A stretch of 64,000 bases of DNA from a bacterium (GTDB lineage Bacteria > Patescibacteriota > Saccharimonadia > CAILAD01 > GCA-016700035). The position numbers were made by a program, and so were the translations under genes. The notes beneath the pieces were generated by a model. That model saw nothing but the letters and a program-made list of their open reading frames with translations. It had not been told where the DNA came from and ran no database searches. Location: assembly GCA_016700035.1 (NCBI GenBank), contig CP064998.1, positions 199,021 through 263,020 of the forward strand. Reading direction: 5' to 3'. Positions 1-64,000 of this stretch are shown one piece after another; within the stretch, counting starts at the first letter, position 1; each line of letters opens with the position of its first letter.

Positions 1-3062
<3,062 letters not shown>

Positions 3063-3104
3063 ATAATCTGCCTAAGGCAAGAATATTGACACCATTAAAC
3101 ACTC

Positions 3105-3132
3105 TTGCGGGCCGTCCGCTACGTGCTATGAT
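3105..3132 (+). promoter_or_regulatory. Candidate sigma70-like promoter upstream of L,D-transpeptidase gene (TTGCGG-N16-TGcTATGAT)
   Basis: Extended -10 like TGCTATGAT with a weak -35, about 70 nt upstream of the ATG at 3201. Confidence 0.25.
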
Positions 3133-3200
3133 ATATCTAGATAAGCGTGAGGGGTATGAGTAGCTACATATAGCTAACATTTTACTTCTAAAATATATCA

Positions 3201-4631
3201 ATGCCTGAGGAAAGAAAGAAACAAGCTATTAGAACAAAGCACTGGTTTTTAGTGCTTTTGCCTCTGTTTATCTTATTACTTTTAAATGCATGGGCTGCAG
3301 TTTTTGTTGAGGGTGTGATATATCCTGGCGTTAAAGTTGCGGGACAAGATGTTTCGGGGCTAACACGCCAGCAGGCGATATCTTTTTTGCAGTCCAAGCC
3401 ACTTGGCAAACAGGTTAAGCTGAATGTTGGTGGACAAGAATTTGTGGCTAGCAACGAGGAAATTGGTGCGCGCTATGATGTACCGGCTACGGTTGAGCTA
3501 GCCTATCAAAAGGGTCGTCAGTATAAGTTGCCAATTATAGGTATTATTGACTCGATGCGCACCCATCATGATATTGGTTATGCTTTTGAATTGGATTATC
3601 GTAAGCTGAGTGCTTTTACGAACCAGATAGTTGAGAAGGTTGGACAGCCAGCTAAAAATGCCTCACTAGTTATTGAAAATGGTCAAGCTACAATTCAGCC
3701 CGATATTAATGGGCTGGGCCTTGATAAGATGCGAGTAACTCAGCTTGTATCTGGTGCTTTGGCTACTGCACAAGATGGTAATTTTACTCTAGATACAGAG
3801 CCGGTTGAGGCTTCAATTAGAGCCACTGCGGTAGAGTCGACTAAATCTGAGGCGGAGGTATTGTTACAACGCTCGATTCGATTAACATATAATGATCGAG
3901 TTTTTCAGCCCAGTGCTGTTAATATTGGCTATTGGATTGTGACGCAACCAAATGATGAGGTGAACCCCAGTAAATTACAGGTGCAAATTTCGGAGGCGCA
4001 AGTTAAGGGCTATGTGCAGTCGGTGGCTAATGAAATTGATAAGGCACCTGTAAATAAAAAAGTAGTGGTTAAAAATGGTGTTTCGTCAGTTGAGCGTGAA
4101 GGTCAAGATGGAGTTGCTCTCAATCAGGATATGGTGACAAGCACTATTGTGCAAGCCATGCGTGAAAATCGAGATACTGATATTGTATTACAAACCAGTC
4201 CAGTAGCTTTTAAGACCGAAACTATTAGGACGACTAGCTTAGATGCGGCAAAATATATTGAAATTAACTTGTCGCGACAGTATATGTGGGCCTATGAGAA
4301 TGGTCAGGTGGTTCACTCAGCGCCGATTACAAGTGGTGCTACAGGCGCTGGATTAGGAACGGTGACGGGACTATTTGCAATTTATTCTAAGGGTACTAAT
4401 ACTTACTTAAACGGCGCACAGTATGGGTATAACTATAACGTATTTGTTAACTATTGGATGCCCTTCTTTAAGGGGTATGGCTTGCATGACGCCAGTTGGC
4501 GCAATGGTCGGTTTGGTGGTCAGGATTATTATTATAATGGGTCACATGGGTGCGTTAATCTGCCAGCTGGTACGGCGGCCTTTATCTATTCGTGGTCGGA
4601 TATTGGTACGCCAGTATGGGTGCATAACTAA
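3201..4631 (+). CDS. Membrane-anchored L,D-transpeptidase (YkuD domain) family protein
   Basis: Basic N-terminus plus TM helix. C-terminal YkuD catalytic motif (HDASW...GSHGCVNLP) with conserved His and Cys. Confidence 0.75.
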   Translation: MPEERKKQAIRTKHWFLVLLPLFILLLLNAWAAVFVEGVIYPGVKVAGQDVSGLTRQQAISFLQSKPLGKQVKLNVGGQEFVASNEEIGARYDVPATVELAYQKGRQYKLPIIGIIDSMRTHHDIGYAFELDYRKLSAFTNQIVEKVGQPAKNASLVIENGQATIQPDINGLGLDKMRVTQLVSGALATAQDGNFTLDTEPVEASIRATAVESTKSEAEVLLQRSIRLTYNDRVFQPSAVNIGYWIVTQPNDEVNPSKLQVQISEAQVKGYVQSVANEIDKAPVNKKVVVKNGVSSVEREGQDGVALNQDMVTSTIVQAMRENRDTDIVLQTSPVAFKTETIRTTSLDAAKYIEINLSRQYMWAYENGQVVHSAPITSGATGAGLGTVTGLFAIYSKGTNTYLNGAQYGYNYNVFVNYWMPFFKGYGLHDASWRNGRFGGQDYYYNGSHGCVNLPAGTAAFIYSWSDIGTPVWVHN

Positions 4632-4689
4632 TACCAATAGCTATTTTACAATGCAGAGGTGATAAAAAACCTCTATAATCATAAGCAAC

Positions 4690-5004
4690 ATGAAAGATAC
4701 TCCAAAAACTTCACAGCCAGCTCGAGTAATTAGTAATCCTTTTCCGGAGTCTACGTCGCACAATGTAGATTCTAATTCAGCGACAAAACAGGTACAAACT
4801 GAGGCTCTGGTAGAAAATCCAGAAACTACCACTTCCCCATCGGTTGCCGCTGATAATGATTTAATTGAAAAAACTTGGGTGGATGCGGTGAATAAAATAG
4901 CTCAAGAATATGCCGATGATCCTTTTGCATTACAACAGAAGCAAGCTGAGCTGACCCGTGATTACTTAAAAAAACGCTGGGGTCGGGAGATTAAGTCGGC
5001 ATGA
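4690..5004 (+). CDS. Hypothetical small acidic protein
   Basis: 104-aa ORF with no recognisable motif, immediately upstream of the ATPase gene. Confidence 0.35.
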   Translation: MKDTPKTSQPARVISNPFPESTSHNVDSNSATKQVQTEALVENPETTTSPSVAADNDLIEKTWVDAVNKIAQEYADDPFALQQKQAELTRDYLKKRWGREIKSA

Positions 5005-5015
5005 GGGCGAGCTAA

Positions 5016-7505
5016 ATGCAGGCCGTAACAGTTCTAGCAGTATTTATTGCCCTAGCTTTTATAGGAGTGGTGATTATTGGTGTGGCGCTATTTGTGCGTC
5101 GGTCGCAACGTACTAAGGATATTGAGCGCGGTATAAAGATGGTACCCTTACTCCTCAAGCTACCGCCGGCCGAGACGGATGAAAGCCAGCGCGATGATCG
5201 TGAGAAAATTAAGGAGAATATTTCAAAGGCCGAGGGAATCTTTACGTTATTATCTGGCTTAATTACAAAGCGCAAGCTATATTCTCAGAGACATATTGCT
5301 TTTGAGATTGTAGCTCGGGGTGAGCAGATTTATTTTTATGTTGGTGTACCGGCGGCATTAACTGGCGCGGTGGAGAAGGCTTTGGTGGCAGCTTACCCAA
5401 CTATTCAGATAGACCAGGCACTTGAGCATAATATCTTTAGTCAACAAGGTAAGATAGCTGGGGTGTCTGGTGGTGAGCTAAATTTAACCCAGAAAAATAT
5501 TTATCCCGTCCAGACTTATAAGACATTAGAGTTCGATCCAATGAGCGGTATGATAGCCTCACTTTCCAAGCTAACCCAAGATGAAGGTGCAGCCATTCAG
5601 ATTATGGTGCGCCCTGCCCCACCGAAATGGTCAAAGGGTGCGCGCGAATATGCTAAAGGGCTACTTAATCCTCAGCGTGCGAAGTCGACCGATCCGATGC
5701 ATATCGCCACTCAGATTGCGAAAGCACCCTTTTCGACTCCCGATTGGCAGGCCAAAGAACAAATGAATGATCCGACCAAACAGGCCGATACGATTGACCA
5801 GAAGCTAGCTCAGGCAATTGAAGAAAAAGCTAGTGAGCCGGCTTTTGAAACGATGATTCGGATTGTAGCCAGTTCGACCGATCAGGCTCGTAGTCAACTG
5901 GTGGTGCAGGATATAGTTAATGGCTTTGCCCAGTTTAATCAGCCGGGCAGTAATGGCTTTGTTTTTCAGCCGGCTCATACGCCCAGAGAGCTTGCCCATA
6001 GCTTTATTTTTCGGATATTTCCCAGAAATCGTAGGGCGGTTATTTTAAATTCGACAGAGCTAGCAACAATTTTCCATTTGCCAGATGCAGCGGCTGAGAT
6101 TGGTACGCCACTAGAGCGTAAGGGTCGTCGAGAGGTATCGGCACCGGCCGAGTTGCCAACTGAAGGCGTGGTGATTGGCTCAAACTTCTTTCAGGGCAAG
6201 GAAAAAGTGGTGCGACTATCGGATGAGGATCGTAAGCGCCATATGTATATTATTGGGCAAACCGGAACCGGTAAGTCGGTTACCCTGGAAGATCTCATCG
6301 TGCAAGATATGGCTCTGGGTAAGGGGCTATGTGTAATTGATCCACACGGTGAGTTAGCAGATGCGGTGCTGGCAAAAGTTCCACGTAGCCGTATTGATGA
6401 CGTGATTTATTTTAATCCGGCCGATCTGGTGGTCCCATTGGGGCTTAATATTATGGAATTTGACCCTGAGCATCCGGAGCAGAAAGACTTTATTATTCAG
6501 GAAGTTATAAATATGCTCTATAAGCTCTACGATCCAGATAAGCAGGGAATTATTGGGCCACGTTTTGAGCATTGGTTCCGGATGGCGTCACTAACTATTA
6601 TGTCCGATCCAGCTGGTGCGACGTTCTTGGAGGTGCCAAAACCATTTGTAGATGACGAATACTTGAAAGAGAAGTTTAAGTTTGTTAAAGATTCTACCGT
6701 GCAGGACTTTTGGATTAATGAGATGGGTCAGACTTCAGATTATCATAAAAGTGAGATGCTGGGTTGGTTTGTGTCAAAGTGGGGTGCCTTCCAGTCTAAC
6801 GAAGTAATGCGTAATATTATTGGCCAGTATAAGAGTGCCTTTAATTTTACTGACATTATGGATACTAATAAGATTTTGATTGTGAATCTCTCAAAAGGTC
6901 AAACTGGTACGGAAAATTCTCGACTTTTGGGTATGATTTTTGTTATCAAATTACTAGCTGCGGCATTAGCTCGTTCGGGGCGTGAAAAAAGTCAGATGCC
7001 ACAATTTACTCTCTACGTTGATGAGTTTCAAAACTTTTCAACTGATAGCTTTGCTACGATCCTATCGGAAGCTCGTAAGTATAACCTGTGCCTAGTGGTG
7101 GCCAACCAATTTATTGGCCAGTTGTCAGAGGAAATTAAAGGCGCTGTATTTGGTAATGTTGGTACACTGTTTACATTTAGGTGTGGGCCAGAAGATGCTG
7201 AGTTCTTGGAAAAGCAATTTGAGCCTAGCTTTGATCGAAATGATTTAGTGAATATCCCGAATCTTCAGGGTGCAATAAAGCTCATGGCGAATGGTTTACC
7301 GACCGTGCCGTTTACAATCCATCCAGTTTTTCCGCCAGTTGGTAAGCCTAATCCTGAACTTGCCATTCAGCTAAAAGAGCTGACACGTAAACGGTTTGGT
7401 CGACCCAAAGCTGAGGTCGAAGAAGAAGTTCGATTACAGTTGCGCACACGTGATAGTGCGGCGACAGAATCAGAAAAGAAGCCAGCCTCTGTGCAGGCGG
7501 GCTAG
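5016..7505 (+). CDS. Membrane-anchored P-loop ATPase of the HerA/FtsK superfamily (DUF87/VirB4-TraG-like)
   Basis: N-terminal TM helix. Walker A GQTGTGKS, Walker B LYVDEFQNF. HerA/DUF87-like EARKYNLCLVVANQ segment. 829 aa. Confidence 0.6.
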   Translation: MQAVTVLAVFIALAFIGVVIIGVALFVRRSQRTKDIERGIKMVPLLLKLPPAETDESQRDDREKIKENISKAEGIFTLLSGLITKRKLYSQRHIAFEIVARGEQIYFYVGVPAALTGAVEKALVAAYPTIQIDQALEHNIFSQQGKIAGVSGGELNLTQKNIYPVQTYKTLEFDPMSGMIASLSKLTQDEGAAIQIMVRPAPPKWSKGAREYAKGLLNPQRAKSTDPMHIATQIAKAPFSTPDWQAKEQMNDPTKQADTIDQKLAQAIEEKASEPAFETMIRIVASSTDQARSQLVVQDIVNGFAQFNQPGSNGFVFQPAHTPRELAHSFIFRIFPRNRRAVILNSTELATIFHLPDAAAEIGTPLERKGRREVSAPAELPTEGVVIGSNFFQGKEKVVRLSDEDRKRHMYIIGQTGTGKSVTLEDLIVQDMALGKGLCVIDPHGELADAVLAKVPRSRIDDVIYFNPADLVVPLGLNIMEFDPEHPEQKDFIIQEVINMLYKLYDPDKQGIIGPRFEHWFRMASLTIMSDPAGATFLEVPKPFVDDEYLKEKFKFVKDSTVQDFWINEMGQTSDYHKSEMLGWFVSKWGAFQSNEVMRNIIGQYKSAFNFTDIMDTNKILIVNLSKGQTGTENSRLLGMIFVIKLLAAALARSGREKSQMPQFTLYVDEFQNFSTDSFATILSEARKYNLCLVVANQFIGQLSEEIKGAVFGNVGTLFTFRCGPEDAEFLEKQFEPSFDRNDLVNIPNLQGAIKLMANGLPTVPFTIHPVFPPVGKPNPELAIQLKELTRKRFGRPKAEVEEEVRLQLRTRDSAATESEKKPASVQAG

Positions 7506-7567
7506 TTGCTAGATGTTGTCAGTCAGGATACAATCAGTACAACATAACAGTTTAGGGATAAAAATAG

Positions 7568-9133
7568 ATGTTATTTCGTGATGTCGTTTCAAATATTGCA
7601 TTAGGTCGTGAAAATAAAAATGTTCTAGGCTTCTATATCAAAAGAATTGCCGACGAACAATCAACTCGTGTTATTACAGCTGTTTTAGCTATCTTGATGG
7701 TGGCTTTTCAGTCGGTAACTTTTATAGCTCCACCGAAAGTTTCCGAAGCGAGTTCAGGTTCTTCGAACGATATTATTTATGGTGGGTATAAGTCCAAGGC
7801 GGATTTATTGCATAAGTTTGATACTAACCCAGAAGTTAGGGCTATTTTTGTTCGTGTAGGGATTGGCCGTGATGAAATTGTGCGATCTACGCCAAGCCGA
7901 GTAAATTCATCTTGGGATGTTTGGTCGATGGGACGCAAGCGTCATGGTGAGCAAAATATTTTAATGGACATTCCGGGAGCTCATTCAACTGTTTATTTAC
8001 GGCCACTGCGGGTGTGGGGCAATAATAAATGGTTTTCTGGGCTAGAGGGCAAAACGGGAGTAGGTAAGCAGTTTTGGATACTCTACGATTGTGGTAATCC
8101 AGTATTTTCAGCTAATACACCAGGCGAGAAAGTGCCAGCTCCGTCAACTCCTCCTCCTCCTCCTCCTCCACCTCCTCCACCACCACCTCCTCCACCACCA
8201 CCACCAACTCCAGAGCCAAAGGCAAGCTACTCGTGTCAGAGCTTAGCGGCATATATGGATACTGCAAATAGCAAAATGAATCCACCCTTAAAAGTTACCT
8301 TTGTAGGTACGGCGCAGGTTGAGAATACAAATATTAAGAATTATATTTTTGACTTTGGTGATGGAGAGCGGATTTCTACTGCTAAATCGCAGGTGGATCA
8401 TGTCTATAAAAAATCTGGCACTTATACTGCTCGCTTAAAAGTAGAGACTACGGCCGGAACGACCGACTATACCGTGGCCTGTTCGCAGACTATTCGAGTG
8501 GTTGATCCAAAGCTAACATATAACAAGCAGGCGGTTAACTTATCTATTAAAGATAAGAATGGGAATCCAATTCAGGCTAGTGGTACAACAGCTCAGGCCG
8601 GCAATGAAATACGCTACAGTATCTCAGCAACTAATACGGGAACTGGCGTAGTTAGTGGGTTTGTTTTTGAAGAAGCGATTGCCGATATTTTAGAGTATGC
8701 CGATATTAAAGATTTGGGTGGAGCGCGGTTGGTTGAAAAGCCAATTCCGGGCCAGGAAGATAAACTGATTGAGCGCACTTTAGTCTGGGATAAGGTAGAG
8801 ATTAAAGGTGGTGAGACAGCCACAAAGCAGTTTGTAGTGAAGGTGAAAAACCCAATTCCCGCCACTCCAATCGGCGCCAGCGATCAGAGCTCTTATGACT
8901 TGAAGATGGAAAACCTTTTCTTCAATAATCGAGTTGAAATCCTATTAGAGCAGCCGCCGGTTAAAAAAGTTGAACAAGTCACTCAAACACTACCTCAAAC
9001 AGGTGCTGGTGTGGCTACCACTACGATGGCACTCTTTACTAGTGGTATGGTATTTATACTGTTGCGTAATCGTTTGATTAAGCGTGAGCTAGAAATATTG
9101 GCAGTCTCAGAGACAGGAGGTAGAGATGTCTGA
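7568..9133 (+). CDS. LPXTG-anchored cell-surface protein with Pro22 linker, PKD-like domain and DUF11-like repeat
   Basis: Signal-like hydrophobic N-terminus. 22-residue polyproline run. PKD-like motif (FDFGDGE...HVYKKSGTYTARL). C-terminal LPQTG followed by a hydrophobic helix and basic tail RNRLIKRE. Confidence 0.7.
   Translation: MLFRDVVSNIALGRENKNVLGFYIKRIADEQSTRVITAVLAILMVAFQSVTFIAPPKVSEASSGSSNDIIYGGYKSKADLLHKFDTNPEVRAIFVRVGIGRDEIVRSTPSRVNSSWDVWSMGRKRHGEQNILMDIPGAHSTVYLRPLRVWGNNKWFSGLEGKTGVGKQFWILYDCGNPVFSANTPGEKVPAPSTPPPPPPPPPPPPPPPPPPPTPEPKASYSCQSLAAYMDTANSKMNPPLKVTFVGTAQVENTNIKNYIFDFGDGERISTAKSQVDHVYKKSGTYTARLKVETTAGTTDYTVACSQTIRVVDPKLTYNKQAVNLSIKDKNGNPIQASGTTAQAGNEIRYSISATNTGTGVVSGFVFEEAIADILEYADIKDLGGARLVEKPIPGQEDKLIERTLVWDKVEIKGGETATKQFVVKVKNPIPATPIGASDQSSYDLKMENLFFNNRVEILLEQPPVKKVEQVTQTLPQTGAGVATTTMALFTSGMVFILLRNRLIKRELEILAVSETGGRDV
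8148..8217 (+). repeat. (CCN)n simple repeat encoding Pro22
   Basis: Run of cct/cca codons seen directly in the sequence. Confidence 0.9.
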
Positions 9134-9728
9134 AAAGATTAATCAAAATCCCGAGCGTGAGTCTGGAGCAAAGCATGAAAAGCTGGACTTAAAGGTTGAT
9201 AAGTCAGCCGAATCTCATAAGCCATTAGAGCAAAAATCAGAAACAGCACACGAGCGCGAGAAGTCAGCCGAGCAAACACGCGAGAAGATTGAAAAATCAC
9301 TTGATAAAGAAGCTGATAAAGCGCGCGAGAAACAACCTAAAACAACTGAGGTGCGTGAACCGCAGGTAGTTACCAGGGGCGCTCGAGATGCGGCATATCG
9401 TTCCACCATGCAGACTGTGCGATCTCAACTTACGCCGGTGCAACGTAATTTTTCTAAATTTATTCACGCTAAACCAGTTGAGGTAACAAGTGAATTGTTG
9501 GAAGAAACAATATTTCGCCCTAGCTTTTTGTGGGGTGGCGTGATCGGTGGGATCTTGATGGGTGCGAGCTTGTATATATTCTCCTATATACAAGGCTTTA
9601 AGTTGTCGGGTTCAGAATTTATTGTAGGGTTATTGATTGGTGGAGTTTTGGGGGTTTTAGCAGAAAAGCTATTTCGGCATAAGAAAACTACCAAAGGCCC
9701 GAACGCAAAGACTACTCACAAGAAATAG
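9126..9728 (+). CDS. Lys/Glu-rich protein with two C-terminal TM helices (hypothetical)
   Basis: Charged low-complexity N-terminal half. Hydrophobic segments GGVIGGILMGASLYIF and IVGLLIGGVLGVL. 8-nt overlap with the upstream gene. Confidence 0.45.
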   Translation: MSEKINQNPERESGAKHEKLDLKVDKSAESHKPLEQKSETAHEREKSAEQTREKIEKSLDKEADKAREKQPKTTEVREPQVVTRGARDAAYRSTMQTVRSQLTPVQRNFSKFIHAKPVEVTSELLEETIFRPSFLWGGVIGGILMGASLYIFSYIQGFKLSGSEFIVGLLIGGVLGVLAEKLFRHKKTTKGPNAKTTHKK

Positions 9729-9761
9729 TGCAATATTACTGATTGCGTTCCTGAGTAGGTC

Positions 9762-9791
9762 TTGCTCATACACCTGATTTTCAGATATAAT
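9762..9791 (+). promoter_or_regulatory. Candidate promoter for gyrBA (TTGCTC-N18-TATAAT)
   Basis: Consensus -10 TATAAT at 9786-9791. RBS AGGAGG at 9815-9820 before ATG 9835. Confidence 0.35.
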
Positions 9792-9831
9792 GTAGTTAAT
9801 GAATACTGAACTATCAGGAGGGGTTAGGTAG

Positions 9832-11922
<2,091 letters not shown>

Positions 11923-11934
11923 GAGAGGAAATGT

Positions 11935-14448
11935 ATGGCAGATAATATCCCAGAAGAGACTAATTTAGAAGAACAGCCCACTGAGATTGTGAAGCCAGGC
12001 ATCGGTACAGTTAAGATGCAGGCAATTGAGTTTGAGATGGAGAAGAGTTATCTCGAATATGCTATGTCGGTGATTGTTTCGCGGGCCCTGCCAGATGTGC
12101 GTGATGGTTTAAAGCCGGTGCATCGACGTATATTGTACGCCATGCACACGATTGGTGTACGGGCTAATACTAAATATCGTAAGTCGGCAACGGTAGTAGG
12201 TGAAGTAATTGGTAAGTATCACCCGCATGGTGATTCGGCTATTTATGAGTCCATGGTGCGCATGGCTCAAGACTTTAGTTTGCGCTATCCGATGGTTGAT
12301 GGTCAGGGTAACTTTGGTTCGGTTGATGGTGACTCGGCGGCTGCCATGCGATACACCGAGGCTCGTATGACTAAAATAGCTGAAGAGATGCTGGCTGATA
12401 TCGATAAAGATACAGTCGACTTTATGCCCAACTATGACGGTTCACAGCGAGAACCCAAGGTTTTACCAGCTAAAATCCCGAATCTTCTTTTAAATGGAGT
12501 GCAGGGTATTGCTGTTGGTATGGCTACTAATATTCCAACCCACAACTTGCGTGAAATGGTTGATGCAATTGTGGCAATTATTGATAACCCAGATGTAACG
12601 ATTGATGAGTTGATGAAAATTGTTAAAGGTCCGGACTTCCCAACTGGAGCTACTATTTTTGATGACGGCGGGATTACTTCGGCCTATGGAACTGGTCGCG
12701 GTAGTATTACTATGCGTGCCGTGGCAGAGATTGTGGAGTATAAGAAGGGGCGCCAGGCAATTATTGTAACCGAAATTCCCTACCAGGTAGTGAAATCAAA
12801 TCTAATTGAGAAAATTGCTGAGCTTCATCAATCGAAAAAAGTTGTCGGCATCTCAGATTTGCGCGATGAAAGCTCGGATCGTGGTGGTATGCGGATTGTG
12901 ATTGAGCTTAAAAAAGATGCCTACCCGCAGAAGATATTAAATCAGCTCTATAAACACACGCCACTTCAGACGGCTTTCCATGTTAATATGCTAGCCTTAG
13001 TAGATGGTATTCAGCCACGCGTGTTGAATTTGGAGATGGTACTACGTTACTATCTCGATCATCGTCGAGTTGTGGTGCGTCGTCGAACTGAGTTTGACTT
13101 GCGCAAAGCTGAAGCCCGAGCCCATATCCTCGAAGGTCTTTTGAAGGCACTTGATGAAATAGATGCAGTTATCTCAACTATTCGTGAGAGCGAAACTCAA
13201 GATGAGGCACGACAGAATCTGATTAAGCGATTTGATTTAACCGAAATTCAAGCTAATGCTATTTTAGCAATGCAACTGCGCACATTGGCCGGCCTGGAGC
13301 GTAAGAAGATTCAAGATGAATATAATGAATTGCAAAATACCATTGCTAAATTAAAGGAAATTCTTTCTAGCGATGCAAATATTCTAAAAGTTATCCGAGA
13401 AGAGCTTTTGGAGGTGCGTGAAAAATATGGTGATGATCGTCGTACCCAAATTGAACGTAGGGCGGTTGGTAATTTCTCGGAAGAAGACTTGGTGCCAAAT
13501 GAGGATGTTATTATTACCGTCACTCATGGCGGCTACATTAAACGAATGCCGGCCGACACTTATAAGAGTCAAGGCCGTGGCGGTAAAGGGATTATGGGCA
13601 TGGCCACCAAAGAAGAAGATGTGGTGGAGCACGTTATTAAGACCAAAAATCATGACTGGCTACTCTTTTTCACTTCTCAAGGCCGAGCTTTTAGGGTGAA
13701 GGTTTATGAAATACCGGCCGCCAGTCGAACCGCTAAGGGTGTGTCGATTGTAAATATCTTAAATCTAGCACCAGAAGAAAAAGTGACGAGTACAGTTTCT
13801 CTTACCAAAGAAGAAAAAGAGCAGTATCTATTTATGGCTACGCGTCAGGGAACTATCAAAAAGACTAAGATTACTGATTTTGCTAATATTCGCTCCACGG
13901 GTATTATTGCGATAAAACTAGACCGCGAGGATGAGTTAATTTGGGTGAAAAAATGCTCTGATGGTGATGATATTATTTTATCAACCGCTAAGGCTCAGGC
14001 TCTACGTTTTGGCCAAGAGGCCGCTCGACCAATGGGGCGGGCAACTCGCGGTGTGCGTGGTGTACGCTTGCGTGCTGATGACCGAGTAGTTGGTGTAGAT
14101 GTAGTTGGTAAGGAAGAAGGGCTGATGTTGGTGACTTGTGCTAATGGCTATGGCAAGCTAACCAAGACTAATCAATTCACTAAGCACGCTCGTGGCGGAG
14201 TTGGTATTAAGGCCGGGGTGGTAACCGCCAAGACTGGAGAAGTGATAGATGCCCGCGTGATAGTCTCGCGCGATGATGAGTTGCTACTTATTTCTAAGCA
14301 AGGCCAGGTTATTCGATTGCGACTTAAGGATATATCGGTAATTGGTCGGGCTACGCAGGGGGTGCGGATTATGAAGCTCAAGGATGGTGATAGTGTTGCC
14401 TCTCTGGCACTGATGGATGCTTCGGGAGATCCAGAACTAACGGAATAG
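11935..14448 (+). CDS. gyrA: DNA gyrase subunit A
   Basis: Active-site region [13 protein letters not shown]-like segment ([17 protein letters not shown]). C-terminal beta-pinwheel repeats. 837 aa. Confidence 0.95.
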
Positions 14449-14500
14449 CTATCCGATTGGCCTATATTAAGGTAGGATATAACCATAAGGATATTGCAGG

Positions 14501-15088
14501 GTGATTCACAAGACGGTACATAGTTTAAAAAAGTTACCAAGACGAGTTCGTACTCGCCTGAGTCATCATTTAGTTTCGCCAACAGTATTGGTGCGCGACC
14601 TAAATATAGATGAGGGTGATGTTGTTTTGGAGCTAGGTAGCCCAGTTGGGTTTTTTGGGTCGGCTTCGGTTAAGGCGGTTGGTGAGCCGGGTAAAGTTAT
14701 TATTGCCGGTGCGAACACCGATGCGCTAGAACGAGTGGACTATCTTAAGCGGTATCGGCAATTTAAGCCAGTCCTGCTGGCGGATGTCTTGCTCGGAAGA
14801 GCCATCCCGCATCAGAGCGTGGACTGGATATTGTTAACTAATGTTCTCTCGTCATCTCTTAATCCAGATCATTTCTGCCTATCTGTAACTCAGTATGCTA
14901 AACGTGGTGCGCGGGTTGTGTTATTGGACTGGCAATTGCGTGGCGGTGTGGGCGCCGGCCCACTGGCAAACCGACGCGTCAGCCAGGAGAAGGCAATTAA
15001 TTTACTGCAAGCTTGCGGGATGGTGTTTGAGCGGACACTGGCTACTCCAGGCTATCAGTATGCGTTGGTATTTCGCATAAAATCCTAG
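14501..15088 (+). CDS. Class I SAM-dependent methyltransferase-like protein (possibly degenerate)
   Basis: Motif I-like VLELGSPVGFFG with following VIIAG and VDWILLTNVL blocks. Weak. Confidence 0.35.
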   Translation: MIHKTVHSLKKLPRRVRTRLSHHLVSPTVLVRDLNIDEGDVVLELGSPVGFFGSASVKAVGEPGKVIIAGANTDALERVDYLKRYRQFKPVLLADVLLGRAIPHQSVDWILLTNVLSSSLNPDHFCLSVTQYAKRGARVVLLDWQLRGGVGAGPLANRRVSQEKAINLLQACGMVFERTLATPGYQYALVFRIKS

Positions 15089-15161
15089 ATATAACTATCG
15101 GATTGCAAGACAAGCATGCTCTAGATGCGGTACAATATCTCCTGTAAGGAGTTTTTGACGG

Positions 15162-16037
15162 ATGATTTCGGAGTATCTTTATATACCACTTATTACTTGG
15201 CTAATTGCCCAGGTAATCAAATTTAGTATTGCCACATTGCAAGGAAAGTATCGGCCAAGCTTACTTTTCTCTTCTGGTGGTATGCCCAGCGTGCATTCAG
15301 CTACGGTGGCTTCATTAGCAACTGTAGCATTGATTGAAGGTGGAGCAAACAGCCCGCTGTTTGGTATTACTGGCGTATTTGCGGCAATTGTTATGTATGA
15401 CAGTCTTGGAGTGCGTCGAGCCGCTGGCGAGCAAGCAAAAGCCTTAAATTTATTAATTGAGGATCTTTCAAGTAGTGGAGCTGTAAAAACTCCTAAAAAA
15501 TATGGTCACTTAAAAGAGATTCTGGGCCATCGTCCGTTAGAAGTTGCTATTGGCGTAGTTTTAGGTGTGGCAACAGCATCGATACTACTTGGCAGTCGTC
15601 TGCTCGAACGGGCTAGTTGGCTACTTACTACACCAGCTAACTTAGCGCGTTGGGCACAAATCGGATTAGCGGTTTTGTTGATCCTAATTAGTGTGGTAGC
15701 TTATCTAACTGCACGGTCAAGATCATCCAGAAAATTGGCTCGCTATCGACCATTTTTAAAGCAGTTTTTAATAGCTAATTTAGTAATTGCGACTATATTT
15801 TTGGGACTGGTATTCTTACAAACTCAAGCGGTATCTATGTATAATACTTGGCTTTTTGTAGTGCTTGGTGTGTTGTTGTTATTTTTCTGGCACGCAGCGT
15901 TGTGGTATATGCTCTTGGTAGATGGAAAGCTGCGGGCTAGCATTGCCGATGTCTCGGTGCAGGCTCGTAAGCAAAAATGGATGAAATCGAAACGTAAAAG
16001 TTCACGATCAACTCGTCGAGCAAGTAAGCGCAAGTAG
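15162..16037 (+). CDS. Divergent PAP2 (DUF212/YuiD-like) family membrane protein with C-terminal TM extension
   Basis: Signature GGMPSVHSA plus multiple TM segments. Basic C-terminal tail. Confidence 0.7.
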   Translation: MISEYLYIPLITWLIAQVIKFSIATLQGKYRPSLLFSSGGMPSVHSATVASLATVALIEGGANSPLFGITGVFAAIVMYDSLGVRRAAGEQAKALNLLIEDLSSSGAVKTPKKYGHLKEILGHRPLEVAIGVVLGVATASILLGSRLLERASWLLTTPANLARWAQIGLAVLLILISVVAYLTARSRSSRKLARYRPFLKQFLIANLVIATIFLGLVFLQTQAVSMYNTWLFVVLGVLLLFFWHAALWYMLLVDGKLRASIADVSVQARKQKWMKSKRKSSRSTRRASKRK

Positions 16038-16068
16038 GTTTTTTCAGATAAAAAGGCTAGCTTTTCTA

Positions 16069-16098
16069 TTGACAGTTGGGCTCATTATGCCGTAAACT
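16069..16098 (+). promoter_or_regulatory. Candidate 16S rRNA promoter (TTGACA-N18-TAAACT)
   Basis: Perfect -35 hexamer about 280 nt upstream of the 16S 5' end. The -10 is weak. Confidence 0.3.
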
Positions 16099-16198
16099 CT
16101 TTAGAGGTAGTTCGCTATAACGACTTTTAAAAAGCAAAACATGGTTCTTCCTAAAAAGAGGACCGTTGTTTTTTTCTAGCGTTTGGAGCTACTGGACT

Positions 16199-16222
16199 TT
16201 GACAAGTTACCTGTGTCAGTTT
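16199..16222 (+). other. 16S leader half of a precursor processing stem; pairs with trailer 18085-18106
   Basis: Leader gacaagttacctgtgtcagttt is nearly the reverse complement of trailer aaactggcacaggtaacttgtg (22 bp, one G-U). Confidence 0.6.
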
Positions 16223-16346
16223 AACTTTAAATTTTGTATTTAAACTTTTTTATGTTCGTATAACAGGATTAAAAGCTACGCATTTGGTTGTATCGTTCTA
16301 ATGTGTAGCTAAACTTTAACGATATAATATACTTTTGTATGTTGTG

Positions 16347-17866
<1,520 letters not shown>

Positions 17867-18084
17867 AGGGAGAAAGCTTACTGGCAACAGTACCAGTACT
17901 ATAAGTACTGGCGTTACGGTATGAAATGTGGTTATCGAGCTGCTTAGTGTCTTTAGATACTAGGAAGTGCTCACCAAAAATCTTCATATCGAATGGCTAT
18001 CCTAGGTCGACTTTTCACGAATCTTTATTTTTGTGAAAATAGCCTGTTATACACATAGCTAAGAACTTACTTTGTTTAGAGTTC

Positions 18085-18106
18085 AAACTGGCACAGGTAA
18101 CTTGTG
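18085..18106 (+). other. 16S trailer half of the processing stem
   Basis: Complementary to leader 16201-16222. Confidence 0.55.
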
Positions 18107-18112
18107 AAATTA

Positions 18113-18142
18113 ATAAAAAACTCCCTATCCTGGGAGTTTTTT
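18113..18142. terminator. Bidirectional rho-independent terminator (A-run, GC hairpin, T-run)
   Basis: aaaaaaCTCCCtatccTGGGAGtttttt. Ends the 16S precursor on the + strand and the convergent minus-strand gene 18158-18421. Confidence 0.55.
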
Positions 18143-18157
18143 AGTGTGATAATAAGA

Positions 18158-18421
18158 TTATTTATTCAGTTCAGCGCCAGTCAGGCCTTTTACACTATCG
18201 GCAATTGGTTGGGTGAGCCAACTCCAAATGCCAAAGATCATACCAAGACCAAAGATTACGAGCACTACCCCAAGAATACGAATAAAAGCTGGTGTACCAG
18301 CAGTTACTAAGCGCTCGACAAAATCTATTGCACCGGTAAAGTTATAAATATTACGCCAAAACTTCAGCATTGTAAGACCTACGGTCATTAGAAAAATTCC
18401 AAAGAAAATATTAAAAAGCAT
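18158..18421 (-). CDS. Small membrane protein (hypothetical, two TM helices)
   Basis: 87-aa ORF with two hydrophobic helices. Terminator immediately downstream. Confidence 0.45.
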   Translation of the reverse strand: MLFNIFFGIFLMTVGLTMLKFWRNIYNFTGAIDFVERLVTAGTPAFIRILGVVLVIFGLGMIFGIWSWLTQPIADSVKGLTGAELNK

Positions 18422-18715
18422 ACAGACAGTATAGCAAAAAAATAACTTCTATGATTTGCTGATGGGTCGTCCAGATTAGATTGATATGAATATTTGGGCC
18501 ACGCTATAGATAACTTGCCTTAGCGGGTCATGATAGGATAGTTGGTTGAGTGCTAGTACTGTTGGAAGAGATATCGAAAGGGCAATTTGTGTCAGTACTG
18601 CGCTTCCTAGTCTTGGCGTGTTTGATAGGCTGTAGTTGTATATATCGTGAGCATATAGCCTTAGCTAGTATTATCACGATCATTGCAATCTACAGAGATT
18701 AAAGCAAAGAAGTTA

Positions 18716-20167
18716 TTAGAACCCATTGTTATTTGGTTTAATATGGCATAGCCATATTTTTAGGCCAATACCGACCAATCCAAGTAGAAACAGAACATAA
18801 GTCAACGATAAGTATAGTTTAATGTTGTCTCCGGTATCGGCGAGTTGGCCATGAGTGGTGTTTGACACTGGAGGGTCTATAGGGTCTGGGATTGGAGGTA
18901 TATACTCATAAGCGCCAGAATCATAACCTGAGCCTTGTGGCCTGGCTATACCCCGCTGGTCAGTAGTGAGACTATTAGTCACGCCGGCATCAATAGCTGC
19001 AGAGTTTTCTAATAATGCGATCGTTTGGATAGTGCCACCATTGTCTTGTAGTGGACCCAAGCTAGATGATAATCCAACAATCTCAGCCTGATCGGTTGGG
19101 TGATTAAGCTCTGATGTAGCTGTTGCGTCAGTTATATTCCCACCCAAAGAGGCTGAGGTGGCTGATTCAGTGCCTCCAGCGTTAGGCTCAAACTCCGCAT
19201 TAAAAACATCAAGGTTTACACCTAAAATATTTTGGAAATCAATTGATGATGCTGCCGAAGCACCAGGGGTTGCTAAGCTTGCCGACAAGATACCGCTCCC
19301 GGTTACGCCGACTTGAGGGTTGCCAATTATAGTTATATTGCGAGCTGTGACATTTACTTCTCCATCACCACCAGACAAAGAATCGGCAATTGCAGAAATA
19401 TAGCTAATACTATATCCATTTGTAGCTGTCACGTCAGTTATAGTTATATTTTCGGCTAGACCACTAGTATGACCCCCTGCTCGAGAATAGAAGCAAACAA
19501 GTAAAACGGAGTCATTTTTTGTCCCTTCTACATTAGTGATAGTTGTACGCCTAACTATATTGCCAGATGTAGTTGCCCCATTGCTAGTTATAAAAATTGC
19601 ACTACTCTCAAAGATAATATCATGGATATAGATATCTTCTATAGTACTCGAAATACCATTCATCCACGCAGAGACTTCAATCATGGAGCTATCTACAGAT
19701 TGGGCTACATCAGCATAAACCTCGACGCGCCTAATTGTCATGGAGTAATTAAAGGTATTTATTGCGCCGTAGTCATTAATTAATATACTATTCGGATTTT
19801 TAATTGTGACGTCTTGTACGGTAGCTTGTTGAGGGGTAATATTTGGGTTATTGAAACTTAAGCCACCGTTATTACCTTGGGCATCGATGATAGTTTGTCC
19901 CATACCGGCACCCTGTACGGTTAGAGGTACGGTAATTACGTTTGTATTTGCATAGTTGAAAGTACCAGCCGATAAGCTGATAGTATCGTTACTTCCGTAA
20001 GTGCCAGAAGCTGTACACCCACCTTGATTGCTAGCCGAGTTCATGGATAAAATTGCATTATCTAGAGTGCATCCTGGACTCACGTTAATTGTCGCAGCCG
20101 AAGCTTTATTTGGCGCAAAAATAAATGTTATTGATAAGGCTACAATCAATAACAACAAATACTTCAT
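18716..20167 (-). CDS. Secreted beta-helix-like surface protein with LAxTG-type sortase sorting signal
   Basis: Signal peptide MKYLLLLIVALSITFIFAPNKASA (the ORF may start at 20227). Asn/Gly/Thr-rich repeats suggest a parallel beta-helix. C-terminal LADTG, hydrophobic helix and KIWLCHIK tail. Confidence 0.55.
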   Translation of the reverse strand: MKYLLLLIVALSITFIFAPNKASAATINVSPGCTLDNAILSMNSASNQGGCTASGTYGSNDTISLSAGTFNYANTNVITVPLTVQGAGMGQTIIDAQGNNGGLSFNNPNITPQQATVQDVTIKNPNSILINDYGAINTFNYSMTIRRVEVYADVAQSVDSSMIEVSAWMNGISSTIEDIYIHDIIFESSAIFITSNGATTSGNIVRRTTITNVEGTKNDSVLLVCFYSRAGGHTSGLAENITITDVTATNGYSISYISAIADSLSGGDGEVNVTARNITIIGNPQVGVTGSGILSASLATPGASAASSIDFQNILGVNLDVFNAEFEPNAGGTESATSASLGGNITDATATSELNHPTDQAEIVGLSSSLGPLQDNGGTIQTIALLENSAAIDAGVTNSLTTDQRGIARPQGSGYDSGAYEYIPPIPDPIDPPVSNTTHGQLADTGDNIKLYLSLTYVLFLLGLVGIGLKIWLCHIKPNNNGF

Positions 20168-20671
20168 TCTAGGTCGTATTAGAAGAATATGGATTGACAT
20201 CAATATCTTGTTTTCGGCTTTTCTCACGTTATTTATTTTAACATAAGCAAGTTATTTAGATGAAAGAAGCGTGATATATTTATGCAGCATTCTTGTTTAG
20301 CCAAGAATGCTCAAATTAGATTATTGTCGACCCTTTCGGCACTTCTTGGTCGAAAATTTAAGCGGGTTTGATGAGGCGGGGTGGTTTTATCTTTTAAGGT
20401 GAATTACAGAATAGTATATTTTATTATTTACTAATTGTGTATCTATACTCTAGTTGGAGCTTATTTTATATATAATCTTGAAATTTTTCATGGTTAGTTT
20501 TGCCGAGCTATGTACGGCATGAACAATAAAATAAGCTTCCATCATTTGGTGGAGGTTGATAGTCCAATTTAGGGTTAAAAAGTTTTTCTCTCCTTGCCAA
20601 GCTCGCCATTTCAGTGTAAAAATCCAAATCATCGCCCTTCTGGGTGATTTTTTTGTTAAAAATCTCAATCT

Positions 20672-20713
20672 TGGTGGGCTTGGCAGGACTCAGAGCCGGA
20701 CCTCGTCATTATT
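20672..20713 (-). pseudogene. Degenerate copy of the tRNA-Ile 3' half
   Basis: tggtgggcttggcaggactc...gacctcgtcattat matches the 3' portion of the adjacent tRNA-Ile with an internal substitution block. Confidence 0.45.
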
Positions 20714-20752
20714 TGGCTGAGGCCAAGTACAGTAATGTTTTTTCTCTCAGCT

Positions 20753-20830
20753 GGTGGGCTTGGCAGGACTCGAACCTGCGACCTCGTCATTATCAGTGAC
20801 GCGCTCTAACCAGCTGAGCTACAAGCCCAC
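20753..20830 (-). tRNA. tRNA-Ile (anticodon GAT), CCA encoded
   Basis: Reverse complement folds as a cloverleaf. Anticodon loop cuGAUaa. Close match to bacterial tRNA-Ile(GAU). Confidence 0.9.
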
Positions 20831-20863
20831 AGCTGAGAGAAAAAGTTGTATAGATGCCGTGAA

Positions 20864-20895
20864 CAGTGACGCGCTCTAACTAACTTAGGCTACAA
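20864..20895 (-). pseudogene. Degenerate copy of the tRNA-Ile 5' half
   Basis: cagtgacgcgctctaac is identical to the tRNA-Ile D/anticodon-arm region, then diverges. Confidence 0.4.
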
Positions 20896-21243
20896 TTCCG
20901 GGATATAATTGTGGTGGAACATATACCTTGTAAAATTTCGACTTATGCTCGGAACGAGTCCCTGCGCGCAAGTCATGTTAGCAGATCCGAACCGAAAGGT
21001 TTAAGCCTTCATCGGTTCTGTCTGGCGGAGCATGTACTTCGTGAAACTTCGGTCTATGCTCGAAGCAAGCTTCTGCGCGTAGACCTTGTTTGCGGATAGC
21101 GGCTTACGCCTTCTCCTTGTGGTGCTCGACAAGATATACAGTAAGCTGATATCTTGGTCTGCGCTCCTCATGCGCCGAACCTTCGGCTCAATGCAGATTT
21201 TAGTCCACCACTCTGTAAGTATATATTGCATATACCCACAGAG

Positions 21244-21320
21244 TGGTGGAGCATATCGGATTCGAACCGATGACCCCCTGCTTGCAAAGCAGGTGCTCTA
21301 GCCAGCTGAGCTAATGCCCC
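21244..21320 (-). tRNA. tRNA-Ala (anticodon TGC), CCA encoded, G3:U70 present
   Basis: Reverse complement ggggcattagctcagctggctagagcacctgctttgcaagcagg...tgctccacca. Anticodon UGC. Confidence 0.9.
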
Positions 21321-21339
21321 ATATTGGGTGTTTTTTATT

Positions 21340-21430
21340 GATTGTCAATTATCAAAGTACGGAGACTTAATCTACGGGGCTAGAGCACATTCTGTAAGTG
21401 CGATTTACGCCACTGATAGCCAGCTTTAGC
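21340..21430. pseudogene. Inverted degenerate fragments of the tRNA-Ala 5' region
   Basis: ggggctagagcac and agccagctttagctaatgccc resemble the tRNA-Ala D-arm/acceptor in opposite orientations. Confidence 0.35.
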
Positions 21431-21619
21431 TAATGCCCTATAAGTATCAATATATTTTACTGTTAATATGTTTTAAATAACTACTATTAGTTGATATTTT
21501 CATAAAACATAATAACTGGCCTATTGTACACTTTTACTCAAGAAAAGACAACAGGAGAGGGCGGTCATTTGCGATGGACAAGCACAACTATTTTAGGCAC
21601 AATAAGATAGTACAAGCAT

Positions 21620-22090
21620 ATGCATAATAATCAGCCAATACAGCCTGGATCTTTGGTGCTGCCAAAGTCTGCTTCGAACACAAACGAAGGCGGACAAGGT
21701 GGTGCTTTGCCTGTAATTACGCCGACACCTCAACTAGCAGTTATTGCATCTAATACGCCAACTGTGGATGGTCAGTCGATGGTTAAATTGAGGGGGCAAG
21801 CTGGTTTGAGTATGGATAGCACAAGTGCAGAGACTGGTGGCTTAGATTTTAGTGACACAAAGGTAGTAGATCCAGCTATACTGGCTCAGCCAGCACCAGC
21901 ACCAGCACCAGCACCAGCACCAGCACCAGCACCAGCACCAGCACCAGCACCAGCACCAGCACCAGCACCAGCACCAGCACCAGCACCAGCACCAGCACCA
22001 GCACCAGCACCAGCACCAGCACCAGCACCAGCACCAGCACCAGCACCAGCACCAGCACCAGCACCAGCACCAGCACCAGCATATAGTTAA
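21620..22090 (+). CDS. Pro-Ala dipeptide-repeat protein (hypothetical)
   Basis: ORF ending in (PA)32 encoded by a hexanucleotide microsatellite. No TM or signal. May be the 5' part of a gene split from 22146-22733. Confidence 0.45.
   Translation: MHNNQPIQPGSLVLPKSASNTNEGGQGGALPVITPTPQLAVIASNTPTVDGQSMVKLRGQAGLSMDSTSAETGGLDFSDTKVVDPAILAQPAPAPAPAPAPAPAPAPAPAPAPAPAPAPAPAPAPAPAPAPAPAPAPAPAPAPAPAPAPAPAPAYS
21890..22081 (+). repeat. (CCAGCA)32 perfect tandem hexanucleotide repeat
   Basis: Seen directly. 192 nt with no interruptions. Confidence 0.95.
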
Positions 22091-22145
22091 TCAGCCCAAC
22101 TTACAACCTACTCAAGCTGAATATCAGTATTACCAAGCACCACCA

Positions 22146-22733
22146 ATGGCTCCGTCGTCTACACCTATTTCACAGTCTCAAGTTAGTGTCGCATCACCAC
22201 TCTTAGTAGCTTCAGCACCTCCGTTACCGCTCGCACCGGTCCCACAGCCAGCTTTGCAGGTGGTACCACCATCGCCAATCAATTCACCACCAATGGCCAT
22301 ACCACCTACTTCACCGGTAGCCCCATCAGTACCGATACCTCAACCAAATGCTCCTGCTCCAACGACAGCTCCAAACCCTCAGCCAACCCAACCAGTCTCA
22401 TCGGCGCCGACTAGCCCAGCCCAGCCCAATTCACAAAAAGATTGGCTAGTATATGCAGCTCTCGCAATAGGTATTATCTCGATTTTGGCACAAGTTTTTG
22501 TTTCGGGTACTCCAGGATTTGCCATAATTTTGGTCGGCATTTCGTTGGTCGGTATTTTCTTGGGCTTTAAATCACTGAAGGGTGGCAAGAGGAGTATTGC
22601 AGTTGCGGTTGTGATAATTAGTGCGCTTGCTCTGGTGTCGGCGGTGGTGCAAGCTGGGATTGCTATAAATATTGCCCGAAAGTGTCAAACCGATCCAAGT
22701 TATGCCGCGCAAAGCGCACAGTGTCAGCGCTAA
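22146..22733 (+). CDS. Pro-rich membrane protein (hypothetical)
   Basis: Pro/Ala/Ser-rich N-terminal half followed by 3 predicted TM helices and a Cys-containing tail. Confidence 0.5.
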   Translation: MAPSSTPISQSQVSVASPLLVASAPPLPLAPVPQPALQVVPPSPINSPPMAIPPTSPVAPSVPIPQPNAPAPTTAPNPQPTQPVSSAPTSPAQPNSQKDWLVYAALAIGIISILAQVFVSGTPGFAIILVGISLVGIFLGFKSLKGGKRSIAVAVVIISALALVSAVVQAGIAINIARKCQTDPSYAAQSAQCQR

Positions 22734-22773
22734 GGCGTGAGAAAATGCTTGTGGTTTGATACAATACTAAATA

Positions 22774-24114
22774 ATGACTAAACAGATAGCTCAAGACTCA
22801 ATAATGGATGAAAAAACAACTCAGGCACCTCCAGCGATTGGGCCAGCTCTGGTTTATGCCAGCGTGGGGTTTGTTTTATTGCTTTGGGCCTTAGCTTATC
22901 CTTTAGATAGTCGCGTGCAAAATGCGGCAGCTACTTTTAAGAGTTTGGCAAATATTGCTGCTTTTTCTGGCACCGTATTATATGCTTGGTCGATATTTTT
23001 ATCATCACGGTTATTAATTTTTGATGCATGGTTTGGTGGGTTGGATAAGGCTTATAAATGGCATCATTACACTGGTGGAGTAGGGTTTTTCTTACTGACG
23101 CTACACCCGTTATTCTTAACTATGCGAGCTCTAACAACTGGCTGGCCAGTTTCTACGTTGTGGGTTTTAGGTAGTAATTGGCAGATAAATTTTGGACTTC
23201 TGCCACTGTATGCGTTAGCAATTTTTCTACCCATTAGTATATTTTTCCGGATTAAGTATGGCCTATTTATCTGGCTACACAGAATTCTGGGGGCAGTTTT
23301 CTTGCTGGGCTTTTTACATGCCTTTATGGCTAAGGGCAATATGGTGCATTTTATGCCACTCTGGATTTACATGTTTGTGGTTTCGGCTATTGCCATTGGT
23401 GCTTTTATTTACCACTCAGTATTGGGGGCAATATTGCCAATTCGCTATCGCTACAGAGTTGGTAGCGTAAAAGATATGGGTGGTGGTGTGACAGACATTG
23501 TGCTAGAGCCAGCTAGTCAGCGACTTTTACCGTTTGTGGCGGGTCAATTCGCCTACGTCAGTTTTATGTCGCATCCAGATGGTACGGAGGATCATCCGTT
23601 TTCGATGGCACGCCAGCCGAGAGCAAAAGATCTCCGGTTTGTAGTGAAAAATCTTGGTGACTACACCGCATCGATGGGGCAAATTAAGCAAGGTACTACC
23701 GCTTGGGTCGAAGGGCCACATGGAGCTTTTAACTTCCGTACAGCACGCAAATATCGTCAGGTGTGGGTGGCTGGAGGCATTGGGGTTACACCTTTTCTAG
23801 CAATGGCTGAAGCGTTGCCAAAGCGTAAATATAATGTGGATTTTTATTATTGCGTGGTAACCGCCAAGGAAGCTGCGTTTGAGTCTGAATTTAATGCTAT
23901 TGCTAGGCGTAACCCAGCTTTTAAGCCGGTGACTTTCTGCCAGGATAAGCAGGGTTTTATCGATGCCGATAAGCTAACTCGAGGAGTTGATGTGCGAGCT
24001 ACCGAGTTTTATATTTGTGGCCCACCACCAATGATGCATGCTCTGCATAAGGGGCTTTTGGCTAAGGGAGTGCCAAATCGACGCATTCACTTTGAAGATT
24101 TCTCGATGCGCTAG
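22774..24114 (+). CDS. Ferric reductase/NOX-family transmembrane oxidoreductase with FAD and NAD(P)-binding domain
   Basis: Heme-binding His-containing TM helices. FAD motif HPFSMA. NAD(P) motif GGIGVTPFLAM. C-terminal CGPPPMM. Confidence 0.75.
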   Translation: MTKQIAQDSIMDEKTTQAPPAIGPALVYASVGFVLLLWALAYPLDSRVQNAAATFKSLANIAAFSGTVLYAWSIFLSSRLLIFDAWFGGLDKAYKWHHYTGGVGFFLLTLHPLFLTMRALTTGWPVSTLWVLGSNWQINFGLLPLYALAIFLPISIFFRIKYGLFIWLHRILGAVFLLGFLHAFMAKGNMVHFMPLWIYMFVVSAIAIGAFIYHSVLGAILPIRYRYRVGSVKDMGGGVTDIVLEPASQRLLPFVAGQFAYVSFMSHPDGTEDHPFSMARQPRAKDLRFVVKNLGDYTASMGQIKQGTTAWVEGPHGAFNFRTARKYRQVWVAGGIGVTPFLAMAEALPKRKYNVDFYYCVVTAKEAAFESEFNAIARRNPAFKPVTFCQDKQGFIDADKLTRGVDVRATEFYICGPPPMMHALHKGLLAKGVPNRRIHFEDFSMR

Positions 24115-24134
24115 TTGCGCGCTATAATATAAAC

Positions 24135-24833
24135 ATGGCGCAACTCCAGCCTTATTTATATACTACTGATGGCGAAGTGGTATCTGAAAAAGCATTAATT
24201 ATTTTGCCAGAAATATATGGTGTGCAAGATTTTACTCGAGAGCTTGCACAAAAAGTCCAATCTGAGCTTAATTGGACAGGCTATGTATTAGATCATTTTT
24301 ATGCTGTAACAGGTAAAGTACAGACATTTGATTATTCTGATGCATCGGCTGGTATGGCAGTTATGCAACAAATGACTGGAGAGGCTTACTTGAGCCTACT
24401 AGACAAGGCGATAGGTGAAGTGATGGCGCGCCAGCCAGATCTGGTACGACTGGCAATCTGGGGCTTTTGCTTTGGTGGTAAACTGGCTTATCTTTCGGGA
24501 GTAAATACCAGGGTGACAGATATTATATCTTTTTATGGTGGGGCTAGTTTGGCGCCAGGCTTCTATGAAGGCCAGTCGGCAGTTGAGGCGCTTACACAAA
24601 GGCGGATGGGAGATAAGAACCTACGTATCTTAGCGGCTTTTGGTAAAAATGATGAAATGATACCGGCATCGGACGTAGAAAGTATTCGCAGTCAATTAGA
24701 GCGAGCCAAGATAACTCGCGAGGTGAATACTTATCCGGCTGGCCATGCCTTTTTTAATGAAGACCGCAAGGATCGCTATGTACAGGCAGCATCAGATCAA
24801 GCTTGGCAGGATGTTTGTAGCTTTTTGATATGA
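24135..24833 (+). CDS. Dienelactone hydrolase family protein
   Basis: LIILPEIYGV motif. Nucleophile elbow GFCFGG. Alpha/beta hydrolase length. Confidence 0.65.
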   Translation: MAQLQPYLYTTDGEVVSEKALIILPEIYGVQDFTRELAQKVQSELNWTGYVLDHFYAVTGKVQTFDYSDASAGMAVMQQMTGEAYLSLLDKAIGEVMARQPDLVRLAIWGFCFGGKLAYLSGVNTRVTDIISFYGGASLAPGFYEGQSAVEALTQRRMGDKNLRILAAFGKNDEMIPASDVESIRSQLERAKITREVNTYPAGHAFFNEDRKDRYVQAASDQAWQDVCSFLI

Positions 24834-24837
24834 AAGT

Positions 24838-25539
24838 CTATTTGCCAAAACGGCGTTGGCGATGAGAGTATTCAGTTAAGGCAGAGTCTAGATCAGCTTC
24901 GGTAAAATCTGGCCATTTTTTATCGATAAACATAAGTTCGGCATAGGCGGATCGCCAAAGCATAAAGCCAGATATGCGTTGCTCACCAGAGCTACGAATG
25001 AGTAAATCTAGCTCGGGTACATCGGGTGCATAGAGGTATTGAGCAAAAGCTTCTGGTGTAATCGTATTAGCCGCAATGCCAGACGAGATAAGTTTTTTTG
25101 TGGCATCAACTATCTCTTGCTGACCACTATAATTTAAACACAGGGCTAATGTGCCATTGGTATTGTTAGCCGTTTTTTCTTCTGCGTTACGCATAGCGGT
25201 GATGATTTTCGGATCAAGCCCTTCATCATTACCCAGAAAAACTACCCGAACACCTTCACTGTGAATATCTTCAAGCTCATGGTCGGCCACCCATAGCAGA
25301 AGCTTCATAATATAGCTAACTTCTTCGGCTGATCGTTGCCAATTCTCTTTACTCCACACGTAGGCTGAGACATATTTAACGCCACGATCTAGCGCCGCTA
25401 GTCCAATTTTTTTAAAATTCTTATAGCCTTGACGGTGGCCTTCTAGTAGTGGAATACCTTGTTCTTTGGCCCAGCGCCGATGACCATCGAGAATAAAGCC
25501 GACGTGTTGCGGGATTTGATTTTGTGAGATATTTGTCAT
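24838..25539 (-). CDS. uppS: Isoprenyl transferase (undecaprenyl diphosphate synthase)
   Basis: HVGFILDGHRRWAKE (cis-IPPS substrate-binding motif). Conserved C-terminal RRFGK. Confidence 0.85.
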   Translation of the reverse strand: MTNISQNQIPQHVGFILDGHRRWAKEQGIPLLEGHRQGYKNFKKIGLAALDRGVKYVSAYVWSKENWQRSAEEVSYIMKLLLWVADHELEDIHSEGVRVVFLGNDEGLDPKIITAMRNAEEKTANNTNGTLALCLNYSGQQEIVDATKKLISSGIAANTITPEAFAQYLYAPDVPELDLLIRSSGEQRISGFMLWRSAYAELMFIDKKWPDFTEADLDSALTEYSHRQRRFGK

Positions 25540-25660
25540 AATTTAAGTATCCATTATAGCTTATTTCAGGTAAGAATAAAGCTAAAGAAAAGATATGGAC
25601 AAATATATGCAAGGGAGTCTATTATTAAGCATAAGTATTAATTGAGATAATATAGTAATT

Positions 25661-27463
25661 ATGCCAACTAAAAAAAAGAGCACAAAAATGAAAGTAAAAC
25701 CTAAGTCTACATCTAAAGTAGCCAAAAGTAGAAGCGCCCAAGGTGTTTTGTCGTCTAATAAGTTTAATGTTGTAATCGCCGGTATTGCCCTATTGCTAAT
25801 TGCTGTGGTGGGTATTTTTGTTTATTTTGCATCGAGGGCCGGGACCTCAACTTATCAATATAATGCAACTACTGGAGTACATACTGGGCGCTTATTTTCT
25901 GACGATAGTCCTCTTAACCAGACTATTCCTGGTGATGTTCGCTATGCGGCTGATGGCCAGACTCGTATTCAAACTGCAGGAGTTCCCGCAGCATTCTCCT
26001 TGCTGACTTGGTCGATACCGATTTTTCAAGCCGATGCCACTACGCCTAAGGCTAATATTTGGTGTTATCAGACGGATATTCAAGCTCCATGGGATACTTG
26101 TCATGGGATAAATACTAGTCCTCAGCCAGTGCCACAGGGTATGTTTGCTCAGAAGGGTGGCGATGGGCATGTGACAGTTATTGATACTTCGACTAGAAAA
26201 ATATACAGCTACTGGATATGGAAGGATTGCACTCTGCAGTTTAGTCTCAATAATGCTAAATGGTGCCCAGCTACTGGCAATATGGCGTCAATTGACGGTA
26301 ATGGCGTAGGAGGTGGTACAAATGTAGCTGGGTTAGCTGGCGGAATAATCCGAACACACGAGATTGAACGAGGGAATATTGACCACGCACTGACTTTCTC
26401 TACTAGTACGACTTGTAAGCGAGACCCTATCTATCCAGCCCTCTATAGTGATGGCACAAACGCCAATCAGGCAACATGTATGCCGATTGGCGCTCGGTTT
26501 CAGCTTGATCCCAGTATTAATGTAGATACTCTGCCAAATATTACCCCAATGGAAAAAACTATTGCTAAAGCACTGCAAAAATATGGAGCCTATGTAGACG
26601 ATACCGGTGGAATATTTGGCTTTGTCATTGAGCTTGATCGAACAGGTAGGAAAGTTTATCAGAAAGCTGGTGCTCCAGACCATGATTATTTCCCTATGAA
26701 AGCCATACCTTGGGATAAGTTTAAGATGCTTGAACCACAGTGGAATAAAGATGGCTCCAAAGCTTATGCCTGGACAGGGCCACAAATTACCACCCCCTCC
26801 CCAACTCCACCCACCACCACCGTTACCCCTAGCCCCACACCAACTCCTGGTAATAAAGCACCAGTAGGTCCAGCTAGTCTCTCTGCTTCAGTCATCTCTA
26901 GCACACAAATCAATCTGACTTGGCCAGTAGCCACCGACGATAGTACAGGGACCCTCAACTACACCGTGACTCGTAATGACAAACAAATCTACTCTGGCCC
27001 TAAGCTATCCTTCTCCGACACCGGCCTAACTCCAGCTACTAAATATAACTATAAAGTTACAGCTAAGGATGTAGGTGGTCTTGTATCCACTGGTGCAACT
27101 ACCTCTGCTACCACCCAAGCATCCCCCACCACTCCACCCCCGCCAACCACCGACACCACCAAACCTTCAGTACCCGGTAATGTTAAAAGTAAGATAGAGT
27201 TCGATGGTCTAAAGTTTGCTTATTACACTAATCTAACTTGGACTGCATCTTACGATAACGTAGGTGTAACAAGCTATGAAGTAAGACGTAATAACACAAG
27301 TCTTGGCACTACTACCACTACTAACTTCAAAGACTACAATCTCCAACCCAATATCCTCTACAGCTACGACATCTATGCTAAAGATGCAGCTACTAACTCA
27401 TCTCTACCAGCTAACACCAAGCTCACTGGTCGTTGCTTCATCATCTGGTGTTGGGGGGAGTAG
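25661..27463 (+). CDS. Signal-anchored surface protein A: unknown ~330-aa domain plus two FN3-like modules and CFIIWCWGE tail
   Basis: Lys-rich N-terminus with a TM helix. Cys-containing central domain of unknown function. Thr/Pro linkers. FN3-like modules identical to those of the gene at 33936. Confidence 0.65.
   Translation: MPTKKKSTKMKVKPKSTSKVAKSRSAQGVLSSNKFNVVIAGIALLLIAVVGIFVYFASRAGTSTYQYNATTGVHTGRLFSDDSPLNQTIPGDVRYAADGQTRIQTAGVPAAFSLLTWSIPIFQADATTPKANIWCYQTDIQAPWDTCHGINTSPQPVPQGMFAQKGGDGHVTVIDTSTRKIYSYWIWKDCTLQFSLNNAKWCPATGNMASIDGNGVGGGTNVAGLAGGIIRTHEIERGNIDHALTFSTSTTCKRDPIYPALYSDGTNANQATCMPIGARFQLDPSINVDTLPNITPMEKTIAKALQKYGAYVDDTGGIFGFVIELDRTGRKVYQKAGAPDHDYFPMKAIPWDKFKMLEPQWNKDGSKAYAWTGPQITTPSPTPPTTTVTPSPTPTPGNKAPVGPASLSASVISSTQINLTWPVATDDSTGTLNYTVTRNDKQIYSGPKLSFSDTGLTPATKYNYKVTAKDVGGLVSTGATTSATTQASPTTPPPPTTDTTKPSVPGNVKSKIEFDGLKFAYYTNLTWTASYDNVGVTSYEVRRNNTSLGTTTTTNFKDYNLQPNILYSYDIYAKDAATNSSLPANTKLTGRCFIIWCWGE
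26790..27463 (+). repeat. Copy 1 of ~675-bp FN3-cassette repeat (apparently identical to 35011-35685)
   Basis: No differences found on visual alignment except one extra A in the other copy. Confidence 0.85.
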
Positions 27464-27513
27464 TAACCGCTAGGTTTACCTTTAACACCCTAAATTCTCG
27501 ATAGTAAAAGGTA

Positions 27514-27543
27514 TTGACCCATAACGCATGGGCATGATACGCT
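27514..27543 (+). promoter_or_regulatory. Candidate 23S promoter (-35 TTGACC)
   Basis: TTGACC about 280 nt upstream of the 23S 5' end. The -10 is poor. A related TTGACC-N18-TAAAAT lies downstream of the paralogous copy at ~35737. Confidence 0.25.
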
Positions 27544-27798
27544 ATTGAGGCACTAAAGCGAGGACAGCCACACGTGAGTAGACAACAAAACCTAGGAGAA
27601 ACCACCGGTTAATCAGAGTTTGTTGGAATTTCACGCGTGGTTGTCTCCGGTAGATACCACGCTTTTTTGTATCGAACGTTCACAACTTCATACTTACGAG
27701 AAAAAAGGGTAACAAATATTGCTTTCTTTCTTAGGGATGATTAGACAAAGCTTGTAAGAGGTGTGTCAATCACTCTCTTATAAAAAAGAGAAGAAAAA

Positions 27799-30985
<3,187 letters not shown>

Positions 30986-31174
30986 TTCGTGGTTTACTTG
31001 ATCATTTTTTGTGATTAGGTAAACCGATTTTTGACAAGATGAGTGCTTGGCACGCTTTTTACAAGCTAAAAATCTCTAAGAAATCTTTAAAGAAAGCAAA
31101 GTGCCTTTAATCGTAAGTATGAATGACTTCCATTGTGAGCGTCGGTCTTTCGGGCTTTAGAGCTTGAGAGACCG

Positions 31175-31283
31175 GTGCTTATGGCGGAGGGGCCACACCT
31201 GTTCCCATACCGAACACAGCAGTTAAGCCCTCCTGCGGCGATGATACTGGTAACCCCGGGAAAGTAGCGCAGTGCCGGATTGG
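31175..31283 (+). rRNA. rrf: 5S ribosomal RNA
   Basis: GCTTATGGCGGAGGGGCCACACCTGTTCCCATACCGAACACAG...GGGAAAGTAGCGCAGTGCC. Confidence 0.85.
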
Positions 31284-31290
31284 AATTATT

Positions 31291-31324
31291 AAAAGCCGCC
31301 TATTTTTATAAATGGGTGGCTTTT
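31291..31324 (+). terminator. Putative rrn terminator hairpin followed by a T-run
   Basis: GCCGCC...GGTGGC stem with one G-U, then TTTT. Confidence 0.35.
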
Positions 31325-31384
31325 GTTGACACATACAATCATTAGGGTTTATGCTTAATATATACTTAATAAAGAGATGTTCTC

Positions 31385-33856
31385 ATGTCTGTTCAAAAAA
31401 AGAAAATAACACCAAAAAATAAACCTAAAACCAGAGTCAAGAAAACCGCTTCCAGCAATTCAATAAAGTATACTTATAAATTTAGCAATCCCATAGTCCT
31501 TGGAGTAGTTGCGATATTGATTGTTGTGTCGGCAGTATATCTGTATATTACCTATGCTGGATCGGCACGTTATGAGGCTTTGCAGCCGATTAAGAAAAGT
31601 ACAACAGCTGGTGCAGTCTTGCCGATTATCTACAATGCAACATCCCTAACTGGTACGGTGCGTTATGCTTCTCCATCCGGTTCTAATACTTCAGCCTGCA
31701 TAGCTAGTGACCCATGCACGTTGGCACGTGCGGTGAGCCAGGTAAGTACTGCTAATAGTACGATTATCCTAGCTGGCGGTACGTATCGCAATCAAGCCAA
31801 TATTACTATTAGTGGTAGTGGGCGCAATGGTTTGAAACTTATAGCTGCATCCGGCCAAATACCAGAAATTCGTGGCTCAGTGGAGGTGAATGGTGGCTGG
31901 AATACAGAGGCTGGCTACAAATATATTTCATATACCCCTCGAGCGATTGAGGAAGGTATGGGGGTAGCATTTGATGATGAGAAAAATATGATGAACCTCA
32001 ATAGTAGTGAAGGTCGATATGCCGACCAGGTTTGGATAGGCAATAAGGCACTTAAGCAGATTCTAGATAAGTCGGCTTTGAAGGATGGTCAATTCTATGT
32101 TGATAGGGCTAATCGTCGACTCTACCTTACTGCTAATGATGCATCAAAATCATCAATTGAAACCTCACGACCCGGTGATGGAACGACTAATCCACGTGAT
32201 CGTTTATTCTCAATTTCTTCCACAGGCGTCACCCTAGAAGGGATTCGTATGAATCGCTATTCTGCCAATGGCGATGATTATGGTGTAGTTTTAGTTAATG
32301 ATGGTGCGCATAATTTTACTATGAAGAACTCAGAACTATCCGACGCACCGTATGAAGGTGTGCATGTTGGTCAGGTGGATAATCCAACTTTTAAGAATGT
32401 TACTATACACGATGTAGCTTGGACATCAATAGGGGTTAATCAATCGGATAAGTTGCTATTAGATCAAGTTAAAATAACCAATACAGATCCATTTGATGAG
32501 TTTTCTAGCTCACCGGTTAGTGGTGCATTGAAAACGAGTCGAACACGTGATTCTAAAGTTATTCAGAGTTATATTGGTGGCAATAAGTCGCATGGCTTAT
32601 GGTTTGATCAAAGCAATATTAATGTGGTAGTTGATAAGAACTTTATGAAGGATAATACTGGCGCAAGTGTTTTCTTTGAGATTTCAGATGGACTTACAAT
32701 GACAAATAATTTTGTAGCCACCACAAATGGTCAGCCCATCAAGATGGCTGGGTCATCTGGTTTGCGTTTGGTTAATAATACATTGGTTGGAGGTCATGAC
32801 CCAGTTGGAGTATATATGGATAACCGTTCGACACCGGGTTGTGCATCTAATATTAACTTATGTAAATCATCTTCCTACGCCAGCGATCGTCAAGGTCGGT
32901 TTGCACCATATATTGGCTCTACGATGGACTGGATGCCTAGAATTGATGTGATGGTGAATAATATTATTGCGTATCCAAGTAGTCTGTCTAGCATGTGCGG
33001 CAAAACAGCCACGGTTGGAGTTTGTATTACTACTAGCTGGGGGTCCGGTGCCCAACTTGCTACTACAACGCTTGATGCTATTATTCATAAAGCGGATACC
33101 ACACGTAATATTCCTCAGACTATCATTAGCGGTAATGTGTATGCTAATGGTACTTCTCGAATTATTCGAGCTGGTTCGCAGGATTATACGAGTGCGTCTA
33201 CATGGAGCTCAGCACTTGCTGGTCCTCCGGTTAATATTACTGGATTAGATGCAAATGCTAAGGTGGGCAATAGCTGGGTAAATACCGATGGTACGGGAAC
33301 CGATAGCTTGATCAATGCTAGCGCTCAGGCCTATAAGATACCAGTATTTACTGGCTCAAATGCTATTATTAACACCTACATACCAGCCGGTACGCAGCAG
33401 TATGGAGTACTGAGTAGTGCGGTGAATCCATCTACAACTGTATCGCCTACAACTACTCCTCCATCATCTACTCCAACACCGACAACCACTACTACGGTGA
33501 AGCCATCACCTACCACGCCGGTAACTCCACCCCCGCCAACCACCGACACCACCAAACCTTCAGTACCCGGTAATGTTAAAAGTAAGATAGAGTTCGATGG
33601 TCTAAAGTTTGCTTATTACACTAATCTAACTTGGACTGCATCTTACGATAACGTAGGTGTAACAAGCTATGAAGTAAGACGCAATAACACAAGTATTGGT
33701 ACTTCTACTACCACTAACTTCAAAGACTACAATCTCCAACCCAATATTCTCTATAGCTATGACATCTACGCTAAAGATGCAGCTACCAACTCATCTCTAC
33801 CAGCTAACACCAAGCTCACTGGTCGTTGCTTCATCATCTGGTGTTGGGGGGAGTAG
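31385..33856 (+). CDS. Signal-anchored surface protein B: right-handed beta-helix (pectate-lyase-like) domain plus FN3 module and CFIIWCWGE tail
   Basis: Lys-rich N-terminus with a TM helix. Repeated N/G/T-rich beta-helix turns (NVTIHDVAWTSIGVNQSDKLLLDQVKITNT). C-terminal ~110 aa about 97% identical at nt level to the other copies. Confidence 0.6.
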   Translation: MSVQKKKITPKNKPKTRVKKTASSNSIKYTYKFSNPIVLGVVAILIVVSAVYLYITYAGSARYEALQPIKKSTTAGAVLPIIYNATSLTGTVRYASPSGSNTSACIASDPCTLARAVSQVSTANSTIILAGGTYRNQANITISGSGRNGLKLIAASGQIPEIRGSVEVNGGWNTEAGYKYISYTPRAIEEGMGVAFDDEKNMMNLNSSEGRYADQVWIGNKALKQILDKSALKDGQFYVDRANRRLYLTANDASKSSIETSRPGDGTTNPRDRLFSISSTGVTLEGIRMNRYSANGDDYGVVLVNDGAHNFTMKNSELSDAPYEGVHVGQVDNPTFKNVTIHDVAWTSIGVNQSDKLLLDQVKITNTDPFDEFSSSPVSGALKTSRTRDSKVIQSYIGGNKSHGLWFDQSNINVVVDKNFMKDNTGASVFFEISDGLTMTNNFVATTNGQPIKMAGSSGLRLVNNTLVGGHDPVGVYMDNRSTPGCASNINLCKSSSYASDRQGRFAPYIGSTMDWMPRIDVMVNNIIAYPSSLSSMCGKTATVGVCITTSWGSGAQLATTTLDAIIHKADTTRNIPQTIISGNVYANGTSRIIRAGSQDYTSASTWSSALAGPPVNITGLDANAKVGNSWVNTDGTGTDSLINASAQAYKIPVFTGSNAIINTYIPAGTQQYGVLSSAVNPSTTVSPTTTPPSSTPTPTTTTTVKPSPTTPVTPPPPTTDTTKPSVPGNVKSKIEFDGLKFAYYTNLTWTASYDNVGVTSYEVRRNNTSIGTSTTTNFKDYNLQPNILYSYDIYAKDAATNSSLPANTKLTGRCFIIWCWGE
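33524..33856 (+). repeat. Copy 2 (diverged, ~10 substitutions) of the terminal FN3 cassette
   Basis: Aligns to 27131-27463 with mostly synonymous changes. Confidence 0.8.
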
Positions 33857-33935
33857 AGGATTTGACGAATCTTAATAAAACCCTTAAGCTTAAACTAACT
33901 CACAAGTATTAATACAAAAAGGATCATTAAATACC

Positions 33936-35685
33936 ATGTCGGCTACTAAGAAACGAAATCAATCTAAGTCTAGAGGATCTAGCGCTAAGACCGCTAAGAC
34001 TTCGAGTAGAGTATCTACAGTAAAGAATATTAATCTAGGTATTTTGGCAATTGTGGCGGGTGCGGTAATTTTAATTGGTGGCCTTTATGCACTGCTGGCT
34101 TGGGCGGCAACACCTGGTGTTGGTAGTTATCCGGCAATTGCTACTATTCCGCGTCTTGCCCCTTACACTAGTTTTTGGTGGCAGTTGGAAAACGCTCCAA
34201 AAGTTGATGCACTAGTTACCGAAGCTAACCCTAAAAAACATTATGATTTTGACTACGAAGATGTAACTAGCGCACAAATCGCAACCATGAAGTCTCAGAA
34301 TGCATTGGTAACTTGCTACTTTGAAGTTGGGACAGCGGCTCAGTGGCGCCCAGATTATAATAAATTTCCAGCCTCAGCAGTTTCAGCAACTGACCCACAG
34401 AACTGGGGTGATGAGCGCTGGATAGATATTATGAATCCAACAGTACGAAGTATTATGGCGGGGCGGATGGATGTTTCAAAAGAGAAAGGCTGTCAAGGGA
34501 TAGAGCCAGATTGGCTAGACAACTATACCTACAGCCAAGCTGAGTATGATGCTTCTGGAAAAGTGAAAGTACCGACTAAAGCACAACAATTAGATTATAT
34601 GAAGTTTTTGGCTGATGAAGCTCATAAGCGAGGCATGATGATTGCCTTAAAGAATGTACCGGAGCTAGCTCGTGAGAAATTTGCTGACGGACGAGTGGTA
34701 GCGGACGTGTATGACTGGGCATTAATTGAAGAGTGTCTCGTTTCTTATAAGGATACTTGCCCAAACCTGAAGGCCTTTATTGAGCGTGGTAAGAATGTGG
34801 CGGTTGCAGAATACAATGATCAGGTAGCACAGGCTAAATTTACTGATACTTTCTGCCCTCAGTTCAATACCTGGAATTTTGATGGATATCTGTTTGATCG
34901 CAAGAATGGTGGTAGTCCAACCTTGACCGGAAAATTTCGTGTACCATGTCGTACTGGAGAGGGGCAGCCCATAGGACCCACCCCAACGGTAACTGTATTC
35001 CCGGGCACCTCCACCCCCTCCCCAACTCCACCCACCACCACCGTTACCCCTAGCCCCACACCAACTCCTGGTAATAAAGCACCAGTAGGTCCAGCTAGTC
35101 TCTCTGCTTCAGTCATCTCTAGCACACAAATCAATCTGACTTGGCCAGTAGCCACCGACGATAGTACAGGGACCCTCAACTACACCGTGACTCGTAATGA
35201 CAAACAAATCTACTCTGGCCCTAAGCTATCCTTCTCCGACACCGGCCTAACTCCAGCTACTAAATATAACTATAAAGTTACAGCTAAGGATGTAGGTGGT
35301 CTTGTATCCACTGGTGCAACTACCTCTGCTACCACCCAAGCATCCCCCACCACTCCACCCCCGCCAACCACCGACACCACCAAACCTTCAGTACCCGGTA
35401 ATGTTAAAAAGTAAGATAGAGTTCGATGGTCTAAAGTTTGCTTATTACACTAATCTAACTTGGACTGCATCTTACGATAACGTAGGTGTAACAAGCTATG
35501 AAGTAAGACGTAATAACACAAGTCTTGGCACTACTACCACTACTAACTTCAAAGACTACAATCTCCAACCCAATATCCTCTACAGCTACGACATCTATGC
35601 TAAAGATGCAGCTACTAACTCATCTCTACCAGCTAACACCAAGCTCACTGGTCGTTGCTTCATCATCTGGTGTTGGGGGGAGTAG
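33936..35685 (+). pseudogene. Signal-anchored surface protein C with GH114-like TIM-barrel domain, disrupted by +1 frameshift in an A-run
   Basis: N-terminal K-rich anchor. FWWQL...GCQGIEPDWLDNY resembles the glycoside hydrolase family 114 fold. A5 at 35406-35410 against A4 in the two paralogs shifts the frame. The ORF continues as 35296-35685. Confidence 0.6.
35011..35685 (+). repeat. Copy 3 of the ~675-bp FN3-cassette repeat
   Basis: Identical to 26790-27463 apart from one extra A. Confidence 0.85.
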
Positions 35686-35892
35686 AGCAGTACTTAGACT
35701 TATCTTGATACTCTGAACTCTTGATAGGAAAAAGTATTGACCTATAGTGGTTTATTGTACTTAAAATATTTGAGCATTTTACCCGAGGCACGGTTAAGGG
35801 TTACTGGCCGGCTTCAGTTTTGTGGATAAAATTGATTTTTTTTTTGCACCATGAGAAGATAAACACAAGGGTAATTAAAAGGAATACTAAAA

Positions 35893-36726
35893 ATGTCAGA
35901 GGTAGGTCGATGGACACCGGAGGATAGTCAGGCACTAAATAGTGAAAGCTACGCCGCAAGAAAACCGGCTCAGGATAAATGGGATGAGTTGAATAAGTCA
36001 GCTGTGAGTGAGGGGGTGGCTACTGAGCTGCCATATGTTGTAGATGGAGGTAGGGAAATATCTTATACGGAAGCCTTAAATGAAATTCAACGTCGACAGG
36101 ACACTGTAAATGAATACACCGAACTAGAACAGGCTAGCTTAGCTCGTGGTGAAGGGGAGTCATCCATATTGCCACACCTAAAATACAAGCTTAAAGCCAT
36201 TCAAGAGCCTCTGGAGCGAGCACGCAGTTGGGCGTCACGTCTTCAGGAGGCGCGAGCTCGTGGAGTGGAAATTCCGGAAAAATTTTCTACCGCCGAGCAG
36301 ATTATGTATCATGAATCTAAATTGGAAGAGTATAAGAAGCAGAGAGACAATGTTGCGCTTTGTATACTGGAATTTCGTGGAGCCGACGAAAATCAAGACG
36401 CGAGAGCCGTACATAGCGCCCTCGCGCATTTGCCGGAAGTGAATGAGATGGGTGGCATTGACTGGGAAGGACTGAAGCACTGGGTAACCCATCTTCAGAG
36501 GCATGGTAGGCCGGAAGGAGATCAAGCACAAGCAGTACTTGATAAGGCTTATCCAGGTGGTGAGCTCTACAATGCCCGCATTGAGTACTATCGTGATTTG
36601 GTAGAAATTAATGAGATTTTGCAGCCGGTGCGTGAGAGGATAATCGCACGCTATGAAGAGGAACTACGTGACTTTATTGAAAAAACTAGTGATCTGCCAG
36701 ATGGAGCTCAGGAAATTACTACATAG
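35893..36726 (+). CDS. Hypothetical acidic protein
   Basis: 277-aa ORF with RBS-like AAAAGGAATA upstream. No recognised motifs. Confidence 0.4.
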   Translation: MSEVGRWTPEDSQALNSESYAARKPAQDKWDELNKSAVSEGVATELPYVVDGGREISYTEALNEIQRRQDTVNEYTELEQASLARGEGESSILPHLKYKLKAIQEPLERARSWASRLQEARARGVEIPEKFSTAEQIMYHESKLEEYKKQRDNVALCILEFRGADENQDARAVHSALAHLPEVNEMGGIDWEGLKHWVTHLQRHGRPEGDQAQAVLDKAYPGGELYNARIEYYRDLVEINEILQPVRERIIARYEEELRDFIEKTSDLPDGAQEITT

Positions 36727-36918
36727 GTTGCGTATTGGCACTGAGGTATGTATTGGTCGTCAAAAAGCATTGAGGCCTAGTAATATTAGTCGAGCTATAG
36801 TCAGTGTGCCAGCATCTTTTTAAGAATGCGCTTAGATCAGCTTGACTGACCTGCTATTGTTCTACTGTCTGGCGCTATAGAAAGCAAGGGATTTGACGAA
36901 AAACTTTGAGTCAAAGCA

Positions 36919-36947
36919 TTGACAGAATAAGCATAAGCTGATAGAAT
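36919..36947 (+). promoter_or_regulatory. Near-consensus sigma70 promoter TTGACA-N17-TAGAAT
   Basis: Seen directly. Would yield a ~140-nt structured leader before the ATG at 37092. Confidence 0.45.
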
Positions 36948-37091
36948 ACAGAGCATTACCACTTCGGTAGTCACTTCAAAGTGTTTGAGGGTCTACCGGA
37001 GTGGTTTTAGAAAAAGAGTATTAGTGCTGACTGTGGAGGGTCAGCTCGAGCGCTAGCTACTCACTTGAAAGTAATTATCAAGGAGAACGCT

Positions 37092-37283
37092 ATGCCAGGA
37101 ACAGTTGCTGGTGGCCGTAAGGCTGCTGATACTAACCGCAAGCGCTACGGTAAGACGTTTTACGTCCGTATCGGTGCACTCGGTGGTAAGAAAAGCACAG
37201 GTGGTGGTTTTGCCGCTAACCCAGAACTTGCTCGTGAAGCAGGTCGTAAGGGTGGGCAGGCTCGTAAGAAAAAGCAGGCTTAG
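37092..37283 (+). CDS. KGG-repeat stress-induced protein (general stress protein-like)
   Basis: GGKKSTGGGFAAN...GRKGGQARKKK repeats. Strong RBS AAGGAG 8 nt upstream. The listed ORF start at 37065 is less likely. Confidence 0.6.
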   Translation: MPGTVAGGRKAADTNRKRYGKTFYVRIGALGGKKSTGGGFAANPELAREAGRKGGQARKKKQA

Positions 37284-37311
37284 AGCTTACTAACTTAGGA
37301 GTATAACCTCA

Positions 37312-37353
37312 CAACACAATAGTCCCCGTATTTTTTACGGGGACTATTGTGTT
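37312..37353. terminator. Bidirectional terminator between convergent genes (17-bp perfect stem, TTTTT loop)
   Basis: ACACAATAGTCCCCGTAtttttTACGGGGACTATTGTGT. Confidence 0.65.
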
Positions 37354-37831
37354 AATCGGTGAGTTTTATGTGGCGAATGCGTGGCTCAGTACCTTCTGCG
37401 ATGTGCCAGCGAGTTTGGCAGACAAAACAGCGATAAGTAGATTTATCTTCTTGGAGAGAAAAATTTGTACAGGCAGGGCAAGTACTGCGCTCTTCCACCC
37501 AGTGTCCGTAGCTGGCCAGACAACTCTGAATAAAATGATCAGAACAAGCAATATTATAGTGATGAGCTAAGTTGCGGGTTTTCATCCAAGCCTGAGATTC
37601 CATAGCGAATAGTTCAAAGTCGGTACGAAAATCAAAGTGGGCTAGTTCAGCATGAGAAATTTCATGTAATAGGCTGATGATACCTCGATTGGTATCCAGG
37701 CAAGTTGAGTCAAAATATATACATTCACTAGCAGAATCAAAATAGAAGTCACTATCTTCTATAAAATGATACGATGAGAAATCCTGCATAATTTGCTGGC
37801 TGACCGTATGTAGCTTCACCCCCATAGGCAT
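37352..37831 (-). CDS. SprT-like zinc metallopeptidase family protein
   Basis: HEISH (HExxH) motif. C-terminal Cys-rich zinc ribbon (CPAC...CFVCQ). ~160 aa. Confidence 0.45.
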   Translation of the reverse strand: MPMGVKLHTVSQQIMQDFSSYHFIEDSDFYFDSASECIYFDSTCLDTNRGIISLLHEISHAELAHFDFRTDFELFAMESQAWMKTRNLAHHYNIACSDHFIQSCLASYGHWVEERSTCPACTNFSLQEDKSTYRCFVCQTRWHIAEGTEPRIRHIKLTD

Positions 37832-37844
37832 ATCATAGCATTTT

Positions 37845-38696
37845 TTAGTGTTGGTGGATGGCGTGAGCTAGTAGACCAGCTCCGATGAGGGGAGCGGTTT
37901 CAATATGTTTGGCGGGCTTAATTGGTGGAAGTGGGAATTTTGGAGAATAGGCTAATTCTGCGAGATGTTTAGTGAGTGGGGGTAAAAACTTTTTATGATG
38001 TTTAGAAACTCCACCACCCAATACGACAATTTCAGGATTTGTGGCAACAATAAGGTTATGTAGGCCTTGGGCTAGTGGTCGGGTGATTTCATGCCAGGCT
38101 TTCTTAGATCTAATATCGGCTGCAATTTTGCCATATTCTCGCACAATAGCCTTGCCACTAGCTAGGTACTCAAAACTACCGTAGAGAGGGTTGCGAACGT
38201 GATCAACGAGGATCATTTGGCCACCTTGAGGGTTATATGGTCCGGGGAGTGGCTTACCATCTAGGATGAGCGCTGAGCCGATGCCAGTAGAAATGGTCAC
38301 GTAGAGAATATAGCGATATTTCTGTCCGCTACCTATCATGGCTTCGCAAACACCTCCCAATGTAGCATCATTTTCAAGTATGATTGGGGTATTAAATTCT
38401 TGGTGTAATTTGGCTACAATGGGGAGTTTTTTCCAGGTTGGGATGTGGGTACAGGGTCCGATAGTGCCGTGTTTGCGATCAACTTTTGCCGGGGCGGCAA
38501 TACCAATTGCTAGTGGTTCAGCCGGGCCAGTAAGAGTCTGGATGGTAGAAATTGTCTGTTTTATCATAGCGGTTTCACTGGCAGGAGTAGGAAAATCTAT
38601 AAACTGAGAAATTTTTCCATAGCCATTAATGCAACCGATGCGTACTTTTGTACCACCAATATCGATTGCGATAACTTCTTTTTTCATGCGTTCCAT
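37845..38696 (-). CDS. ROK-family sugar kinase (glucokinase-like)
   Basis: N-terminal ATP-binding motif IAIDIGGTKVRIG. ROK-like Gly-rich core. Confidence 0.75.
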   Translation of the reverse strand: MERMKKEVIAIDIGGTKVRIGCINGYGKISQFIDFPTPASETAMIKQTISTIQTLTGPAEPLAIGIAAPAKVDRKHGTIGPCTHIPTWKKLPIVAKLHQEFNTPIILENDATLGGVCEAMIGSGQKYRYILYVTISTGIGSALILDGKPLPGPYNPQGGQMILVDHVRNPLYGSFEYLASGKAIVREYGKIAADIRSKKAWHEITRPLAQGLHNLIVATNPEIVVLGGGVSKHHKKFLPPLTKHLAELAYSPKFPLPPIKPAKHIETAPLIGAGLLAHAIHQH

Positions 38697-38801
38697 AACT
38701 CCATCATACCGAGTGTAGTTAGTTTGAGCAAAACTGCTTAAGCTTGCACTTCTCAGTTATCAGTTTTAAAATCTATCTTTATAGAAGTATATAAGGGCTT
38801 A

Positions 38802-39230
38802 TTGCTCGATGAGGTTATTAAAGGCGTGTTACTCAAAAACTCAGTCGTAAAAATTATTTTAGCTGTAGCGGTGATTATTTTAATTGTCGCGGCTACTTTT
38901 GCTTATGGTAATTCACAGAGGCAAGCGCAGGAGCGGGGCAAGACAGAGCAGGAACAGCAGGCCGCCAGCTCCGAATCAACTAGCCCCACCCCTTCAGCTA
39001 GCTCGACAACCCCAACTCCTAGCACTACTCCTGCTAGCCCAGCTCCATCGGCTTCAACTAAGCCTGGCAGTCCAGCTCCATCCACAACTGCTCAGGTTGC
39101 CCCACCAAACGGCAAAACTCCTGCTACTGGGCCAGGTTATTTACTGGTCTTACCTGCAATAGTCTTAGGAATTCTAGTATACGCTCATCGCCTGAGCTTG
39201 CGTAAGCTTACCGATACACTAAAATTTTAG
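38802..39230 (+). CDS. Small Ser/Thr/Pro-rich membrane or surface protein with possible sortase-like signal (TPATG)
   Basis: N-terminal TM helix. STP-rich linker. C-terminal TPATG followed by a hydrophobic helix and HRLSLRK tail. Confidence 0.4.
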   Translation: MLDEVIKGVLLKNSVVKIILAVAVIILIVAATFAYGNSQRQAQERGKTEQEQQAASSESTSPTPSASSTTPTPSTTPASPAPSASTKPGSPAPSTTAQVAPPNGKTPATGPGYLLVLPAIVLGILVYAHRLSLRKLTDTLKF

Positions 39231-39414
39231 TTAGACTTTACTTTTATCAGGTATAGCGGTATAATCTAACCTGATTTGCGATTGACTTCGTACTTGTTTA
39301 GTTGCAGATTTTTAACCCAAATCTAGATGTGGTGTTAAAAAATCTGTTATTTTTTAAGCTTAGCGTAGTCAAATGCGGACATCTCTCCATAAGAAAGGTA
39401 GGAATAGTAATAAT

Positions 39415-40500
39415 ATGACAAAAACACTCTCAATGGATCAGCTAATGGCTGAAGTAGAGGTTAAGGCCCCAGGTGTTGGGGATATTTTGGAAGGTACAGT
39501 ACTGAGCGTAGAAAAGCACGAAATATGGCTTGATCTTGGTGCATCGGGGACTGGTGTGGTGTTGGGTCGAGAGACTGAGTCGGCAGTACGAGCGCTCCAG
39601 CCTGGCGATACAATTTCAGCCTCTGTTTTGGATCCGGAAACAGATGAAGGTTATGTTGTGCTCAGTTTACGCAAGGTAGCAAAAGAAAAAGGTTGGGAAA
39701 CTCTAGAAGAGCGCATTAAGAGTGGTGAGACTTTTGGAGTTGTGCCATTTGATGCGAATCGGGGCGGTATGTTGATTGAGGTTGATGGAATCCGCGGATT
39801 TTTACCAGTTAGTCAGCTATCGGCAGAAAATTATCCACGAGTTTCTGGTGCTGATAAAGATGAAATTTTACAACGGCTTAATCATTTAGTTGGGCAAACC
39901 CTTATGGTGCGCGTCTTAGATCTTGACCGGAAGCAGAATAAGTTGATTGTGTCAGAAAAGGCTGCTCGTCGTGAAATGACTGAAGGTAAACTAGCTGATA
40001 TTGAAGTGAATAGTGAAGTTGATGGTATTGTAACTGGTATTGTGGATTTTGGCGTTTTTGTAAATGTTGATGGCGTGGAAGGTATGGTGCATATTTCTGA
40101 AATTGCCTGGGATCGAGTGGATAACCCAAGCAAATATGTGAAGGTTGGTGAGACTGTAAAGGCAAAGGTGATCGCAATTGATCAAGACAAGCTTTCGCTT
40201 TCTATGAAGCAACTCAGTGCCGATCCGTGGATTGAAGAGAGCAGTCGTTTCTCGGTTGGCGAGTCGGTAGATGGTACGATTAATCGCATTACCCCGTTTG
40301 GTGCTTTTGTCCAAATTACTCCTGTCATTGAGGCTTTGGTGCATATCTCAGAGCTTTCGGAAGATCATGTTGCTGACCCAAATGACCTAGTGAAGGTTGG
40401 CGAAAAGAAAACATTCCGTGTGATTGCAATTGATCCAGCTCAGCATAAGTTATCACTTTCTTTGAAGCCAGCTAAGGCCGACAAAAAGCAGGAGGATTAA
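39415..40500 (+). CDS. rpsA: 30S ribosomal protein S1 (short, 4 S1 domains)
   Basis: Repeated S1 OB-fold motifs. Start chosen at the ATG after the purine-rich RBS. The ORF could begin at 39373. Confidence 0.8.
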   Translation: MTKTLSMDQLMAEVEVKAPGVGDILEGTVLSVEKHEIWLDLGASGTGVVLGRETESAVRALQPGDTISASVLDPETDEGYVVLSLRKVAKEKGWETLEERIKSGETFGVVPFDANRGGMLIEVDGIRGFLPVSQLSAENYPRVSGADKDEILQRLNHLVGQTLMVRVLDLDRKQNKLIVSEKAARREMTEGKLADIEVNSEVDGIVTGIVDFGVFVNVDGVEGMVHISEIAWDRVDNPSKYVKVGETVKAKVIAIDQDKLSLSMKQLSADPWIEESSRFSVGESVDGTINRITPFGAFVQITPVIEALVHISELSEDHVADPNDLVKVGEKKTFRVIAIDPAQHKLSLSLKPAKADKKQED

Positions 40501-40505
40501 GCGAC

Positions 40506-40757
40506 ATGGGGCGACCCAAAGGCAACACATTACCCGAGCGAACGTGTCGGATGTGTCGAGGGCGTTTCCCAAAGAATCAATTAGAGCGCTGGGTGTTGCG
40601 TGGGTCGGAGCTGGTGCTTGACTTAAAACAGATAGAGTCAGGGCGAGGATGGTATAGTTGTAAGAAGCCAGCTTGTTCGAGAAAAATGCACGAAGTTGGT
40701 GCTCGGGTGGCTTTATCACGCCGCCACCGCAAACCCAAACAGGAGAAAACTACATGA
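40506..40757 (+). CDS. ylxR: YlxR/RnpM-family RNA-binding protein (DUF448)
   Basis: RTCRMCRGR...GRGWYSC motif. Located directly upstream of infB. Confidence 0.75.
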   Translation: MGRPKGNTLPERTCRMCRGRFPKNQLERWVLRGSELVLDLKQIESGRGWYSCKKPACSRKMHEVGARVALSRRHRKPKQEKTT

Positions 40758-42523
40758 CAGAAAATCCAGTTGAATTACGCAAGATAAGTATTCCTAAAAC
40801 TATTGCTGTACATGATTTAGCTTCTCGTCTGGAAGTTCCTGCTACAAAAGTAATTGGTGAGCTGATGCGTAATGGGGTGATGGCTACTATTAATGAGTCA
40901 ATTGATTTTGACACAGCAAGCATTATATCGGAGGAGTTTGATGTAGCAGTTGAGCTGGAGACTACAGTTGACGAGCGTCCAGTCCGTAGTGATGAGCCTG
41001 TCGGCAAGAAGAAGTCTCGTCCGCCGGTGGTGGCAGTTATGGGGCATGTGGATCATGGTAAAACCAGCGTGCTTGATGCAATTCGCGATACTGAAACTGC
41101 TACACGGGAAGCTGGCGGTATTACTCAGCATATTGGCGCCTATCAAGTACACCGCAAAGATCGAACACTGACTTTTTTAGATACGCCTGGGCATGAGGCA
41201 TTTTCAGCCATTCGAGCTCATGGCGTGCGGGCCACCGATGTGGTGGTGATTGTAATTGCTGCCGATGATGGCGTAAAGCCACAGACTCAGGAAGCTGTCA
41301 GGTTGGCTCAAGAGGCTGGGGTGGGTATTGTGGTTGCGATTAATAAAGTTGATAAGGCCGATGCTGATGTTGCACGAATTAAGCAACAGCTATCCGAAAT
41401 ACAGTTAATCCCTGATGATTGGGGTGGTGATACACCGTGTGTTGAGGTGTCGGCGAAGGCTAAAACAGGTTTAGAGGCATTACTTGATATGATTTTACTA
41501 GTCAGTGATATTCATAAGCCTGAGGCTACATATGATGGGCCAGCCCGCGGAGTTATTATTGAAAGTCATATGGAAACTGGTCGTGGCGCTACGGTAACTC
41601 TCCTGATTGAGCAGGGTACACTTAAACCCGGAGACTATGTTGTGGCTGGTAGTACGTATGGTAAGGTGCGGTCGCTTGATAATTATGCAGGTAAGCCGAT
41701 AAAACAGGCAACTCCATCTACTCCGGTTGTGGTGACTGGCTTCAAGGCTGTGCCTGCCTTTGGTGACTGGTTTGAGGTTGTTGAAAACGAGAAAGTGGCT
41801 AAGGATTGGCAGATTAAGCAGGCGCGTAAAAGTAGTATAAAAAGTGTTGCTAAGCCAAAATCGGTCAATGCTTCAGATTTGGCTCGGGCTGTGAGTCGTG
41901 GTGCTGTAAAAGAGTTAACTATTATTATAAAAGCCGATGCCCAAGGTTCGTTGGAGTCAATTACTCAGGCTCTGCATTTGATTGGTAATGAAGAAGTGCA
42001 GGTGAAGATTGCCGCCAGTGGCGTAGGGGCGATTACCGAAGGTGATATTCATACTGCTACTGCCACAGGGGCAATTATATTAGGTTTTCATACGACGATT
42101 TCGGGTGCTGTTAATCAACTAGCTAAGCGATCGGGTGTTACTTTTCAGCTTTATCAGGTTATCTATGACCTGCTGGATGATGTGCGGGAGTGGCTAACGG
42201 CGTTACTGGAGCCTGAAATAATAGAGACAGAAGTTGGCCGACTTAAGCTGTTGGCTGTATTTAAAACTACCAAAGACCATGTTATTTGTGGTGGTAAGGT
42301 TATTCAGGGTCAGGCTGAGGCTGGCGCATCAATTCAAATCATGCGAGAGGGTGAGCTATTGGGCACTACTAAGCTAGTTGAGCTTCAGAAGCAGATGCAG
42401 CCAGCGCAGACCGTTCTTGCCGATGAAGAGTGCGGGATGTCTGTTGAACGAGTTGAAATAGCGCCTGAAGTAGGGGATGAGTTTGTGTTTATTCGTCGCG
42501 AAGTACGCGAGCGGAGTCTTTAA
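40754..42523 (+). CDS. infB: Translation initiation factor IF-2 (short form)
   Basis: G1 AVMGHVDHGKTS, DTPGHEAF, NKVD. Start at the ATG after AGGAG, with a 4-nt overlap with ylxR. Confidence 0.9.
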   Translation: MTENPVELRKISIPKTIAVHDLASRLEVPATKVIGELMRNGVMATINESIDFDTASIISEEFDVAVELETTVDERPVRSDEPVGKKKSRPPVVAVMGHVDHGKTSVLDAIRDTETATREAGGITQHIGAYQVHRKDRTLTFLDTPGHEAFSAIRAHGVRATDVVVIVIAADDGVKPQTQEAVRLAQEAGVGIVVAINKVDKADADVARIKQQLSEIQLIPDDWGGDTPCVEVSAKAKTGLEALLDMILLVSDIHKPEATYDGPARGVIIESHMETGRGATVTLLIEQGTLKPGDYVVAGSTYGKVRSLDNYAGKPIKQATPSTPVVVTGFKAVPAFGDWFEVVENEKVAKDWQIKQARKSSIKSVAKPKSVNASDLARAVSRGAVKELTIIIKADAQGSLESITQALHLIGNEEVQVKIAASGVGAITEGDIHTATATGAIILGFHTTISGAVNQLAKRSGVTFQLYQVIYDLLDDVREWLTALLEPEIIETEVGRLKLLAVFKTTKDHVICGGKVIQGQAEAGASIQIMREGELLGTTKLVELQKQMQPAQTVLADEECGMSVERVEIAPEVGDEFVFIRREVRERSL

Positions 42524-42525
42524 GG

Positions 42526-42839
42526 TGTCGAGACGCGCCGATCAAGTTGGGCGCGAGCTGCATCGACACATGGCACTGACTCTAACAGAGGTATTGCATC
42601 AAGGGGCACGAGTCACTATTACTCGCGTGAAAGCCACAGACGACCTTAAAACTTTACGAGTTTGGGTGCAGGGCTGGAAAAATCTTGATGATCGCGCAAA
42701 AGCAACGATAGAGCATCGCCTTCGAGGTGCCATTCGTTCTAGCTCACAAACCAAATTTACACCTCGGTTAATTCTTTTAAATGATGATAGTGTTGATTAC
42801 GCTGAATATATTGATAAGCTCCTAAAAGAAGATAAATAG
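42526..42839 (+). CDS. rbfA: Ribosome-binding factor A
   Basis: RRADQVGRELHRHMA...TITRVKATDDLKTLRVWV. A GTG start is assumed. An in-frame ATG at 42477 would overlap infB. Confidence 0.7.
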
Positions 42840-42876
42840 GTTTGACGACTTGGTGAGGGAGGACTAAGATAGGCAT

Positions 42877-43236
42877 ATGAAGCGAGTATTGTTGGTTGAG
42901 GATAATGATTTCATCCGTAAGATGTATTTGATGAAGCTAGGCAAGTCTGAATCTATTGAGGTGCTAGAAGCGGCTGATGGGCCAGCAGCACTAGAAGTCT
43001 ATCAGGCACAGAAGCCAGATCTTATTCTTCTAGATATTATGATGCCAAAAATGAGCGGTATAGAAGTGCTGGAGGAATTACATAAGAGTGGCTCTAAGGT
43101 GCCAGTAATTATTCTCTCAAATGTGATGAGCTCTGAAACTAGAGAAGTTGCCACAAAGTATGGCGTGGTAGACTACATCATTAAAAGTGATCTCACTCCG
43201 TCGCAGGTGCTAGAGAAGATTGAAAAATATCTTTAA
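42877..43236 (+). CDS. Stand-alone response-regulator receiver domain protein (CheY-like)
   Basis: LLVEDND...DLILLDIMMPKMSG...K receiver motifs. No output domain. Confidence 0.8.
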   Translation: MKRVLLVEDNDFIRKMYLMKLGKSESIEVLEAADGPAALEVYQAQKPDLILLDIMMPKMSGIEVLEELHKSGSKVPVIILSNVMSSETREVATKYGVVDYIIKSDLTPSQVLEKIEKYL

Positions 43237-44180
43237 GCTAAGCGAATTTCACCGACATTGCATAGGTCGCGACCAGTAACTACCCTTTTCCCTGGTAGTT
43301 GAGCCTGTAGTATTTCGATACGGCCCTCCGAGAATTGCAGTAGTAAGTGTTTATTTTGGCAATACAGCTCTATTTTGCCAGTGGAAGTGTCGTGTATTTT
43401 TACCTGATGCAAAGAGAGTGTTTGTGGTTTATTACGTAGTAATATTGGTATGCGAACTCCTGGCCAACCAGAGTAAGCACGAACCAATCTTTCTAGCTGA
43501 ACGGCAGTCATAGTTTTGGGGGAGATATCACCATCTTGTTTTTTAATAAGTTTGGAGTAGCTAGGTTTTTGGCTCAAGTCTTGTGGGGTGGGGGTGATAG
43601 TGTGACTTAAGTATGCGCGTAGGGTTGGCACGAGGAGGTTTCGACTAGCTTTTAGAAGCTTTTCCCAAAGCTCTAATTTTTGGATATTTGCTGGTACGGT
43701 AAAGCTATCTTGAGCTAAAATTGGTCCAGCATCCATTTCTGGCGTGATGAGCATAATACTGGTGCCGACGGTTGTGTCGCCGGCAAGGATGGTGCTCTCT
43801 AAGGGGGATGGTCCACGGTGCAGGGGCAGGAGCGAGGGGTGAATATTAATAATGCCGTGCGGAAAAGTGTCCAGGGTTTCTAACGGTAGAATTTTACCAT
43901 AGGCAAATAGTACGCCAACATCAGGCTGGAGTTGTCGAATCTGTTTGGTGATTTCTGTAAGTTTTGTAGGAGTGAAGAAGGGTATTTTAGCTGCTTGAGC
44001 GAGCTGGGCCACTGGAGTGGTGCGCTGATGGGTGTGTGCATGCATTTTGCTTGATTGCGATACTACGCCAACTACGGTGATGTCTTTTTTTTGCAGTAAG
44101 TCTTGCAAGATAAGGGCGCTCGATTGACCGGAGCCAAAGAATATTATTCGAGTTTTAGTGTTGGTGGTGGTTTTGAGCAT
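43233..44180 (-). CDS. fmt: Methionyl-tRNA formyltransferase
   Basis: RIIFFGSG N-terminus. HPSLLPLHRGPSP catalytic motif. Downstream of def in the same operon. The ORF may start at 44204. Confidence 0.85.
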   Translation of the reverse strand: MLKTTTNTKTRIIFFGSGQSSALILQDLLQKKDITVVGVVSQSSKMHAHTHQRTTPVAQLAQAAKIPFFTPTKLTEITKQIRQLQPDVGVLFAYGKILPLETLDTFPHGIINIHPSLLPLHRGPSPLESTILAGDTTVGTSIMLITPEMDAGPILAQDSFTVPANIQKLELWEKLLKASRNLLVPTLRAYLSHTITPTPQDLSQKPSYSKLIKKQDGDISPKTMTAVQLERLVRAYSGWPGVRIPILLRNKPQTLSLHQVKIHDTSTGKIELYCQNKHLLLQFSEGRIEILQAQLPGKRVVTGRDLCNVGEIRLA

Positions 44181-44724
44181 CAATAATTTCCTGCGGAATT
44201 TCATCTACGCTAATCAGCTGTCCGTCGTCATCGAGCTTTAATAGGGTAGAAGCATCTTTTATGATATCTATAAAGAGCTTGCCGTGCATGTGATCTATCT
44301 CGTGTTGAAAGACTCGAGCTGGGAAACCCTCCAGAGTCAGGCGTACCTCTTCACCTTCAAGTGTTAGGGCCTTTACTTTTATTTTATTAGCCCGAGGAAT
44401 CTTTGCATAGTAGCCAGGCACACTGAGACAGCCTTCAACATCGACGACAAAATCTCGGCTTTTTTGGACAATTTCGGGGTTAATAAAAGTTAGAAAAGTC
44501 TGGTCTTTGCCGTCTTCAAAGTTATTACGTACAACTGTTAATTTTATAGTTTCACCAATTTGAATGGCTGCTAGGGCGGCCCCGTATTCGCTGTCATGAT
44601 CCCAATCTAGTGTTGTATCAATCATGTCCTGAGCTAGTTTCTCAACCTTTGGAGTGACGCGCGTGATACGGAGTGATTTTTGGCGCAATCGCTGGTCGGG
44701 AATCGTGACAAGTTTTCTAATCAT
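44155..44724 (-). CDS. def: Peptide deformylase
   Basis: Motifs GAALAAIQIG, EGCLSVPG, HEIDHMHG. Confidence 0.9.
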   Translation of the reverse strand: MIRKLVTIPDQRLRQKSLRITRVTPKVEKLAQDMIDTTLDWDHDSEYGAALAAIQIGETIKLTVVRNNFEDGKDQTFLTFINPEIVQKSRDFVVDVEGCLSVPGYYAKIPRANKIKVKALTLEGEEVRLTLEGFPARVFQHEIDHMHGKLFIDIIKDASTLLKLDDDGQLISVDEIPQEIIDAQNHHQH

Positions 44725-44736
44725 TATATTATTACA

Positions 44737-46698
44737 TCAGAAAATCGAAATAGGGTCAATATCGTAGGATGTATTTCGAGGCAGGAGATGCGCTATTTGA
44801 GTGAGTTTTGTGCGGTGACTAGATTTACAGATAATATGGGCGATATAACCCTGACTGGTACGGGCATGATTTGGGGTGGCTGGCCCGAGGGTAGTAATAT
44901 TTGGTGGGAGAGAGGCTGTTTTGAGCCAATCTTTGGCTAAAGACTGAGCTATCTCTGGTGATTTACCGAAGAAATTAATCCGTGCTAGATATTGATACGG
45001 TGGATAGCCAAAGTTATGTCGTCGCTTTAGTTCTTCGGCTGTAAAGGCACTCCAGTTGTGGGACCGAATATGGTCCCACAGTGGATTATCAGATTGTTTG
45101 GTTTGAATGATGACCTCTCCCGAGAGCTCACCCCGCCCCGCCCGTCCAGCAGCTTGCATAATAAGAGCCACACCGCGTTCGCGACTTTGATAATCGTCAC
45201 CAAACAGCAATTCATCGCCTGCTACAATCCCAACCAGCGTGACGCGTGGAAAATCCAGACCCTTGGCAATCATTTGTGTGCCAATTAGAATATCAATTTT
45301 GCCTTGCTCGGCATCTGTTAGGATCTCTTTGAGCGGTACTTGGCTAGATAGATCGCGATCGATGCGTGCAAGTGTAGCTTGAGGGAAATATTTTTTTACT
45401 TCCTCTACGAGTTGCTTGGTACCAAAGCCATGAAAGCGTAGGTTGCTGCCCTTACAGGTAGGGCAAATACTGGGTGGGAATTGGTTAAAATTACAGATAT
45501 GGCAGATGAGTCTGGCTTGGTCGGCATGAAAGACCAGGCTAGTATCGCAACGTGGACAGCTAATTGTGTTACCGCAGTCATCACAGCTAAAGCGACGGGC
45601 TGAGCCACGTTTATTGTGTAGTAGGAGGGATTGTTCACCGCGTCGCATGCGTTGTCGAAGGGCTTTGATGAGCGCTGGTGAGAGCGGATCGTAGAGCCCT
45701 TTCATGTCGGTAATTTCAATACTAGGTAGTGAACGCCCGGCGTGTCTCTCGGTGAGCTCCACAGCTTTTAGTCGGTCGAGTTGGCTTAAGTGGGTCATCA
45801 CGATATTGTGTGTGGCGCTACCCAGGACTAACTTAGAATGAGTTAGTCTAGCCAGTTTAGCGGCCACTTCACGAGCTTGGTAGCGTGGTAGGTTTTCCTG
45901 CTTATAGCTTGTATCATGAGCTTCATCAATAATAATTAGCCCCAGATTATTAATCGGTAAAAATAGACTAGATCGAGGACCTAGATATAGTTTAGGCTCC
46001 AAACTTTTTAGGCAGTCCAGCCAGATATTACGGCGCTGAACTGCTGATAGGCCGGAATGGGTAATAACCATATTGTCTGCAAAAGATTGGGTGAGTCGCT
46101 TTTCAAGCTGTTGAGTCAAAAAAATCTCAGGCGAAAGATAGAGGACTGATTTATTTTGACTCAAATAATGATGAATCAGTTGTTCATAGATATGAGTTTT
46201 GCCTGACCCAGTCACACCACTGAGGAGGACTGGCTGATTGGCTTGAAGTATTTCATTTAATACGGTGTTTTGCTGCTGTGATAACGATATATGATGCGGC
46301 GTTGAGGTGTGTTTGGGCGGGGTATTAAGATTATTTTGCCGACGACGAGCTAAGAGACCGCTTGGTAGAATTGCGCCCCAAACGGCATAGTTGGTGGCGA
46401 CGTAATAAGTTTTCAACCATTGGGCAATATCTAGTATGTGTTGGGGTAGTATGATGTCATCTAGGACTCCGTCAATTGACTTAATTTTAGGCAGTAAATA
46501 TTTTGGAGGCTGTGTCTTGGCTAGAATTATGCCTAGGCTCTTTTGTCGACCAAACGATAAATTGACCAGTTGACCTGGCTGAAGTGTTTTGGTCGATTGG
46601 TGGGCATAGGTAAAGGTTTTATTGTCGAGCTGCCCGTAGGTCACCACATCAATCTCATAATAGTATGGATGTTCAGTCATATGCTTTCTATAGTACAC
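44737..46698 (-). CDS. priA: Primosomal protein N' (replication restart helicase PriA)
   Basis: Walker A GVTGSGKT. DEAH box (IIDEAHD). Cys4 zinc-binding insertion (CDDCG...CPRC). Confidence 0.85.
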   Translation of the reverse strand: MYYRKHMTEHPYYYEIDVVTYGQLDNKTFTYAHQSTKTLQPGQLVNLSFGRQKSLGIILAKTQPPKYLLPKIKSIDGVLDDIILPQHILDIAQWLKTYYVATNYAVWGAILPSGLLARRRQNNLNTPPKHTSTPHHISLSQQQNTVLNEILQANQPVLLSGVTGSGKTHIYEQLIHHYLSQNKSVLYLSPEIFLTQQLEKRLTQSFADNMVITHSGLSAVQRRNIWLDCLKSLEPKLYLGPRSSLFLPINNLGLIIIDEAHDTSYKQENLPRYQAREVAAKLARLTHSKLVLGSATHNIVMTHLSQLDRLKAVELTERHAGRSLPSIEITDMKGLYDPLSPALIKALRQRMRRGEQSLLLHNKRGSARRFSCDDCGNTISCPRCDTSLVFHADQARLICHICNFNQFPPSICPTCKGSNLRFHGFGTKQLVEEVKKYFPQATLARIDRDLSSQVPLKEILTDAEQGKIDILIGTQMIAKGLDFPRVTLVGIVAGDELLFGDDYQSRERGVALIMQAAGRAGRGELSGEVIIQTKQSDNPLWDHIRSHNWSAFTAEELKRRHNFGYPPYQYLARINFFGKSPEIAQSLAKDWLKTASLPPNITTLGPATPNHARTSQGYIAHIICKSSHRTKLTQIAHLLPRNTSYDIDPISIF

Positions 46699-46765
46699 CC
46701 TTATCTTGGTTGCAGTGCTAAAGGTCGCCAGGTATGATAGGTAGAGTTAGCGCATTACACTTTTT

Positions 46766-48130
46766 GTGTCTGCCTTATCAATGCTGAAAGTTATGGATAA
46801 AAAATTACGACGACGATTATATTTGGTGATTATTGCTGTGGTGATAGCGATGATTATTATTTTACCTCGCGAGGATCGAGTTCTGCGTGCTGTGGGTATT
46901 AATTTTGGTAATCCTCAAGTCAAGCTAGGTTTAGACCTGCTTGGTGGTACCAGTCTAACTTATGAGGCTCAGCTAAAAGATACACCAGCTGGCGATCGAA
47001 CCAAGGCAATGGAAGGTGTTATCAATGTTATTACGAAGCGAGTTAATCCAGCTGGTACTAGTGAGGTGGTCGTTCAACAATCTGGTGAAAATCGGGTAGT
47101 TGTACAACTACCTGGTGTGACCGATGCCAAGGCGGCGGCCGATCAGATTGGCCGGACGGCTACATTAAGTTTTTATAAAGTCAATCCAGACAGTGAAGTT
47201 CCCACGCCGACAGAGCTTTCGGGTAAAGATTTAGAAAGTGCTACTGCGCAAATTGACCCCCAAACCGGTCAGCCGATTATCTCTTTTAGAATGCAAGGTG
47301 GAGAAGCGACCGATAAATTTGCTAAATTAACACGTGAGATTAATGAAACAGAGGGAGCTCGTTTGGCTATTGTGCTAGACAATGAGGTACTGTTTAATGG
47401 AGGTGTTTCCACTCCAATTCTTGATGGACAAGGACAAATGACAGGGTTTGAAAGTGTTCAAACTGCTCAGCAGACAGCTGTTCTGCTGAATGCCGGAGCG
47501 CTACCAGTGCCAGTTGAGTTAGTAAGCCAGCGTACAATTGGTGCAACTTTAGGTACGGAATCAATTTCGCGCTCGATTATAGCTGGTGCTATTGGTATAT
47601 TGGCGGTAGTAATTTTTATGGTGATGAGCTATCGCTGGGCTGGTGTACTGGCTTCATTAGCCCTGATATTGTACGTAATTTTTAACGTTGCACTATTTAA
47701 GATTTCCAGCATTACACCTTGGCCAATTGTCTTAACTCTTGCTGGTATTGCTGGGTTTGTTCTATCTGTAGGAATGGCGGTAGATGCTAATATCTTGATT
47801 TTCGAACGTATGAAAGAAGAGTTACGCTCAGGTAAGTCGGTTAAAGCCTCGTTAGATACTGGGTTTGCTCGAGCCTGGAGCTCAATTCGCGACTCCAATA
47901 CATCCACTTTGATTACCTGTTTTATTCTGTATAGTTTTGGCGCTACAATTATTAAAGGTTTTGCAATTACACTTGCGGTTGGTGTAGTGATTTCGATGCT
48001 GACAGCCATTTCAGTTTCGCGGACTTTATTAGGACTATTTGTACGGACTAAGTTTGGTCAAAACCCACAGCGATATAGCGGAGTTAAGCTACCTTTGCCA
48101 CAGCAGAAATCTGCGGAGATATCGAAATGA
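46766..48130 (+). CDS. secD: Protein translocase subunit SecD
   Basis: N-terminal TM helix, periplasmic domain and 5 C-terminal TM helices. Followed by secF with a 4-nt overlap. Confidence 0.85.
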   Translation: MSALSMLKVMDKKLRRRLYLVIIAVVIAMIIILPREDRVLRAVGINFGNPQVKLGLDLLGGTSLTYEAQLKDTPAGDRTKAMEGVINVITKRVNPAGTSEVVVQQSGENRVVVQLPGVTDAKAAADQIGRTATLSFYKVNPDSEVPTPTELSGKDLESATAQIDPQTGQPIISFRMQGGEATDKFAKLTREINETEGARLAIVLDNEVLFNGGVSTPILDGQGQMTGFESVQTAQQTAVLLNAGALPVPVELVSQRTIGATLGTESISRSIIAGAIGILAVVIFMVMSYRWAGVLASLALILYVIFNVALFKISSITPWPIVLTLAGIAGFVLSVGMAVDANILIFERMKEELRSGKSVKASLDTGFARAWSSIRDSNTSTLITCFILYSFGATIIKGFAITLAVGVVISMLTAISVSRTLLGLFVRTKFGQNPQRYSGVKLPLPQQKSAEISK

Positions 48131-49059
48131 ATATAGTTGGTCGACGTAAGCTCTGGTTTGCAATTTCGATAATTATCATTTTACCAGGGATTATCGCACT
48201 TGCTCTGTGGGGCCTTAAGCCAGGCATTGATTTTGCTGGTGGACAAGTGATGGAAGTTGGCAAAGTTGTTGATGTTGAAAAAGTTAAGCCAATTTTTGAA
48301 GCTGCTGGCGCGCGCGATATATCAACCACCACGACTGGCGCAGGGACAATTTTGGTGCGCTACCGTGATGCTGAAGGTAAGTCTTCAGCCGACAGTAATG
48401 AGGAGATTAAGCAGGCGCTGATTGGTATCGGTGCCGAACAGGTAAGCTATGAGTCGGTTGGGCCAGCCGTTAGTCGAGATATTACCCGCAATGCAGTTAT
48501 ATCTGTAGCTTTGGCGGCATTGGCGATAGTTGTCTTTTTAGCAATCTCTTTCCGCAATACACCACCGCCTGTTAGTCCCTGGAGTTTTGGCATAACAGCA
48601 GTAATTGCACTTTTGCATGACACAATTGCACTGCTTGGTATATTTGCTATTCTCGGGCATTTTTACCAGGTAGAGATTGATTCATTATTTATCACAGCGG
48701 TACTAACCACAATTGGTTTTTCGGTGCATGACACGATTGTTGTTTTTGATCGTATTCGTGAAAATCTTAAACGCTACACTCATTCTTTTGAGATTATAGT
48801 AAATGACAGTATTGTTGAGACGGTTGCACGGTCACTATCGACGAGTATTACGGTGCTATTCACATTATTGGCGCTACTAATATTTGGCGGTGAAACCATT
48901 CGGCTATTTGTTCTAGCCCTTTTACTAGGAGTACTATTGGGAACCTATTCCTCTATTCTAAATGCTGCACCCATGTTAGTAGTTTGGAATAACTATAAGG
49001 TAAAGCGCCAGGCCAAGAAGAAGCTAGCACCAGCCAAGCCAAAGCTTAAGAAAGCTTAA
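48127..49059 (+). CDS. secF: Protein translocase subunit SecF
   Basis: SecF topology and motifs (FAGGQ, DTIVVFDRIRE). Confidence 0.85.
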   Translation: MNIVGRRKLWFAISIIIILPGIIALALWGLKPGIDFAGGQVMEVGKVVDVEKVKPIFEAAGARDISTTTTGAGTILVRYRDAEGKSSADSNEEIKQALIGIGAEQVSYESVGPAVSRDITRNAVISVALAALAIVVFLAISFRNTPPPVSPWSFGITAVIALLHDTIALLGIFAILGHFYQVEIDSLFITAVLTTIGFSVHDTIVVFDRIRENLKRYTHSFEIIVNDSIVETVARSLSTSITVLFTLLALLIFGGETIRLFVLALLLGVLLGTYSSILNAAPMLVVWNNYKVKRQAKKKLAPAKPKLKKA

Positions 49060-49083
49060 TTCCTATCATATTTTCATGAAGTT

Positions 49084-50334
49084 TTAGGGGCTTTTTACTA
49101 CGTAGAGGCCATTTACGGCATCTGAATCTTGCTTGTTCTCCAGGCTAGCCGTTAGAGTAAACTGTGATCCATCTGAGTTATAGCCGTACTTAATGATTAG
49201 ATTTGATTCTGGATTACTCAAGGGGTCATTTTTTACTTCACGTAAGTAAGGAGGGTTGGAGCTAGTCAGGATTTTTAATGTTTCAATATCGTTACCAGAT
49301 GGGTAGCTACCATTATTTTTCTTATAGGCTGCTAGCGCTATGGCCATTGTATTGAGAGTGTCCTTACGCTCGGCATCATGTTTAGCGGATTCTGTTAGGT
49401 TGCTGGGTGTCGGGCTAGTGCTTTGAGGGCTCACCGGCTGACTAGATACGCTCGGGCTTTGTGATGTTGGCTTGGGTTTTTGCACCAGACTTAATATGAG
49501 GAAAGTGCCTACACCAAGTAGTAGAATAATAGTAACGGTGATAATCAGGTAGTTCGAACGAGAGCTTGAGGTCTGCTTACTTGAAGAAGCGGCTGCCAGC
49601 AGGGCGTCAGCTCGATCCATGGCGGTTGTTGAGTCTTGATCTAACTCTTTTGAGGCTGGTTTGTCGTGATATTCTATCTTGGAGTTTGTTTGTTGAGGGT
49701 TGTGGAGCGGAGAGTGGTATTCGGGACTACTAGAGTTATTAGGTGACTCAACCTCACTCATATTGAGCATATAAGGACTCGGCTTGTGTGGCTCATCAAC
49801 CTCGACAAAATTATCTTGATTCTCTGCGGTGACTTGATCTTTTACAGTGGTTTGGTCGATTGGTGCTGGGGATGGGTAATATTGGTAGTCTTCGGAGGTG
49901 GGGGCAGTAGACTCGGTTGATACTGGTATATCAGGCTGCTCTAGGCTACTCTCGGGCTCAATAGCTGATTCAAGCTCTGGTGTTTCTAGGGCTTTCCTAT
50001 AGCGGTCGAGTCGTCGTTTGTATTGCGATGAAGCATGATGATTAATTATACGAGGCGGCTCACTATAGGATGTATCCTCTTCTGAGGTATTGGCAATATC
50101 TGAGTCTGTTAGGGTTGGTGTATTAGGTGGATCATCTGGAGAAATCAGGTTATCTAAGCCGCGCGGCGCCTCTAGATTACCGGGCGACAGCGACTCTTCA
50201 TATTTACCTTGGTCTTCATCGGCTGAAGGAGTGTGGTTATGGTGTCGACGCTGCAAATATCCGCAACTAATACAAAGGTTACCAACCTCGGAGTTGGCTA
50301 ATTGAGAGAAGCATTGTGGGCAGGTTGAATTCAT
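49084..50334 (-). CDS. Membrane protein with N-terminal zinc ribbon, disordered linker, single TM helix and C-terminal pilin/GspG-like domain
   Basis: CPQC...CISCGY zinc ribbon. TM helix LIITVTIILLLGVGTFLILSL. C-terminus RKDTLNTMAIALAAYKKNNGSYP...DPLSNPESNL..YGYNSDGSQFTLTASLE resembles the type IV pilin/pseudopilin core. Confidence 0.45.
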   Translation of the reverse strand: MNSTCPQCFSQLANSEVGNLCISCGYLQRRHHNHTPSADEDQGKYEESLSPGNLEAPRGLDNLISPDDPPNTPTLTDSDIANTSEEDTSYSEPPRIINHHASSQYKRRLDRYRKALETPELESAIEPESSLEQPDIPVSTESTAPTSEDYQYYPSPAPIDQTTVKDQVTAENQDNFVEVDEPHKPSPYMLNMSEVESPNNSSSPEYHSPLHNPQQTNSKIEYHDKPASKELDQDSTTAMDRADALLAAASSSKQTSSSRSNYLIITVTIILLLGVGTFLILSLVQKPKPTSQSPSVSSQPVSPQSTSPTPSNLTESAKHDAERKDTLNTMAIALAAYKKNNGSYPSGNDIETLKILTSSNPPYLREVKNDPLSNPESNLIIKYGYNSDGSQFTLTASLENKQDSDAVNGLYVVKSP

Positions 50335-50489
50335 AATTATTGAAGTTACTTCTTAATGTTTATATTGTACCAAAGAAAGTTATGCTTAAGCTATTGTAAA
50401 AAATACTGTTGCAAATTAAACTATAGAAGGATATTCAAATCAATCGAAAAAATAATCTTATAAAAGAAAGATATAACGTTAGAAAAACA

Positions 50490-50762
50490 ATGCTTCAATA
50501 CTTCATTACATCAAAAACTCGACGTAAAATTATTACTGTTTTCTCTAAATACCCGGATTATCGCGTACATGTTCGTGGGCTCGCAAAGCTGATACGTGAG
50601 GATCCGGGTAATGTTGCGCGTGAGCTTGAGCGCCTACATCGTATTAAGTATGTTTCAAGTGCTAAACAGGGAAATACAAAGCTTTACTGGGTTAATCAAG
50701 ACTTTTCGATTTATAAGGAATTACAGAGTATAGTTCTAAAAACAACCAGGAAGACCAAATAA
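50490..50762 (+). CDS. Small winged-helix-like DNA-binding protein (hypothetical)
   Basis: 90 aa. VHVRGLAKLIREDPGNVARELERL resembles a wHTH recognition helix. Weak. Confidence 0.3.
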   Translation: MLQYFITSKTRRKIITVFSKYPDYRVHVRGLAKLIREDPGNVARELERLHRIKYVSSAKQGNTKLYWVNQDFSIYKELQSIVLKTTRKTK

Positions 50763-50959
50763 TATGATGAAAAAAAGTCAGCTTACGATCAAAAAAATTA
50801 TTCGAGATTTACGTCGTTATGAGGCTCAGTCTGGCGCGAATCATAGTGCCGTAATGATTCGTTCAGTGCGTTCATACCGCTCGGAGCGCCCAATTGGCTT
50901 TCAGTCTCGTTCTGGCCACTCCTATTTCGTTAGGTAGCAATAAGTTATAATGGCTCCTG

Positions 50960-52648
50960 ATGGAGCAACAAGAGAAATTGCATTGGCATATACCCGATTC
51001 TACCCATGTGGAGGTTGCAGAATTGGCAACTACAATTGCGCAGTCACGTGGCGTACAGATACAGGACTATTTTAAACTCGACTATACAGCACTTGGCGAT
51101 CCTTTTGATTTACCTGATATGAAGCTTGCGATTGATCATTTGATGTTGGTTCATCAGCGTCAGGGTAGGGTGGTGGTGTATGGAGATTATGATATCGATG
51201 GACTAACCGCTACAGCTCTATTGAAGGATGCCCTAACTCAATTTGGTTTTGACGTAACGAGTTATATTCCAGATCGATTTGAAGAAGGATATGGTTTGCA
51301 TGCACAAGCACTAAAAAAGCTCCATGCTCAAGGTGCTGATACGATAGTTACTGTCGATTGTGGTATATCGGCGACGGATACAATTGCTGAAGCAGTTAAT
51401 GATGGTTTAAATATTATCGTAACCGATCATCATGCCGTACCGGAAGTTGAGCCAAGTGGCGCAGTGGCGCTTATTAATCCTCTGCGTAAACAAAATAAAT
51501 ACAAGGAATGTTCGCTAGCCGGAGTGGGGGTGGCTTTTGCGCTGGTGCGAGCCTTGCAGAGTCGTAATTTGGAAAAAATGCCTTTCGGGCAAGAGAAATG
51601 GCTACTCGACTTAGTAGCTTTGGGGACAATTTGTGATGTTGTACCTCTAACTGGAGAGAACCGGGTGCTTGCGAGCTATGGCTTGCAAGTTGCGCGTCGT
51701 AGTAGGCGAGCCGGTATTAGGGCTTTAGCTAAGGTTAGCAACACATCGCTAGATAGCTTGTCAGCCAGCGATTTTGGCTTTCGGTTTGGCCCTCGCTTGA
51801 ATGCTGCAGGACGCCTGGAGCATGCTCGGGTGGCGCTGGAGTTACTGGAGGCTACAGAGTATGATCAAGCCTATCTGGCGGCCGAGCATTTAGACGAGCT
51901 TAATCGTGAGCGGCGAAATACGACAGAACAGATACAGGCCGCAGCTTATAAGGAGTCCGAACAATATTCGACTGATCAAATTTTAGTATTGTCTAGTCTG
52001 GATTGGACACATGGTGTTGTTGGTTTGGTGGCTAGTCGAGTGGCTGAACGTTTTGGTAAACCAACAATTATCTTGCAGGAAGAAGGAGAGTTTTCCAAGG
52101 GGTCGGCGCGTAGTGTGGGGACTTTTTCAATTATCGATGCGATTCGCAAGCAGGCGCCTTTATTGGAACGGTATGGTGGACATCAGGCTGCTGCTGGCAT
52201 AACCTTGCGAACCGATAAAATTGATGAATTCCGCACGGCTCTTAATAATAATCTTGATGCCGACGATACTAGTAAGATGCAACGGGAAATTATTGCAGAT
52301 TTGTGGCTAGAATCTGGATTTATATCTCAAGAAGGCCTGGATCAACTCGAGACTTTAGAGCCAACCGGGCAGTCGAACCCCGCACCAATTTTCTATCTTA
52401 AGACTAGACTGACCCAAGTTAAACCTGTTGGTCAAACTGGTGATCATGCTCAGTTATTTTTTGATATTGAAGGCCAGAGTCAGCGGGCAATTGCCTTTCA
52501 AGCAGCTAGCAAGTGGCCATTTCTTAAGGTTGGTGTAGAGATAGAGCTTTTACTAGCCATTCGCGCCAATGAGTGGCAGGGCGTTAGACGGGCGCAATTA
52601 GAAGTTTTGGACGCAAGAGAGTTAGTGGAGTATGACGATGTCGGCTGA
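50960..52648 (+). CDS. recJ: Single-stranded-DNA-specific exonuclease RecJ
   Basis: DHH motifs (DYDIDGLTA, VDCGI, TDHH). DHHA1 region. Confidence 0.85.
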   Translation: MEQQEKLHWHIPDSTHVEVAELATTIAQSRGVQIQDYFKLDYTALGDPFDLPDMKLAIDHLMLVHQRQGRVVVYGDYDIDGLTATALLKDALTQFGFDVTSYIPDRFEEGYGLHAQALKKLHAQGADTIVTVDCGISATDTIAEAVNDGLNIIVTDHHAVPEVEPSGAVALINPLRKQNKYKECSLAGVGVAFALVRALQSRNLEKMPFGQEKWLLDLVALGTICDVVPLTGENRVLASYGLQVARRSRRAGIRALAKVSNTSLDSLSASDFGFRFGPRLNAAGRLEHARVALELLEATEYDQAYLAAEHLDELNRERRNTTEQIQAAAYKESEQYSTDQILVLSSLDWTHGVVGLVASRVAERFGKPTIILQEEGEFSKGSARSVGTFSIIDAIRKQAPLLERYGGHQAAAGITLRTDKIDEFRTALNNNLDADDTSKMQREIIADLWLESGFISQEGLDQLETLEPTGQSNPAPIFYLKTRLTQVKPVGQTGDHAQLFFDIEGQSQRAIAFQAASKWPFLKVGVEIELLLAIRANEWQGVRRAQLEVLDARELVEYDDVG

Positions 52649-54809
52649 GACAGGTAGTTTAGTGGCTATTCGAGATATGAAGCGTTTTACAAAAAAAGAG
52701 CGTACATCGATTGAGTCGGCATATCGTTTAGCAAAAAAAGCCCACTCTGGCCAAAAGCGCAAAACTGGAGAGGCTTATATTTCTCATCCGGTAGCGGTGG
52801 CACAAATCTTATTTTCTTGGCAGCTGGATGCGCCAACGGTTCAGTCAGGCTTACTGCATGATGTCGTTGAAGACACGGCGGTGACATTACAAGAAATTGA
52901 AGGAGAATTTGGCTTAGATGTTGCGCGCATTGTCGATGGCGTTACAAAGATCAGCCAAATGCGTGATCGCCGCGTAGAACTTGATAGTACTCGGTCATTA
53001 GAAAATATCCGTAAGCTTCTGGTGGCAATGGCAAAAGATGTTCGAGTTATTCTTGTAAAATTGGCTGATCGATTGCACAATATGAGAACTATCAAAGCGT
53101 TACCGCATAATAAGCAGATACGGATAGCTCGAGAAACGCTAGATATCTATGCCCCGATTGCCGATCGACTTGGGATGGGTGATGTGAAAGCCGAGCTGGA
53201 GGATTTGGCCTTTGCTGTTCTCGAGCCAGATAAATATCGAGTGCTCAAAAAGGAGGCTGCACTAAAAATTGCGCGAGGTCGTAAGGCGTTAGAGAGGGTG
53301 GTACCAAAAATTCAAGAACAATTAGATAGTCAGGATATAGAAGCCAAGATCGAGTTCAGAGTTAAGCACCTCTATAGCCTACACCGCAAGCTTGTGAAGT
53401 ATGATAATGACTTTACCCGCATTCGTGATCTGATTGCGATGCGCATCATTACTAAAGAAATAGAGGATTGCTATCGGATATTAGGTATTATTCATAGCCT
53501 TTATTCTCCGCTACCACATTACATTAAGGATTATATTGCCGTACCAAAGCCCAATGGGTATCAGTCGGTTCATACAACAGTGTTAGGTAATAGGGATATT
53601 TTTGAAGTGCAGATTCGTACAGCACTCATGCATGATTATGCCGAACATGGTTTAGCGGCACACTTTCACTATGATGGACAAAAAAATACTCAAGCCTATT
53701 TAAGCGGTGGGACACCAGCAATTTCCAAGAAATATAAATGGGTACAAAATTTACTCGATTGGCAAGAACAATTAACAGATAATAGTAAGCTACAGGAGGG
53801 ATTTAAGCTAGACTTATTTAATGAGCGTATTTTTGTATTCTCACCAAAAGGCGATTTATATGATTTACCTCGTGGTGCTACGCCGGTTGATTTTGCATTT
53901 CAAATCCATACTCAGTTGGGTCTATCATGTCGCGGGGCAAAAGTTAATGGGCGAATTGCATCGCTTGAACAGCCATTGGAGAATCGCGATATTGTAGAAA
54001 TATTTGCTTTTTCGAAAGAACCCAATCCCAGCCGAGACTGGTTAAGCTTTGTAGTTACAGCAAAAGCGCGGACTCAGATAAAAAATTGGTTTTTATTAGC
54101 TGATCGTTCCGCAGAAGAGCAGCAGGGCAGAGAGTTACTCGATGAATATTTGACCAGTCAGAAGCACGCAACTTGGGGTGAATACAAGCTAGGACTACGC
54201 AAAGAGGTGATTAGGCGTATGAAGTATGATGATGAGGCTCAGCTTTTTACTGCTCTTGGTGAAGGTACATTCCAGCCAAGTGAAGTTTTACGAGAGTTAT
54301 TATTTAAGTCATCGGTAATTCATCGGCGACCAAAATTTATGAATACTATAATACGTAGGGCACGCACAGCTCGACCCGTACCGTTAATCCCGGGTATTGA
54401 ACGACAGCATATCTCACGAGCTGGTTGTTGTGCCCCGCGGTACCCCGAAGAAGTTGTTGGGTTTGTGAGTCGACTTGGTGTTTTTCGTATACATCTAAAA
54501 ACTTGTTCGGAGATATCTAGACAGTTGGATCGCTGTGTGCCAGCTTATTGGTACTATGAATCATCGGATCATATACGTATATTTGGTTTGCCCGAGATGA
54601 CAGCTGGGATACTACGAGCTATTTCACAGCACTTGCATGCTTTTGATGCGCATGCCAGCTCTATAAAAGAGACAACACAGCAGCAATTGGTGCAATTTGA
54701 CGTCTCGCTGGCGTTAGTGCGGATGGATAAGTTGCCAGCTCTTTTGAGGGCACTTAAGCGGATACCTGGTGTAACAGCTGTTGAGCATTCTGTGAGTTCT
54801 AAGCGTTAA
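52632..54809 (+). CDS. rel: Bifunctional (p)ppGpp synthetase/hydrolase (RelA/SpoT family)
   Basis: HD domain (HSGQKRKTGEAYISHP). Synthetase domain. TGS and ACT-like C-terminal region. 725 aa. Confidence 0.85.
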   Translation: MTMSAETGSLVAIRDMKRFTKKERTSIESAYRLAKKAHSGQKRKTGEAYISHPVAVAQILFSWQLDAPTVQSGLLHDVVEDTAVTLQEIEGEFGLDVARIVDGVTKISQMRDRRVELDSTRSLENIRKLLVAMAKDVRVILVKLADRLHNMRTIKALPHNKQIRIARETLDIYAPIADRLGMGDVKAELEDLAFAVLEPDKYRVLKKEAALKIARGRKALERVVPKIQEQLDSQDIEAKIEFRVKHLYSLHRKLVKYDNDFTRIRDLIAMRIITKEIEDCYRILGIIHSLYSPLPHYIKDYIAVPKPNGYQSVHTTVLGNRDIFEVQIRTALMHDYAEHGLAAHFHYDGQKNTQAYLSGGTPAISKKYKWVQNLLDWQEQLTDNSKLQEGFKLDLFNERIFVFSPKGDLYDLPRGATPVDFAFQIHTQLGLSCRGAKVNGRIASLEQPLENRDIVEIFAFSKEPNPSRDWLSFVVTAKARTQIKNWFLLADRSAEEQQGRELLDEYLTSQKHATWGEYKLGLRKEVIRRMKYDDEAQLFTALGEGTFQPSEVLRELLFKSSVIHRRPKFMNTIIRRARTARPVPLIPGIERQHISRAGCCAPRYPEEVVGFVSRLGVFRIHLKTCSEISRQLDRCVPAYWYYESSDHIRIFGLPEMTAGILRAISQHLHAFDAHASSIKETTQQQLVQFDVSLALVRMDKLPALLRALKRIPGVTAVEHSVSSKR

Positions 54810-54851
54810 CACTTGTACTGCATCTTATAATCTGGTATTATACGGAAGTCT

Positions 54852-55064
54852 ATGTTACAAGTTGAACGCAAAGAAGAAGAATCATTAGAGAGTTTAATTC
54901 GTCGCTTTAATAAGAAAGTGACTCAGTCTGGATTGATGACAGTGGCTCGTCGGAAGAAATTCTATGAAAAGCCTCTTACTAAGCGGGCTGAGCGTGAGAT
55001 TGCAATTCGCAAGCGTATTCGCAAAGAGCAAAAGACTCGAGAAGCTTTTGCTTTTCGGGGCTAA
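54852..55064 (+). CDS. rpsU: 30S ribosomal protein S21
   Basis: LESLIRRFNKKVTQSGLMTVARRKKFYEKP. Confidence 0.85.
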   Translation: MLQVERKEEESLESLIRRFNKKVTQSGLMTVARRKKFYEKPLTKRAEREIAIRKRIRKEQKTREAFAFRG

Positions 55065-55070
55065 TCTACA

Positions 55071-55520
55071 ATGCGCCTGGACCAAACTCTCGAAACTGAC
55101 CTGCTAGAAGCAATGAAGGCTCGTGATGAAATACGTGTCCAGGTTTTGCGTTTAGTAAAAGCTGCCTTGAAGAACCAGGAGATTGAAGTTAAGGGTGATC
55201 TAACCCCGCAGCAAATGCTGGCAGTTCTCCAGAAAGAGGCAAAAAAGCGGCACGACTCAATTACTCAGTATGAAGCGGCTGGTCGCGATGATTTAGTACG
55301 GCAAGAACGGGCGGAGTTAGAAATTTTAGATGAATATTTACCAGACCAAGTGTCTACTGAAGAGATGCGGGAGGCTGTACGTCAGGCGATTACTGATGCG
55401 GATGATAACTCGGCTACAATGGGGCAGGTTATAGCTCAAGTACGAGAGAAGTTTTCTGGAGCGGTGGATGGTGCGGCTTTAGCAGCAATGGTTCGTGAAG
55501 AGCTACAAAAATCTTCATGA
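55071..55520 (+). CDS. yqeY: GatB/YqeY domain protein
   Basis: LEAMKARDEIRVQVLRLVKAALKNQEIE. Typical position after rpsU. Confidence 0.7.
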   Translation: MRLDQTLETDLLEAMKARDEIRVQVLRLVKAALKNQEIEVKGDLTPQQMLAVLQKEAKKRHDSITQYEAAGRDDLVRQERAELEILDEYLPDQVSTEEMREAVRQAITDADDNSATMGQVIAQVREKFSGAVDGAALAAMVREELQKSS

Positions 55521-55981
55521 GCTCACAATTATTTATACCTGAAAAATTACCGTTAGAAATTCAGCAAAAACAGCTTAAGGCATTGTTTGAAGCCTGGCTT
55601 AATCATGTCCAACTCGATTTACTAGGTGGTATATTAGTTCAATTTGTCAGTACAGAAGATATGCTTGAGTTGGTGCGAGTGCATCAGCAAAAAGATGAGT
55701 CAACAGATGTCTTATCATTTAACTATAACCCGCCCCTAGTAGGAGAATCTGGCGATAAGATTATTGGCGAGATAGTTATTTGTGAAGATGTAGCGCGAGA
55801 CAACGCCGACAAACATAAGGTTGAGTTTGGAGTGGAGTGCATGACATTATTTGTGCACGGTTTATTGCATATTGCCGGCAAGGATCACGCTGGTCGGAGG
55901 GAAAAAGAGCAATTTGAGGCCGATACTCGTGCTATTATGGAGGTAGGAGGGCTGAAGCCGGTATCATTATGGTCGGATTAG
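55517..55981 (+). CDS. ybeY: Endoribonuclease YbeY (rRNA maturation factor)
   Basis: HGLLHIAGKDH metal-binding motif. Confidence 0.85.
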   Translation: MSSQLFIPEKLPLEIQQKQLKALFEAWLNHVQLDLLGGILVQFVSTEDMLELVRVHQQKDESTDVLSFNYNPPLVGESGDKIIGEIVICEDVARDNADKHKVEFGVECMTLFVHGLLHIAGKDHAGRREKEQFEADTRAIMEVGGLKPVSLWSD

Positions 55982-56328
55982 TAAGTTTTCGTCATGCCAT
56001 ACGTGGTTTACGTATGGTGATTTCTAGAGAGAGAAATGCAAAAATACACTTAGCTGCAGCAATATTAGCTCTCATTACTGCTTTGCTCTTGCATATCACG
56101 TGGTTAGAGCTTGCATTAGTGATTGCAATGATTGCTTTGGTGTTTTTTGCAGAGGTGGTTAACACGGCTATTGAGAAATCATTAGATACGATGACGACCG
56201 AAAACCACCAGGTAGTAAAAGTAGTTAAAGATATGACCGCCGGCGGTGTCTTAGTAACTGCAATTGCGGCTATTTTTGTTGCAGCCTGCATCTATTTGCC
56301 AGCCTTAGTGAGGTTAATTAATAAATGA
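55969..56328 (+). CDS. dgkA: Diacylglycerol kinase / undecaprenol kinase family protein
   Basis: Three TM helices. FFAEVVNTAIE motif. Confidence 0.75.
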   Translation: MVGLVSFRHAIRGLRMVISRERNAKIHLAAAILALITALLLHITWLELALVIAMIALVFFAEVVNTAIEKSLDTMTTENHQVVKVVKDMTAGGVLVTAIAAIFVAACIYLPALVRLINK

Positions 56329-56867
56329 TAGTACTATTTGGTAAGCCAGGGGCTGGTAAGGGGACTCAGGCAAAATTATTGGTAGATGAAAAGCAGTTTG
56401 TGTTGGTTGGAGCTGGAGAATTACTGCGTCAGGTAGGTCAAGCCAATAAAGATCTGGCAGAAATGTTGAGGGCTGGCAAGTTGGTGGGTGGAGATGTGTT
56501 ATTTCCGCTTATTGCGACTTATTTAGAGAGGATTGGCCATCAACGTATAATTCTCGATGGTTTTCCGAGAAATAGAGATCAGGCTGACTGGCTGAAGCAA
56601 CAATTAGAAAAGAATCCACCTGAAAGAATAGACCTAATTATTCTTAATATTAGCGACGAAGAGGTGTATAACCGATTGTCACGACGTGGGCGAGCTGATG
56701 ACACGCCGACAGCTATCCAAGCTCGACTGAAAATATATCAAGAGGATGTATCACAGGCGATCGATTTATTGGGTGAGTCGGCTCAAGTGCACTATGTGGA
56801 TGGCGCAGGTTCGATTCAAGATGTGTATGCAAGGGTCTTGAGAGTATTAGGCGAGGAGAAGACATGA
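56325..56867 (+). CDS. adk: Adenylate kinase (short form lacking LID insertion)
   Basis: P-loop GKPGAGKGTQ. NMP-binding DGFPR. Confidence 0.8.
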   Translation: MIVLFGKPGAGKGTQAKLLVDEKQFVLVGAGELLRQVGQANKDLAEMLRAGKLVGGDVLFPLIATYLERIGHQRIILDGFPRNRDQADWLKQQLEKNPPERIDLIILNISDEEVYNRLSRRGRADDTPTAIQARLKIYQEDVSQAIDLLGESAQVHYVDGAGSIQDVYARVLRVLGEEKT

Positions 56868-57622
56868 GAACACAGGTAAAGACTGCACAAGAGATTTTAG
56901 ATATGCGTAAAAGTGGCCGGATATTGGCGGTCATTTTAGCTGACCTTATAGATCAAGCAAAGGTTGGCATGACGACTGGAGATATTGATGTGATGGCACG
57001 TAAATTACTTAAAAAGCATGATGCTGAAGCGGCCTTTTTGGGGTATCAGGGGTTTTCTGGGGCAATTTGTATTTCTATTAATGATGAAATAGCTCATGGT
57101 ATACCAGGTAGTCGAGTGATGGAAGCTGGTGATTTGGTGCACTTTGATTTTGGGGTTCGGTATAATGGTATGATTACCGACGCTGGTCGAAGTTTTGTTC
57201 TGGGGGCTAAGCCGACGGAAGATCAGGCTCGTCTATTAAAGGGTACGGAAAAGGCTTTAGATGAGGCAATCAAGTTAGTTCAAGATGGCGTGCATATTGG
57301 TGATCTGGGGGCTGTAGTGGAAGCTACGTGCGACCGGTATGATTTGAAGGTTGTATATGAGCTTTGTGGGCATGGTGTGGGGCATAATGTACATGAGGAG
57401 CCAACTATTCCTAATTATGGTATGAAGGGTGTTGGCGAAAGGTTAAAATCTGGCTGGACTGTAGCATTGGAGCCTAATGTATCACTAGCAGACCATGAAA
57501 TGTATCTTGCTGATAATGGTTGGACCTGGATGACTCAGACAGGATCAATTGCGGCACAATTTGAACATACGGTACTTGTTACAGATAATGGATACGAAAT
57601 TTTAACATCACTAGATAGCTAA
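56864..57622 (+). CDS. map: Methionine aminopeptidase type I
   Basis: Metal ligands in DFG...D...H...E...E arrangement. 252 aa. Confidence 0.85.
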   Translation: MRTQVKTAQEILDMRKSGRILAVILADLIDQAKVGMTTGDIDVMARKLLKKHDAEAAFLGYQGFSGAICISINDEIAHGIPGSRVMEAGDLVHFDFGVRYNGMITDAGRSFVLGAKPTEDQARLLKGTEKALDEAIKLVQDGVHIGDLGAVVEATCDRYDLKVVYELCGHGVGHNVHEEPTIPNYGMKGVGERLKSGWTVALEPNVSLADHEMYLADNGWTWMTQTGSIAAQFEHTVLVTDNGYEILTSLDS

Positions 57623-57733
57623 AAGAATAAAAAAAGTATTCATAATTTAATCGTATACATAATTTGCACTTTATGTTCATACTAGTATACAATTTTTGTA
57701 TGCAAGAATACTTCATTTATCTACAGGAGGGTA

Positions 57734-58975
57734 TTGATGGCCGGAAAGCATGAAGCGACATATGTTGGGCTTGATGTTGGTACCTCTAAGGTGGCCTGCG
57801 TGGTTGGTATTGCTCAGCATGATCGACCTGATATTGCAATTATGGGACTCGGATCATCAACTACTACGGGGGTAAAGCGAGGGGTTGTAGTTGACTTAAA
57901 TGATACAGTCAGTGCTATTACCACTGCACTTGAAGATGCTGAACGAATGAGCGGAACTGCAATAGAGCGAGTTAGTGTCTCGGTTGGCGGAAGTCATGTT
58001 CAAAGTCTGAACTCTCGTGGTGTAATTGCTGTGAGTCGAGCTGACCGACAGATAAGTCGAGAGGATATGGCGCGAGCTGAAGATGCAGCATCGGCAATCT
58101 CGCTGGATGCGAATAGGGAAATATTGCGAGTTATTCCACGATCTTATGTAGTGGATGGACAAGGGGGAATTAGCGACCCATACGGAATGACTGGTACGCG
58201 CCTAGAAATTGAGACACATGTCATAACTGTTGCTATATCTGCTATGAAAAACCTTGATGATTCGGTACATAGAGCCGGCGTTACCCCTAATGGATATATG
58301 ATTGATCCATTAGCTTCGGCTCGAGCATGCCTCACCAAGCGACAGAAAGAATTGGGTGTTGTTTTGATAGACATTGGCGCGGAAACAACTGGAATAGCAA
58401 TTTTTGAGGAAGGCAAGATTACCTATACTAGTATTATTCCTCTGGGTGGTAATCATATTACTAAAGACTTAAGTCACGCATTGCGCATTACGATGGATAA
58501 TGCAGAAAAAATTAAATGTCAGTTTGGAGTTGCTCAAAAGCCAAAATCAAAAGATACCACTAAGCATGATTTATCAGATGTCGGTATTCGTGGCACAATA
58601 TTGGCGAGAGAGCTGAATACAATTATTGAAGCTCGATTAGCGGAGTTTTGTGACATCATTAGTAGGGAGCTTAAAAAAGCCGATGGTGGACCAACTATGC
58701 TGGCAAGCGGAGTAGTCCTGACTGGTGGAGGATCAAAGCTTAGGGATTTATCTACATATATGGAGCAAAGCTTAAAGATGCCGGTAGCCCCCGGACACGC
58801 CCATTCTATTAGTGGAATCATTGATCGCGTTAAAGATCCGGCCTATACGGCAGCTATTGGTATGATGCTTGAAGATTTAGAAAAGCCACAAACTGGGCAC
58901 AATATTAATGATAGAATTGGCCAAGCGTTTAGTAAGGTTCAGTCTATAATTAAGGGTTTTATACCTAGATCCTAA
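57734..58975 (+). CDS. ftsA: Cell division protein FtsA
   Basis: Actin-like ATPase motifs (GLDVGTSKV, VIDIGAETT). Precedes ftsZ. Confidence 0.85.
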   Translation: MMAGKHEATYVGLDVGTSKVACVVGIAQHDRPDIAIMGLGSSTTTGVKRGVVVDLNDTVSAITTALEDAERMSGTAIERVSVSVGGSHVQSLNSRGVIAVSRADRQISREDMARAEDAASAISLDANREILRVIPRSYVVDGQGGISDPYGMTGTRLEIETHVITVAISAMKNLDDSVHRAGVTPNGYMIDPLASARACLTKRQKELGVVLIDIGAETTGIAIFEEGKITYTSIIPLGGNHITKDLSHALRITMDNAEKIKCQFGVAQKPKSKDTTKHDLSDVGIRGTILARELNTIIEARLAEFCDIISRELKKADGGPTMLASGVVLTGGGSKLRDLSTYMEQSLKMPVAPGHAHSISGIIDRVKDPAYTAAIGMMLEDLEKPQTGHNINDRIGQAFSKVQSIIKGFIPRS

Positions 58976-59182
58976 ACTGTAACTATAAAACTAAACACTG
59001 TATAGAACAAATATTGTATCCAGAATATAACAGCAGAATTTTATGAATACAATATTTGACTTTATATGAATAATGCATTTATACTGTGGGCAAGTGTGGA
59101 GTGTATTCCACAAGTAATATATGGGTGTGGCAAGGATTGGCGATGTGGGTCGTTCAATCAAGCAAATAAGGAAGGGTACTAA

Positions 59183-60736
59183 ATGGCAGAAGTTTTACCA
59201 GAGATTGAAGCATTTGCTCGTATAAAAGTGATCGGTATCGGTGGCGGTGGCGGTAACTCACTAAACCGCATGATTCAATCAAAAATCCGCGGTATTGAGT
59301 TTATTGCTATTAATACCGATGCTCAGGCTCTGCATTACAGTCAGGCCAATAAGAAGATACATATTGGTAAAGAGACGACTCGAGGGCTTGGTGCTGGTGC
59401 TAACCCAGAAATTGGCGCTCAGGCTGCTGAAGAAAATGAAGACGAGATTTATGCTGCATTAAAAAATTCTGAGATGGTCTTTATTACTACTGGTGAAGGT
59501 GGTGGTACAGGCTCCGGGGCAGCTCCAGTGATTGCCCAGATAGCCAGAGATATTGGCGCACTTACTGTTGGTATTGTGACTCGGCCTTTTAAATTTGAAG
59601 GCGACCGTCGTCGTAAGATAGCCGAAGAAGGAATTCAACGACTCAAAGAAAAGGTAGATACCTTAATTGTTATTCCAAACGATCGTATACTCCAAATTAT
59701 TGATCGCAAGACATCACTTTTGGATGCTTTTGCGACGGTTGACGATATTCTTCGTCAAGGAGTTCAGGGTATCTCAGATCTGATTACGGTAAATGGTTTA
59801 GTTAACCTTGATTTTGCCGATGTTGAGGCGATTATGCGCGATGCCGGATCGGCACTTATGGGGATTGGTGTAGGCAATGGAGATAATCGAGCTGTAGATG
59901 CTGTTAAGCAGGCGATTGATAGCCCGCTGTTGGAGGTTTCAATCCAGGGCGCTAAAGGTGTAATGATTAACTTTACTGGTGGTCGAGATATGGGTATGCA
60001 TGAGATAGAGGAAGCTGCCCAATTGGTGCACAATAATGTTGATACCGACGCCAATATAATTTGGGGAATGGTTATTGATGAGAATATGAATAATGAGATA
60101 AAAGTTACTTTGGTTGCGACTGGCTTTGAGGCAGAGCGCGGTGAGCGCGGTGGGGCTTTGTTTGGTGGTGTACCACAGCCAATTGGACAGCGTAGTGTGG
60201 GTGATCTAGCAGATGAGCATGAGGCCGAGCAAGAAGAGGCACCTGTTGCGATGGGTACACCCGTACCGCTGGAACCGGTTACTAGCCAGTCAGACTTAGG
60301 ATTCTCCGGTATTCAGCCGTCTCCACCGGTGGTGTCTGAGCTAACCCCAGAAGAAGATGCGCTATCAACATTGGTGACCAATGGTCCTAGGGTCCGTAAT
60401 GATGTGTTGGTTAATAGGGAGCCTCTAATATCATCTGAGCCAGAAAATAACCAAAATAGACCGAAGGAAGATTCTGACACCCTCACGTCATCACTTTTTG
60501 ATGAGCCAATTCGACCATTTGATCAAGAATCAACTGAGCCGCCAACATCTGACTCAATTGCTTCCAAGAGGCCATCTAGCGCGTCCGAACAGGACCCTAA
60601 AACTATAGTTGAAACTCTTTCACCCAGTTTTGATGCGGCGGAAGAAGATGACTTTGATAAGCCCGCATATCTTCGCAAGGGGGTAAAGCTGGAGAGTTCC
60701 ATTATTGAGGTAACGGAGCCGACAGATACTAAGTAG
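59183..60736 (+). CDS. ftsZ: Cell division protein FtsZ with long disordered C-terminal tail
   Basis: Tubulin signature GGGTGSG. T7 loop NLDFADV. 517 aa with an acidic/Pro-rich tail. Confidence 0.9.
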
Positions 60737-60757
60737 GGCATTCGTTAGGAGTAGCAA

Positions 60758-61222
60758 ATGCGTTGTCCGCAATGTAAATCAAATAATAGTCGGGTGATGG
60801 AGTCTCGTGATGTCGAGGATTCTGGGTCGATACGTCGTCGTCGTGAATGCGAGAATTGTAGCCACCGCTTTACTACTTATGAGAGGCTAGAGTTGCCACG
60901 CTTGCTCGTGATAAAGAAAAACGGTGAGCGAGAGCTCTACAATCATGATAAATTAGCTACTGGTATTTATCGGGCTTGTGAGAAGCGTCCGGTGGACTCA
61001 GAGCGGATTGAGAAGTTAATATCGGAAATTGAGCGAGAACTGTACAGTTTTGGTGAGACCGAAATTACAAGTGGCGGTATTGGTGAGCTGGCGATGCGAG
61101 ACTTAGCGGAACTAGATGATGTGGCGTATGTGCGATTCGCTAGTGTATACAGAAGATTTACCAGTATTGAGAGCTTTGAGAAAGCCCTACAGCAGATTAA
61201 GCGACAACGAAAAAGCCAATAA
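60758..61222 (+). CDS. nrdR: Transcriptional repressor NrdR
   Basis: N-terminal zinc ribbon MRCPQCKS...CENCSHRFTTYE. ATP-cone. Confidence 0.85.
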   Translation: MRCPQCKSNNSRVMESRDVEDSGSIRRRRECENCSHRFTTYERLELPRLLVIKKNGERELYNHDKLATGIYRACEKRPVDSERIEKLISEIERELYSFGETEITSGGIGELAMRDLAELDDVAYVRFASVYRRFTSIESFEKALQQIKRQRKSQ

Positions 61223-61263
61223 AGCTAGAAAAAAGTTAAGCTTTATGCGTATTATATAAAGTA

Positions 61264-61536
61264 ATGCAAGTAATATTTTACGGTAAGCCAGATACAGTAT
61301 TAGAAGGGCGTGAATTTAGCCGATTAATTAGTGATGCTCGTAGTCAATTTGGTGAAGATGCGATAGAGCTACGCGATACAACCAGCCGAGACTCAATTGG
61401 TCAGATGGAAGCCTATCAGATTGTGAAGACTCCTGCAGTATTGATTATCCGTGATGATGGTGCACCAGTAGCACTATGGCAACACACTAAGCCATCATTA
61501 ACTGATATTAGTTATTATTATCAGTCGCGTAGTTAG
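61264..61536 (+). CDS. Hypothetical protein
   Basis: 90-aa ORF with no recognised motif. Confidence 0.3.
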   Translation: MQVIFYGKPDTVLEGREFSRLISDARSQFGEDAIELRDTTSRDSIGQMEAYQIVKTPAVLIIRDDGAPVALWQHTKPSLTDISYYYQSRS

Positions 61537-61601
61537 CTAACTCTTTAGAATTAGTAAGGGGGTATTGCCGAAAACAGGGCGAAAGAGCTACAATAACAGA
61601 T

Positions 61602-64000
61602 ATGAATAAGTATCATAAATCAGCGCTATCACAAGAAGAAGAGCGCATATTATCTTTTTGGCAGAAAAATGATATTTTTACTCGCTCTGTAGCTCAGCGT
61701 GAGGGGCAAGATCGCTTCGTATTTTATGATGGCCCACCGTTTGCTAATGGACTACCACATTTGGGTCATATCCTCACCTCAAGCCTTAAAGACGCTGTAA
61801 CACGCTACCAAACAATGCGTGGAAAATATGTGCCTCGCCGATTTGGTTGGGATTGCCATGGGCTACCACCAGAGCTTCTGGCCGAGAAGGAGTTAGGTAT
61901 TTCTGGCAAGAAAGCCATCGCAGAGTATGGTATTGAGAAATTTGTTGGATACTGTCGAGATTCGGTACTGCGCTTTACGGGTGAATGGCACGAATATGTT
62001 AGCCGGCTTGGTCGTTGGGTGGATTTTTCTGATGATTATCGAACTATGGATCAAGACTACATGGAGTCGGTGCTTTGGGCTTTTTCCGAACTATATAAAA
62101 AGGGCCTGATATATGAGGGCGAGCGAGTGGTGCCGTATAGCTATGGTGCTCAGACTGCAGTTTCAAATTTTGAAACTCGACAGGATGATAGCTATCGAGA
62201 TCGCGATGACTTAACGGCTACGGTACGATTTAGCTTGGTTGATGGGCGTAATCTATTAGGTTGGACTACAACTCCCTGGACTCTGCCGGCCAATATGCTT
62301 TTGGCAGTAAACCAGTCAATTACCTATGTTGAAATGCGTAAAGATGATGATGTGGTAATTTTAGCTGAAGCTGCCCTAGAGCGTTACCAAGAAGAGCTAG
62401 CAGGCTATCAGCGAGGTAAGAAGTTTGTGGGGGCGGATTTGGTGGGACTGACATATGCACCACTATTCCCGTATTTTGAAGGTCAGGATAGGGCATTTAG
62501 GGTCGTGTCTGCAGAATTTGTTGAGACTGGCGAGGGCACAGGGGTAGTGCATGTAGCACCAGGGCACGGTGAAGATGATTATTGGCTTGGCAAAAAAGAG
62601 CAGGTTTTGATAGCTAGCCCAGTTGATGATGATGGTCGTTTTACCGATGAGGTAAAAGATTATGTTGGTCGATTGGTCTTTGACGCCAACGGGGAAATCG
62701 TAGCCGATCTCGAGAAGAGTAAAAAGCTTTTTAGTAAAGCCATGATTACGCATAAATATCCACATTGTTGGCGGACTGATGTACCGATTATCTATCGTGC
62801 GATGAGCGCTTGGTTTGTTGATGTGCCAAAAATAAAAGACAAGCTATTAAGCGCGAATCAGAAGATAGAATGGCATCCAGAGCACGTTAAAGAGGGTGCA
62901 TTTGGTAAGTGGTTAGAAAATGCTCGGGAATGGAATATTAGCCGTAAGCGTTATTGGGGCGCGCCAATTCCAGTTTGGAAAACTGAAGATGGAGAGGTGG
63001 TTATTATTGGCTCAATTGAAGAATTACGCCGACGAGCAGTTAATCCAGATTTAGTGCAAGACTTACATCGCCCTACAGTTGACGCGATTGAGATTAAGAC
63101 TGATTCGGGTAAAATAGCACGACGGATCGAGGACGTGTTTGATTGTTGGTTTGAATCTGGATCTATGCCTTTTGCTCAGGTGCATTACCCATTTGAGAAT
63201 AAGGAGTTGTTCGAGTCTGGTCATCCAGCCGATTTTATTACAGAGTATGTTGGTCAAACACGAGGCTGGTTTTATACATTGCACGTCATGAGCGTGGCAT
63301 TATTTGACAAGCCGGCTTTTAAGCAGGCCTTAGCACACGGAATTTTACTTGGTAGTGACGGTCGCAAGCTCAGTAAGCGACTTGGCAACTATCCAGAAAA
63401 TACGGAAACATTTGATCAGTTTGGGTCTGATGCGATGAGGTTTTACCTATTTTCTACACCATTAGTTTCTGGCGAAACTGCCGTGTTTAATCAAAAATCC
63501 CTTCTGGAAGCACAACGAAATGTAATTCAGAGATTTAAAAATGTACAAACATTTTATTCAATGTATGCAAAAGTTGATAACTTTAAATCGAATAATAGTT
63601 TGACTCGTCCAAGTGTGAGTCATACACTTGATCGGTGGGTTTTAGCCCGACTTAGCGCGACGATTAAAGAAGTTACCAATTTGGCCGATGCGCTCGATGT
63701 ACAGGCCTTAACTCGGTCTCTGACGATCTTTTTAGATGATTTATCTAACTGGTATGTGCGTCGTAGCCGTCGTCGCTTCTGGAAGAGTGGAGATGATAGC
63801 GATAAGATGGAAGCCTACCAAACGCTGTACTGTGTCTTACTGCAAACTGCAAAGCTATTTGCTCCGTGGGCCCCTTTTATTGCAGAAGATGTTTGGCAGG
63901 AAGTATCTGACGGTAAGCTTGAGCAGTCGGTACATCTGGCAGAGTGGCCCACTCCAGAATACACAGATCAAGATATTATCAGACATATGGCAATTGTCCG
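61602..64000 (+). CDS. ileS: Isoleucine--tRNA ligase, N-terminal ~800 aa (3' end outside window)
   Basis: Not in the ORF table because it runs off the window. HIGH-type motif PFANGLPHLGH. Editing domain. KWLENAREWNISRKRYWGAPIPVW. Reading frame open to the window end. Confidence 0.9.
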   Translation, partial: MNKYHKSALSQEEERILSFWQKNDIFTRSVAQREGQDRFVFYDGPPFANGLPHLGHILTSSLKDAVTRYQTMRGKYVPRRFGWDCHGLPPELLAEKELGISGKKAIAEYGIEKFVGYCRDSVLRFTGEWHEYVSRLGRWVDFSDDYRTMDQDYMESVLWAFSELYKKGLIYEGERVVPYSYGAQTAVSNFETRQDDSYRDRDDLTATVRFSLVDGRNLLGWTTTPWTLPANMLLAVNQSITYVEMRKDDDVVILAEAALERYQEELAGYQRGKKFVGADLVGLTYAPLFPYFEGQDRAFRVVSAEFVETGEGTGVVHVAPGHGEDDYWLGKKEQVLIASPVDDDGRFTDEVKDYVGRLVFDANGEIVADLEKSKKLFSKAMITHKYPHCWRTDVPIIYRAMSAWFVDVPKIKDKLLSANQKIEWHPEHVKEGAFGKWLENAREWNISRKRYWGAPIPVWKTEDGEVVIIGSIEELRRRAVNPDLVQDLHRPTVDAIEIKTDSGKIARRIEDVFDCWFESGSMPFAQVHYPFENKELFESGHPADFITEYVGQTRGWFYTLHVMSVALFDKPAFKQALAHGILLGSDGRKLSKRLGNYPENTETFDQFGSDAMRFYLFSTPLVSGETAVFNQKSLLEAQRNVIQRFKNVQTFYSMYAKVDNFKSNNSLTRPSVSHTLDRWVLARLSATIKEVTNLADALDVQALTRSLTIFLDDLSNWYVRRSRRRFWKSGDDSDKMEAYQTLYCVLLQTAKLFAPWAPFIAEDVWQEVSDGKLEQSVHLAEWPTPEYTDQDIIRHMAIV

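Follow-up and report, generated by a model that had tools for sequence, protein, structure and literature searches.

Nested and tandem tRNA-derived modules around a tRNA-Ala/tRNA-Ile pair between unlinked rRNA genes of a probable Saccharibacterium

The window, i.e. the whole stretch of 64,000 nucleotides of bacterial DNA analysed here, carries a 16S rRNA gene and, on the same strand, a 23S and a 5S rRNA gene (Table 1). The 16S and 23S genes are 9.9 kb apart, with genes on both strands in between. The rRNA genes are unlinked by the criterion used in PMC8172020, namely a gap of more than roughly 2 kb and intervening genes unable to share one transcript. Furthermore, a two-way intrinsic terminator follows the 16S rRNA gene, which is therefore predicted to be transcribed on its own. 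Unlinked rRNA genes are described for CPR/Patescibacteria and other small genomes (Brewer et al. 2020, as cited in PMC8172020), and the window resembles them in its 16S-23S distance of about 10 kb, in having some opposite-strand genes and in the terminator of its 16S rRNA gene. Conversely, Lui et al. 2021 reported operonic rRNA genes in their two Saccharimonadia genomes (PMC8172020), unlike the window and several of its relatives.

Two intact tRNA genes, tRNA-Ile(GAU) and tRNA-Ala(UGC), lie between the 16S and 23S rRNA genes, as does the pair of a canonical rRNA spacer. The window tRNAs differ from such a pair in being on the strand opposite to the rRNAs and in being transcribed in the order Ala then Ile. 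An earlier note on this DNA had described this orientation, on which ARAGORN and Rfam agree, and this order; it had placed the two genes about 410 nt apart, and the measured spacer is 415 nt (20829-21243). Beyond these two genes, ARAGORN and Rfam called nothing tRNA-like in the 64 kb, and a permissive scan of 20600-21560 (E<=10) returned no further tRNA. The partial copies described below are thus fragments and not additional intact tRNAs, as the earlier note had held.

The pair looks like a self-contained operon, judging from consensus matches for its promoter and its terminator. The promoter motif GTGTACAATAGGCCAGTT, or a near variant of it, is found upstream of tRNA-Ala in the relatives L030, L005, L012, L013, L014, L027 and L029. 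At the other end, the palindrome at 20618-20648, listed on the + strand by the scan and read on the minus strand from the sequence itself, is a probable operon end, and clear terminators occupy the equivalent position in L005 and L030. A consensus scan found no separate minus-strand promoter within the spacer. If the pair forms one operon, transcription from the promoter (21551-21523) to the hairpin (about 20648-20618) would give an RNA of about 0.9 kb, and this predicted transcript consists largely of tRNA-derived modules.

Table 1. Features of the rRNA and tRNA locus, in window coordinates
Feature	Position	Strand	Evidence or detail
16S rRNA	16344-17864	+	Rfam
Two-way intrinsic terminator	18114-18143	.	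12-bp stem between two T runs; about 250 nt downstream of 16S
Terminator-like hairpin (ATCACCC-AGAA-GGGCGAT) with U-rich tail, probable operon end	20618-20648	-	Read from the sequence
Decayed 3' half of a second tRNA-Ile, A35 to CCA	20672-20712	-	Exact blocks 20/20 and 14/14
tRNA-Ile trailer, with the 3' helix strand at 20739-20751	20713-20751	-	Duplex energy, orthology to L030
tRNA-Ile(GAU), intact	20752-20828	-	ARAGORN (gat) and Rfam tRNA model, 76.5 bits
Leader of working tRNA-Ile, with the 5' helix strand at 20832-20844	20829-20863	-	Duplex energy, orthology to L030 leader
5' half of a decayed second tRNA-Ile, up to G34	20864-20899	-	Exact block 17/17
Unit U2: hairpin, linker, tRNA-Ala 3'-terminus copy (ATATGTTCCACCA)	20912-20974	-	U1 paralogue
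Linker with T-arm-like piece (CGATG...TCGGTTCGGATCTG)	20975-21022	-	L005 orthologue
Unit U1: 35-nt hairpin, linker, tRNA-Ala 3'-terminus copy (ATGCTCCGCCA)	21023-21085	-	U2 paralogue
Module ii, conserved structured 111-nt element	21093-21203	-	Comparison with L005
Hairpin pairing the tRNA-Ala 3' end (UCCACCA) with downstream sequence	21204-21250	-	21-nt arms
tRNA-Ala(UGC), intact	21244-21320	-	ARAGORN (tgc) and Rfam tRNA model, 70.2 bits
Leader element from tRNA-Ala pieces	21376-21438	-	tRNA-Ala matches 11/11
Inverted copy of tRNA-Ala D-arm region	21376-21389	inverted	11/11 match
Same-strand copy of tRNA-Ala positions 2-22	21417-21438	-	11/11 match
Sigma-70-type promoter (TTGTCT, 17 nt, TACAAT) of the tRNA operon	21523-21551	-	Consensus scan, 9/12 matches
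23S rRNA	27794-30987	+	Rfam
5S rRNA	31171-31280	+	Rfam

The window's affiliation can be read from its relatives. The UppS homologues carry the name Candidatus Saccharibacteria, and all 17 genomes with the tRNA-Ile core are Saccharibacteria or related uncultured-genome records. Among the 18 comparison loci, 16 carry the tRNA-Ile without a single difference over its 77 nt, namely L005 and 15 of the 17 GTDB loci. Exact-protein look-ups with a 503-aa ORF and with UppS found no record, and a scan of GTDB genomes found no relatives of the 503-aa ORF. Among the contigs fetched via UppS, ferric reductase and DUF212, those of L005, L029, L030 and part of L027 are informative, while those of L001-L004, L006-L008, L026, L028 and L031-L041 mostly stop short of the tRNAs. 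Metagenome scans with a module ii pattern and with a pattern of the 5' half followed by an intact tRNA-Ile gave 0 matches; even the sequence of L005 itself was unmatched, so the collection evidently lacks the clade of the window.

The arrangement of the pair varies among these relatives. L010, L022, L024 and L025 have the canonical one-strand order 16S-Ile-Ala, with the same or nearly the same tRNA-Ile; the pair is simply inverted in L011, L019 and L023; and L015 has the tRNA-Ala gene twice in tandem. Because other Saccharibacteria keep the canonical order, an ancestral linked spacer that was later rearranged, as the earlier note had envisaged, is plausible. Its proposal of an inversion or duplication stands in part: a simple inversion cannot yield the order Ala then Ile, and local duplication is evident, since the units U1 and U2 of the spacer are paralogous, the leader element is tandem in L005 and tRNA-Ala is tandem in L015. 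We consider it reasonably probable that the window pair represents former spacer tRNAs which now form a reverse-facing operon of their own, in a Saccharibacterium (TM7, CPR) whose rRNA operon broke up.

The tRNA-Ile gene lies within the remains of another tRNA-Ile. The earlier note had reported decayed copies of its 3' half (20672-20713) and of its 5' half (20864-20895), and both are real, the first at 20672-20712 and the second slightly longer (20864-20899). Searched against the whole window, the 3' half shows exact blocks of 20/20 (E 3.5e-6) and 14/14 (E 0.013), with a local alignment score of 61, where none of 300 shuffles exceeded 25; the 5' half has a block of 17/17 (E 2e-4) and a score of 45 versus a shuffle maximum of 25. 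The two halves meet exactly at G34|A35 of the anticodon, with an overlap of 0 and a gap of 0. Indeed, when the end of the outer 5' half (...GTCACTG) is joined to the start of the outer 3' half (ATAATGAC...), the exact anticodon arm is restored. Because the halves abut between bases 34 and 35, the working tRNA-Ile, together with a 13-bp leader/trailer helix, is nested in a dead copy, from whose halves it is separated by 35 and 39 nt. No target-site duplication surrounds the nested gene and no core sequence is repeated at the junctions.

The outer copy is degraded: two of the seven acceptor-stem pairs are mismatched, the T arm and D arm are scrambled, and exact blocks of 14-20 nt stand beside scrambled ones. 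The minimum-energy fold contains no pairing of the outer halves with each other. For the exact blocks shared with the intact gene, gene conversion is a possible cause instead of selection. The orthologous outer 5' halves of L005 and L029 also end in the anticodon loop, in L029 at the identical base. The 3' half of L005 has decayed, and its outer acceptor strands pair at every position. The 3' half of L029 is without statistical support, and its outer 5' half resembles an Ala/Ile chimera.

The flanks of the working tRNA-Ile form a predicted duplex of -20.2 kcal/mol, a value equalled by 0 of 500 shuffles. Such a helix is significant in nine of 19 loci (0/500 shuffles each) with unrelated sequences; its strands are TTTTTCTCTCAGC/GCTGAGAGAAAAA in the window versus CAAAAAGCCA/TGGCTTTTTG in L005. 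The pairing of 5' and 3' flanks is thus retained by covariation across the nine loci, as in a processing stem.

The 415-nt spacer is not random sequence, since it contains a hairpin on the CCA end of tRNA-Ala, the 111-nt module ii and two paralogous 63-nt units. The hairpin, which the earlier note had recognised as a 12-bp pairing, has arms of 21 nt each (21204-21224 and 21230-21250) that are 90% complementary (-35.8 kcal/mol). In L005 the helix survives one two-sided and two one-sided changes; L005 and L029 each have a hairpin on this CCA end, with another stem sequence in L029. Module ii is identical to L005 at 99 of 111 positions with 0 indels. Taking hairpin and module ii together, 47/47 predicted pairs are retained in the window and in L005, the pairs having been derived from the same two sequences used to judge them. 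Two of these pairs changed on both sides and five on one side via G-U, a type of change that fits an RNA read from the tRNA strand. In a covariation test with only the window and L005, 112 of 500 shuffles were as good, as two sequences give such a test no power. The 3' part of module ii is common to the distant L010 (z 7-9; covariance-model match E 0.0017), and no Rfam family matches the spacer or module ii at gathering thresholds or at E<=10.

The units U1 and U2 align with a score of 50, which 0 of 500 shuffles reach, and the 14-mer ACGCGCAGAAGCTT of U1 also occurs in L010. The U2 hairpin shows one compensatory pair, U-A in the window versus C-G in L005. Between the units, the L005 orthologue of the T-arm-like piece equals tRNA-Ala positions 49-64 (16/16); the piece and U2 together are 72% identical to L005. 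As for tRNA-like processing elements, the units hold copies of the tRNA-Ala 3' terminus and there is one T-arm-like piece; in none of these pieces do tRNA models detect a tRNA-like fold. We also considered the spacer as decayed tRNA-Ala throughout, and rejected this: similarity in the window is confined to the 3' tails, and no significant tRNA-Ala similarity was found in module ii or in the bodies of U1 and U2. A tmRNA, considered for the GCUCCACCA ends, was likewise rejected, as ARAGORN finds none and the Rfam tmRNA families are unmatched.

Upstream of tRNA-Ala, the leader element contains further pieces of that gene. The earlier note had described inverted tRNA-Ala fragments following the gene at 21340-21430. 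Such fragments are present at 21376-21438; they lie upstream in the direction of transcription, and only 21376-21389 is inverted. Each piece by itself is a weak match in the window (11/11, E about 0.8-1.8), yet L030, L005 and L029 all preserve the element, L005 as two tandem copies, one of which matches 21/21 (E 2e-6). It is 77% identical to L005, versus a shuffle level of 0.50, and its predicted fold is weak (-13 kcal/mol, with few covarying pairs). The leader piece GGGGCAU corresponds to the 5' acceptor strand matching the unit terminus ...AUGCUCCACCA.

The comparison of the window with L005 (16S 97.0%), which has the same layout, gives a graded picture. Third codon positions are 36-45% identical, near saturation, and the linkers (rest of the leader, x and y) show 47-52% identity, no more than shuffled sequence. 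Identity reaches 89% in module ii, 85% in the hairpin, 77% in the leader element and 68% in the outer 5' half. This measure of constraint is based on the window and L005, with partial support from L029 and L010. A related element (z 7-9) follows the tRNA-Ala of L010, whose gene order is canonical; it lies between two terminators and has a stable predicted three-way-junction fold and a 3' end that copies the tRNA-Ala terminus of L010 itself. In the sister L030 (16S 99.5%), promoter and leader element are followed by tRNA-Ala and, after a gap of 33 nt, by tRNA-Ile with its helix; this genome has neither the 415-nt spacer nor either tRNA-Ile half, so the modules are not essential. The absence of spacer and halves from this sister speaks against an important role. 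The exact nesting, the leader/trailer helix and the cross-species conservation of the spacer go beyond what the earlier note had described.

Taken as a whole, we favour, with moderate confidence, an explanation in which the rearranged spacer pair underwent local duplication and the resulting pieces were kept as cis modules of the precursor RNA. The modules would have originated by local duplications of both tRNA genes with their flanks, with breaks in tRNA loops; one tRNA-Ile cassette would have landed in the anticodon loop of another copy without a target-site duplication, site-specific integration being an unlikely route. Their maintenance is suggested by a conservation far above that of linkers and silent codon positions, and by predicted helices that outlast every substitution observed. 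As for function, the modules may work in cis on the precursor RNA, probably in its folding or processing. The leader/trailer helix and the CCA hairpin would form long helices of the type cut by double-strand-specific nucleases, e.g. RNase III, and the tRNA-like pieces may offer additional entry or stop points to RNase P and to 3' trimming enzymes.

Some chance, well short of even, has to be given to the modules being pure debris, that is, leftovers of tandem and nested duplications whose tRNA-likeness is renewed by gene conversion and which otherwise decay slowly. Prokaryote genomes often contain partial tRNA copies (PMC9897764), no piece is called as a tRNA, and the sister L030 does without spacer and halves. 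Furthermore, exact blocks of 14-20 nt next to scrambled ones are the pattern of patchy conversion, and the window and L005 have 0 derived changes in common. Against this, module ii keeps its 89% identity with no indel while linkers and third codon positions are saturated, and conversion cannot maintain it, because it has no significant tRNA-Ala similarity. The related element in the distant L010, and the fact that all substitutions within predicted helices keep pairing, also argue against mere slow decay.

A bolder reading, which we regard as rather unlikely, is that the tRNA-derived modules constitute a functional RNA family of the Saccharimonadia not described before. Such a family might comprise module ii, the units ending in ...AUGCUCCACCA, the leader piece with GGGGCAU and the three-way-junction element of L010. 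Its members could conceivably be CCA-ended mini-RNAs, or decoys or guides for RNase P, 3' trimming enzymes, the CCA-adding enzyme or AlaRS, and the nested tRNA-Ile halves might, just as speculatively, be retained for the same reason.

It is doubtful that the spacer instead holds a separate gene, with module ii, alone or with U1 and U2, acting as a trans-acting small RNA or encoding a small basic protein (ORF 21001-21231(-), 76 aa) in an incidental tRNA context. Module ii is strongly conserved with no indel, 8 of its 12 differences fall on third positions of this ORF, whose frame is open in L005 too, and the L010 element lies between two terminators with a tight fold. However, the third-position excess is not significant given the choice of frame and is gone once the hairpin is included. 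Moreover, L005 has a stop codon at the window's start codon, the C-terminal parts differ, and L010 has a 1-nt indel within the shared stretch. In a set of 1.84 billion representatives the 76-aa ORF has no protein homologue, its sole match being a spurious one to a 1511-aa repeat protein, and no separate minus-strand promoter was found within the spacer.

It is very improbable that the half copies are integration scars, i.e. att sites of a since-deleted phage or integrative element that targeted tRNA genes. Anticodon loops are a known crossover site of tRNA-targeting integrases (Williams 2002, as cited in PMC9897764), integration leaves partial tRNA copies behind (PMC9897764), and the 3' half begins in the anticodon loop as an attR would. 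Nevertheless, the 5' half has the complementary break on the other side and neither junction repeats a core sequence. The stretches of 35 and 39 nt in between are the leader and trailer of the gene itself, orthologous to those of L030, which has no halves. Neither an island bounded by a tRNA direct repeat nor an adjoining integrase or recombinase was found, and Pfam, PHROGs and NCBIfam detect no integrase, transposase or phage gene between 16S and 23S. The same layout recurs in L005 and the same 5' half in L029, and two viral-contig scans gave 0 matches. The earlier note had seen tRNA 3' ends as sites of recombination or integration and its partial copies as possible att-like repeats; the tRNA-Ile break is instead in the anticodon (34/35), and the partial copies have no significant further copy, hence no distant repeat, in the 64 kb.

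Hardly credible is a working split or intron-containing tRNA, with the outer halves as tRNA-Ile exons and the inner tRNA as the intervening sequence: the break in the anticodon loop is exact, the outer anticodon stem can still pair and the outer acceptor strands of L005 are complementary, but the window's outer acceptor stem and its T and D arms are damaged, the minimum-energy fold leaves the halves unpaired with each other, ARAGORN and Infernal recognise no gene, searches at E<=10 return no intron family, what is inserted is a normal tRNA gene plus its flanks, L030 lacks the halves, and splicing at 34/35 would depend on a ligase pathway that bacterial tRNAs are not known to have.

Returning to the favoured explanation of duplicated pieces kept in the precursor RNA, several known systems offer parallels. 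In Escherichia coli tyrT, downstream repeats carry the last 19 nt of tRNA-Tyr. The window likewise has tandem units after a tRNA gene, each ending in a tRNA 3' terminus including CCA; unlike the tyrT repeats, its units bear hairpins, occur in more than one species and separate the two tRNA genes of an operon. Processing signals that resemble tRNAs are also known, as the t-elements of plant mitochondria and as a tRNA-like structure before archaeal 5S rRNA. By analogy with t-elements, the tRNA-mimicking pieces of the window, placed in a longer transcript, could guide RNase P or RNase Z, although tRNA models detect no tRNA-like fold in them. Like the rRNA processing stems cut by RNase III, the leader/trailer helix is a long helix flanking a stable RNA and covaries between genomes; unlike them, it encloses a tRNA, with 13-17 bp in addition to the 7-bp acceptor stem, and its cleavage would be expected from this analogy.

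The nested layout is a real variant of the known tRNA-fragment debris. As with att fragments (van der Gulik et al. 2023, PMC9897764), the partial copies of the window adjoin an intact tRNA and one starts in the anticodon loop. The window differs in having both 5' and 3' halves with complementary ends, 35-39 nt from the gene, in having no island, integrase or duplicated core, and in a layout that more than one species preserves. In chloroplast genomes, chimeric tRNA pseudogenes are described from the end points of inversions (Hiratsuka et al. 1989, as summarised in PMC12371153). To judge from that summary, the two cases share tRNA genes as substrates of illegitimate recombination, a reordered block of otherwise conserved gene order and pseudogene pieces at the breaks, and the chimera-like outer 5' half of L029 adds to the likeness. 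Conversely, the window is bacterial, its pieces are nested or tandem and not at the two ends of one inversion, and several are conserved above the neutral level.

The locus shows what can become of spacer tRNAs once a CPR bacterium dismantles its rRNA operon, namely survival as a separate operon, in arrangements that among the relatives are canonical, inverted or order-swapped. We found no description of the fate of these tRNAs in unlinked rRNA genomes in the accessible literature. The nested tRNA-Ile is a clean case of a tRNA gene inside the anticodon of its own pseudogene, with no integrase or transposase hallmarks, and bears on tRNA loops as break points. In practical terms, tRNA fragments of this kind can mislead tRNA annotation and att-site prediction. 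Finally, the conservation of the short non-coding modules greatly exceeds the neutral level, in a lineage whose genomes are very small and in which useless sequence would not be expected to last; should the modules prove functional, they would define a new class of cis or trans elements derived from tRNAs.

The 64 kb contain exactly two tRNA genes according to ARAGORN, tRNA-Ile(gat) and tRNA-Ala(tgc), and both lie within the 9.9 kb that separate 16S from 23S. The interval is otherwise occupied by ordinary genes on both strands, encoding a choice-of-anchor Q surface protein, a Pro-Ala repeat protein, a ferric-reductase-like protein, dienelactone hydrolase, UppS, and an fn3-domain protein, none of which matched an integrase, transposase or phage family. 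The locus belongs with the unlinked rRNA genes that earlier work describes in CPR bacteria (PMC8172020, which cites Brewer et al. 2020); the two Saccharimonadia genomes of PMC8172020 have operonic rRNA genes. The public index has no entry for the window's own proteins. The UppS homologues are named Candidatus Saccharibacteria, and a 42-nt core of the tRNA-Ile, scanned against one genome per GTDB species, hit 17 loci. Most of these are titled Saccharibacteria, Saccharimonadia or Saccharimonadales, the rest bearing general titles ("bacterium", "Patescibacteria group") and one Candidatus Nanoarchaeia.

Parts of the neighborhood were compared with those of other loci (L001-L041). The 23S gene measures 3194 nt against a 2925-position Rfam model, i.e., about 270 nt of insertions, and is likewise long (3182-3249 nt) in L001, L011, and L029. 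Contigs L026, L038, and L041 end inside the Pro-Ala ORF at the equivalent position adjoining the ferric reductase gene, perhaps because a hexamer repeat of this kind defeats assembly. In the sister genome L030, the choice-of-anchor Q ORF is missing, and the opposite strand carries a 162-aa ORF at that place. In L001 (10705-20468), L002, L026, and L027, UppS and dienelactone hydrolase are separated by about 10 kb of genes (TatA, TatC, a HATPase_c protein, DUF5907, and others), a block found neither in the window nor in L030.

Features of the tRNA locus and its surroundings; the operon is listed in its minus-strand order, 5' to 3', from promoter to terminator-like hairpin
Feature	Position	Strand	Identity to L005	Remarks
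Promoter, sigma-70-type	21551-21523	-		TTGTCT, 17 nt, TACAAT; consensus match
AT-rich leader		-
Leader element	21438-21376	-	77%	same-strand copy of tRNA-Ala 2-22, small variable hairpin, inverted D-arm-region copy
tRNA-Ala(tgc)	21244-21320	-		ARAGORN; Rfam 70.2 bits
CCA-pairing hairpin	21250-21204	-	85%	UCCACCA of tRNA-Ala with downstream sequence
Module ii	21203-21093	-	89% (99/111, no indel)	111 nt
U1	21085-21023	-		63 nt
T-arm-like linker	21022-20975	-	72% (with U2)
U2	20974-20912	-	72% (with linker)	63 nt
Outer tRNA-Ile 5' half	20899-20864	-	68%
Leader x	between outer 5' half and tRNA-Ile	-	47%	35 nt
tRNA-Ile(gat)	20752-20828	-		ARAGORN; Rfam 76.5 bits
Trailer y	between tRNA-Ile and outer 3' half	-	47%	39 nt
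Outer tRNA-Ile 3' half	20712-20672	-
Terminator-like hairpin	20648-20618	-		U-rich tail
16S	16344-17864	+		Rfam
Two-way intrinsic terminator	18114-18143			after 16S
Choice-of-anchor Q domain protein	18716-20227	-		503-aa ORF adjoining tRNA operon
Pro-Ala ORF	21620-22090	+		about 33 tandem CCAGCA hexamers at 21878-22081, giving a (Pro-Ala)n stretch
23S	27794-30987	+		Rfam
5S	31171-31280	+		Rfam

Because the tRNA pair has its own promoter-like and terminator-like sites, and 16S is followed by a terminator, the sequence of the pair suggests an independent operon, about 0.9 kb long and directed away from 23S. The promoter core GTGTACAATAGGCCAGTT, or a close variant, was found again upstream of tRNA-Ala in L030, L005, L012, L013, L014, L027, and L029. 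The whole spacer is predicted to fold much better than shuffled sequence (z -5.3).

An earlier note had described an inverted Ile/Ala spacer pair flanked by degenerate tRNA half-copies, and ARAGORN, Rfam, and the alignments against shuffles bear this observation out. Within the outer tRNA-Ile 3' half, two stretches of 20 and 14 nt match exactly (whole-window E 3.5e-6 and 0.013), and the half scores 61 in local alignment, where the best of 300 shuffles reached 25; for the 5' half, the exact match spans 17 nt (E 2e-4) and the score is 45, again with 25 as the shuffle maximum. Permissive Rfam scans (E ≤ 10) of 17800-21700 and 20600-21560 returned no further tRNA or other credible family, so these pieces stand as fragments and not as additional intact genes. 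The hairpin reported at the tRNA-Ala 3' end is also real, with 21-nt arms that are 90% complementary. The tRNA-Ala pieces of the leader element are only 11/11 matches in the window, yet they are kept in three other genomes. U1 and U2 are clear paralogues (57-nt gapless alignment, score 50, 0/500 shuffles as high), and their 3' tails (ATGCTCCGCCA, ATATGTTCCACCA) are near copies of the tRNA-Ala 3' terminus. Outside these tails, neither the unit bodies nor module ii showed significant similarity to the window tRNA-Ala; only the tails resemble it, and we do not claim U1, U2, and module ii as decayed tRNA-Ala genes.

In L005, a relative with 97.0% 16S identity, the tRNA-Ala-derived leader element occurs twice in tandem, about 118 nt apart (9157-9219 and 9275-9336). 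In L015 (1627-1794, minus strand), tRNA-Ile is followed by two tandem tRNA-Ala(UGC) genes differing in sequence, which is direct evidence of tRNA-Ala tandem duplication in the phylum. Directly after tRNA-Ile, L010 (about 4650-4689, minus strand) and L016 (397-436, plus strand) carry a minihelix of roughly 40 nt, GGGGATTCGACTGGG...GTCGGTCTCCACCA, which with its G3:U70-type pair and ACCA end resembles an acceptor minihelix of the alanine type.

The outer 5' half ends in ...GCGCGTCACTG and the outer 3' half starts with ATAATGACGAGG...; joined, they form a complete tRNA-Ile anticodon arm, broken between G34 and A35 (standard numbering; linear positions 35/36) with zero overlap and zero bases missing. 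Between them lie 151 nt that comprise a normal tRNA-Ile gene and the flanks belonging to it. Since x and y are orthologous to the flanks in L030, L013, and L014, all of which lack outer halves, the inner cassette is the resident tRNA-Ile gene of the clade. Transposases usually leave a target-site duplication and integrases duplicate the crossover core; the two nesting junctions share no repeated core, so both origins are disfavored. The data fit a single event in which one tRNA-Ile cassette was inserted into a duplicate's anticodon loop, and they also fit two template switches with a common anticodon-hairpin apex. In L005, the sequence after the outer 3' end is TGGCTT, resembling the inner trailer, which hints that the outer gene once had the flanks of the inner one and hence that the two genes arose by duplication.

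Around the inner gene, 13 leader bases (TTTTTCTCTCAGC) pair with 13 trailer bases (GCUGAGAGAAAAA). Such a duplex was matched by 0/500 shuffles in 9/19 loci (the window, L030, L005, L029, L013, L014, L020, L022, and L023). The helix sequences are entirely different from clade to clade, and the stem around the window tRNA-Ile is a covarying one; the helix is a lineage feature.

Loci with identical or nearly identical tRNA-Ile show three layouts: canonical (16S, Ile, Ala on one strand; L010, L022, L024, and L025), inverted, with the pair turned as a block (L011, L019, and L023), and order-swapped, Ala then Ile on the strand opposite the rRNA genes (L013, L014, L029, L030, L005, and the window). 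L012 also has the tRNA order Ala then Ile. These layouts among relatives give good support to an ancestral operon in which the genes were linked, and they show that the region has undergone repeated rearrangement; one inversion cannot yield the window's order. The earlier interpretation is thus partly supported: the canonical relatives speak for its linked ancestor, and tRNA 3' ends as integration sites find no support, with no integrase gene between 16S and 23S and no distant repeat in the 64 kb. The tRNA-derived extras occur in only part of the order-swapped clade. All are present in L005; in the more distant L029, the leader element is accompanied by a CCA-pairing hairpin that differs in sequence and by a 5' half terminating at the same ...CACTG, while L013 and L014 have the helix only. 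In L030 (16S 99.5%), the operon consists of promoter, leader element, tRNA-Ala, a 33-nt gap, tRNA-Ile with its helix, and terminator, the spacer and both outer halves being absent. In L021, a 212-aa ORF (811-1449, plus strand) occupies most of a 973-nt tRNA-Ile/tRNA-Ala spacer.

Between the window and L005, third codon positions are close to saturation (UppS 45%, DUF212 gene 36% identical), and the linkers (rest of leader 52%, x and y 47% each) are likewise at shuffle level, the shuffled means being 0.42-0.49. The modules, with the 68-89% listed above, are not. The exact blocks in the outer tRNA-Ile halves could be products of gene conversion, but module ii lacks a donor and cannot be accounted for in this way. 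A minor alternative is that module ii is conserved as a small protein, encoded by a 76-aa ORF (21001-21231, minus strand), in which 8/12 differences from L005 fall on third codon positions. However, this excess is lost when the hairpin is counted in and falls short of significance when frame choice is taken into account, the window start codon is a stop codon in L005, the stretch shared with L010 has a 1-nt indel, and no homologue turned up when 1.84 billion protein representatives were searched in full with HMMER.

The pattern of base-pair changes is suggestive only. For the hairpin plus module ii, the window and L005 both retain 47/47 predicted base pairs; two of these carry changes in both partners, and five carry a change in one partner, made through G-U. 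Since pairs kept through G-U would turn into A-C mismatches if the opposite strand were read, this fits an RNA transcribed in the same direction as the tRNAs. In the two-sequence covariation control, 112/500 shuffles equaled this result, which is not significant. The distant, canonical-order L010 carries an element related to the window spacer downstream of tRNA-Ala, between two terminators (about 4019-4116, minus strand; 98 nt). The two have in common the exact 14-mer ACGCGCAGAAGCTT and GGAGAAGG(G)CG..CCGCTATCC (z 7-9). The 3' end of the L010 element copies that genome's own, different tRNA-Ala terminus, and its predicted fold is a three-way junction closed by GGUGGAGC/GCUCCACC (dG -51.9 kcal/mol, z -4.5). 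From these comparisons we conclude that at least some modules are under constraint; they are also dispensable, because L030 lacks the spacer and halves.

The locus differs from an rrn spacer pair in strand, order, and co-transcription, has no island, integrase, or distant repeat of an att site, and fails the defining tests for split or intron-containing tRNAs and for tmRNA. E. coli tyrT, with repeated 3'-end copies downstream, is one of the two closest analogies. The other is found in chloroplast genomes, where tRNA pseudogene pieces lie at rearrangement break points (PMC12371153).

What is directly supported is a stand-alone tRNA-Ala/tRNA-Ile unit between promoter-like and terminator-like sites, with a covarying helix enclosing tRNA-Ile and, in three genomes, a CCA-pairing hairpin after tRNA-Ala; the conservation of spacer modules and the exact nesting of tRNA-Ile are supported in the same way. 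By analogy with rRNA processing stems, the long helices may be entry sites for a double-strand-specific nuclease, and the copies of tRNA termini and arms could offer RNase P and 3' trimming additional handles or stops. The pieces would derive from local duplications whose break points fell in tRNA loops. An intact 115-aa GIY-YIG nuclease gene (Pfam E 2e-16) sits in the 427-nt tRNA-Ile/tRNA-Ala spacer of L010 (4261-4608, minus strand), overlapping the tRNA-Ala start, so this region does receive nuclease genes within the phylum, and the rearrangements could plausibly have been triggered by double-strand breaks; the window contains no GIY-YIG-like nuclease gene. If the modules are functional RNAs across Saccharimonadia, the locus would be of more than moderate interest.

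Follow-up and report, generated by a model that had tools for sequence, protein, structure and literature searches.

Near-identical 3' modules of exported-enzyme genes on either side of 23S-5S rRNA in a Saccharibacteria genome, and their probable homogenisation by gene conversion

Concerted evolution by gene conversion among paralogous surface-protein genes is known from the choline-binding proteins of pneumococci, the opa genes of Neisseria and msp2 of Anaplasma, and the same process acts on pairs of tuf and of rRNA genes. A second system close to the one described here concerns the rRNA genes themselves: in TM7x and other CPR genomes, 16S has been reported to lie apart from 23S-5S (PMC12424978, PMC8172020). 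In the window, by which we mean the whole stretch of 64,000 nucleotides that was analysed, the 16S gene (16344-17864) likewise lies about 10 kb upstream of 23S, with at least seven protein-coding ORFs between the two, an unlinked organisation like that of other Saccharibacteria and CPR bacteria. The first-pass annotation had taken the 23S-5S genes that lie between two long direct repeats to be the only ones in view, and no other 23S or 5S gene is present in the window; they are probably the genome's only copy. We consider it likely that these repeats are the shared 3' module of a set of exported enzymes peculiar to Saccharibacteria, that this module has been homogenised by gene conversion, and that the units carrying it have been reshuffled around 23S-5S.

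The repeats and the genes that end in them

The features of the locus are collected in Table 1. Self-BLAST and direct string comparison agree that the two long copies are exactly equal once one A is dropped from the run at 35406-35410, as had been noted at first sight for two repeats of ~675 bp. Perfect identity between the copies of genes A and C begins within the stretch coding for a Pro/Thr linker, where the preceding bases are ATTA and ACCT respectively, and ends with the G of the TAG stop codon; over the ~60 nt beyond the stop the two flanks are only ~70% alike, and it is this stretch that gives the BLAST value of 97.3% over 738 nt. The two copies are 8221 bp apart, start to start. The third copy, that of gene B, aligns with 27131-27463 over 333 nt without a gap and with 11 mismatches (96.7%), nine of them synonymous and two nonsynonymous, in keeping with the ~97% and mostly synonymous change first estimated for it.

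Table 1. Coordinates of the rRNA genes, module-bearing genes, repeats and intergenic elements in the window
Feature	Position	Strand	Remarks
uppS, undecaprenyl-diphosphate synthase	24838..25539	-	Pfam Prenyltransf 246.9 bits; left border of the variable region
Gene A (600 aa)	25661..27463	+	Basic leader with hydrophobic helix, catalytic-type domain (aa ~60-370), PT linker, FN3, PT linker, FN3-like domain, tail GRCFIIWCWGE
Long repeat copy 1	26790..27463	+	674 nt; 3' module of gene A; equals 35011-35685 once one A is discounted
Post-stop element d1 and 23S leader	27464..27793	+	d1 is the first ~60 nt and contains GTATTGACC
23S rRNA gene	27794..30987	+	3194 nt, with expansion segments; Rfam LSU_rRNA_bacteria 2683.5 bits
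5S rRNA gene	31171..31280	+	Rfam 5S_rRNA 81.6 bits
Gene B (823 aa)	31385..33856	+	Leader, right-handed beta-helix domain, PT linker, one FN3-like domain, tail; Pfam Beta_helix 60.9 bits, NosD 30.1 bits
Short repeat copy	33524..33856	+	333 nt; last FN3-like domain and tail of gene B
B-C intergenic spacer	33857..33935	+	TTGACG a few bases past the stop codon
Gene C, GH114 glycoside hydrolase	33936..35685	+	Pfam Glyco_hydro_114 (PF03537) 172.5 bits, cut-off 27; two-domain module like that of gene A; +1 frameshift
Long repeat copy 2	35011..35685	+	675 nt; 3' module of gene C
A5 run	35406..35410	+	A4 in the other copies and all relatives; sole difference between the long copies; frameshifts gene C
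Post-stop element d2	35686..35750	+	Contains TTGATA...GTATTGACC
ORF277, function unknown	35893..36726	+	In L017 directly 3' of the 5S gene
159-aa and 283-aa genes	37352..38696	-	Right border of the variable region; syntenic in L001, L003, L005, L006, L009, L017 and L019

All three copies terminate ORFs whose first residues form a basic leader with a hydrophobic helix. In its full form the module has two linkers, the first followed by an FN3 domain and the second by an FN3-like domain, and closes with the tail GRCFIIWCWGE, whose core is C-x4-C-W; it is attached to three otherwise unrelated exported enzyme genes: A, B (a beta-helix protein) and C, which by its above-threshold match to PF03537 belongs to GH114; the bodies of A and C have no similarity to each other. 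Gene A scores 36.6 bits against the FN3 model PF00041 (cut-off 25), the best stretch, aa 404-474, being the first domain, and the second, FN3-like domain falls below that cut-off at 17-23 bits. In an AF2 model of the gene A product, residues 37-57 form a helix and residues 60-370 a domain with pLDDT above 90; two beta-sandwiches follow, the second with pLDDT ~95, and then a tail at pLDDT ~51. The best Foldseek matches of the model are tandem FN3 structures (E ~1e-9), and the full-length protein gave nothing beyond such tandems in the PDB. The hydrolase-like, catalytic-type domain of A is of unknown family. These matches, together with the other tail-bearing ORFs described below, bear out the initial description of the repeats as an FN3 cassette plus tail that ends surface-protein genes.

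The 397 N-terminal residues of A used as a query (window 25661-26851) are 100% identical to NCBI protein QQS27151.1, encoded on a MAG contig of 916,044 bp; when the contig index was searched for exact matches to proteins A, B and P0121, none turned up. A metagenome scan found no true orthologue of the gene B body, the relatives reaching 74% and 48% only, so that the 5S-B junction has no independent support. The ORFs around the module genes are uppS, genes for a dienelactone hydrolase and a ferric reductase, and ORF277, which matched no profile. The uppS gene also precedes the array of module genes in L004, L007, L017, L019 and L020, and the L017 orthologue of the 283-aa right-border gene is annotated as ROK in precomputed Pfam assignments.

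The extra A of the second long copy frameshifts gene C, a point overlooked in the first-pass annotation. The ORF that starts at 33936 terminates at 35414, at a TAA directly past the A run, and the remainder of copy C is out of frame with the gene body; thus the claim that every repeat ends at the stop codon of its own gene holds for copies A and B, which end intact genes, but not for C as it stands. Removal of one A restores a 582-aa ORF, and the orthologues of gene C are intact, at 582 aa in L001 and 584 aa in both L002 and L019. In some 20 kb aligned to relatives the A5 run is the sole coding indel not divisible by three, bar a 1-nt gap at window position 22080, which lies at the very start of one compared segment and at the end of a hexanucleotide repeat. 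Gene C is either a recent pseudogene or carries a homopolymer sequencing error. Programmed +1 frameshifting or phase variation at this site seems unlikely, given a run of no more than 5 nt and A4 in all other copies and orthologues.

The module family and its C-terminal tail

A pattern scan of one genome per species, covering 185,579 species, returned 16 loci, all in Saccharibacteria or Patescibacteria MAGs except, by its label, L016; this last is labelled Thermoanaerobaculia, yet it is 93% identical to window positions 35631-43598. Several MAGs have two or three loci, and at L002, a locus of 20 kb, four genes end in the tail. The module is thus confined to Candidatus Saccharibacteria, where several genes per genome have it, often arrayed beside 23S-5S. 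The 31 tail-bearing ORFs retain R-C-F-L/I-I-W-C-W-x-E while synonymous codon positions vary, and hence the constraint acts on the protein. The tail is about 10 residues long and ends in an acidic residue or, in distant members, exactly at CW. It matched no Pfam or NCBIfam model, even at E <= 10, and a literature search for the motif, or for Saccharibacteria together with gene conversion or a sorting signal, turned up nothing relevant; the conserved motif appears undescribed so far.

As a conserved, lineage-restricted extreme C-terminus that sits behind a beta-sandwich on unrelated exported enzymes, the tail resembles T9SS CTD, LPXTG, PEP-CTERM and choice-of-anchor sequences. It is itself none of the known C-terminal sorting signals (LPXTG, PEP-CTERM, T9SS CTD): unlike LPXTG and PEP-CTERM signals, it has no transmembrane helix with basic cluster and neither the LPXTG nor the PEP motif, and none of the NCBIfam sorting-signal models match it. 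That the tail serves in sorting is a hypothesis. A bolder proposal, which we offer tentatively and would not yet bet on, is that the FN3-like domain and G-R-C-F-L-I-W-C-W-x-E together form an undescribed signal specific to Saccharibacteria, for anchoring or sorting exported polysaccharide-degrading enzymes or for binding to the host surface, and that the arrays around a single 23S-5S are a recombination hot spot at which the module, as portable homology, might allow the host-facing enzymes of the epibiont to be shuffled, replaced and homogenised.

A catalytic domain followed by Pro/Thr linkers and FN3 domains is the layout of modular glycoside hydrolases, and the FN3 region of gene A matches exoglucanase CbhB (NCBIfam NF041611) at E = 4e-28; the match is confined to the FN3 part, however, and at 98 bits lies far below the cut-off of 1950, and unlike CbhB-type enzymes the module proteins have no following carbohydrate-binding module and end in the C-x4-C-W tail.

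Homogenisation of the modules and order of the units

In the absolute identity of the two long copies the first-pass annotation had seen either very recent duplication or ongoing gene conversion, and comparison with relatives, of which L017-L019 were reached through cluster members P0191 and P0192, favours the second. The module is already carried by orthologues of A in L017 (module identity 92%) and L019 (96%), and by orthologues of C in L001, L002 and L019; its presence on A and C therefore predates the split of these genomes. The modules of A and C are 100% identical in the window and 99.1% in L019 (100% in the last 333 nt), whereas every pairing of a window module with an L019 module gives 95.9%: paralogous copies within a genome are closer to each other than to their orthologues in the relative. 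When sites were sorted by pattern against a 94-98% identical relative, all 24 variable sites grouped by genome, none by orthology and none cross-wise, and we conclude from this 24:0 grouping that the modules evolve in concert through gene conversion. In L002, too, two non-adjacent genes share an identical last 333 nt. The module of B in the window is 96-97% identical to that of C, whereas the module upstream of C in L001 is only ~75-76% identical to the C-type module.

The tracts are mosaic. All 11 differences between B and A fall within 106 nt, 27289-27394 of copy A (permutation P = 7e-5), flanked by identical stretches of 158 nt before and 69 nt after, and A/C identity stops sharply at the stop codon and at the border of linker and body. 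On these comparisons we regard the repeats as a real case of concerted evolution through gene conversion, though one whose mechanism is ordinary. Homologous recombination between copies, as non-reciprocal conversion, would keep the modules near-identical, a pathway that we infer, and its tracts would end on the left where the unrelated enzyme bodies start and on the right at the stop codon. The donor was probably the module of gene C, since the modules of C orthologues are about as diverged as the C body. Consensus polishing across copies could have contributed part of the perfect identity.

In the window the order reads uppS - A - 23S-5S - B - C - ORF277. It is uppS - A - C - 23S-5S - B' in L019 and uppS - A - g2 - 23S-5S - ORF270 in L017; in L002 three further tail-bearing genes, including B'', are followed by C - 23S-5S, in L004 and L007 uppS is followed by a B-like gene (plus others) and 23S, and in L006 5S is followed by two module genes and the right border. 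Homology between modules would allow whole units, each a spacer with its gene and module, to be lost, gained or moved, which would account for the differences in genes and order between related genomes to the left and right of 23S-5S. If A and C recombined reciprocally, 8,221 bp including 23S-5S would be deleted, an event that would presumably be lethal, and only conversions and non-lethal rearrangements would survive. The earlier suggestion that recombination would excise or amplify this ~8.2-kb segment is thus sound in its geometry and agrees with the variable unit orders, though neither the deletion nor the duplication has been seen.

The sequences that follow the stop codons differ among gene units. 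Element d1 was also aligned upstream of 23S in L017, and the B-C spacer of the window is the A-C spacer of L019. Element d2, after gene C, passes into the 23S leader in L019 and L002, and into the upstream region of ORF277 in the window and L016; similarity stops right past GTATTGACCyATAG, which places this right-hand breakpoint ~62 nt past the stop codon, outside the repeat, and a simple crossover within the repeat therefore fails to explain every junction. Direct succession of the A module by d1 and 23S is found in the window only. Derivation of the window from an L017-like order through a crossover in the last 60 nt of the module was considered and rejected, as in the second gene of L017 exact agreement is limited to the last ~21 nt, with 10 mismatches in those 60. 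A short conserved sequence with TTGAC often lies 3' of the stop in tail-bearing genes. The TTGACC element shared by the two downstream regions had been called promoter-like: it belongs to a real conserved post-stop element of ~60 nt, but as a promoter it does not rise above chance, for a consensus scan found none at 27464-27793, the match at 35721-35748 in d2 scores 10/12, which is not above chance, and neither promoter nor terminator scans of these elements exceeded chance.

An artefact of assembly or polishing, the alternative that survives best, we nevertheless hold to be improbable. One of the copies might be a false duplicate, the copies might have been equalised by multi-mapped reads, or the units might be misordered, the true order being A - C - 23S-5S - B as in L019. 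Several contigs of the relatives' short-read MAGs do break at the module or the rRNA genes (that of L016 begins 55 nt short of a module stop; those of L004 and L007 break off within 23S), as the initial warning about short-read misassembly had foreseen. Moreover, in L019 and L017 the A module runs into the spacer type found after B in the window, which makes an alternative path A - C - 23S-5S - B - ORF277 conceivable, and the sole difference between the copies is a homopolymer indel, a typical residual error of long reads. Yet the coding-region indel rate is otherwise nil, each long copy has unique flanks on both sides, A and C orthologues with the module occur in independent assemblies, and one of these, L019, has a similar near-identity of its A and C modules. 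The 11 private differences of copy B lie 69-175 nt from its own 3' flank, where ordinary reads would link them, and C stands beside the right-border genes also in L001, where the neighbouring modules are ~76% alike and assembly is unambiguous. Finally, QQS27151.1 lies on a 916-kb contig, about a whole Saccharibacteria genome, which implies that the repeats were spanned.

A single, very recent duplication or domain transfer, in which the module was copied once from C to A with no conversion since, is a shade less credible again. It would explain 674 perfectly identical nucleotides with sharp borders, on an A body that has no similarity to the C body. It does not explain why the A orthologues of L017 and L019 had the two-domain module before the lineages split, why the A/C pairs were homogenised independently in the window and in L019, why copy B is a mosaic of identical and diverged stretches, or why L002 has homogenised other genes too. 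It is most improbable that the repeats delimit a mobile element, or that they are sites of a site-specific (integron-like cassette) recombination system carrying rRNA or enzyme genes, for although module-bounded units do vary in order and number among relatives and TTGAC often recurs past their stop codons, the repeats are direct, wholly coding and constrained at the amino-acid level, the post-stop elements are unlike between units, no inverted repeats were found in 24000-38000, and the neighbouring ORFs showed no domain of a transposase, integrase or recombinase, as would be expected of a transposon, IS or integron cassette.

Comparison with known systems

Concerted evolution by conversion, the reading that we retain, has practical and biological consequences. 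Exact repeats of 674 and 333 nt that bracket the rRNA genes of Saccharibacteria break short-read assemblies and permit alternative unit orders, and gene order here is therefore not to be trusted without spanning reads. For an ultra-small episymbiont, the locus offers a set of variable exported glycan-degrading enzymes built on one C-terminal module and probably remodelled by homologous recombination, and this remodelling would persist even though crossover between the outer copies would remove what are probably the sole 23S-5S genes. The tail motif and the catalytic domain of gene A are candidates for experimental work on host attachment or attack by Saccharibacteria.

Set beside other unlinked rRNA genes of Saccharibacteria and CPR bacteria, the present ones differ in having tRNA-Ile and tRNA-Ala on the opposite strand and in that 23S-5S is embedded in a variable array of module genes. 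With the choline-binding, opa and msp2 systems the locus shares copies that are more alike within a genome than between orthologues, mosaic tracts, sharp ends of identity, and exported or surface proteins as products. Unlike the antigenic-variation systems, it shows no sign of an expression site. What is homogenised, moreover, is not a whole-gene paralogue or a silent cassette, as in those surface-paralogue systems, but a C-terminal module on unrelated catalytic domains; and, again unlike them, the copies lie on either side of a 23S-5S that is probably single in the genome, so placed that the reciprocal outcome of recombination between them would presumably kill the cell.

The shared 3' module and its carriers

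Self-comparison of the window reveals three related stretches, all of them 3' ends of ORFs (genes A, B and C, after which the copies are named). Positions 26790-27463 and 35011-35685 become identical when a single A is deleted from the A5 run at 35406-35410, and 33524-33856 differs from the last 333 nt of these long copies by 11 mismatches, nine synonymous and two nonsynonymous, with no gap; the first-pass annotation had placed and described the repeats correctly, down to the extra A as sole A/C difference and a third copy about 97% identical with mostly synonymous changes. Perfect A/C identity starts within the stretch encoding the Pro/Thr linker and runs precisely to the TAG stop codon; over the next ~60 nt the two flanks are only ~70% alike. 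No inverted repeats were found in the 24-38 kb part of the window.

Features of the window around the module copies
Feature	Position	Strand	Product or context	Basis or extent
16S rRNA	16344-17864
tRNA-Ile(GAT) + tRNA-Ala(TGC)	20752-21320	minus
Gene A	25661-27463		600 aa; domain without Pfam match, then two FN3-type domains
23S rRNA	27794-30987		between the long copies	Rfam
5S rRNA	31171-31280		between the long copies	Rfam
Gene B	31385-33856		823 aa; right-handed beta-helix domain with a single FN3-type domain
Gene C	33936-35685		GH114 domain, plus both FN3-type domains found in A
N-terminal leader coding stretches	25661-25840, 31385-31560, 33936-34110			matching genes in L001-L019 (related loci)

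In all three proteins a Lys/Arg/Ser-rich leader opens the sequence, a hydrophobic helix comes next, and the C-terminal residues are LTGRCFIIWCWGE. The AF2 model of A (mean pLDDT 83) comprises a transmembrane-type helix (residues 37-57), a compact domain spanning 60-370 (pLDDT above 90) and two beta-sandwiches, the second at pLDDT ~95; Foldseek matches to the C-terminal half are tandem FN3 structures. The tail is modelled at low confidence (pLDDT ~51), and is thus predicted not to be part of the domain fold.

A scan of one genome per species (185,579 species), using patterns from the last domain and tail, yielded 16 loci, several MAGs having two or three each and one 20-kb locus (L002) carrying four tail-bearing genes. 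All are in Candidatus Saccharibacteria or Patescibacteria MAGs except L016 (CAZPZW010000028.1, 1-7966), labelled Thermoanaerobaculia yet 93% identical to window 35631-43598, and so probably a misbinned Saccharibacteria contig; it begins within a module copy. R-C-F-L/I-I-W-C-W-x-E is kept in 31 tail-bearing ORFs while synonymous codon positions vary, so that constraint acts on the protein; in more distant homologues of A, ...C-F-L-F-x-C-W forms the very C-terminus. The tail is covered by no Pfam or NCBIfam model, and its motif string was not found in the searchable literature. The leader and hydrophobic helix are present in 24 of 26 complete tail-bearing ORFs: 30-40 Lys/Arg/Ser-rich residues, often starting MPAxKK, then the helix and an A-x-A-like motif (SQA|GT, SRA|GT, AWA|AT). 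This unusual N-terminus suggests a family-specific long signal peptide or signal anchor.

Homogenisation of the copies and the frame of gene C

The identity of the long copies had been attributed to very recent duplication or ongoing gene conversion. A single recent duplication is excluded, because A and C carried the module before the lineages split: A with its module is present in the JGI contigs L017 (701 kb) and L019 (~94-98% identical to the window), and C with its module also in L019. Over the 675-nt module, A and C are 100% identical in the window and 99.1% in L019 (100% over the last 333 nt), while each window copy is 95.9% identical to each L019 copy. Among the variable sites of these four copies, 24 unite the copies of one genome; no site unites orthologues, and no site gives the crossed pairing. 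This is the pattern left by gene conversion, independent in both lineages. Further signs point the same way. L002 has identical last 333 nt in two non-adjacent genes; in L001, the module adjoining C shares just ~75-76% identity with the C type, whereas window modules B and C are 96-97% alike; and the 11 differences of copy B are confined to 106 nt between identical flanks of 158 and 69 nt (P = 7e-5), as expected of a mosaic of conversion tracts.

With the extra A, the module of C is shifted out of frame and the ORF ends at 35414; minus this A, C encodes a 582-aa protein, and L001, L002 and L019 each have an intact orthologue (582-584 aa). Either C is a real, recent pseudogene or the A is a leftover homopolymer error, with about equal likelihood: short-read polishing of long-read assemblies fails at exact repeats, but the consensus is clean overall, since in ~20 kb of window aligned to relatives the extra A is the only coding indel not divisible by three, bar a 1-nt gap at 22080, where one compared segment begins and a hexanucleotide repeat ends. 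A programmed +1 shift on A-AAA-AAG-TAA is formally possible, with nothing in its support. The beta-helix gene after 5S in L019 (B', 17564-20024), only 73% identical to B, is likewise out of frame before its own module, the shift falling within the sequence for the Pro/Thr linker, immediately ahead of the last FN3-like domain. Loss of frame at module borders may therefore be a repeated event, whether through genuine scars of recombination or through sequencing errors related to the repeats.

The hexanucleotide repeat itself (21890-22081, a perfect CACCAG x32 encoding Ala-Pro repeats) runs into a stop codon (ORF 21620-22090) and is followed by a second ORF (22146-22733). The L019 counterpart is one 408-aa gene with ~112 nt more repeat, so the window gene is split, by either repeat-length change or collapse of the repeat in assembly. 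Elsewhere in the window, a 941-aa phenylalanyl-tRNA synthetase beta subunit gene (237-3062) contains an NlpC/P60 peptidoglycan-peptidase domain (aa ~444-521), placed between the B3_4 domain and the matched C-terminal portion of B5.

A variable gene array around 23S-5S

The array has conserved borders, uppS on the left and 159-aa and 283-aa genes on the right, between which content differs among relatives; in this clade, module-bearing genes are common on both sides of 23S-5S.

Gene order in the window and related loci
Locus	Order
Window	A - 23S-5S - B - C - ORF277
L019	A - C - 23S-5S - B'
L017	A - g2 - 23S-5S - ORF270
L002	three further tail-bearing genes (775+, 621, B-like 920 aa) + tail-less 430-aa gene - C - 23S-5S - three unrelated ORFs
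L004, L007, L020	uppS - B-like gene (L007: two more) - 23S
L006	5S - two module genes - right border
L001	module gene - C - right border

Gene C lies directly upstream of 23S (L019, L002) or beside the right border (window, L001), and the B-C spacer of the window is the A-C spacer of L019. Against L017, window 31325-35793 (B and C) is an insertion past the 5S terminator. The right-hand breakpoint falls ~62 nt beyond the stop codon of C, where the ~62-nt post-stop element d2 joins the 23S leader in L019 and L002 but, in the window and L016, the region upstream of ORF277, similarity stopping just past GTATTGACCyATAG. This junction is outside the repeat and cannot stem from its mis-resolution in assembly; across the clade, the rearrangements are real. 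The comparison did not support a crossover within the final 60 nt involving a second gene like that of L017.

For the window itself, the repeats allow one legitimate alternative path, A - C - 23S-5S - B - ORF277, and in the two close relatives, what comes after the A module is the spacer type found after B in the window. Judged on assembled sequence, such misassembly is unlikely, because a protein matching A (NCBI QQS27151.1, 100% identical over the first 397 aa) is encoded on a 916,044-bp MAG contig, copy B has its private differences near its own 3' flank, C lies beside the right border independently in L001, and the same modules occur in independent assemblies.

A promoter-like TTGACC element had been noted downstream of both long copies. 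It sits within a conserved post-stop element, where promoter scans gave nothing above chance. A survey of the first 30 nt past module stop codons, covering the window and L001-L019, shows TTGAC recurring at many loci, from a few to ~25 nt beyond the stop of many module-bearing genes, e.g. TAG AGGATTTGACG. This motif may act as a -35 box serving the gene that comes next in each unit.

The tRNA-Ile/tRNA-Ala pair, usually sited in the 16S-23S spacer, lies 2.9 kb past 16S on the opposite strand, and relative to L019 the window has a ~2.3-kb insertion with a 'choice-of-anchor Q' domain protein (18716-20227). The 23S gene is 3194 nt long against a 2925-position model, with expansion segments in domain I, ~28 nt and ~130 nt long, near positions 282 and 312 of the model, and its region 29707-29841 differs from that of L002.

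Proposed exchange and relation to known systems

The module copies share, in direct orientation, 333-674 nt of almost perfect homology. In the mechanism that we propose, non-reciprocal exchange would homogenise copies; reciprocal exchange, or excision of a unit and re-integration at another module copy, would change unit number and order. A crossover between A and C would remove 8,221 bp (23S, 5S, B and the body of C), which should be lethal because Saccharibacteria usually have one rRNA copy, and unequal exchange would duplicate the same segment.

In practice, these results matter for assembling and annotating Saccharibacteria genomes. That shared modules of surface-protein families evolve in concert is well known. 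New here are a lineage-specific module whose C-x4-C-W tail is apparently undescribed, the presence of this module on unrelated glycan-degrading enzymes, and its location on either side of what is probably the sole 23S-5S locus; the unlinking of 16S from 23S-5S is already known from Saccharibacteria and other CPR bacteria (PMC12424978, PMC8172020).

What the first reader, a model, noticed from the sequence alone, without database searches (positions are those of the whole stretch)
25661..35685. Family of signal-anchored surface enzymes with a shared FN3 cassette and an identical Cys/Trp-rich C-terminal tail (LTGRCFIIWCWGE)
Three genes (25661, 31385, 33936) share the same architecture. Each has a 25-35 aa Lys-rich cytoplasmic N-terminus and one TM helix (type II signal anchor rather than a cleavable signal peptide). 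Each has a different catalytic-looking domain: an unknown Cys-containing ~330-aa domain, a pectate-lyase-like parallel beta-helix, and a GH114-like TIM barrel. Thr/Pro linkers follow, then one or two FN3 modules, then the invariant 13-aa terminus KLTGRCFIIWCWGE. The repeat boundary coincides with the stop codon. The tail is too short for a TM helix and is not LPXTG, PEP-CTERM or GlyGly-CTERM. It may be an unrecognised C-terminal sorting, lipidation or docking tag. Polysaccharide-degrading domains on the surface of a probable epibiont suggest attack on host exopolysaccharide or cell wall (inference).
Basis: partly seen in the sequence, partly recalled or inferred. Interest (0 to 1): 0.7.

Follow-up and report, generated by a model that had tools for sequence, protein, structure and literature searches.

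The report
Cysteine-tryptophan tail tag on secreted enzymes
Three neighbouring genes for exported polysaccharide- or cell-wall-cutting enzymes end in the same short cysteine/tryptophan tail, and the same tail core also ends many unrelated exported proteins in related tiny bacteria and in abundant ocean archaea, so it looks like an undescribed tag, probably for holding proteins at the cell surface.

Summary
Gene 3 is split in this assembly by one extra A at 35406-35410; other strains carry it intact. GH114 (Ega3-like), right-handed beta-helix and FN3 are confirmed. The gene 1 domain folds confidently but has no significant solved-structure match.

The tail is not confined to three recent duplicates. 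Sixteen of the 18 closest homologues of the gene 1 domain (46-73% identical) end in a two-Cys aromatic tail. In species-representative genomes, CF[LI][IV]WCWxE occurs about 24 times in Saccharibacteria/Patescibacteria MAGs. It always sits at the exact end of 300-1011-aa exported proteins, on GH16, GH26, GH114, beta-helix and unknown domains, with synonymous codon variation.

The core CFLFWCW-stop also ends at least 64 long signal-peptide proteins in metagenomes. Two of these contigs are attributed to marine Nitrosopumilaceae archaea and three others are bacterial.

No Pfam or NCBIfam model and no paper matched. The tail lacks the transmembrane helix and basic end of known C-terminal sorting signals.

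Best reading (inferred, about 0.45): an ultrashort surface-retention tag, either a disulfide-closed Cys-x4-Cys aromatic knob or a lipidated Cys motif. This would be a new variant of a known kind.

The parts
25661..27463 (+). Gene 1 (600 aa). Order of parts: K-rich N-terminus, one hydrophobic helix, uncharacterised catalytic domain of about 320 aa, PT linker, FN3, PT linker, FN3, tail.
   Evidence: ORF. fn3. AlphaFold2 model with mean pLDDT 83.8, helix at aa 37-59 and two FN3 sandwiches. NCBI record QQS27151.1.
25661..25837 (+). Export signal of gene 1. The n-region (aa 1-35) is rich in Lys. The hydrophobic segment (aa 36-57) is followed by S-R-A|G, a possible signal peptidase I site.
   Evidence: Sequence. 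Helix H37-59. The same small-x-small motif follows the hydrophobic segment in paralogues and orthologues.
25838..26794 (+). Catalytic-looking domain of gene 1. It belongs to a family with no Pfam entry. It contains three local Cys pairs and nearly invariant D168, D175, E234, H242, D264 and D314.
26790..27463 (+). Cassette copy 1: PT linker, FN3, PT linker, FN3, tail, stop.
   Evidence: Direct repeat families D1 and D2. Alignment.
27434..27460 (+). Tail core CFIIWCWGE. The stop codon TAG is at 27461-27463.
31385..33856 (+). Gene 2 (823 aa). Order of parts: K-rich N-terminus, hydrophobic helix, right-handed beta-helix enzyme, PT linker, one FN3, tail.
   Evidence: ORF. Beta_helix 1.5e-16 and NosD 4.1e-7. 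NCBI record QQS27152.1.
32288..32785 (+). Beta_helix (PF13229) match, aa 302-467 of gene 2.
33490..33856 (+). Cassette copy 2: the end of the PT linker, the last FN3 and the tail. It is about 96% identical to copy 1, and most of the differences are synonymous.
33827..33853 (+). Tail core CFIIWCWGE of gene 2.
33936..35685 (+). Gene 3: a GH114 enzyme followed by two FN3 domains and the tail. In this assembly it is split into ORFs 33936-35414 and 35296-35685.
   Evidence: Intact orthologues of 582-584 aa exist.
34173..34901 (+). GH114 TIM-barrel domain (aa 80-322), similar to Ega3.
   Evidence: Pfam 1.5e-50. PDB 6oj1 endo-alpha-1,4-polygalactosaminidase, 6.3e-25.
35406..35410 (+). A5 homopolymer carrying one extra A. 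This is the frameshift that splits gene 3.
   Evidence: Alignment of the three cassette copies. Removing one A restores a 582-aa protein.
35011..35685 (+). Cassette copy 3. It is identical to copy 1 except for the extra A.
35656..35682 (+). Tail core CFIIWCWGE of gene 3.

Best explanation
The 13-residue terminus is the local form of a short, autonomous C-terminal tag. Its core is a basic residue followed by Cys-Phe-(Leu/Ile)-(Ile/Val/Phe)-Trp-Cys-Trp. The protein ends either at that Trp or two residues later (x-Glu).

In this Saccharibacteria lineage the tag travels with an FN3 spacer as a cassette. Recombination moves the cassette among Sec-exported enzymes that cut polysaccharides or cell wall.

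Proposed mechanism:
1. The enzyme is exported through its N-terminal signal. This step is shown only as sequence features.
2. The two tail cysteines close a six-residue Cys-x4-Cys ring. This step is inferred.
3. The ring presents a compact Phe/Leu/Ile/Trp knob, flanked by a positive charge on one side and by the C-terminal carboxylate(s) on the other.
4. The knob buries in the interfacial zone of the cell's own membrane or envelope. This holds the enzyme at the surface on its FN3/PT-rich stalk instead of letting it diffuse away. This step is inferred.

A variant within the same reading is that one or both Cys are lipidated.
For: All of the points below are shown by tool results.

Position
- The motif is always the extreme C-terminus. 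All of about 24 Saccharibacteria/Patescibacteria matches in species-representative genomes lie 0 residues from the stop of 300-1011-aa ORFs. Matches in other taxa fall in junk ORFs.
- In a control scan of viral contigs, none of 120 core-pattern matches ends a long ORF.

Modularity
- The tag sits on GH114, GH16, GH26, at least two beta-helix types, the gene 1 family and unknown domains.
- There are several copies per genome, often in tandem.

Selection on the peptide
- Cys, Leu, Ile, Arg, Gly, Glu and stop codons vary synonymously while the residues stay fixed.
- The tail is the most conserved block of the module.

Independent, unbiased sample
- The sample is the 18 closest homologues of the gene 1 catalytic domain (46-73% identical), chosen without reference to the tail.
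- 16 of these 18 end in a two-Cys aromatic tail: CF..WCWxE..CF..[WYSA]CW, or C[ST]WY[GS][IV]C[RHK].

Autonomy from FN3
- At least 64 metagenomic ORFs of 100 aa or more end in (K/Q)(F/T/S)CFLFWCW-stop after E/K-rich or P/T-rich linkers.
- The complete ones begin with classical signal peptides, and they carry NHL, cupredoxin, metzincin, Ig-like and FN3 domains.
- One of these proteins clusters with a Candidatus Nitrosopelagicus protein. The HemA gene on another contig clusters with Nitrosopumilaceae, and that contig also carries an archaeal-type proteasome-assembly chaperone gene.
- Other contigs are bacterial, with RpoD, DnaG, MreC or enolase as neighbours.

Physical chemistry
- On the Wimley-White interfacial scale, CFIIWCW scores -5.9 and CFLFWCW -7.0 kcal/mol.
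- Only 0.024% of 7-mers in the window's proteins score as low as CFIIWCW.

Cysteine parity
- Each window protein has 8 Cys: three local pairs in the catalytic domain plus the two in the tail.
- Cys counts are even in 12 of 13 Saccharibacteria proteins and in 28 of 35 CW-stop proteins. Four of the latter have only the two tail Cys.

Other points
- AlphaFold2 does not pack the tail onto the FN3 domain: the last 10 residues have pLDDT of about 56.
- Related domain families elsewhere carry PEP-CTERM or MYXO-CTERM anchors (NCBIfam names).
Against: - No experiment and no localisation data exist. The disulfide and the membrane insertion are both inferred.
- Seven to nine residues make a weak anchor compared with a transmembrane helix. 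The Saccharibacteria form ends in Glu, which lowers the interfacial score to about -3.9 kcal/mol.
- If the N-terminal helix is not cleaved, the proteins are already anchored and a second anchor would be redundant.
- In the Saccharibacteria form there is no flexible linker between the FN3 domain and the tail.
- Archaeal and bacterial membranes differ greatly. A shared passive mechanism is plausible, but it is not required by the data.
- The archaeal set was found by searching for the motif itself. The two groups could therefore share the motif by convergence.
- Some array neighbours with the same kind of N-terminus have no tail.
Confidence: 0.45

Rival explanations
1. The tail is a recognition signal for a dedicated processing enzyme. 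The Cys residues would be lipidated or covalently attached, possibly with trimming of the last residues. This would work like MYXO-CTERM with myxosortase or PGF-CTERM with archaeosortase, but without the transmembrane and basic parts. The N-terminal signal or anchor could hold the protein at the membrane until it is modified.
For: - The two Cys are invariant and close together, as in MYXO-CTERM, where Cys lipidation followed by cleavage distal to the last Cys is proposed (Haft 2023).
- The motif is very sharply conserved: C, W, C, W are invariant across both domains of life. This fits enzyme recognition better than generic hydrophobicity does.
- The tag is restricted to certain lineages and occurs on many paralogues.
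- The Saccharibacteria form places a Cys at position -4 (C-W-x-E), which is the geometry of a CaaX box.
Against: - No candidate enzyme lies next to the tail genes in the window or in 14 related loci. The neighbours are syntenic housekeeping genes: UppS, ROK, S1, IF-2 and rRNA.
- No NCBIfam sorting-signal model matches.
- No known prokaryotic system works without the transmembrane segment.
- The final Cys is at -4 in one group and at -2 in the others.
Confidence: 0.25
2. The tail is a docking or oligomerisation tag. It would bind a scaffold (S-layer, another surface protein, or Pro-rich linkers) or form intermolecular disulfides. This would assemble enzymes into surface complexes, as dockerin-cohesin does, or as the aromatic Cys-containing C-terminal peptide of acetylcholinesterase does when it binds a proline-rich anchor.
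For: - The tail has a free C-terminal position, aromatic residues and two Cys.
- Several different enzymes in one genome carry the same tag.
- Pro/Thr-rich linkers are present in the same proteins.
- AlphaFold2 leaves the tail unpacked, so it is available for binding in trans.
Against: - No partner was identified.
- The archaeal versions have E/K-rich linkers rather than Pro-rich ones.
- Four proteins have only the two tail Cys, and overall even Cys counts are equally consistent with an intramolecular bond.
Confidence: 0.15
3. The tail has no separate function. It would be a structural cap of a lineage-specific FN3 variant, looking conserved only because the cassette was recently duplicated and homogenised by gene conversion.
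For: - Within this window the cassette copies are 96-100% identical at the DNA level.
- In Saccharibacteria the tail always follows an FN3 G-strand directly.
Against: - The tail persists in FN3 modules only 23-50% identical to the window's, and the tail varies less than the FN3 does.
- Codons differ synonymously between genomes.
- The same core follows flexible linkers with no FN3 in archaeal and bacterial proteins.
- AlphaFold2 does not pack the tail on the domain.
Confidence: 0.05
4. The element is conserved at the DNA level (a terminator, a recombination site or an assembly artefact) rather than as a peptide.
For: The repeat ends exactly at the stop codon.
Against: - Third-position variation is extensive while amino acids stay constant. 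Leu uses all six codons in the CW-stop set, Cys uses TGC and TGT, and the stop is TAA or TAG.
- The motif is found in independent assemblies from NCBI, JGI, ENA and Logan.
Confidence: 0.01

Closest known systems
[quoted passage not shown]
   Same: - Located at the extreme C-terminus of Sec-exported proteins, with many paralogues.
- One or two invariant, closely spaced Cys.
- Restricted to certain lineages.
- Placed after linkers.
- Found on the same kinds of domains, such as NHL/ScyF-like, metalloprotease and thrombospondin-type repeats.
   Different: - There is no transmembrane-length hydrophobic segment and no Arg/Lys cluster after the motif. Only 0-2 residues follow Cys-Trp.
- The tail is 7-9 residues long, against at least 20 for the shortest known signal.
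- No HMM match.
- No cognate protease identified.
LPXTG/LAXTG sortase signals
   Same: Both are C-terminal surface-display signals of monoderm bacteria. The same window encodes proteins with such signals: LPQTG plus a transmembrane segment plus basic residues at the end of 7568-9133, and LADTG plus a transmembrane segment at the end of 18716-20227(-). A sortase gene lies near a tail gene in a relative.
   Different: The motif is entirely different and there is no membrane-spanning segment. The tail is therefore a second, distinct C-terminal system in the same organism.
Eukaryotic CaaX / CXC / CC prenylation boxes preceded by a polybasic stretch (Ras, Rab)
   Same: Both have Cys within four residues of the C-terminus with basic residues just upstream. 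Both would give peripheral membrane attachment from a very short C-terminal element.
   Different: - CaaX boxes act on cytosolic proteins, whereas these proteins carry export signals.
- The residues after the Cys are Trp-x-Glu or Trp alone, not aliphatic-aliphatic-X.
- The Cys is at -2 in many members.
- No prokaryotic protein prenyltransferase is known for such a motif (my own knowledge).
Small C-terminal disulfide rings (oxytocin/vasopressin Cys-x4-Cys plus a 3-residue tail; the 'Rana box' of frog antimicrobial peptides)
   Same: Same ring size (Cys-x4-Cys), followed by 1-3 residues. This shows that such a ring is sterically feasible. The Rana box sits at the C-terminus of membrane-active peptides (my own knowledge).
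   Different: The molecules are unrelated. Here the ring would be almost purely aromatic and aliphatic, and it is attached to large enzymes. The disulfide has not been demonstrated.
Ega3-type GH114 endo-alpha-1,4-polygalactosaminidase; right-handed beta-helix polysaccharide enzymes; bacterial FN3 spacer modules of chitinases and cellulases
   Same: - The gene 3 catalytic domain matches Pfam GH114 and PDB 6oj1.
- Gene 2 matches PF13229.
- The FN3 domains resemble chitinase A1 and CbhB FN3 modules.
   Different: These enzyme families are not known to carry this tail. The substrate of each enzyme here is untested.

Membership tests
Tripartite prokaryotic C-terminal sorting signals (sortase, exosortase, archaeosortase, rhombosortase and myxosortase substrates) | A short signature motif near the C-terminus, recurring on many exported paralogues | tested here: met
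   The motif lies at the exact C-terminus of 3 window genes, about 24 genes in Saccharibacteria MAGs and at least 64 metagenomic ORFs.
Tripartite prokaryotic C-terminal sorting signals (sortase, exosortase, archaeosortase, rhombosortase and myxosortase substrates) | A hydrophobic segment long enough to span the membrane, following the motif | tested here: not met
   Only 0-2 residues follow Cys-Trp, and the whole hydrophobic run is 7 residues.
Tripartite prokaryotic C-terminal sorting signals (sortase, exosortase, archaeosortase, rhombosortase and myxosortase substrates) | A cluster of basic residues at the extreme C-terminus | tested here: not met
   The proteins end in Trp or in x-Glu. The basic residue lies before the motif, not after it.
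Tripartite prokaryotic C-terminal sorting signals (sortase, exosortase, archaeosortase, rhombosortase and myxosortase substrates) | A match to a curated sorting-signal HMM | tested here: not met
   NCBIfam scans of the window proteins, of the cassette alone and of 9 CW-stop proteins gave no sorting-domain hit.
Tripartite prokaryotic C-terminal sorting signals (sortase, exosortase, archaeosortase, rhombosortase and myxosortase substrates) | A cognate sorting enzyme that co-occurs across genomes | not testable with these tools
   Whole-genome phylogenetic profiling was not possible. No candidate was seen among neighbours.
CaaX-type prenylation box | Cys at position -4 followed by two aliphatic residues, on a cytosolic protein | tested here: not met
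   Cys is at -4 only in the x-Glu form and at -2 elsewhere. The following residues are Trp and Gly/Ala/Ser. The proteins carry N-terminal export signals.
Fibronectin type III domain (PF00041) | A Pfam match above the gathering score, and a beta-sandwich fold | tested here: met
Glycoside hydrolase family 114 | A Pfam PF03537 match above the gathering score, and similarity to a characterised member | tested here: met
   172 bits against a cut-off of 27. PDB 6oj1 (Ega3), 6.3e-25. Catalytic activity was not tested.
   Only the generic Beta_helix and NosD families match. There is no PDB sequence match at E <= 0.01. The beta-helix fold family itself is met.
MltA / double-psi beta-barrel lytic transglycosylases (considered for the gene 1 domain) | Significant fold or sequence similarity | tested here: inconclusive
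Cleavable Sec signal peptide (versus uncleaved signal anchor) | n-h-c regions with small residues at -3 and -1 | tested here: inconclusive
   A conserved S/T-R/Q-A-(A/G/S) or A-x-A motif follows the hydrophobic segment in many paralogues. However, the hydrophobic segment is about 22 residues long and no predictor was available.

The most novel reading that the evidence does not exclude
C-Phi-Phi-Phi-W-C-W (with an optional x-E) is the first non-tripartite, ultrashort prokaryotic C-terminal anchoring signal. It would be shared by Patescibacteria (Saccharibacteria) and by marine ammonia-oxidising archaea (Nitrosopumilaceae). It would be serviced by a still unknown Cys-modifying or Cys-recognising machinery that defines a large part of their surface proteomes.
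Probability: 0.3. Interest if true: 0.85.

Novelty: new variant of a known kind. Interest (0 to 1): 0.75.

Why it matters
- Saccharibacteria live on other bacteria, and marine Nitrosopumilaceae are among the most numerous cells in the ocean. In both, how exported enzymes, copper proteins and proteases are kept at the cell surface is poorly understood.
- A 7-9-residue tag that marks such proteins would let surface proteomes be predicted directly from sequence.
- The tag would point to an anchoring chemistry outside the sortase, exosortase and myxosortase scheme.
- It would make a concrete question testable: what happens to this C-terminal peptide after export?
- For this window, it shows that the epibiont's polysaccharide and cell-wall enzymes are built by shuffling one FN3-plus-tag cassette within a syntenic hot spot.

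Tried and rejected
- The search for homologous proteins with the 99-aa cassette and with a 24-sequence cassette profile returned only short proteins of 94-173 aa. This appears to be a limit of the tool, so it gave no census of tail-bearing proteins.
- The exhaustive representative search with the cassette was swamped by giant multi-FN3 proteins. Only P0250 (976 aa) carried the tail.
- The afdb50 fold library was unavailable.
- I looked for a processing enzyme near the tail genes. Pfam on about 30 window ORFs and ORF maps of 14 related loci showed only housekeeping neighbours.
- Literature searches for the motif strings and for Cys-containing sorting signals in Saccharibacteria found nothing on this tail.
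- An exact look-up of bacterial neighbour proteins, meant to name the organisms with P/T-linker tails, failed. Only one archaeal HemA was found.
- I considered and rejected a DNA-level element (codon variation), stop-codon read-through (the sequences diverge right after the stop) and chance (control scan).

Full report
**1. What is in the window**

The region lies in a small-genome bacterium. The NCBI proteins are QQS27151-54, labelled '[bacterium]', locus tag IPM44_, on a 916,044-bp contig. Near-identical proteins occur in MAGs named Candidatus Saccharibacteria bacterium.

Gene 1 (25661-27463) and gene 2 (31385-33856) are intact. 23S and 5S rRNA genes lie between them, at 27794-30987 and 31171-31280.

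Gene 3 starts at 33936 but stops at 35414. Its last FN3 and the tail continue in another frame (ORF 35296-35685). Aligning the three cassette copies shows one extra A in an A-run at 35406-35410. Orthologues from other assemblies are intact at 582-584 aa and end in the tail. The split is therefore an assembly error in a homopolymer or a very recent lesion.

The cassette is repeated at the DNA level:
- Genes 1 and 3 share about 670 nt (PT linker, FN3, PT linker, FN3, tail) at 100% identity apart from the extra A.
- Gene 2 shares the last 370 nt or so at 96%.
- Similarity stops at the stop codon.

**2. Domains**

- Pfam confirms fn3, Beta_helix/NosD in gene 2 and GH114 in gene 3.
- The GH114 domain matches solved Ega3 endo-alpha-1,4-polygalactosaminidase (6oj1, 6.3e-25).
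- Gene 2 has no sequence match in the PDB. 'Pectate-lyase-like' therefore holds only as a fold family.
- The gene 1 domain has 95 homologues, none with a Pfam annotation over it. It folds confidently (pLDDT 91.5) but has no significant solved-structure match.
  - Foldseek found nothing.
  - In a relative, the homologue follows Ddl, a Mur ligase and a C39-like peptidase. This hints weakly at a peptidoglycan substrate.
- Each of the three proteins has eight Cys: three local pairs in the catalytic domain plus two in the tail.

**3. The N-terminus**

All three proteins have a K/R-rich stretch of about 35 residues and a hydrophobic helix of about 22 residues.

In paralogues and orthologues with unrelated catalytic domains, the helix is followed by a conserved small-x-small motif: SRA|G, GSA|R, AWA|A, TRAA|T, SQA|T. 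This resembles a signal peptidase I site, so 'uncleaved anchor' is not established.

Array neighbours with the same N-terminus but no tail exist. The N-terminus is therefore the lineage's general export signal, and the FN3-plus-tail cassette is an optional module.

**4. Is the tail only a recent duplicate? No.**

(a) *Unbiased sample.* The sample is the 18 closest homologues of the gene 1 catalytic domain (46-73% identical), chosen without reference to the tail. Of these, 16 end in a two-Cys aromatic tail; the other two stop right after the catalytic domain.
- Six end in C[FA]xx[WY]CW plus two residues: x-E in five and L-L in one.
- Four end in ..GCFxx[WSAY]CW.
- Six carry a different last domain and end in C[ST]WY[GS][IV]C[RHK].

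(b) *Genome scan.* A back-translated pattern for CF-h-h-WCWxE was scanned over one genome per prokaryotic species and gave 67 stretches.
- All of about 24 matches in Saccharibacteria/Patescibacteria MAGs lie exactly at the end of 300-1011-aa ORFs, after an FN3 domain.
- Matches in other taxa lie in short junk ORFs.
- The exceptions are two contig-edge fragments and one 888-aa FG-GAP protein ending ...KKTCFLLWCW after a linker.

(c) *Hosts of the tag.* The tagged proteins carry GH16, GH26, GH114, several beta-helix types, the gene 1 family and unknown domains. There are 3-5 per genome, often in tandem.

(d) *Codon variation.* Codons for Cys, Leu, Ile, Arg, Gly, Glu and stop vary synonymously. 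The tail columns are the least variable block of the module.

(e) *Locus.* The arrays sit in a syntenic hot spot between UppS and ROK/S1/IF-2, and the gene content of the array differs between genomes.

**5. The core is much more widespread**

At least 64 matches end ORFs of 100-1036 aa.
- 52 of the 64 read CFLFWCW.
- They are preceded by (K/Q)(F/T/S) and by E/K-rich or P/T-rich linkers.
- Leu uses all six codons and Cys uses both.

The complete ORFs start with classical signal peptides, and the contigs have 31-37% G+C. The proteins carry NHL, cupredoxin, metzincin, Ig-like, thrombospondin-type and FN3 domains.

Taxonomic evidence:
- One protein clusters with MBT4327770.1 from Candidatus Nitrosopelagicus.
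- On another contig (L146), the neighbouring HemA clusters with Nitrosopumilaceae proteins, and an archaeal-type proteasome-assembly chaperone gene lies nearby.
- Other contigs (42-43% G+C, P/T linkers) are bacterial, with RpoD, DnaG, MreC or enolase as neighbours.
- One of those bacterial contigs has a tandem neighbour ending KHCFWIFCF.

As a control, 120 matches to the bare 21-nt core in viral contigs include none at the end of a long ORF.

**6. Known or not**

- No Pfam or NCBIfam model covers the tail.
- Full-text searches for the motif strings found nothing.
- Known C-terminal sorting signals are tripartite (motif, transmembrane helix, basic cluster). The shortest is 20 residues.
- This tail has neither a transmembrane segment nor a basic end.
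- The same window encodes canonical sortase-type signals on other proteins: LPQTG at the end of 7568-9133 and LADTG at the end of 18716-20227 on the minus strand. The tail is therefore a separate system.

**7. Mechanism (inferred)**

The heptapeptide is about as interface-seeking as a peptide of that length can be. It scores -5.9 to -7.0 kcal/mol on the Wimley-White scale, and only 0.024% of 7-mers in the window's proteins reach -5.9. It is flanked by a basic residue upstream and by the terminal carboxylate(s) downstream.

Cys counts are even in 12 of 13 Saccharibacteria proteins and in 28 of 35 CW-stop proteins. Four of the latter have only the two tail Cys. This fits a Cys-x4-Cys disulfide ring, the size seen in oxytocin (my own knowledge).

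AlphaFold2 leaves the tail unpacked at pLDDT of about 56.

My confidences for the readings:

| Reading | Confidence |
|---|---|
| Surface-retention knob that partitions into the membrane or envelope | 0.45 |
| Enzyme-processed or lipidated sorting signal | 0.25 |
| Docking or oligomerisation tag | 0.15 |
| Mere structural cap of the FN3 domain | 0.05 |
| DNA-level element | 0.01 |

None of these has been tested experimentally.

**8. Verdict**

The tail is one lineage's form of a conserved, selected, modular C-terminal tag found in both Bacteria and Archaea, and it appears to be undescribed. Its function is unproven. The cross-domain link rests on a motif-directed search, so convergence cannot be excluded.

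Noticed in passing
window 35406-35410: An extra A in an A-run splits the GH114 gene into two ORFs. Other strains have the gene intact (582-584 aa). This is either a homopolymer assembly error or a very recent frameshift.
   Followed up: yes
window 237-3062 (+): The phenylalanyl-tRNA synthetase beta chain (941 aa) carries a Pfam NlpC/P60 match (1.7e-11) at aa 447-521, inserted between the B3_4 and B5 domains. This is an odd place for a cell-wall peptidase domain.
   Followed up: no
window 16344-17864, 27794-30987, 31171-31280: 16S is unlinked from 23S-5S by about 10 kb. The gap contains tRNA-Ile and tRNA-Ala on the opposite strand, plus protein genes including gene 1. The 23S match spans 3194 nt against a 2925-position model, so it may carry an insertion.
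   Followed up: no
window 7568-9133 (+) and 18716-20227 (-): Two other surface proteins end in canonical sortase-type signals: LPQTG plus a transmembrane segment plus basic residues, and LADTG plus a transmembrane segment. The organism therefore uses at least two different kinds of C-terminal signal.
   Followed up: partly
window 25838-26794 (gene 1 domain): This is a confidently folded domain family (pLDDT 91.5) with no Pfam entry and no significant solved-structure match. There is only a weak but consistent resemblance to MltA-type lytic transglycosylases, and the homologue has peptidoglycan-synthesis neighbours in a relative.
   Followed up: partly
P0019-P0025 (homologues of gene 1); L188 10001-11548: A second tail type, C[ST]WY[GS][IV]C[RHK] (Cys-x5-Cys), ends orthologues whose last domain is not the FN3 domain.
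   Followed up: partly
L098 2-1156 and 1190-4300: In a bacterial contig, two tandem genes end in KHCFWIFCF and KRCFLFWCW after P/T-rich linkers. This suggests a broader motif, C-h-h-h-aromatic-C-aromatic.
   Followed up: partly
window 24838-38696, and loci L026, L038, L059, L061, L062: The tail-gene array occupies a syntenic hot spot between UppS and a 157-aa ORF/ROK/S1/IF-2. Its content differs between genomes: GH114, GH16, two beta-helix types, the gene 1 type.
   Followed up: partly
window 21620-22090 (+); L062 2-838: This ORF ends in a long perfect (Ala-Pro)n repeat. The same feature is seen in a related genome.
   Followed up: no
downstream of tail genes, e.g. window 33857-33935; L026, L038, L059, L061: Conserved promoter-like sequences follow the stop codons in several genomes, for example CTTGACTCAAAAGCATTGACAGA and GGATTTGAC...CTTAAGCTTAAAC.
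   Followed up: no
P0013 (cluster member of gene 3): One metagenomic variant has lost the stop codon and extends the tail by 13 residues (...CWGEQGSIQTYLDTLNS).
   Followed up: no

Follow-up and report, generated by a model that had tools for sequence, protein, structure and literature searches.

A single extra adenine breaks the reading frame of a gene for a predicted GH114 surface enzyme in the window, by which we mean the whole 64,000-nucleotide stretch of contig CP064998.1 analyzed here. The base lies in a homopolymer of five A's (A5; 35406-35410, forward strand), one A more than is found in both other copies of the module that surrounds it. The extra A is present in the deposited sequence, and the feature it creates is probably non-biological. 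Our most likely reading, held with moderate confidence, is that it is a residual Nanopore consensus error that short-read polishing could not reach because the site sits within an exact 675-nt repeat. The GenBank listing of the gene as two proteins (QQS27153.1 and QQS27154.1) is thus probably wrong.

A broken reading frame in a shared C-terminal module

Three genes of the window have in common an N-terminal basic stretch, a hydrophobic anchor and a C-terminal FN3 module that ends in LTGRCFIIWCWGE. Copy 1 of this module (26790-27463, forward strand) closes a gene of 600 aa (25661-27463) that is made up of an N-terminal domain and two FN3 modules; the N-terminal domain had no match in Pfam, NCBIfam or the PDB. 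Copy 2 (33524-33856, forward strand) consists of the last FN3 and tail alone and ends the gene of an 823-aa right-handed beta-helix protein with one FN3 (31385-33856). Copy 3 (35011-35685, forward strand), with a linker, FN3-1, a second linker, FN3-2 and the tail, belongs to the GH114 gene. The genes with copies 1 and 2, the 492-aa and 94-aa fragments of the third and the gene that follows are GenBank entries QQS27151-QQS27155 (IPM44_ tags), all on one contig. A sequence-only reading of this DNA had described the three genes as GH114 paralogs. That description fails, as the PF03537 GH114 domain is present only in the gene with copy 3, and ‘paralog’ is imprecise because the C-terminal module is all that the three share.

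Copies 1 and 3 are otherwise identical, as the sequence-only reading had stated: the identity reaches 395 nt on the upstream side of the run and 279 nt on the downstream side, and run length, A5 in copy 3 versus A4 in copy 1 (27185-27188), is the sole difference within 675 nt. The window has no other long dispersed repeat that is exact. Copy 2 has only the last ~333 nt in common with the others, at 96% identity over 300 nt. Its run is also A4 and lies at 33578-33581, 30 nt from the place first given for it (33548-33551); the position given for the copy 1 run was correct. The A5 form, GTTAAAAAGTAAG, occurs once in the window, at 35403-35415, and the A4 form, GTTAAAAGTAAG, twice, at 27182-27193 and 33575-33586, with a chance expectation for both of 0 in 100 shuffles. 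Of the 31-mers that span the run in its two states (...GGTAATGTTAAAAAGTAAGATAG... versus ...GGTAATGTTAAAAGTAAGATAG...), the A5 one, for example CCCGGTAATGTTAAAAAGTAAGATAGAGTTC, is found in copy 3 alone.

The effect on the gene is as first described. The open reading frame that begins at 33936 terminates at 35414 (forward strand) as ...PSVPGNVKK-stop, yielding a 492-aa product (QQS27153.1) whose TAA stop is itself created by the frame shift. The last FN3 module and its ...LTGRCFIIWCWGE end persist in the +1 frame (35401-35685, forward strand), where the longest mechanical ORF extends from 35296 to 35685. NCBI annotates this remnant as a 94-aa hypothetical protein (QQS27154.1, IPM44_01105), which fits an in-frame ATG at 35401; the 94-aa remnant has neither a signal sequence nor an evident ribosome-binding site. 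Once one A is deleted, the whole gene (33936-35685, forward strand) encodes an uninterrupted 582-aa protein.

An extra adenine in an unpolishable repeat

CP064998 is the MAG Kalu_18-Q3-R12-55_MAXAC.052_cln, circular and 916,044 bp long, which is classified as Patescibacteria; Saccharimonadia; o__UBA4664 and was covered 16.85x by Illumina and 15.57x by Nanopore reads (Singleton et al. 2021, Supplementary Data 3, PMC8012365). The long-read part of the pipeline consisted of CANU on Nanopore reads, followed by Racon and two medaka rounds with Nanopore reads; the short-read part was a single Racon round with minimap2-mapped Illumina reads (PMC8012365). This Saccharibacteria genome originates from wastewater.

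Errors that persist in long-read assemblies are for the most part homopolymer indels that put ORFs out of frame, and when such an error affects one instance of a repeat, short reads go to the error-free instance, leaving the error uncovered and uncorrected (Wick & Holt 2022, Polypolish, PMC8812927). Of the polishers tested there, Racon ranked near the bottom when run on short reads, and it added errors in all 100 test genomes (PMC8812927). The present case resembles these repeat-protected errors both in how the genome was made, from a Nanopore-based assembly with Racon as the short-read polisher, and in its form: one base added to a homopolymer throws an ORF out of frame, in a single member of an exact repeat whose other members are free of the error and would draw the short reads. 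Every ingredient is in place: shallow coverage by both read types, a single Racon round, a homopolymer change of +/-1 and repeat twins with A4. The A5 site is separated from the repeat boundary by 395 nt upstream and 279 nt downstream, deeper than short reads would reach, and copies 1 and 2 read A4. On this reading the Nanopore consensus would have had A5 in copy 3; the Illumina reads, with the true A4, would then have found a better match in copies 1 and 2, which had no error, and the copy 3 site, thus deprived of correcting coverage, would have kept its draft base.

The placement of the change also points to an error. The ORF map of the window is dense, and no other homopolymer frameshift is visible in its ~52 kb of coding sequence. 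Indels in coding sequence relative to the locus of the closest relative (L001, JGI 3300056626, contig Ga0558126_10097) are multiples of three or alignment noise. The repeat copies account for ~3% of the coding sequence, so a random mutation would be unlikely to land there, whereas an error that escaped polishing would be expected to. Other candidate disruptions in the window were considered and rejected: two pairs of overlapping frames are distinct genes, IF-2 and RbfA at 40673-42523 and 42477-42839, formyltransferase and deformylase at 43233-44204 and 44155-44724, and the ORF-poor stretch at 61.5-64 kb holds a single open frame that continues past the edge of the window and by eye resembles an isoleucyl-tRNA synthetase.

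Some observations argue against an artefact. A run of four A's is short for a Nanopore length error: typical Nanopore errors fall in long runs and are dominated by deletions, while here a short run has gained a base (4 to 5). The longer G6 and C5 runs of the same module are identical to copy 1. Furthermore, the gene at 21620-22733 is disrupted by a change that does not involve a homopolymer, and therefore real gene disruption may occur in this genome. A plausible artefact of another kind is a mixed-strain consensus, in which the window type GTTAAAAGT and the L001 type GTAAAAAGT, aligned as an insertion/deletion pair, could give GTTAAAAAGT.

The observations against an artefact leave some room for a genuine mutation, which we consider possible though doubtful: a real +1 insertion of very recent date, either fixed or common in the population sampled at Kalundborg in 2018, that truncates the GH114 enzyme after the first FN3. 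A real A5 would amount to a nascent pseudogene or a truncation allele of the ordinary kind, with no switch. The deposited sequence did receive an Illumina polishing round, spontaneous slippage from A4 to A5 is plausible, and full identity to copy 1 on both sides, with no decay, would also fit a mutation that followed the last gene-conversion event. Loss might be tolerable because the locus is accessory and varies between strains.

Disruption of other genes has a bearing on this possibility. The gene at 21620-22733 also looks broken, lying in two frames (156 and 195 aa) in the window versus a single 408-aa ORF in L001 (3957-5183). Compared with L001, ~113 nt are missing at 22085, between short ATATA direct repeats, a gap that may reflect either a true deletion or faulty assembly of a tandem repeat. 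It directly follows a perfect (CCAGCA)n tract of ~33 units at 21884-22084, which encodes a Pro-Ala repeat. The beta-helix gene of L001 (15673-18134) carries an independent frameshift: a C6 run with one C too many, ~50 nt ahead of the site homologous to the A-run, truncates the product at 723 aa, and removal of one C gives an 819-aa protein with FN3 and tail. This, however, is likewise a homopolymer change in the repeated module and may be a long-read error, as the L001 contig spans near-identical repeats and an rRNA operon and so may come from long reads. Against a genuine mutation there is also the coincidence it demands, that the sole homopolymer frameshift in ~52 kb of coding sequence fell in the only unpolishable exact repeat. 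In addition, the A5 allele is in no other dataset examined, and a short-read contig of the same strain (L023) reads A4.

That contig (SRR35975710) spans the stop codon, extends 298 nt into the module, and is identical to the window in the covered part of the module and in 1.4 kb of unique flank, run length excepted. It supports A4 in copy 3 without deciding the matter, because k-mer assembly merges the k-mers of the copy 1/copy 3 repeat: the A4 k-mers possibly come from copy 1 or 2, with the A5 branch dropped. The gene downstream of copy 3 (35893-36726) is identical in nine short-read Logan contigs from other runs, L023 among them.

All orthologues found are intact. The closest relative, P0001 at locus L001, is a complete 584-aa protein with 98% identity to the 582-aa product. 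Its 90% cluster includes the full-length members P0078 (584 aa, 11 contigs), P0080 (582 aa, 18 contigs), P0083 and P0081, and the copy in the window is the only truncated member. An orthologue on a GenBank metagenome contig (L030) is also intact, as are more than 30 orthologue contigs overall, and at 14 of 14 Saccharibacteria loci, taken from GTDB species representatives, the last FN3 shares its frame with a long ORF that lies upstream. Look-ups of the exact 492-aa, 94-aa and 129-aa forms found no A5-state product on record elsewhere; the same look-ups for the 600-aa product and for P0005 gave no match. Pattern scans for the site in its A4, A5 or GTA form had no hit in the metagenome and genome contig collections, from which contigs of this species, L001 included, are evidently absent. 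Selection on the gene appears undisturbed in these comparisons: the catalytic part has a pN/pS of 0.05 relative to the L001 orthologue, and across the shared module 27 differences are synonymous and none is non-synonymous, which indicates no decay in the part downstream of the shift. In the P0081 variant (597 aa; 5 short contigs), the usual stop is read through in some contigs (…CWGEQGSIQTYLDTLNS), which implies a changed stop codon.

The chief lesson is a caution for Nanopore-first MAGs, namely that a lone homopolymer frameshift in an exact repeat should be presumed an artefact until its reads have been inspected. If the change is real, an accessory surface glycosidase was truncated only very recently, which would be of local interest only.

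Improbable alternatives: phase variation and recoding at the A-run

The sequence-only reading had offered three explanations. An error and a very recent inactivation both still stand, the error being the likelier. The third, slipped-strand phase variation, we now set aside as very improbable. It would make the site an evolved contingency locus, at which slipped-strand mispairing in the A-run switches the enzyme between full-length and truncated forms and so creates heterogeneity in a surface enzyme across the population. Contingency loci of this type in Neisseria, Haemophilus, Campylobacter and Helicobacter do offer a likeness, as they too have an intragenic homopolymer in a surface-protein gene where a change in length shifts the frame. 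Unlike in those loci, the tract here is much shorter and is not conserved, and the shift removes the C-terminal module only.

Known phase-variable homopolymers are ~7-8 nt or more, and a tract of 5 nt is far below that. It is also commonplace: the window has 104 A5 runs, besides 36 of A6, 11 of A7 and 1 of A8. Across 14 homologous module copies the run varies from 3 to 5 A's, within GTT/GTA/GCT/ACA AAA AGT/GGC codons. In L001 all three copies have an in-frame A5 (GTA AAA AGT) with no frame break at the site. The intact state of more than 30 orthologue contigs argues against a switch as well, and an OFF state would lose the last module only, keeping the enzyme. Judged by tract length and by retention in orthologues and paralogues, the A-run lacks the defining features of a contingency locus, and nothing points to a hypermutable tract that is being maintained.

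What favors phase variation is the contrast between A5 in the window and A4 in L023 in what is apparently the same gene, a contrast that assembly error, or k-mers common to the repeat copies, could also produce. A second homopolymer frameshift, that of L001, occurs in the same linker in another strain. Finally, a T9/T10 tract 430 nt downstream varies among short-read assemblies of the strain, so tract slippage does occur in this population. This tract, T10 in the window (35836-35845), is T9 in five same-strain short-read contigs (L022, L023, L025, L027 and L029) and T10 in two (L024 and L026). It lies in the leader of the 277-aa gene at 35893-36726, downstream of a promoter-like site (35721-35748). 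The length of the T10 tract is truly polymorphic, and as a candidate for slipped-strand change the tract is stronger than the A5 run.

A broader version of the idea, which we think just as improbable, takes both the A5 frameshift of the GH114 gene in the window and the C6 frameshift of the L001 beta-helix gene as real. Short homopolymers in the ~60-nt linker directly ahead of the last FN3 module would then form a recurrent, reversible switch in these ultra-small epibionts, repaired by gene conversion from sister modules. Were this so, the terminal FN3 and Cys-rich end would be lost from individual surface enzymes, which might, for example, pass from attached to released.

Programmed recoding, by +1 ribosomal frameshifting at AAA-AAG-UAA or by transcriptional slippage, would still allow the full-length protein to be made from the A5 sequence; we regard this as extremely unlikely. 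The zero-frame TAA that comes right after the run loosely resembles the shift-at-a-stop of prfB, where a +1 shift is likewise needed and a stop codon likewise follows the site. Unlike prfB, the site is not conserved, and it lacks both a slippery codon of the CUU-U type and a Shine-Dalgarno stimulator upstream. On GUU AAA AAG UAA G, the Lys-tRNA paired with AAG in the P site would need to shift onto AGU, a poor match. No Shine-Dalgarno-like element was seen upstream of the site, and the local RNA fold around it is no better than that of shuffled sequence (z = -0.12). The frameshift is not conserved in orthologues or in paralogous modules; copies 1 and 2 have the same flanking sequence and an unbroken frame. 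After a -1 slip on A-AAA-AAG, a stop would follow two codons on. As for transcriptional slippage, known efficient cases involve ~9 or more A's, and five are too few.

The GH114 enzyme and its strain-variable surroundings

With a residual consensus error as the favored reading, the real gene would encode an intact 582-aa protein that is N-terminally anchored and extracellular. It would comprise a GH114 domain (endo-alpha-1,4-polygalactosaminidase-like), two FN3 modules and a conserved Cys-rich C-terminal end, as in its orthologues. By the Pfam criterion the copy 3 gene is a GH114 member, with a PF03537 match of 172.1 bits against a cutoff of 27 (residues 80-322, E 1.5e-50). The nearest solved relative of its catalytic domain is Ega3 (PDB 6OJ1, E 8e-25), a GH114 endo-alpha-1,4-galactosaminidase of Aspergillus fumigatus (PDB 6OJ1/6OJB) with which it is alike in this domain. 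The aligned motifs are GIEPDWLD in copy 3 versus GVDPDNVD in Ega3, IALKN versus IGLKN, and IEEC versus NEQC. The DPD-like and E-C motifs thus align and presumably belong to the active site. Unlike Ega3, the enzyme is bacterial (Saccharimonadia); besides its N-terminal anchor it carries Pro/Thr linkers, a pair of FN3 modules and a C-terminal end specific to its lineage.

The 492-aa product of the deposited sequence consists of an N-terminal basic stretch, a hydrophobic anchor, GH114 (residues 80-322), a Pro/Thr linker and the first FN3. If A5 is real, FN3-2 and the conserved Cys-rich end are gone. Since anchor, catalytic domain and FN3-1 are retained, this product may still be active. A real A5 would therefore be a truncation allele of an accessory enzyme, which does not necessarily imply inactivation.

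The C-terminal end is widespread in the lineage. A last FN3 that ends in L[TV]G[RK]CF[LI]IWCW[GAS]E at the extreme C-terminus is found on many different Saccharibacteria extracellular enzymes (P0002-P0020, P0026, P0004), among them GH114, beta-helix, GH16 and other proteins, and CFWFFCGVQ and CFWIFCALQ occur as variants. In the window this end lies at 27380-27463, 33773-33856 and 35602-35685. No model in Pfam or NCBIfam covers it, and the NCBIfam search matched only the FN3 regions of CbhB, far under the cutoff. It may serve in attachment, sorting or disulfide formation.

We find the surroundings of more interest than the frameshift: a GH114 enzyme, a beta-helix protein and an unmatched domain carry a common FN3-plus-tail module and vary between strains around the 23S rRNA gene. 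The order in the window (25661-35747) is copy 1 gene, 23S, 5S, beta-helix and GH114, and in L001 (8110-18134) it is copy 1 gene, GH114, 23S, 5S and beta-helix. In L020 (10001-17548) the copy 1 gene is followed by a 615-aa Big_7 protein and 23S, the GH114 and beta-helix genes being absent there. The breakpoints between strains fall at the shared module. The locus around the 23S and 5S rRNA genes thus behaves like a cassette set, in which different catalytic domains have a concertedly evolving C-terminal module in common. The beta-helix gene of the window is 73% identical to that of L001, with flanks of 94-98%.

The rRNA genes themselves are unlinked, the 16S lying ~10 kb upstream of the 23S-5S pair with protein genes between them, and tRNA-Ile and tRNA-Ala are on the opposite strand; these rRNA and tRNA features lie in 16344-17864, 20752-21320 and 27794-31280. 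Between the 16S region and tRNA-Ile, a segment of ~2.3 kb (18439-20730) is absent from L001; within it lies a 503-aa ORF on the reverse strand (18716-20227), which has no Pfam match. The 23S match spans 3194 nt versus a model of 2925 nt, which suggests insertions, and 29712-29840 is the stretch most divergent from L001.
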